64,000 bases of DNA, taken from the NCBI RefSeq assembly GCF_006345805.1, contig NC_042998.1:189472001-189536000 (forward strand), in the 5' to 3' direction. The stretch's first letter is position 1. Each line of letters starts with the position of its first letter. The position numbers and the translations under genes are program-made. The notes beneath the pieces were generated by a model. The model searched no databases. It saw nothing but the letters and a program-made list of their open reading frames with translations, and was not told the DNA's origin. Shown piece after piece: positions 1 to 64,000 of the stretch. The DNA comes from Octopus sinensis. Taxonomy: Eukaryota.

Positions 1-127
1 TCTCTTACAGCTGTTTCAATTAATACTCAGTGAATTAATTAAATTTGTTAATAATAAACAATTATTAACTTCCCAATCTCCATTTCTTTTTCTTTTTTTG
101 TATGAATATAAACTATATGGTTTTATA

Positions 128-1411
128 CGAGGGACGTTCAATAAGTAATGCTCCTGACCCACTTGCAGTTGTTTGATCTAGCTGAAATTTTGCATGTGCA
201 ATTATTGATATCTCTATAAATTAAGTGGCAAATTACAGCTCTGGACTAATTGCGGTTTCTGATTTACAGGTGATTGAACTGAGTCAAGTATGAAATGGAG
301 CCTGTTGAGTGTCGAGCAATGATCTGGTTTTTGTATTTGAAAGGACGCACACCACGGAAGACTTTTGATGAAATAAAAGTAACTTATGGTGATGATGCCC
401 CATCATATGACCTTGTAAAACGCTGGCATCGTGAATTCAAACATGGTCGGAACTTTGTGGAAACAGCTCACAAATCTGGTCGCCGCCTTCTGCCTTTGAT
501 GAGGCATCTGTCCGTCAAGTTGAGGCTGCCATTTTGGAAGATCGACGCATAACTATTCGCCAAATAGCCCATGAGGTCAAGATTAGTACTGGGTCTGTGG
601 AAACTATCATTCATGACCATTTGGATATGCAAAAGGTGTCTGCAAGATGGATTCCCAGGTTGCTCACACCTTTCCAGAAGCAAGAACGCGTCGAGTGCAC
701 GAGGATGAATTTGGAGATGTGCCAAGAAGATGAGTCAAAATTTTTTAAAAGACTGATTACACAGGATAAAACCTGGGTCCATCACTATGATCCAGAGGCC
801 AAAGCCCAGTCAATGCTGTGGAAGCACCATGACTCACCTCCTCCAAAGAAGGCAAGAGTGCAGCCCTCCGCTGGCAAGGTCATGCTCACAGTCTTCTGGG
901 ACCAGGACGAAGTAGTGATGACAGATTTCCTGGCAAAGGGTACCACAATTACAGGAGCCTATTATGCTTCACTTTTGAGGAAATTAAGAGAAGCTATCAA
1001 AATCAAGAGGCGGGGCAAGATCAGCAAAGGCATCCTCCTCCTGCAGGACAATGCTCTGGTCCACAACCTGCTTGTCGCCAGATCAGAAGCACAGGTGTGC
1101 GGCTATGAACTCCACCCCCTACTCTCCTGACCTTGCACCCTCTGATTTTCACCTCTTCCCAGCCATGAAGTTGTTTTTGAAAGGAAAGCATTTCCCAGAT
1201 GATGCAGCCTTGATTTCTGAAGTCACGTCGTGGTTGGAGGACCAAGCTGGGGTCTTCTACAAAAACAGTCTCCAGAGCTGCATCAAACGATGGGAGAAAT
1301 GTGTAACTCTGGGTGTTTCCCATGTAGACAAAGACTAATAACTGTGCCAGGTTTCGTTGCTCTACTGCTATAGGAAGTGGGTCAGGGGCATTACTTATTG
1401 AACGCCCCTCG
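128..1411 (+). mobile_element. Full-length (1284 bp) mariner transposon, irritans/Hsmar2-like, with frameshifted transposase
   Basis: 37-bp TIRs at 128-164 and 1375-1411 (CGAGGG(A/G)CGTTCAATAAGTAATGC(T/C)CCTGACCCACTT, 2 mismatches). TA on both sides (126-127, 1412-1413). Transposase in three frames with WIPRLL, ITQDKTW, KVMLTVFWD, LQDNA and YSPDLAPSDFHLF motifs. Confidence 0.95.
295..1338 (+). pseudogene. Mariner D,D34D transposase pseudogene (two frameshifts, near 490 and near 1115)
   Basis: ORFs 295-552, 534-1130 and 1051-1338 join into one transposase. The second and third catalytic Asp codons (1047, 1144) are 97 nt apart instead of 105, i.e. a net 8-nt loss. Confidence 0.9.
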
Positions 1412-1527
1412 TATATATACCTATTATTTTTAAGGAAATCAATTACCCCAAAATATTAGGTATTGAATCAATATTTTCTTAGATGACACCATCCGTTCAT
1501 GAGGCTAACATAACCTCCAATCAAGAA

Positions 1528-1632
1528 CATATATATATATATACACACACACACACATACATATGCATATACATACATATTACATATATATATATACACA
1601 CATATATGCATATATATATATATACACATATA

Positions 1633-1688
<56 letters not shown>

Positions 1689-1790
1689 TATACATATGCA
1701 TATATACACACACACATACATATATAAATATGCATATAAATACATATATATACACATACATGCATGCATACATACATACAAACTGAACCA
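1528..1790. repeat. Compound (TA)n/(CA)n/(TACA)n microsatellite
   Basis: Directly visible; source of several spurious YI/CV-rich ORFs. Confidence 0.95.
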
Positions 1791-1869
1791 CAAAAGAAAC
1801 ATCACACACATACTAAATAGAGACCGGTTTATTAACAGACTGCTGTAGCATTGATTGAAGAGTTCTAAT

Positions 1870-3530
1870 TAAGAAACCGTCCTTTCCTAATGATAAAACA
1901 TCATTTCTTGAAACATGTTTGACGTCACATGGTGTCATGTGATGACGGAGTGTCCTGGATCCAAAGAGATGAATTCAGTATCTTGTCACCACTTGCAGCT
2001 GATGTAGAGCAGCCTCTTCATCTGCAGTTGGCTCTGCTTCTCCATGTTGTAAAATCTTCACAACTCCACTTTCAAAATTTGGGCTGTGCACAGTAGCTGC
2101 TGAAGAAGCAAATATTTTCAAACCCTTCGTAAGGGTTCAATGTGAGAATTTCATGAAAAAAGAATTTGAGCATCTCCCACATCTATTTCTGTTTTTGCAA
2201 GGCGACTGTTACTGAGTGTAACTTTCCTAAACTTTCTTTTAGAATCTGCAGATCATTATGATTGCATGGAATCAATAGATAATCAACCAGCTTTGGATCG
2301 CCTTGAAAAGAGTCTAAAAATGGCTTGAGTTGGATATACTTCTCAATCATGTCATCAGTACTGGACCAACAGGTTTTATTTCTTTGTATAGGTTGCAAAG
2401 GCGTTTTTTCCCGAAGTTTACCTGCAAGTTTTAATGATTTTAGCTTGCCCATCAACTTAGTAATTTTATCAAGTAGAACTTCTTGCAAGGCGGCGAGCTG
2501 GCAGAAATGTTAGAATGCCGGGCAAAATGCTTAGCGGTATTTCATCTGCCGTTACGTTCTGAGTTCAAATTCCTCCGAGGTTGACTTTGCCTTTCATCCT
2601 TTTGAGGTCGATAAATTAAGTACCAGTTATGCACTGGGGTCGATGTAATCGACTTAATACCTATGTCTGTCCTTGTTTGTCCCCTCTATGTTTAGCCCCT
2701 TGTGGGTAATAAAGAAATAGGTATTTCGTCTGCCGTTACATTCTGATTTCAAATTCTGCCAAGGTCAACTTTGCCTTTCATCCTTTTGGGGTGGATTAAA
2801 TAAGTACCAGTTACGCACTGGGGTCGATATAATCGACTTAATCCGTTTGTCTGTCCTTGGTTGTCCCCTCTATGTTTAGCTCCTTGCAGGTAGTAAATAA
2901 ATAAAAACTTCTTGCTTGTCGAGATAAGCAGAAACAGTTTGATGGAATTTATGAGAGGCACATCCAATCAATGGTATTCTTCACAAATTTGCTATAGATT
3001 TGTTCACTTCAGTATTATCTCTGGTAATAGCTACATTTCCTAAATTTCTGTTATAGGCACTTAACACATTCTCTATAAATTCGACATAATCAGAAGCAGT
3101 GAATTATGTTTCACTTACCATTGACGAAAATGCCAGTAAAACAGTACAATAGTCATTTTGATAATTGCACAAATAAGATGCAGAAAGTTCAATGTAATAT
3201 GTCAAACTCTTAGTCCAACCATCGATTACTGACAAAAGTTTACTTGGAAGTTCATCAGATATTTTATTTTCCACTCCTTGAGTAAGTCTCTCCATGTATT
3301 TTTTAAAGGTCACATTTGTCACACTTGACAAGTTTGTGTACTTATGAGTCAGTGGGTCTTCAGTAAAAGAAAATAGTTTAAAACCAACGCATACCCGCTC
3401 AATCCAACTATAAACATTTTAGGCTTGGCGACTGACCAAACTACTTGTTGGTGAAAGAAAATTGGTTTTCCAGTTGCTTGTGTAGTAGTACCTGACCTTT
3501 TGACAAGACTTGTGTTTGTCCTGCTGGACA
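1870..3530 (-). mobile_element. Degraded hAT-superfamily transposase remnant, interrupted by a SINE
   Basis: Minus-strand translation gives NVYSWIERVCVG...KYMERLTQGVENKISDELPSKLLSVIDGWTK (catalytic D), IPLIGCASHKF (CxxH) and, after the SINE, EVLLDKITKLMGKLK...NKTCWSSTDDMI (TRWSS-like). TIRs not found; ends approximate. Confidence 0.7.
2487..2905 (+). mobile_element. tRNA-derived SINE family A (Meta-domain-like), tandem dimer, 10-bp TSD
   Basis: Head AAGGCGGCGAGCTGGCAGAA, B-box-like GAGTTCAAATTC, core GACTTTGCCTTTCATCCTTT..GGTCGATAAATTAAGTACCAG. TSD AACTTCTTGC at 2477-2486 and 2906-2915. Confidence 0.9.
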
Positions 3531-3559
3531 AAGATGATATAATAATAATAATAATAATT

Positions 3560-6500
3560 GTTTCTTTATTACCCACAAGGGGCTAAACAAGGACAGACAA
3601 ACGGATTAAGTTGATTACATCGACCCCAGTGCGTAACGGGTACTTAATTTATCGACCCCAAAAGGATGAAAGGCAAAGTCAACCTCGGCAGAATTTGAAC
3701 TCAGAACGTAACGGCAGACGAAATACGGCTACGCATTTCGCCTGGTGTGCTAACAATTCGGCCAACTTGCCGCCTTAATAATGATACTAATAATAATAAT
3801 AATAATTTTATGGGAGGATGAAGTTAATTACATTGACCCCAGCACTCAACTGTTACACATTTTATCAGCCTGAAATGATGAAAGATAAAGTTAACCTTGG
3901 CTGTATTTGTACTCAAAACATAAAAAGCCTGATGAAATACTATTAAACAATTTGCCTGATGTGCTAATGATTTTGCCAGCTCACTGCTTTAAATAATGAT
4001 AATAATGACCATTATTATAATTTTTGTGAAATCTGTCCAGCTATAACATAACTTTCAGTTTGATTAATAACTCAACACTCTCTCTCTCCATCTGCATATA
4101 TGTAGACAGACATATACATGCATTTCTCAACACTATTGTCAAAGATATTAGAACAAAAGTATGAATCTCTTTTTGTCTGTCTGTTTCTCTGTATGCATGA
4201 CACATATGGATACATGTTTACACAGGTACAAACACATATATATATATGACAACATCATTATCTGTCCGGTCAAAAATGTATGTATGTGAAGGTGGCGAGC
4301 TGGCAGAAACATTAGCACGCCGGGCAAAATGCTTAGCAGTATTTCGTCTGCTGTTACATTCTGAGTTCAAATTCTGCCGAGGTCGACTTTGCCTTTCATT
4401 CTTTCGGGGTCGATAAATTAAGTACCAGTTGTGCACTGGAGTCGATGTAATCGACTTAATCCGTTAGTCTGTCCTTGTTTGTCCTCTCTGTGTTTAGCCC
4501 CTTGTGAGCAGTAAAGAAATAGGTATTTCATCTGTCGTTACGTTCTCAGTTCAAATTCCACCGAGGTCAACTTTGCCTTTCATCCTTTCACGGTCGTTAA
4601 ATTAAGTACCAGTTGTGTACTGGGGTCGATCAAATCGACTGCCCCCTCCCCACTCCCTAAAAATTTCGGGCCCTGTGCCTAGAGTAGAAAAGAATTATGT
4701 ATGTGTGGTTAGTACACAAACATGCATTTCTCAATAGGAACATTACAGACATTTAGTTAACTTATAAAGATACAGCTATTGAAAAAATAAATAAAAGAAG
4801 TTTCTTAGTTTCAAAAGTGTTAGCTTCATAATGTAATTAAACGCTTCTAATGATTTGTGTTGAGAAATTTTAATGTATTTATCTGTGTATATACATTACT
4901 ACATACCAAAAAAGATATATAATACTCATTTCTTTACTACCCACAAGGGGCTAAACATAAAGGGGACAAACAAGGACAGACAAATGGATTAAGTCGATTA
5001 CATCGATCCCAGTGCGTAACTGGTACTTAATTTATTGACCCCCCAAAAGGATGAAAGGCAAAGTCAACCTCGGCGGAATTTGAACTCAGAACGTAACGAC
5101 AGACGAAATACCGCTAAGTATTTCGCCCGGCGTGCTAACGTTTCTGCCAGCTCGCTGCCTTGACATATAATAATGTTACCATATTCATAAGATGGTACCT
5201 GTATGTATATGCTTGTCATTAGACAACAAAAGATGAAGAGAGAGAGAGAGGTTCCTCAATGCAATGGCATTGTGCTCTATGAAAATAAATGAGGTTAAAA
5301 ACTTATAAGAACATATATATATATGTGTGTGTGTTTGTGAGTCTGTGTTTGTCCCCCCAACATCACTTGACAACTGATGCTGGTGTGTTTGCGTCCCCGT
5401 AACTTAGCAGTTCGGCAAAAGAGACTGATAGAATAAGTACTGGGCTTACAAAGAATAAGTCCTGGGGGCGATTTCTCGACTAAAGACGGTGCTCCAGCAT
5501 GGCCATAGTCAAATGACAGAAACAAGTAAAAGAGAATATTTTCAACTAAATGTTTTTTTCCTATTCAGTATTGTTTTACCTTCTTTTAGTTAATTCTTTC
5601 ATGCATGAAACAGCGCATCACTTATTGCAGCTACACAACAATGGGTCATGTACTAATAATAATTTTTCTAATTATAAGCATAAGGAAGTTTTAAGTGGGT
5701 TTGATGCATTCGATTAACCCTTCCCCACGAAGTCAATTCCTTGACTCCAGTGTTCAAGGGCTACTTACTTTATTGATCCCAAAAGAATGAAAGGCAAAGT
5801 CAACCTTGGTGGAATTTGAACTCAGGCAGTACAGACGGACAAAATGCCACTAAGCATTTTGTCTGGCATGCTAATAATTCTCCCAGCTTGCTGCTTTAAT
5901 AATAATAATAATAATGGTTTCAAATTTTGGCACAAGGCCAGCAAGTTTGGGTGTAGGCGTTAGCAGATTACATTGACTCCAGTACTCCACTGATACTTAT
6001 TTTACTGACCCATTTCCCCCGAGAGGATGAAAGGAAAGGTTGGCCCCATGGCAGAATTTCAACTCAGAATGTAAAGATGGATGAAATGCTGCTAAGCATT
6101 TTGTCCATTATGTTAATGCTTCTGCCCACTTGCTGCTTCGATGATGATGATGGATTCAAATTTTGGCACAAGGCCAGCAAGTTTGGGTGTGGGCGTTAGC
6201 GGATTACACTGACTCCAGTACTCCACTGATACTTATTTTACTGACCCATTCCCCCCGAGAGGATGAAAGGAAAGGTTGGCCCCATGGCAGAATTTCAACT
6301 CAGAATGTAAAGATGGATGAAATGCTGCTAAGCATTTTGTCCATTATGTTAATGCTTCTGCCCACTTGCTGCTTCGATGATGATGATGGATTCAAATTTT
6401 GGGACATGGCCAGGAATTTTGTGGGGAAGGGTTAAACGAATGCATCAAATCCAGTGCTCAATTGGCCCTTATTACACCATATATATTTTGTACTAATAGG

Positions 6501-7500
6501 CACAAGGAAATTTTAAGAAGGAGAGCTAGTTGATTCAGCAATCCCAGTGCTCAATGGGTATTTATTTCATAATGGTATATTATTTCAAAGGTGGCGAGCT
6601 GGCAGAAACGTTAGCACGCCGGGCGAAATGCGTAGCCGTATTTCGTCTGCCATTATGTTCTGAGTTCAAATTCTGCCGAGGTCGACTTTGCCTTTCATCC
6701 TTTCGGGGTTGATAAATTAAGTACCAGTTATGCATTGGGGTCGATATAATCGACTTAATCCGTTTATCTGACCTTCTTTGTCCTCTCTGTGTTTAGCCCC
6801 TTGTGGGTAGTAAAGAAATAGGTATATTATTTCAAGGATGAAAGGCAAAGTCAACCTCAGCAGAATTTGAATCCAGAATGTAAAGACGAGCAAAATGCTG
6901 CTTAAGTATTTCATCTGTTGTGCTAACAACTCTGCCAGCTCACCACATTAATAATAAAGGATTCAAATTTTGGCACAAGGTCAGTAAGGTTGGAGGAGAG
7001 GGCTAGTTGATTATATCAATCCCAATGCTTATTGACCCCAAAAGGATGAAAGACAAAGTTAACCTTGGTGAAATTTGAACCCAGAATGTAAAATCAAACA
7101 AAATGCTGCTAACCAATTTGCTTGGCATGTTAACAATTCTGCTAGCTGGCTGCATTAATAATAATTTTTTCTACTATAGCCATAAGGCCTGAAATTTGGG
7201 AGTGGGGATAAGTCGATTACATCAATCCACTGTTCAACCAGTACTTATTTTATCGACCCTGAAAGGATAAAAGGTAAAGTTGACCCCGGTGGTATTTGAA
7301 CTCAGATCATAAAAATGGATGAAATGCTGCTAGGCATATTTTCCAGTGTGCTAACGATTCTGCCAGCTCACTACCTTAAATGATGATAATAATAATCCTT
7401 TCTACTAAAGGCACAAGGTCTGAAATTTTGGGGGAGATGGCTAGTTGATTACATCGACCCCAGTGTTTCACCAGTACTTAATTTATCAAACCCAATTATA
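3560..7500. mobile_element. Cluster of about 12 family A SINE copies (mostly minus, head-to-tail, separated by (AAT)n) plus one family B fragment near 5320-5535
   Basis: Repeated GGATGAAAGGCAAAGTCAACCT...GAATTTGAACTCAG...GCCAGCTC units. Plus-strand copies at about 4289-4697 and 6587-6825. Confidence 0.85.
5919..6400. repeat. Tandem duplication, 236-bp period, of a SINE unit
   Basis: CAAATTTTGG recurs at 5921, 6157 and 6393; the two copies differ at about 4 positions. Confidence 0.9.
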
Positions 7501-7506
7501 AACATA

Positions 7507-8070
7507 GGATGGCTTCTCATCTTAACTGATTGGAAGTGTTATCATGTACATTGTTTTGTCTTGGTATAAAAAGTGGGCTACAGCAAATATTCTGCTCAAT
7601 ACCACAGATTTGCTTGTCAGTTGTTTGACTTTAACCAGTTGAGCATATCCCTTAGTGGCTGATGATATATGCATCGCTGATCATGAGCAGAAGTTGTGGG
7701 GGAGTATCATAGTCAAGTGCTGAGAGGGATTCTTTGGGGTTTGGATAATTCACCTCTGGAAACATGGGTGTTTCGCTCAACATCCTTAAACAACCCTTAT
7801 TCAGGGACCCATTTGAGCGGGATGGGCTACTCGACCCGCAGAAAATTCTAACTGGGTCCCACCTGCAAGGTCATGCGCTGTTTATCTTGATATGAGATCA
7901 TCATGTCGCACACATATGGTTGTGATGCATGTGCCTCGTGTACCCTTATCAGACGGGTAGTCATGATGGGTATACTGGGCTTCGTATATTTTACCCGAGT
8001 GTCACTTTGATGGCATGCACTGCTCTCTCACTCAATAATAATAATAATGATAATAATAATAATAATAATA
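7507..8070 (+). mobile_element. Unclassified retroposon-like segment ending in an (AAT)n tail
   Basis: GC-richer ~530-bp block ending GCTCTCTCACTC followed by (AAT)n; no ORF or family motif recognised. Confidence 0.4.
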
Positions 8071-8779
8071 AAGACTTATACAAAAAGCTTATTTTATTTA
8101 GAAAATAAAGGATAATTTCGCAATAAAATAGAGTTTATAAAACAATCGTTGTTACTGAAGATAGCCATCTGAAAATCCATAAGTAAAAAAAAGGTACTCG
8201 TATATTTGTGGGTATATTAATCAATGCATACAATATTATATAATTCCATTACAGCCGATCTTATCAATTTGTCTCGCATTGGATATTATTAGATAACAGG
8301 GTGGTTTTTTAATATACATGCTATTTAGGGGGATGGCACATGTATATATATGTGTGTGTGATATGTACACACACACACACATATATATACATACATATAT
8401 GAAATAGGTACTAGAGCTTCTAAGGATATAAAGTTTATGAATATATATGTATTTTAGGTTGTATATCAAAATTATTTTTTATTAAATTATAAACAAATAA
8501 AAACATGTTCTTTTTTTTAAAAAAGAGAAATTTAATATAAAAATAATCTGAAGTTAGGAAACGTTCCCTGAACAGTGATAGAAAAATAGAGTTTAATCTG
8601 TGGAAGCAATATCGGTCTATAAAATCATGGGCAAGCAGTAATAAACTGTTCTTATATTCTCGTTAGGAAATATATTACAAATGTCAACGGAATTCAGTTT
8701 CCCCACCAAATAACGAGAGAATAATAATGCCCGATTACATCTGAAACACGATTTGTTTTAAATTTTTAAAAAGAGTAGG

Positions 8780-9215
8780 GGCAATCTTTCGTCTCTAGTA
8801 GACCTTTCCGTCGATTTCCGTAAAAATTTTTTTTTTTTTTTACATATGGGCTTGCGGGAACTTTTGAAGTAATGAGAGCGAAAGAGACTAAGAGAAAGCG
8901 ATTGTATGACGAGGGAAGTTCTTTTGAAGTTACCGTGCATTGATGGGCATGTGTGTGTGCGTGCGTGTGTGTGTGTGTGTTTCATGGGGTGTGGGAGACA
9001 GACAGTATGTTGTGTAAGTGAAGTGCTTCTGTTAGTGTGTGTGAAGAGACAGAGAGAGTAATGTGTGAAAGAGAGAGATAACTGAAATTTTTTTACTCGG
9101 TGTATGTGTATATGTATGTATATTACTTCAAAAGTTCCCGCAAGCCCATATGTAAAAAAAAAAAAATTTTTTTACGGAAATCGACGGAAAGGTCTACTAG
9201 AGACGAAAGATCGCC
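8780..9215. mobile_element. MITE with ~93-bp TIRs and 8-bp TSD
   Basis: 8780-8872 is the near-perfect reverse complement of 9122-9215. Flanks AGAGTAGG (8772-8779) and AGAGTGGG (9216-9223). Confidence 0.8.
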
Positions 9216-9461
9216 AGAGTGGGTTGTATAATTAGTTATTTTAAAAAAGTAAAAAAAAAAAAAACGAAAAGAAACATTTTTTTAAACAAACAGCCGTGCC
9301 CTGCACAGACTCATAGTTAAGATTTAAATATACTGGCAAGCTTTCACAAAATCCAATTTATGTATCCTTTGGCAAGAGTGTACATCTCAGCATTTGTAAT
9401 CCAGTGGTTTTCCTTCGTTAGTTGTAACTTTTCTTTAAGACAGATGACATTAAAACTCCCA

Positions 9462-9467
9462 TTTATT
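9462..9467 (-). terminator. Candidate polyadenylation signal (AATAAA) of the Grx-DEP-DUF547 gene
   Basis: TTTATT on plus, about 70 nt downstream of the stop codon. Confidence 0.45.
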
Positions 9468-9536
9468 AAAGCAATAAAAGAATTATTTTCCTATGTAGGG
9501 AGGCTTAAAGTAAACCAGTGTTCAGTGAAGTGTCGG

Positions 9537-10964
9537 CTATGAATTAAGGGACCAGTTGTATGGCAGATACACTATAGTTACTTTACCGTCGTTAATTATT
9601 TTCCTCAAGTTAGATTTTTTCTCTCCTTTTTTCAACACACTGAAAATCCATTCAAGTAACCCCTTATCGGTATTGCTAAAATCTTTCCTGTACCACTTAA
9701 ATATCAGAGACAACTTCACCTGTTTCTTTTCAGCATCAACAACAAAATTTTCGTCACTTTCTAAAAACACATCTGCAGCCTGTTGAAGTTGAACATGAAC
9801 TTCTTCGGCCGAGTAAATGGAAATAGGAGGACAGCCGCTAGCTCCGCACACAAGTGCAAAATGAATGAAAGGGTTTACTTCGGGCATAGCTACCCGAAGG
9901 CGAGGATCAGTCTTTTGGAAAGGTTTCGTTATCATACCCATTCCAGTTTCATTAGCTCTAAGCACACCGTTTTCTATTTCCCCAAGTGAGTATGAATAAC
10001 CACCGATTATGTAACGGGTCTTATTGAAGAAATTGTAGCGTTTCACAATGTTAGTTGGGGGTCCAAAACGAATAATCCCGTGAATCACTAAGGCATTGTA
10101 TATGTTGATAAAAAAGGCAAGTTTCTGATCGTCACTTTCATATCCGAACTGTACTCGCTGTAGTTGAAGAGTCAATTTTTCATATTGTTTGAATTCGTTG
10201 CTGTCTTCAATACTTTTGTAATCGACAGCTTTGCCGTTCGCAGAGAGGTAAGAGTCATATATAGCAGATATTTGGAAACGTAATCTTTTCCCCAGTTTGT
10301 CTAGAGTTGTTGGTTTACAAAATGAAATGGGTTTCGCATTCAATGCCGAGCTGGATAGATCTTCGAGTAGCATATAATATGTATCGCCACGGTTAAGCCA
10401 TCCTGCATTGGAGACTTCACGACAAAAATGATGACTTAGTAAGGCTTTACACAATCTCACAGCTTCCTGATAGTCAGTATTTTTCGTTTTCGTTACCCAG
10501 TCAACAAACTCTTTCTCACTAAACAGCTTTTTAAACTTACATAGACCGCTCCAACGATACGCGATTATGCCACTTTTTTTCAAGTCATTCACCAAATCGA
10601 CATATTCATCCGTCTCACACGTAATAAAATTATCCAATTCAGTTTCTGGGCACGGAATCTCGAGCGCTGTTTCTGATAAAGGGTTGTTTTTGACAAGTTC
10701 AGTTAGTTCTGCACGCCGTTTATCATCTGACATAAGCGCTTTCAGGTCATTGTAGTTGCCGACATGCACATCGTTGAAAAATATCTGCGGGACACTTTTC
10801 TTTTTAAGATTAGCAAGCATCCAGTCTTTACACTGGGTGTGAACGTCCACGTTGACGGTGACGTGAGGTAGTTGAAACTTTTCCAAAAGTCGTTTGGCTT
10901 GAATGCAGTGTACACATCCATTGATGCTATATACAAGTATGCGGCCTTTCAGCTCTGTCACCAT
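9537..10964 (-). CDS. Intronless glutaredoxin-DEP-DUF547 domain protein, 475 aa
   Basis: Uninterrupted ORF. N-terminal Grx fold (VYSINGCVHC...SVPQIFFNDVHVG), DEP-like FSEKEFVDWV...EAVRLCKALL, and DUF547 motifs KLAFFINIYNALVIHG, YSLGEIENGVLR, IHFALVCGASGCPP, LSLIFKWYRKDF. Confidence 0.9.
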   Translation of the reverse strand: MVTELKGRILVYSINGCVHCIQAKRLLEKFQLPHVTVNVDVHTQCKDWMLANLKKKSVPQIFFNDVHVGNYNDLKALMSDDKRRAELTELVKNNPLSETALEIPCPETELDNFITCETDEYVDLVNDLKKSGIIAYRWSGLCKFKKLFSEKEFVDWVTKTKNTDYQEAVRLCKALLSHHFCREVSNAGWLNRGDTYYMLLEDLSSSALNAKPISFCKPTTLDKLGKRLRFQISAIYDSYLSANGKAVDYKSIEDSNEFKQYEKLTLQLQRVQFGYESDDQKLAFFINIYNALVIHGIIRFGPPTNIVKRYNFFNKTRYIIGGYSYSLGEIENGVLRANETGMGMITKPFQKTDPRLRVAMPEVNPFIHFALVCGASGCPPISIYSAEEVHVQLQQAADVFLESDENFVVDAEKKQVKLSLIFKWYRKDFSNTDKGLLEWIFSVLKKGEKKSNLRKIINDGKVTIVYLPYNWSLNS

Positions 10965-11091
10965 CTTAGCAGACTAACTCAACAAGCAGAGCTCAGCTGC
11001 TTTGTGAAGGGGAGATCACTCCGTTTGACTATTGCCAAAGTGGAAGTTGACACTGTCCATACAAAGGTGTGTCGCTGTTTACGTTTACAAT
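10965..11091. promoter_or_regulatory. Putative compact bidirectional promoter / 5' UTR region
   Basis: 127 bp between two divergent ATGs. ETS-like GGAAGT at 11042-11047. YY1-like AAGATGG (minus, 10961-10967) and AATATGGC (11089-11096) overlap the two start codons. No TATA box seen. Confidence 0.7.
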
Positions 11092-47484
<36,393 letters not shown>

Positions 47485-48889
47485 TCCCGGAATACTGTTT
47501 ACCTGAGAAGGCCTTACAAACCACTTCCATTTATGTGATCATGCCAGGACTTCATAGAACCTTTTACCTGTATATATATTTGTTTTTGTTTTCTTTGGCA
47601 GGCTGGACAAAAAGCCGATCCATCCTAAATCTGAAATGGGTTTTCGTTCTATTAACATAGAATTTCGACCATATTCATATTTAAACTTGATTATATATGC
47701 ATGTAAATGACTATTTGTGTGAATATATGAATGGATGTGTGTATGCATAAATGTATGTTTGTGTATGAATAAATGTGTGTGTGTATATGCATATAGATAT
47801 AAATTGTATAATTTATGTATTTATGATTCTGTTTTTGTTTTGTTTTTAACTGAACTGCTTTTCAGTTTTAACTTCTTGTTTGGTTGCATATTAACACATC
47901 ACATTCCTTCATGTTATTTAAACTGTTGTTTCTTGCACTCATGGTACCCACATTTGGCCCTGCCCTGTAAAAAAACAATAACACTTCCCATTCCAGTATA
48001 TTATTGAACTGTTGTAATCTTTTCAACAGACAGTGTTGCAGTTGGCCAAGGTGGTAGAGTGCCAGCCTAAACACAATTTTGTATTTACGTCTTGTCCTTT
48101 TTGATTTCAAGTTCAACTCTTGTCAGAGTTAACTTGACTTTTTATCTTCCTAGGTACAAGAAATAAAATATATAAATAAAAGAATGGTTCAGATTGCACC
48201 ACTGTTGCAACTTATCCAATTAACTGTTCTTAGATGTTATCACTGTCACTTCTTAAGGTGGCAAACTGGCAGAATTGTTAACATTCTAGACAAAATGCTT
48301 AGTGGCATTTCATTCGTCTTTTACGATCTGGGTTCAAATTCTGCAGAGGCCAACTTTGCCTTTCATCCTTTTGGGGTTAATTAAATATCAGTTGCGAACT
48401 GGGGTCAATGTAATTGCCCACTCCTATAATTTTAGGCTTTGTGCCTATAGCAGAAAGCATTAATGTTCTTTAGATGAGGTGATAATCATGATTACCCATC
48501 ATATTGTACACCTCTTTAACATTTCAAGATGCTTGAGATACTACTATCATCACTATCAGACAGTGGTAAGTAATAACAGTAAATTGTCATAAAGATTATT
48601 ACTTCTTTTTATGAATCAGTTGTCAGGAGTTCAAGATCTCCTCTTTGGTGTTATAATTGATGTTTTTCCTTATCATATATTTCACTACATTGTGTCTTGA
48701 ATGAAAGTCAGACATCTCTGAGAGACATTCTCCAAATAAAAGCTGAGATATCATTTGCTGATAAAGCAACTGATGTAACTTTTTCATTCACTATTTTGAC
48801 CATTCTAACTGGCTGCAATACACTTATATGATGTAATGTATATATCAACCTCTACTTTGTGGGCATTTTTTTCCTCTAATTTTATCCTA

Positions 48890-49135
48890 GTCAAATATAA
48901 GGGAAATATTTCTAGAGCTTTCATACAAAAAGATGTACGCAAAATATATTGTTTTGTACCTCAGTCTCTTTTGGGTGCTGGAAATCTTCCCAAGGATGTT
49001 CAGGTTTGTCAAATCCAACTGATTTCAACCATTTTGGATAGAATTGCATGAAAGTCTTGAAGGATTCTTTAAAGGTCAAATATAAGGAAAATATTTCTAG
49101 AGCTTTCATACAAAAAGATATATGCAAAATATATT
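48890..49135 (-). repeat. 123-bp copy of the PTCD1 terminal exon (48951-49073) between 61-bp direct repeats (48890-48950, 49075-49135)
   Basis: Copy matches 49344-49466 with 5 mismatches; direct repeats differ at 3 positions. Confidence 0.95.
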
Positions 49136-49331
49136 AAAGTAAAAGAGGATGTCTTTCAGTTTGAATAAATTATCTTAAAAGAATTGACTGTCACTTATTT
49201 TAGTGACCTTTGTGTGATATCATAAAAACATTTAAGCTGGGAATCTCTACCGAAACATGAAGAGTAAGAAAGTGAAAACTCAGACTAAAAACAGCAAGTA
49301 AAAAACAAACGTCTTTATACAGAATAAATGC

Positions 49332-49508
49332 TCAGCTTTCACTGTTTTGTACCTCAGTCTCTTTTGGGTGCCGGAATTCTTCCCAAGGATGTTCTGGTTT
49401 GTCAAATCCAACTGACTTCAACCATTTTGGATAGAATTGCATGAAATTCTTGAAGGATTCTTTAAAATAGTTGGTATTGCAATATGATTCAACTGCATTT
49501 TTCTGTTC
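49332..49508 (-). CDS. PTCD1: PTCD1 terminal coding exon
   Basis: tcccag acceptor; HPWEEF; TGA at 49334-49332. Confidence 0.88.
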   Translation of the reverse strand, partial: EQKNAVESYCNTNYFKESFKNFMQFYPKWLKSVGFDKPEHPWEEFRHPKETEVQNSES

Positions 49509-50868
49509 CTGGGATGGACACAAAAGGAAAAAGAAAGAAAAATGTAATTTGAAGTAATCACACAATAAAACTGGAACAATTAAGTTTTCTGCTATTTTAT
49601 GTAAGTGAATTTAAATTATAAGAAAATAAATTGGAGATGAAAAAATATGGTTTAATATTGATTTCAGTTTTCATTTTTTAACCTTTTTTGGTTTTGTTTA
49701 TTGTAACTATATGTAGCAGGTGTGTGTATATCATCATCATCTTCGTCATTTAATGATTGCTTTCCATGGGTTGGATGGTTTGACCGAGGACTGGCGAGCC
49801 AGAAGGCTGCACCAAGCTCCAATCTGATCTGGCAAAGTTTCTACAGGTGGATGCCCTTCCTAATGCCAACCACTCCGAGAGTGTAGTGGGTGCTTTTATG
49901 TGCCACCGGGACGAGGACCAGTCAGGCGGTACTGGCAATGACCATGCTCAAAAAGTGTTTTTTACATGGCACCAGCATGGGAGCCAGTCTGGCAGCACTG
50001 GCAATGACCATGCTAAAATCTTGTTTTTCACGTGCCAGTAAGGCGATGCTGGCAACAATCATGGTTGAATGGTGCTTTTTACATGCCACTGGCACAGGAG
50101 CCAGTCAGCAGCCCTGGCTTGGATGGTGCTTTTAACGTTCCACTGGCATGAGTGCCAATCAGGTGGTACTGTCATCAGCCACGTCAGCGATTTTGATTTC
50201 ACTTGCCTCAACAGGTCTTCGCAAACAAAGTTTATTGTCCAATGAATGAAGGGTACTTATAAGTGGGCTAGTTATATACCATTGGCATAGGACACGGGTT
50301 ATGGTCTCACTTGGCTTGTTGAGTCTTCTCAAGCACAGCATATCTCCAAAGGTCTCAGTCACTAGTCATTGCCTCAGTGAGACTCAATGTTCGAAGGTCG
50401 TGCTTCACCACCTCATCCCAGGTCTTCCTGGGTCAACCTCTTCCACAGGTTCCCTCAACTGCTAGGATCCGTTCGCTACACATGACCATACCAGTGCAGT
50501 CGTCTCTCTTGCACACTACATCTGATACTTCTTAAGGCCAACTTTTCTCTCAGGACGCTTACACTGTTGTGTGTGCAATATGTCAGGGAGCCTGGGTATA
50601 CTTTCCTTGTAGACTCCAAGCAATTGACACCAGCAACCAGGTGAAAAGAGGGGAAATTCAAACTCACTTATTAACACACAAATATATATATATATATATA
50701 TATAATAATAAATATTAGGGAATGAATCCAAAATTACAGGGAAAAATCAGATTGTCGGTAGCAGACATGAAACATTTGTAGTGGCGGTTTATTTAATTTA
50801 TATTAAAATTTTATGTATTGATTAAGTCTTTCCTTGTTTGGTTTTAAAATAGTGGTTTTGTCTCGAAT

Positions 50869-50906
<38 letters not shown>

Positions 50907-51244
50907 GATGATGATGATGACACACACACATGATAAACTTACCAAATCTGTTGGTTAGTCATGGGGCTAGTAGAAGCCACTCAAAGTACCAACCCAAAAC
51001 CATGTCACTGGGTGGTTGCGAAGTGAACTTTTTAACCTACAACCATACCTAAATATATATATATATATATATATAATTTTTCTGATGGCCGAATAACTGA
51101 AGAGATGGCAGCATGGATTCCCACCCCGACATCCGAAACTCGGAGTTTTATCATGGCTACTGAATAATTGTCACATATTACATTTACAGATAAATTCCTC
51201 TCTTTACATAATATTGAGGTCTCTTTCATTCTTTTGTTGTCTTA

Positions 51245-51286
<42 letters not shown>

Positions 51287-54200
51287 CACCAGAAGCAATA
51301 AATTACAAGTACTCAATACAAATAATACATAATTACTGAATTTCTAGTACTCAAAGTTACTTGTTTCTGACCACCAGCTGGTAAACTGAGCCTGGTTTTC
51401 TTTAAATATCCACTATCTGAATATTTTTTTGAAATGGAAGTTTGAAGAAAACGTTTATCCTTATGTCAATGAAATGTGCAAAAATGGTTGCTTGAAGCTC
51501 ATACTTTGGATTTCATTTCTGGTTCTCATGGTAACGTCATAAACATCATAAACTCAATATAAATGAAGTCATGAAACTGCATTGCTGTTTAAGCAAGTCT
51601 TTTAATGATTTTAGTCATTGGACTACAACCATGAGGGGAAACTGTTTTTACTCATTTTATCAGACTTGTTGTTTAAAATTAAGAGTCCGTGTCAGTGACA
51701 CGTAAAAGCACCAACCGATCGTGGCCGTTTGCCAGCCTCCTCTGGCCCCTGTACCGGTGGCACGTAAAAAGCACCCACTACACTCACAGAGTGGTTGGCA
51801 TTAGGCAGGGCATCAAGCTGTAGAAACACTGCCAGATCAGACTGGAGCCTGGTGCAGCCTCCTGGCTTCCCAGACCCTGGTCGAACCGTCCAACCCATGC
51901 TAGCATGGAAAACGGACGTTAAACGATGATGATGATTACTATTTTTCCATCTCTATCATTAATAATGAAATGTGAACAATAATGCCTTTATCCTAAAGAA
52001 ATAATTTCGTCATATGCTTCCTTATATTTCTTCCTCTTACTCTTATAAATTTACTAATTTGAAGACGTAGCAGTGTGAACTCAACTACATGGTTCTGGGT
52101 TCATTCCTACTGTGTGGCAAGTGTCTTCTACTATAGCCTTGAGCCAACCAAAGCCTTGTGAGTAGATTTGGGAGACAGAAACTGAAAGAAGTCCATCGTA
52201 TGTATGTGTGTGTTTGTCCCCCACCACTGCTTGACAAGAGGTGTTAGTGTGTTTATGTCCCTGTAACTTAGTGGTTCGGCAAAAGAGACCAATAGAATAA
52301 GTACTAGGCTAAAAAGTAAGTCCTGGGGTCGATTTCATCATCATCATCATCGTTTAATGTCCGTTTTCCGTGGTAGCATGGGTTGGACGGTTCGACTGGG
52401 GTCTGGGAAGACAGAAGGCTGCACCAGGCCCCAGTCTGATCTGGCAATGTTTCTACAGCTGGATGCCCTTCCTAACGCCAACCACTCCGAGAGTGTAGTG
52501 GGTGCTTTTTATGTGCCAGGGGAGGTTCGACTAAAACCCCTCAAGGTGGTGTTCCAACATGACCCTCAATCAAATGATTGAAACAAGTAAAAGAATAAAA
52601 GAAAGAATAATGTTCAATCGACTGCTTTGTACCGAAGATATCCAATGAAACTGAAATAGCTGTATGAGAATGTTAACGGCTGATTAAAAGAAAGAAAATT
52701 TAATCAAATTAATTGATATATTTTTTATTTCTACTTCTAAAGGTAAAAATCACCCTATCTCAAACAGGCAAGACTATTCTCTCTCGTCATAAGAGGCGAA
52801 TCAACTGAGAGATTCACATTTATTGACTGGGTTAGGATTTACCAGAGTGATGTCCCTTAGGAGAGTCAGCTCCCTTCTACGTCACGAATTTACAATGGTG
52901 TAAATAAGTACACACTGAACGCAGTCCTCGGCTCCCTACATATATGTAAAGCAGGATGATCGTGGTTGGAACGACTTTGTTCTTATGTCTATTCAATGAG
53001 GAATGACTTTGGCTAAACAACGACACTACAGACTGCGAGCCAACGAAGCAATCTCTACGTAGCCAGTCAACCAGTAGACAAGACCTCTGTCACACTTCAT
53101 CACCTTACAAAAAAATGTGCGGTACAGATTACATTGTCTCAGTAAAAGACTTGAAGGTCATGGCTCGAGTGCCTTTCATCATTGGTTTATTTGCCTTTTC
53201 CCTCTCATGATTCATAAGAACAGAATAAAGTTTAGAAATCACATTGACTATATTCTTGAAGGCAATACCCCAGCATTACTATAATCCACTAAGTGAACTA
53301 ACCATCATCATTTAACGTCCGTTTTCCATGCTGGCATGGGTTGGACGGTTTGACGGAAAACTGGTAAGTTGCACCAGGTTCCAATCTGGTTTGGCAAGGT
53401 ATCTACAGCTAGATGCCCTTCCTAACACCAACCACTCCAACACTGTAGTGGGTGCCTTTTACACTGTACCAGCACAGGTGTCAGTTATGGGACACTGGCA
53501 TTGGCCATGACTATAATTTCACTTGGCTTGGCAGGTGTTGGTCATTTGTCATTGCCTCTCTGAGGCCCAATACAAAAAAACAAAAAATAATGAATAAAGA
53601 ATTGTTATTCACATACCATCCCAAGAATTTTCTTCCGAGCACTGGCTATATGGTTTTCAATGTGTTGGATGAATGCAGTGTTAGGTTTTAGGCCCCATTT
53701 TGGCATCATTTCTAGAAGTTCAAGCTTGTATTTAAAATCCATATTGCTCTTGTACATTAACAGACCAAATATTTCAATATTTGGTTCCATACCAAGTTCC
53801 TAAAATAAGATAAAAGCTTAAAAAATAAATTAAATTAAAATGCAACCTGTTTGACTTGTAAACACTAGGCCATGTCAGTACCTGTATATATGTATATAAA
53901 GTTAATCCAAACATGAAAACACAACAACGCGAAGACGTGGAACAAATATAGTATTATAGGACGCTCAGGAAGGAAGGGAAGAAGGAGGGTTTAACGTTTC
54001 GAGCGGAGCTCTTCATCGGAAACATAGGAGAAGGGAAGACAGAGGAAAAAAAATCGCCAATGGTACACACGTGGTCACATATATATATACTGTTTTATGT
54101 CAAGTTATATATAAAAGAATTTAACATTGAAGTGAGGGATTACTCAAGTACATATTTAAAAACTTCGATGTGAGCCAGTCTGATGGAGAGTAGCAGGCCA

Positions 54201-54456
54201 AAACTTTGAAGTCACTGTCAACCCTCTTGTAAAAAATTGGATAATAAAACGAATGGTTTACACCTGGTAGCTTACTTGTAAAACACGGTCACTTTCCCAA
54301 TGATTGTTATGTGTATGGTTAATTGATATAATTAATAAATTCTCGTATATTCCATCTTTTGTCTTTCATTTGCCATATATATATGTGTGTGTATATATTA
54401 TTTAAAATAGTTTGATTCAGCCCCATGCAACTGATCCAGGCTGTTTTCACAGTTAT

Positions 54457-54495
<39 letters not shown>

Positions 54496-56825
54496 GGCAT
54501 GTGTAAAAACATTTGAGCGAGGTCGTTGCCAGTACCGCCTGATTGGCCCCTGTGCCGGTAGCACGTAAAAGCACCCACTACACTCTCGGAGTGATTGGCA
54601 TTAGGAAGGGCATCCAGCTGTAGAAACTCTGCCAGATCAAGATTGGAATCTGGTGCAGCCATCTGGTTCGCCAGTCCTCAGTCAAATCGTCCAACCCATG
54701 CTAGCATTGAAAGCGGATGTTAAACGATGATGATGATGTATATATATATATATATATAAATAACAGTATTATTCTGGAACTGTTAGGATTGTACTGAAGA
54801 TATAATGTAATCAGAAAGTGGAGGTTTAATAGAATCAAACAAAAAGCTTTGCAGTATTTGTTCCAGATGTTTTATGTTCTGAGTTCAAATCTCATCTTTG
54901 TCTTTCATCAATCTGGGATGAGATAAATCACCAGTCCAGGGCAATGATTACTGGAATCATGTGTGTGCTGGGCAAAATTCTGGCTCTTTACATTCTGCAG
55001 GTAGGAATAAGGCACTTGTCTTACATAGTATGTAGTTAATATGATGATGTCTTATATAAAAAAAACACAACAGAAATAGCATCTATTGTTGTGTCTGGGG
55101 AGAGTCATTTTCTTTTTGTGCCTTATAATGTAACACACTCAGAGTCAAAACTATTGAAAAAGTTGCAAGACGCAATGAAAATTTTAGGAAAATAAAAATA
55201 AGAAAAAAGTGGAAATTTTACCAGTGAGTGTGTTACATTATAAGGCACAAAAAGAAAATGACTCTCTCCAGACACAACAAAATATGCTTCAACACACGAA
55301 CTCATATAAAGAATCTTGCAAACCAAATCCAAAAAGAAATAGCATCATCATCATTTAATGTTTGTTTTCCACCCTGGCATGGGTAGGACATCTCCTACAA
55401 TAATTCTATGACAAGCACTTGTCAAGGAAACCACTATGGGTCTTTCATGAGTCTGATGATGCAAGGAAGATGGTAATGGGATGAGCCAATGTAGGTTACA
55501 CAGGACTGGCACTCCCTAATTTTTTCCACAAGCCCATGGAAGGATTTGAGTGCAGTATGGCCTGTCAATGAAACAACAATTGAACATACATTCTCTCTAC
55601 AGTATTGAAATGTAATCACTTCTACATGGCATTGTTTTAACAAATGATGGATACTTTAGATAGTGTAGTTCTAAACATGCTATCTCTGTTTGAAGTAATT
55701 ACTCACTGTGAAGTCTTGGCTTCAAAATTATAAGTAATAATAAGTAAACTTTACTAAAAGTATTGAGTACATTTATCTCCTTTTTGTAAATTCCAATTCA
55801 CCTCTCTCTATGTGCGTGCATACATATATACATATATGCATGTATGTATCAGCTGAGCAAGTTTCTGCTGGTCGCTTGACACACTGGGAATAACTAAAAT
55901 TCCCTTCTTATCACAACATATCATCATCATCATCATTTAACGCCCGTTTTCCATGCTAGCATGGGTTGGACGGTTCGACCGGGGTCTGGGAAGCCAGGAG
56001 GCTGCACCAGGCTCCAATCTGATCTGGAAGAGTTTCTACAGCTGGATGCCCTTCTTAATGCCAACCACTCCGTGAGTGTAGTGGGTGCTTTTTACATACT
56101 ACCGGCACAGGTGCTGGGGGAGGCTGGCAACGGCCACGATTGGTTGGTGCTTTTTACGTGCCACTGGCATGGAAGCCAGTCAAGGCAGTGCTGGCATCGG
56201 CCACGTTTGGATGGTGCTTATTAAAAAAAGATAACACTAAATAAATTCATTATATTTGGAAAAGATGTGATGGTCACAGCTGGAACCTTCTTTATCATTT
56301 ACCGAATCAGGACTGACATGGACTTAAACAACAAATGTTTAACAAGATCCCAGTCAACTTGATTTTTATATTAAATTTGGCTTTATTCTCAATAAAGAGT
56401 CTTCCCATCAGTAATTATTCCATTGTTATTCTTAAACTTGCTTTAAAATAATAACCTTATAATAACACTAGCAGTATCACCCGGCGTTGCTCGGGTTTGT
56501 TTCGACCCTTTAGTATTGGAATTTTTGAAAAGTAAAAATTTAGCATTATGTAGCTTGTTATTCTCTTTAAGTGAACATTTTTCTGGTTGAAATACACCGA
56601 AAAATGGTGACACAGCAGTAAAAAAATCGTAAAAATTAGGGATTTTCATAGAAAAAAAAAGCACCTTTTTGATGTTAAAATGGTCTGATTTGAATTTTTT
56701 CTTCTATAGAAGGAAGAGCAACTCTTCTATCATACTCTCAATTTTGGTCAACTTGCGCCGCAGGGGCTTCGAAGAGATAGTGTTAGTTGAAGGCTACCAA
56801 ACCTGCCATACACAGACAACTTCAG

Positions 56826-56860
<35 letters not shown>

Positions 56861-57572
56861 TTTATATATTTATACACACACAACCAGGAATCCCTGATAA
56901 ATTGCATGCACACAATTCACTCTCCATAAGTTTAACAAGAATAGCCATTATCCTTACATCAATGTTACGAAGGAGTTCCTTTGCTTCATTCAGTTTTATA
57001 CAGCCCATTGCTAAACAGCCAAAAGTTCTTTGGTTAGGATGTAAATTATCTTCCCCAATTTTGCGCAGAACATCCTGAAATATAAAAAAAAAAAACACAT
57101 ATAAGAGTCTGAACAAAAATAAAACTCTTACTACTTACTACAAATTACATGGTTTTCTTGGGATTTCAAACAGAGCACATCATCATCATCATCATCATTA
57201 TCATCATATGTGCAGATGATAAGTCTTGTCTAACCTCTGATAACATGCAAAAAGCTGATGTAAAAATGATCATAATGATGAAATTGAATCAACACTGTCC
57301 ATGTCCCATGTTGGTATGGGTTGGGTGGTTTCATAGGATCCGATGGGCCCAAGGACTGCAATGTGGTCCAGTATTTTTTTTGGCATGGTATCTATGGTTG
57401 GATGCCCTGCCTAATGCCAATCACTTTACAGCATGTACCGGGTGCTTTTTCCATAATGTCAGCAACTAAAGAGGTTGCCAAGCAGTTTGTAAGATTATGA
57501 ACCTCAAGGAAGGACTTTGTTAGGAGAATAAAATATAGAGAGGGATAAAGTATAAGAGAAAAGAGCTGGAAG

Positions 57573-57610
<38 letters not shown>

Positions 57611-57652
57611 TATATATATATATAGATTTATATATTTATATATATATATATA

Positions 57653-57695
<43 letters not shown>

Positions 57696-57717
57696 TATAT
57701 ATATATATATATATATA

Positions 57718-57791
<74 letters not shown>

Positions 57792-57799
57792 ATATATAT

Positions 57800-57837
<38 letters not shown>

Positions 57838-57855
57838 ATATATATATATATATAT

Positions 57856-57940
<85 letters not shown>

Positions 57941-60900
57941 ATTATATATATATATAGCAATATTAAAAATGGAGGGGATCAAGAGGTGGTTCATCAACTT
58001 TTAGACATTATATTATGTTAACTTATTTATTTATTTACTAAACTGATAATTACAATAATATACATAAATATAACATGTTATGCTTTACATATAAGATATA
58101 AAATATAGTAGTATATAAGGATACCAGTAATTATTATAAAATAACAAACATACTGGTATCCTTATATATTACTATATTTTATATCTTATATGTAAAGAGC
58201 ATAACATGTTATATGTATGTATATTATTGTAATTATCAGTTTAGTAAATATTAAATAAGTTAACATAATATAATGTCTAAAAGTTGATGAACCACCTATT
58301 GATCCCCTTTATTTTCTTATTGCTATATAAATTAATGGTAAAATATCTCTTTACCTTCACCCATTTAGTACACTAGGTAATGTAATTGCAATGCAATAAA
58401 AAACACTTGTGTATTAATAACTGGGTATTCTACCAGCAGTATATTGGATAGATATTATCCCTTAGTGGGTTGGATTCACAACCTCTAACTTTCTTGGAGT
58501 TATATATATATATATATATATCACCACCATTATCTGCCATGCTAGCATGGAAAAAGTGGGTATAAAAACAATGGTGATGCGGCATAATGATTTTCTGAAC
58601 ATCATCATCATCTAACGTCCGTTTTCCATGCTAGCATGGGTTGGACGGTTTGACCGGGGATCTGGGAAGCCAGGAGGCTGCACCAGGTTCCAGTCTGATC
58701 TGGCAGGGTTTCTACAGCTGAATGCCCTTCCTAACGCCAACCACTCCATGAGTGTAGTGGGTGCTTTCTACGTGCCACCGACACAGGGGCCAGCCAAGGT
58801 GGCGCTGGCATCGGCCTCATTTGGATGGTGCATTTTACGTGCCACCGGCACGGGTATCACAACTACAATTTCCATTTGATTTTTATTTTGATGTTGATGT
58901 ACTTAACTCAATAAGTCTCCTCAAGCACAGTAGGTCTCCCCATGATCCAAGGTAAGTACAGCAGGCCGTCCTGCGATCCAAGGTACTCTGAATGGGCTGG
59001 GGCTGGTTGTGTGAAGCTGGTGTGGGATACAGCCATAAACTCACTTTATTTGTCGGGTCTTCAAACAACATTCATATATATTAAATATATATTTGTGTAT
59101 ATGCGATCAGGGAAGTGCAAAGCCATGTGGATGGGCGTTGGGTTCATGATTGTAAGATCATGGGTACAGTTCCTGGTTTGGCGAGTTTAGGAACTTGCTT
59201 TAGAGGAGCATCATTTGAAGAAGATAGAAAGGAGGAATTGGAGAAGTTTTTGCATGTGGCAATGTGTATCAATGTGATTGTGAGGAAAGTTTTCTCTTGA
59301 GTGTTCAATGTAGAGATGGAGATGGTAGAATATGCAAAATTTTGTTAGAGGTAACTTATGACCTGGGAATGGTAGACTTCACAGGAAAAATGAAACATAC
59401 TGAGAGATGTTATAATGCAGGCTTGGGATCTTTTCGGTTTGACCGGCAGTTTTTTAATATAATTTCCACGTAACTAAACACTTTTAAACTTCGTATACTG
59501 GTAGAATGTGTTTATAAAACATCTTTTTCTCTTGGCTTTATTGAGAAAATTCTATAGTTTGTAAGATATTTGTTGTCTTTTTTCTTCAATTTCAACCAAT
59601 CAATGACGTCTATTGAGGTGAAAACATTCTGTGCCGTATGAATATGTCCCTCGTTTAAGAAACAGATTGGGTTTATTTACATTTCCGAAAACAGATTGAA
59701 ATGCAATAGATCGATACTAGGGTCATAATTATGGGTGACAATTTCATATGACACCACTAGAAAAAACTGGCATTCAAACCGAAAAGATCCCAGGCTTGTA
59801 CTATACACAAGGACTTGAAAAGAATATGGGCTTTAAGAACACACATGCTCACACACAATTGCATGCAGAATGATTGGCAAACATAAAACAAACCCTTGCA
59901 TCCTGATACCGTAAGGACCGATTTCTTCTCCTGATTATCATGTTATAGAAATCAATGTCTGGTCGCACCCCCAAACTTTTCATGTAGTCCAGAATTTCAA
60001 CTTCTGTGCTATTGTTTAATGGCAGGCAGTCAATTATTTGAGTGAAAGTTAAAATATTCGGCTTGATTTTGTTTTTCTCCATATCTTTAAGAATACTGAA
60101 AGGTCCGCCTATCAGAGCAAGTCGATTATCTGGATAAGTAAGGTCAAGACTCTTTGCCAACTCTGACTGATCAAAATAGTTTGGTTCTTTTTCAATCAAA
60201 TTGCTAATTGGTTGGACCATTTGATCTGCTTTAGAATGATTTACACTGCTCACTGGAATTTCACAATCTTCATTTATTTTGTCTGAAATTTCAAAGAAAA
60301 TTTGTCAAAATTCTAAAATAAGATATTAGACTTGAATAACTGAATTAGACCTATTTCTTTCAATGCTCTTTTGCTAAATATTTCTTAATGTTAGTATGAA
60401 GTAAGGTTGATTTTGAAGATTTCAACATTTGTGTATTGTTGAAGAAATTGTTTTTAAATTATATACAGTTTTTTTTCTTTTAAACATTTAAGTGTGAAAT
60501 AGAACTCTCTTTTACTTGTTTCAGTCATTTGACTGCGGCCATGCTGGTGCACCGCCTTTAGTCGAGCAAATTGACCCTGAGACTTATTCTTTGTAAGCCC
60601 AGTACTTATTCTATCGGTCTCTTTTGCCGAACCGCTAAGTGACGGGGGACGTAAACACACCAGCATTGGTTGTCAAGCAATGCTAGGGGGACAAACACAT
60701 ACATATATATATATATACATATATACGACAGGCTTCTTTCAGTTTCCGTCTACCAAATTCACTCACAAGGCATTGGTCAGCCCGGGGCTATAGCAGAAGA
60801 CACTTGCCCAAGGTGCCACGCAGTGGGACTGAACCCGGAACCATGTGGTTGGTTAGCAAGCTACTTACCACACAGCCACTCCTGTGCCTAGAAGTGGAAT

Positions 60901-62520
60901 GTTTGTTAACCAAACACTAGAGTATTCAGAGTTATGCACTGGCCTTCAGATGTATACATGCAGATGCTTAAGATTTAAACTCATAGCTATATGAATTTTA
61001 TAGTTCATCAATTTAACCTTACAATCATTATGTAAAATAATAGAACTATCCAACATACATTTAAAAATAAATGGTCAAAACAAGTACCACATGAGTTTCT
61101 ATTTTATTAGGTACATTTACATCCATGAGACACAAATGTTAATGTAGCTAATAAAGCTATATTAACATCTATTGATTTTTTGCCTCTCTTTTACTCTTTT
61201 ACTTGTTTCAGTCATTTGACTGTGGCCATGCTGGAGCACCGCCTTTAGTCGAGCAAATCGACCCCAGGACTTATTCTTTGTAAGCCCAGTACTTATTCTA
61301 TCGGTCTCTTTTGCCGAACCACTAAGTTACAGTGACGTAAAAACACCAGCATCGGTTGTCAAGTGATGTTGGGGGGACAAACACAGAAACACAAACATAT
61401 ATATATTTACATATATACGATGGGCTTCTTTCAGTTTCTATCTACCAAATCCATTCACAAGACTTTGGTTGGCCCGAAGCTATAGTAGAAGGCACTTGCC
61501 CAAGGTGCCATGCAGTGGGACTGAACCCGGAACCATGTGGTTTGTAAGCAAGCTACTTACCACACAGCCACTCCTACGCCTATGTCTATTTGTTAATAAG
61601 AAAATATACTCAACATCTGTGAAATCATTTATTTATGCTACCTTGATCCACAGTGTTGCTGTATAATTTTAAGTGTTGTCTTTATTTGAACAGATCTCAA
61701 CTAGTTTGGCAGAAGTACAGATCATTATCATGAGCCAAAAGACACTCAACCTGTTAGAAATGGTTGGCAAATCTCCCAGCTTGAAAAGGGAGACTCATTT
61801 GATAATACAGTCCTAGATGCACATTGTCTGAGAGAAAGATGGGCTAGAATACATTTGATCATAAAACTGCTCAGTCAGGGCTGACCTGGGGTTGAACTAC
61901 AACACTGCATTCATTTCACTTTGATGTTCAGACTCTTTCACATTTTAATATTTCAATAAGGCTTGACATCATCATCATCATTTAACGTATGTTTTCCATG
62001 CTAGCAAGGGTTGGATGGTTCAACCGGGTCTGGGAAGCCAGGAGGCTGCACCAGGCTCCAGTCTGATCTGGCAGTGTTTCTACAGCTGGATGCCCTTCCT
62101 AACGCCAACCACTCCGTGAGTGTAGCGGGTGCTTTTTACGTGCCACTGGCACAGGTGCCAGAGGAGGCTGGCAACGGCCATGATCGGTTGGTGCTTTTTA
62201 CGTGTCACCAGCACAGAAGCCAGTAAAGGTGGCACTATTGTTTTTATAAATTGATTTGATGTTGCTGATGAATGATCTGAACATCTGTACTGGTATAGAA
62301 AAACTTCTGAAAAAGTGTTCATAAGCAAAATTCAAATTAAGAAAGAGAAAATACCTTTATCTACTGAGGTTGACTTATTATGGATTGGTGGTGCAGTGTA
62401 ATCAGGGAAATTCACAACATTACTAGTGGTACCAAACCCTGAATCCCTGATTGTACGGATTAATAAATTGTAGAGTGGAAGATCTGGTTTAATTTTCAGA
62501 GAGCCCAATTGTTTCCAAAC
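49332..62520 (-). CDS. PTCD1: PTCD1, mitochondrial pentatricopeptide-repeat protein, 3' part: complement(join(49332-49508, 53617-53799, 56958-57074, 59894-60282, 62355-62520)); 5' exons outside window
   Basis: [34 protein letters not shown]...[33 protein letters not shown] and F..FY.KWL...EHPWEEF match PTCD1 segments (VW...PS..SYNLLL..RDCG, LLGG, PNLQTFCNLAIGC, HPWQKF). GT-AG introns, phases consistent. Confidence 0.88.
49731..50625 (-). mobile_element. Longest family C copy: RTE reverse-transcriptase C-terminus, tandem-repeat 3' UTR and (GAT)n tail
   Basis: [25 protein letters not shown] followed by a frameshifted [14 protein letters not shown]-type segment, then GTGCC..GGCAC monomers and the family C tail. 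Confidence 0.85.
51093..51151 (+). ncRNA. Type I hammerhead-ribozyme-like motif in a probable Penelope-like fragment
   Basis: ATAA-CTGAAGA-GATG...CATC-C-GAA-ACT(CGG)AGT-T-TTAT. Confidence 0.5.
52770..53030 (+). mobile_element. Old SINE fragment, possibly Nin-domain type
   Basis: GTCATAAGAGGCGAATCAA resembles the recalled Nin-domain GTCGTAAGAGGCGACTAA; ends GGCTAAACAACGACA. Confidence 0.35.
53617..53799 (-). CDS. PTCD1: PTCD1 exon
   Basis: attttag acceptor, GTATGT donor; 61 codons. Confidence 0.85.
53989..54023 (-). ncRNA. Minimal hammerhead-ribozyme-like motif of Penelope-like-element type
   Basis: Minus: GTTT-CCGATGA-A-GAGC(TCC)GCTC-GAA-ACGT-T-AAAC. Confidence 0.55.
55086..55280. repeat. 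Inverted repeat, 56-bp arms (1 mismatch), 83-bp spacer; MITE-like
   Basis: 55086-55141 versus 55225-55280. Confidence 0.85.
56468..56860 (-). mobile_element. Non-autonomous Helitron, same family as 19417-19790
   Basis: TC start with expanded (TA)n, CCCGAGCAACGCCGGG hairpin, CTAG end, A|T insertion site. Confidence 0.85.
56958..57074 (-). CDS. PTCD1: PTCD1 exon
   Basis: tttcag acceptor, GTAAGG donor; 39 codons. Confidence 0.9.
57577..57951. repeat. Interrupted (TA)n tract of about 375 bp
   Basis: Directly visible. Confidence 0.95.
57952..58329. mobile_element. Foldback element: ~178-bp inverted arms with a 21-nt spacer, in TA context
   Basis: 57952-58129 pairs with 58151-58329 with scattered mismatches and small indels. 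Confidence 0.85.
59894..60282 (-). CDS. PTCD1: PTCD1 exon
   Basis: tttcag acceptor, GTTTGT donor; PPR-like motifs. Confidence 0.88.
60504..60890 (-). mobile_element. Family B SINE, full length
   Basis: As above. Confidence 0.9.
61185..61582 (-). mobile_element. Family B SINE, full length
   Basis: As above. Confidence 0.9.
62355..62520 (-). CDS. PTCD1: PTCD1 exon (VWKQ...SVDK; not in the ORF track)
   Basis: T-rich cgtag acceptor, GTATTT donor; phase 1 joins to AC to give Asp. Confidence 0.85.
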
Positions 62521-64000
62521 CTACGAAAAAAAAAAAAATGAAACTTATTATTTACATGCATAATAGGTATGGCTATGTGGTTAAAAAGTTTGCATTGCAA
62601 CCATGTAGTTCTGGGTTTGATCCTACTGCACAGCACTTTGGATGAGTCTCTTCTACCATAGCCTGAGTCTGACATGCATGTAAAATTTGGCTGACAGAAA
62701 ACCCATCAAAAATATATACAAATATATAAGACACTGAGCCTTATGAAGGAGGTGATTAAGGACTGACATATCTGGCACACTGCCATACACTGAGGAGGAC
62801 CCCGTCTGCCACAGCAGGAATGATACTGATGCTGGTGCCATGTTAAAAGTACTGGTTCTGGTGCCACATAACAAGGACACACATATCATCAGAAAAGAAG
62901 GCAGTGCAAGGACCCTTTATAAGACCTGTGACTATGGAGGGACAAAGTTATTTTAAAAACTGAAAATCTGGCCTAGATGCTTGCAAAAGAGTAGACAATA
63001 CTAAAGGTATATACTAAATGTATAAGACCACCAACTGGTACCTAAAGTACTAGGTGATGTTAAACTGGTTATATACACACTACTATTATAGCTTTTAATT
63101 AGAATTGAAAATAATCTTGATTCTGATAATCAATGGTTAATTAGCTATCCTTCTTGTCAATGTTTCTAGTTCAGATATTAATTCCCAATAACCAGATAAA
63201 CTGGGGTTTGTGGAATTAAATGTCATGCCCAGAGGTACAATGAAATAGTTGTCATAGATTTGAAGCCAAGACCTTGGGAGTTTGCTATTAGTAACATTTT
63301 AGTTTTGTAATCAACCATTTTGTCACCTCTATAAACCACAAAAATAAAAAATAAAAAAAAAATTAAAACTTATGAGGGAGTTGCTATATGGTCTCAAGAC
63401 CTGCTAGAAACAGCAACCAAATCTCCCCGAAATAATGTCGGTGTTGTAAAGAAAGACATTAGATATAGTTTGAAGAGATACTATTTCTGAATATAAGATA
63501 GAATGGTCATAGGTTGAAATTTTGCTCACAGGTTTCTTTGGTCACTGTTTTAACATCCACTTTTATTGCTTGTAAAGGGTCAGACAGAATTTGTTGAGGT
63601 GCATTTTTTAAGGTCATATGCTCTTCCTCTTGCTAGCTCTCAACTGTTTTCAAATAAGGAAGTATTTCCTCATAACCAGACATGTTTTCACAGAAGACTG
63701 GAAATGAAGTACACTTCTAGCGTGACAGTAACACTCATTTATATCATACGATGTCAAGTCAAAGAGACAGCAAGACACACACACATCATCATCGTTTAAC
63801 GTCCGTTTTCCATGCTAGCATGGGTTGGACGGTTCGACTGGGATCTGGGAAGCCAGGAGGCTGCACCAGGCTCCAGTCTGATCTGGCAGTTTTTCTACAG
63901 CTGGATGCCCTTCATAACGCCAACCACTCCATGAGTGTAGTGGGTGCTTTTTACGTGCCACCGGCACAGGGGTCTGAGGAGGCATCATCATCATCATCGT

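What the first reader, a model, noticed from the sequence alone, without database searches (positions are those of the whole stretch)
9537..11109. Intronless Grx-DEP-DUF547 gene head-to-head with TVP23: candidate retrogene using a neighbour's promoter
Seen: a 1428-nt single-exon ORF in a locus where the two other genes have 77-389-nt internal exons and multi-kb introns; its ATG is 127 bp from the TVP23 ATG on the opposite strand. Inference: a retrocopy landed just upstream of TVP23 and survived on that promoter's divergent transcription. The intact ORF argues for selection. No poly(A) remnant or TSD was found, so any such event would be old.
Basis: partly seen in the sequence, partly recalled or inferred. 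Interest (0 to 1): 0.7.

Follow-up and report, generated by a model that had tools for sequence, protein, structure and literature searches.

The report
Octopus retrogene beside the TVP23 promoter
An octopus gene for an uncharacterised glutaredoxin-type protein has lost all nine ancestral introns and sits 127 bp head-to-head with the Golgi gene TVP23, which fits an old processed-mRNA copy that replaced its parent and probably uses TVP23's promoter; this kind of event is already known.

Summary
Window 9537-10964 (-) is an intact 475-aa single-exon CDS (Grx + DEP + DUF547). Its ATG lies 127 bp from the ATG of TVP23 (11092, + strand). The window is Octopus sinensis chromosome CM016860.1.

- Orthologues in a scallop, an abalone and a nemertean all have 10 coding exons, with 9 introns at identical positions and phases. 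Three Octopus species, one Octopus-like contig and Argonauta have none.
- In 18 non-cephalopod species the gene and TVP23 lie on different contigs.

TVP23 is the resident gene. Its 7-exon structure, including the 18-nt first exon, and its tail-to-tail PPR neighbour are shared with abalone. In abalone and a nemertean its start already faces another gene 235-336 bp away.

No multi-exon parent appears in octopod proteomes, so this looks like retrogene replacement. The gene is under purifying selection (dN/dS 0.09-0.20) but evolved 2.5-3 times faster than in other molluscs. The 127-bp spacer is constrained: 75% identity between Octopus and Argonauta, against 57.5% at third codon positions.

Promoter sharing is inferred, not shown. 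No poly(A) remnant or target-site duplications (TSDs) were found, and squid and Nautilus could not be checked. This is a new member of a known kind (compare amphioxus SYCP1).

The parts
9537..10964 (-). Single-exon CDS (475 aa plus stop) of the Grx-DEP-DUF547 (class IV glutaredoxin-like) gene; O. sinensis orthologue of O. bimaculoides LOC106884313
   Evidence: ORF. Pfam domains. 94% identical to the O. bimaculoides protein. The gene call in the source assembly spans exactly the CDS length. dN/dS is 0.09-0.20.
10761..10940 (-). Glutaredoxin domain (aa 9-68). The active site is CVHC, where orthologues have CPHC.
   Evidence: Pfam PF00462, E=4.7e-13. PDB glutaredoxin sequence hits. Foldseek TM-score up to 0.86 to E. 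coli Grx3. Motif comparison.
10371..10556 (-). DEP domain (aa 137-198)
   Evidence: Pfam PF00610 at 31.5 bits against a 32.7-bit cut-off. Orthologues carry precomputed PF00610 hits. DEPTOR DEP matches by sequence and fold.
9762..10136 (-). DUF547 domain (aa 277-401)
   Evidence: Pfam PF04784, E=4.6e-38. No solved-structure relative by sequence, and none among the best 50 whole-chain fold matches listed.
9462..9467 (-). Candidate AATAAA polyadenylation signal, about 70 nt after the stop codon (inferred)
   Evidence: Read directly from the sequence. Not validated by transcripts.
10965..11091 (.). 127-bp spacer between the two start codons: the putative shared bidirectional promoter plus both 5' UTRs
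   Evidence: O. sinensis vs O. bimaculoides identity is 126/127. Octopus vs Argonauta identity is 75%, against 57.5% at third codon positions and about 51% in the 3' flank. The 29 nt next to the TVP23 ATG are 100% identical.
11092..11109 (+). TVP23 coding exon 1 (MAATSS) followed by a GTGAGT donor
   Evidence: The same 18-nt (Haliotis) and 15-nt (Tubulanus) first coding exon, phase 0, is found in outgroups. Gene calls in O. sinensis, O. bimaculoides and Argonauta start here.
37747..47484 (+). TVP23 coding exons 2-7: 37747-37823, 40109-40263, 42441-42520, 44576-44701, 45777-45905, 47401-47484
   Evidence: tblastn with Argonauta TVP23. The exact splice model gives a 222-aa protein, with AG/GT at every junction. 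Exon sizes match Haliotis and Tubulanus.
11181..12152 (.). Three colinear conserved non-coding blocks (11181-11203, 11727-11753, 12083-12152) in the first 1 kb of TVP23 intron 1, which is also upstream of the Grx gene
   Evidence: Sensitive blastn of Octopus against Argonauta: E=0.007, 5.5e-4 and 3e-7, in colinear order.
49359..62517 (-). Pentatricopeptide-repeat (PPR) gene, tail-to-tail with TVP23. This is the same arrangement as in Haliotis and marks the TVP23 locus as ancestral.
   Evidence: Pfam PPR_3/PPR_2 on the exon at 59849-60253. Five colinear tblastn hits from fragments of the Haliotis PPR gene. Haliotis gene order.

Best explanation
The octopod Grx-DEP-DUF547 gene is a retrogene that replaced its parent. 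SHOWN: the ancestral lophotrochozoan gene had 10 coding exons. SHOWN: octopods have one uninterrupted CDS at a new genomic address. INFERRED: in an ancestor of Octopus and Argonauta, a spliced mRNA of that gene was reverse-transcribed and inserted about 100 bp upstream of, and divergent to, the ancestral first exon of TVP23. INFERRED: TVP23's compact housekeeping-type promoter, which faces other genes at 235-336 bp in abalone and a nemertean, supplied divergent transcription, so the promoterless copy was expressed at once. INFERRED from absence in proteomes: the multi-exon parent was later lost, leaving the retrocopy as the only gene of this family. SHOWN: since then the copy has been under purifying selection. 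SHOWN: it had 2.5-3 times more amino-acid change than other mollusc orthologues, including CPHC to CVHC/CLHC in the glutaredoxin active site. SHOWN: the 127-bp spacer is conserved above the neutral level.
For: Intron loss. Exact spliced alignments give 9 introns at identical positions and phases in Mizuhopecten, Haliotis and Tubulanus. tblastn gives one uninterrupted HSP in O. bimaculoides and Argonauta. In O. sinensis the gene span equals the CDS. A further Octopus-like genomic contig is colinear with the window.

Internal control. TVP23, 127 bp away, keeps all 6 ancestral coding introns.

New address. The neighbours of the Haliotis and Tubulanus orthologues are Arf, EF-hand, eIF2D and WD40 genes, not TVP23. 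In 18 non-cephalopod species the contig holding this gene differs in length from the contig holding TVP23. In Argonauta it is the same contig.

TVP23 is the resident gene. Its 18-nt first exon is ancestral. TVP23-PPR tail-to-tail microsynteny is shared with Haliotis. In Haliotis the head-to-head slot is held by a PLDc_2 gene at 336 bp, and in Tubulanus by another gene at 235 bp.

Only one copy. Among the best 120 hits, the only proteins named as cephalopod are one cluster for Octopus and one protein for Argonauta. Any parent would be expected to score above the 414-bit floor of that list.

Function retained. dN/dS is 0.09-0.20. The AlphaFold2 model is confident, with pLDDT 86.8.

Constraint on the spacer.

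Precedents. AmphiSYCP1 is a retrogene replacement with a co-opted bidirectional promoter (PMC5803294). [quoted passage not shown]
Against: No poly(A) tract, target-site duplications or remnant of the parental UTR were found. With dS above 1 between Octopus and Argonauta these would be erased. Non-L1 routes also exist (LTR-mediated retroposition, PMC5131818, listed, abstract only).

No octopod genome could be searched at the DNA level, so an unannotated or decayed parent is not excluded. The fate of the ancestral locus is unknown.

No transcript, CAGE or expression data were available, so shared promoter use, TSS positions and possible non-coding 5' exons are untested.

Cephalopod genomes are heavily rearranged (background knowledge), so relocation alone is weak evidence.

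No squid, cuttlefish, Vampyroteuthis or Nautilus locus could be examined.

The Argonauta gene names suggest homology-based annotation, so its TVP23 gene call may not be independent. The conservation of exon 1 and its donor site is independent.
Confidence: 0.72

Rival explanations
1. In-situ intron loss followed by rearrangement. The ancestral gene lost all nine introns at its original locus, by homologous recombination with a cDNA of its own mRNA. A separate chromosomal rearrangement later placed it next to TVP23.
For: It also explains the total intron loss and the single copy. It needs no loss of a parent gene. Cephalopod genomes are extensively rearranged (background knowledge). No poly(A) tract or TSDs were found.
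Against: It needs two independent events, with a breakpoint falling within about 100 bp of both start codons without damaging either gene. TVP23's own microsynteny with the PPR gene is intact on the other side. Simultaneous loss of all 9 introns by gene conversion is rarer than partial, 3'-biased loss (background knowledge). None of the Haliotis or Tubulanus neighbours of the orthologue was seen in the window: the list of ORFs of 90 aa or more shows none, and no targeted search for them was run.
Confidence: 0.15
2. The retrogene is real but has its own promoter. The gene arose by retroposition but is transcribed from its own or a de novo promoter, or from upstream non-coding exons inside TVP23 intron 1. 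The proximity to TVP23 would then be incidental to its expression.
For: Three colinear conserved non-coding blocks lie 90-1,060 bp upstream of the gene inside TVP23 intron 1. They could be 5' UTR exons or separate regulatory elements. AmphiSYCP1 evolved a de novo multi-exon 5' UTR. With only 127 bp between the ATGs, the two 5' UTRs must be very short or must overlap.
Against: The head-to-head spacing is kept at 116-127 bp across a divergence with dS above 1, and the spacer is constrained. The TVP23 start region is head-to-head with other genes in two outgroups. Retrocopies close to a divergent gene are reported to be co-expressed with it.
Confidence: 0.2
3. Artefact or foreign origin. The ORF would be assembly contamination, a horizontally acquired bacterial DUF547 gene, or an unspliced fragment of a larger gene.
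For: DUF547 is also common in bacteria (background knowledge). Intronless genes in animal assemblies can be contaminants.
Against: The same arrangement, with the same flanks, occurs in independent assemblies of O. sinensis, O. bimaculoides and Argonauta and in a Logan contig from another octopus. O. vulgaris has the gene too, but only its protein was seen in the cluster. All named hits among the best 120 are animals with the Grx-DEP-DUF547 architecture, and the protein joins them in the tree. GC3 is 0.40, against 0.39 GC for the whole window. The N- and C-termini align with full-length orthologues, and an in-frame stop lies 12 nt upstream.
Confidence: 0.01

Closest known systems
[quoted passage not shown]
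   Same: A single coding exon replaces a gene that is multi-exon in other animals. The parent is lost. The copy lies head-to-head with an unrelated resident gene whose promoter is proposed to be shared. The event is old and is shared by related species.
   Different: In amphioxus, promoter sharing, 5' UTR isoforms and expression were shown experimentally. Here they are inferred from sequence alone. The gene family, the host gene (TVP23) and the phylum all differ. Whether non-coding 5' exons evolved here is unknown.
Mammalian retrocopies that recruit bidirectional promoters of upstream genes (Carelli et al. 2016, PMC4772013)
   Same: A retrocopy lies within 2 kb, head-to-head, of a protein-coding gene. 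The pre-existing bidirectional promoter is the proposed source of its expression.
   Different: The mammalian cases are mostly young, were made by L1 (poly(A) tract and TSDs still visible) and coexist with their parents. The octopod gene is old, shows no insertion scars and appears to be the only copy.
Class IV glutaredoxin-like proteins (Grx-DEP-DUF547) of plants, and animal zgc:152951-type proteins
   Same: The same three-domain order, with a CxxC motif in the N-terminal glutaredoxin module.
   Different: The plant proteins are about 630 aa, and the family is biochemically uncharacterised (PMC13621322). The octopod protein has CVHC/CLHC in place of the CPHC found in the other 11 orthologues shown in the alignment (CPFC in Actinia). 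It also lacks the 46-66-aa basic N-terminal extension predicted for many mollusc orthologues.

Membership tests
Retrogene (processed retrocopy) | Lacks all introns that the parental or orthologous gene has within the copied region | tested here: met
   There are 0 CDS introns in O. sinensis, O. bimaculoides, Argonauta and one more octopus contig. There are 9 introns at identical positions and phases in a scallop, an abalone and a nemertean.
Retrogene (processed retrocopy) | Located at a genomic site unrelated to the ancestral locus | tested here: met
   Orthologues in Haliotis, Mizuhopecten and Tubulanus are not near TVP23. The two genes lie on contigs of different length in 18 non-cephalopod species. 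The TVP23-PPR block is ancestral. The ancestral locus in octopus itself could not be inspected.
Retrogene (processed retrocopy) | 3' poly(A) tract remnant | tested here: not met
   No A-rich tract follows the candidate AATAAA in Octopus or Argonauta. This is expected to be erased at dS above 1. It is not required for LTR-mediated retroposition (PMC5131818, abstract seen).
Retrogene (processed retrocopy) | Flanking target-site duplications | tested here: inconclusive
   No dedicated TSD scan was run. The flanks show no obvious direct repeat by eye. The 3' flank cannot be aligned between Octopus and Argonauta, so the insertion boundaries cannot be defined.
Retrogene replacement (orphan retrogene) | The multi-exon parent is absent from the same genome and the retrocopy is the sole family member | tested here: inconclusive
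   Among the best 120 of 897 hits, the only proteins named as cephalopod are one Octopus cluster (O. bimaculoides, O. sinensis, O. vulgaris) and one Argonauta protein. Genome-level tblastn was not possible with these tools.
Retrogene replacement (orphan retrogene) | The retrocopy is maintained by purifying selection | tested here: met
   Nei-Gojobori dN/dS is 0.09-0.20 in all six pairwise comparisons among four octopod sequences.
Bidirectional (head-to-head) promoter gene pair | Divergent genes whose starts lie less than 1 kb apart | tested here: met
   127 bp separate the ATGs in O. sinensis and O. bimaculoides, and 116 bp in Argonauta.
Bidirectional (head-to-head) promoter gene pair | The arrangement and the spacer sequence are conserved across species | tested here: met
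   Spacer identity is 75% between Octopus and Argonauta, against 57.5% at third codon positions. A 29-nt tract is 100% conserved.
Bidirectional (head-to-head) promoter gene pair | Both TSSs map to the shared region and the two genes are co-expressed | not testable with these tools
   No octopus transcript contigs were found for this gene. The Logan contigs L009 and L010 end in microsatellites and are colinear with the genome, so they are probably genomic.
Class IV glutaredoxin-like (Grx-DEP-DUF547) | N-terminal Grx module with CxxC, central DEP, C-terminal DUF547 | tested here: met
   Pfam hits are in that order. DEP is 1.2 bits under the gathering score but is supported by DEPTOR matches and by PF00610 hits on orthologues. 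The CVHC motif is at residues 17-20.

The most novel reading that the evidence does not exclude
The retrogene replacement may also have been a functional shift. The new copy encodes only the short isoform, lacking the basic N-terminal extension (possibly an organelle-targeting or membrane-anchor sequence) predicted in many mollusc orthologues. It changed the otherwise conserved glutaredoxin active site from CPHC to CVHC/CLHC. It evolved 2.5-3 times faster than other mollusc orthologues. It also became transcriptionally coupled to the Golgi trafficking gene TVP23. Under this reading, octopods rewired the localisation, redox chemistry and regulation of an ancient and still uncharacterised Grx-DEP-DUF547 protein.
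Probability: 0.15. Interest if true: 0.5.

Novelty: new member of a known kind. Interest (0 to 1): 0.35.

Why it matters
This is a clean, datable case of retrogene replacement in a cephalopod. The ancestral exon structure is known exactly, the host locus is shown to be ancestral, and the neighbouring gene serves as an internal control for intron retention. It adds a lophotrochozoan example to the few documented cases in which a promoterless retrocopy survived beside a divergent housekeeping promoter and then took over from its parent. It gives a compact, testable 127-bp candidate bidirectional promoter for octopus functional genomics. It also flags lineage-specific change in a conserved but uncharacterised redox protein family. 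It does not reveal a new mechanism.

Tried and rejected
1. A 60-aa two-exon TVP23 query returned only short fragments of 105 aa or fewer and no named octopus protein. A 164-aa query was needed.

2. I tried to date the event outside octopods. P0003 (Logan contigs, 48% identity) is sister to octopods in a neighbour-joining tree. It has CRHC at the active site and an equally fast rate. Its organism could not be identified:
- The SRR accessions appear in no paper.
- The sample differs from that of the squid-like TVP23 contig.
- It shares no more rare states with octopods than two unrelated sequences do.
- Its contigs may be transcripts; whether they are transcript or genomic could not be settled, so they say nothing about introns.

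3. The Logan contigs for an Octopus-like protein (L009, L010) were examined for UTR structure. They end in microsatellites and are colinear with the genome, so they are probably genomic and uninformative about transcription.

4. The Haliotis head-to-head partner of TVP23 (a PLDc_2 gene) was sought in the window by tblastn and not found.

5. Similarity between Octopus and Haliotis just upstream of the TVP23 ATG is only marginal. The shuffle test gives p of about 0.02, and 59 of 2,502 background windows score as high. I do not rely on it.

6. There is no CpG island at the spacer: CpG observed/expected is 0.48-0.58.

7. The last contig look-up, for chiton TVP23, was not on record.

8. A fold search of the AlphaFold2 model gave only Grx and DEP matches among the 50 listed, so it gave no functional lead for DUF547.
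Full report
OBSERVATION

The minus strand of window 9537-10964 carries an uninterrupted 1428-nt ORF of 475 aa. Pfam finds three domains in order: Glutaredoxin (residues 9-68, E=4.7e-13), DEP (137-198, 31.5 bits, just under the 32.7-bit cut-off) and DUF547 (277-401, E=4.6e-38). An in-frame TAG lies 12 nt upstream of the ATG. Both termini align with the termini of full-length orthologues. The ORF is therefore a complete CDS, not one exon of a larger coding region.

On the + strand the TVP23 start codon is at 11092. Exon 1 is 18 nt (MAATSS) and is followed by GTGAGT. Exactly 127 bp (10965-11091) separate the two start codons. An exact protein look-up identifies the window as Octopus sinensis chromosome CM016860.1 (GCA_006345805.1).

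NEIGHBOURS

TVP23 has 7 coding exons: 11092-11109, 37747-37823, 40109-40263, 42441-42520, 44576-44701, 45777-45905 and 47401-47484. Every junction is AG/GT, the protein is 222 aa, and intron 1 is 26,637 bp. A pentatricopeptide-repeat (PPR) gene lies tail-to-tail with it on the minus strand at about 49.4-62.5 kb. The region 1-9536 holds only transposon debris, such as a mariner-type transposase remnant at 534-1338.

IS THE INTRONLESS STATE DERIVED?

The family is metazoan-wide: the search returned 897 hits, and the list runs from Trichoplax and cnidarians to fish zgc:152951. I fetched genomic loci and made exact spliced alignments.
- Mizuhopecten (gene spans 12.7 kb), Haliotis (13.7 kb) and Tubulanus (2.45 kb) each have 10 coding exons. 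Their 9 introns are at the same codon positions and phases. Five internal exons have identical lengths in all three species: 74, 198, 94, 134 and 144 nt.
- O. sinensis, O. bimaculoides and Argonauta hians have a gene span equal to the CDS.
- A Logan contig from a further Octopus-like species is colinear with the window.
- TVP23, 127 bp away, keeps all six ancestral coding introns with near-identical exon sizes. Haliotis has 18/74/155/80/126/129/51 nt and Tubulanus has 15/77/155/80/129/129/63 nt. The intron loss is therefore specific to this gene and not a property of the region.

IS THE ADDRESS DERIVED?

No TVP23 lies within 10 kb of the orthologue in scallop, abalone or nemertean. Their neighbours are Arf-like, EF-hand, eIF2D and WD40 genes.

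I compared the 'longest contig' values for the two families. The genes sit on different contigs or chromosomes in 18 non-cephalopod species: Haliotis, Tubulanus, Lineus, Gigantopelta, Littorina, Babylonia, Patella, Mactra, Lottia, Aplysia, Capitella, Saccoglossus, Priapulus, Dimorphilus, Asterias, Acanthaster, Physella and Glandiceps. In Argonauta they sit on the same 30.17-Mb contig.

The TVP23 locus itself is ancestral.
- The 18-nt first coding exon is shared with Haliotis, and Tubulanus has a 15-nt one.
- The convergent PPR neighbour is shared with Haliotis. Five colinear tblastn hits link the two PPR genes.
- In Haliotis the head-to-head position is held by a PLDc_2 gene 336 bp away. In Tubulanus it is held by an unrelated 125-aa gene 235 bp away.

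TVP23's start region thus sits in a divergent configuration in distant lineages. That is the kind of site where a promoterless insert can be transcribed.

PARENT COPY

In the ranked hit list the only proteins named as cephalopod are one Octopus cluster (O. bimaculoides, O. sinensis, O. vulgaris and one unnamed Logan sequence) and one Argonauta protein. The next hits are all at 48% identity or lower. A retained multi-exon parent would be expected to score well above the 414-bit floor of the list. The gene therefore appears to be single-copy, which is retrogene replacement. This rests on annotated proteomes only. I could not search the assemblies at the DNA level.

SELECTION AND RATE

Pairwise Nei-Gojobori dN/dS among four octopod sequences is 0.09-0.20. 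dS is about 1.1-1.6 to Argonauta.

Tajima relative-rate tests give 92-120 octopus-specific changes against 30-49 changes in Haliotis, Mizuhopecten, Lottia or Mercenaria. Chi-square values are 20-49 with four different outgroups.

The glutaredoxin active site is CPHC in the other orthologues shown, except Actinia, which has CPFC. It is CVHC in Octopus and CLHC in Argonauta.

Many mollusc orthologues are predicted with a 46-66-aa basic N-terminal extension before an internal Met-Glu-Leu. The octopod gene starts at the position of that internal Met.

An AlphaFold2 model is confident (pLDDT 86.8, pTM 0.82). Its only PDB fold matches are to glutaredoxins and DEPTOR DEP domains. DUF547 has no solved relative by sequence and none among the fold matches listed. 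The family corresponds to the 'class IV' glutaredoxin-like proteins of plants, which remain uncharacterised (PMC13621322).

THE SPACER

In blastn between Octopus and Argonauta, the only unique alignable block in 64 kb is 9538-11126. This is the CDS, the spacer, and TVP23 exon 1 with its donor site. The block stops at the stop codon.
- Spacer identity is 75%, against 57.5% at third codon positions and about 51% in the 3' flank.
- The 29 nt adjoining the TVP23 ATG, which contain a tandem GTTTAC, are 100% identical.
- O. sinensis and O. bimaculoides differ at 1 of 127 positions.
- Three colinear conserved blocks lie within the first 1 kb of TVP23 intron 1.
- There is no CpG island at the spacer.

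This pattern fits a constrained, compact bidirectional promoter with short or overlapping 5' UTRs. No TSS or expression data were obtainable.

INSERTION SCARS

No poly(A) remnant or obvious flanking repeats were found. This is expected at this divergence. Retroposition by non-L1 routes is also documented (PMC5131818, abstract seen).

INTERPRETATION

The best explanation (confidence about 0.72) is RNA-mediated origin by retroposition next to the TVP23 promoter, before the Octopus-Argonauta split, followed by loss of the parent. The rivals are:
- In-situ, cDNA-mediated loss of all introns plus a precise rearrangement (about 0.15).
- A true retrogene that uses its own promoter or non-coding 5' exons (about 0.2; this overlaps the main hypothesis on origin).
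- Artefact or horizontal transfer (about 0.01; excluded).

COMPARISON WITH KNOWN CASES

The closest precedent is amphioxus SYCP1, a single-exon retrogene that replaced its parent and co-opted the bidirectional promoter of CHIC (PMC5803294). [quoted passage not shown] The octopod gene is a new member of this known kind, in a new phylum and a new gene family.

LIMITS

The timing outside Octopoda is open. A Logan sequence cluster (P0003) is sister to octopods in a neighbour-joining tree, but its organism and gene structure could not be established.

VERDICT

The promoter-sharing step is still inferential. Interest is moderate to low at 0.35: this is a well-documented instance of a known evolutionary mechanism, with a side lead on lineage-specific change in an uncharacterised redox protein.

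Noticed in passing
window 11110-37746: TVP23 intron 1 is 26,637 bp in Octopus, against 591 bp in Haliotis and 519 bp in Tubulanus. It separates an 18-nt first coding exon from the rest of the gene. It is filled with repeats, including a reverse-transcriptase zinc-binding (zf-RVT) fragment at 14447-14851.
   Followed up: partly
window 11063-11091: A 29-nt tract directly upstream of the TVP23 ATG (…GGTGTGTCGCTGTTTACGTTTACAAT, with a tandem GTTTAC) is 100% identical between Octopus and Argonauta although dS is above 1. A similar string abuts the TVP23 ATG in Haliotis, but that similarity is only marginal (p of about 0.02).
   Followed up: partly
window 11181-11203, 11727-11753, 12083-12152: Three colinear conserved non-coding blocks between Octopus and Argonauta lie inside TVP23 intron 1, upstream of the Grx gene. 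They could be regulatory elements or non-coding 5' exons.
   Followed up: no
window 10905-10916 (residues 17-20): The glutaredoxin active site is CVHC in Octopus and CLHC in Argonauta. It is CPHC in the other animal orthologues aligned, except Actinia, which has CPFC. The unidentified P0003 has CRHC.
   Followed up: partly
window 10965-10976, and orthologues P0005, P0015, P0017, P0020, P0021: Many mollusc orthologues are predicted with a 46-66-aa basic N-terminal extension (few acidic residues) ahead of an internal Met-Glu-Leu start. The octopod gene lacks it and has an in-frame stop 12 nt upstream. The retrogene therefore encodes only the short isoform.
   Followed up: partly
L009 1780-1793 (Logan SRR11869390, unnamed Octopus-like species): In this species the TAG stop is replaced by TCG, so the protein is extended at its C-terminus (…NSSPTLH) to 484 aa. 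The rest of the locus, including TVP23 exon 1, is colinear with the window.
   Followed up: no
window 49359-62517 (-) and L011 17563-25064: A multi-exon PPR gene is convergent with TVP23 in both Octopus and Haliotis. This is conserved microsynteny across mollusc classes, despite extensive genome rearrangement in cephalopods.
   Followed up: yes
L011 5310-9665 and L012 8785-9766: TVP23 is head-to-head with a PLDc_2 gene at 336 bp in Haliotis, and with an unrelated 125-aa gene at 235 bp in Tubulanus. The PLDc_2 gene was not found in the octopus window.
   Followed up: partly
window 13632-13798, 17271-17428, 20680-20844, 26056-26219 and more than 20 further sites: An element of about 150 nt, SINE-like in length and copy number, occurs in dozens of copies on both strands of the window. 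It matches several copies in the Argonauta locus at 70-75% identity.
   Followed up: no
window 534-1338: A degraded mariner-type transposase (Pfam Transposase_1, E=1.9e-22) lies about 8 kb downstream of the Grx gene.
   Followed up: no
L007, L008 (Logan SRR24189504, SRR27666058): A cluster of 14 sequences (P0003, 481 aa, 48% identity) is sister to octopods in a neighbour-joining tree and evolves equally fast. Its organism is unknown. If it is a decapodiform cephalopod, the event could predate the split between octopods and decapodiforms.
   Followed up: partly
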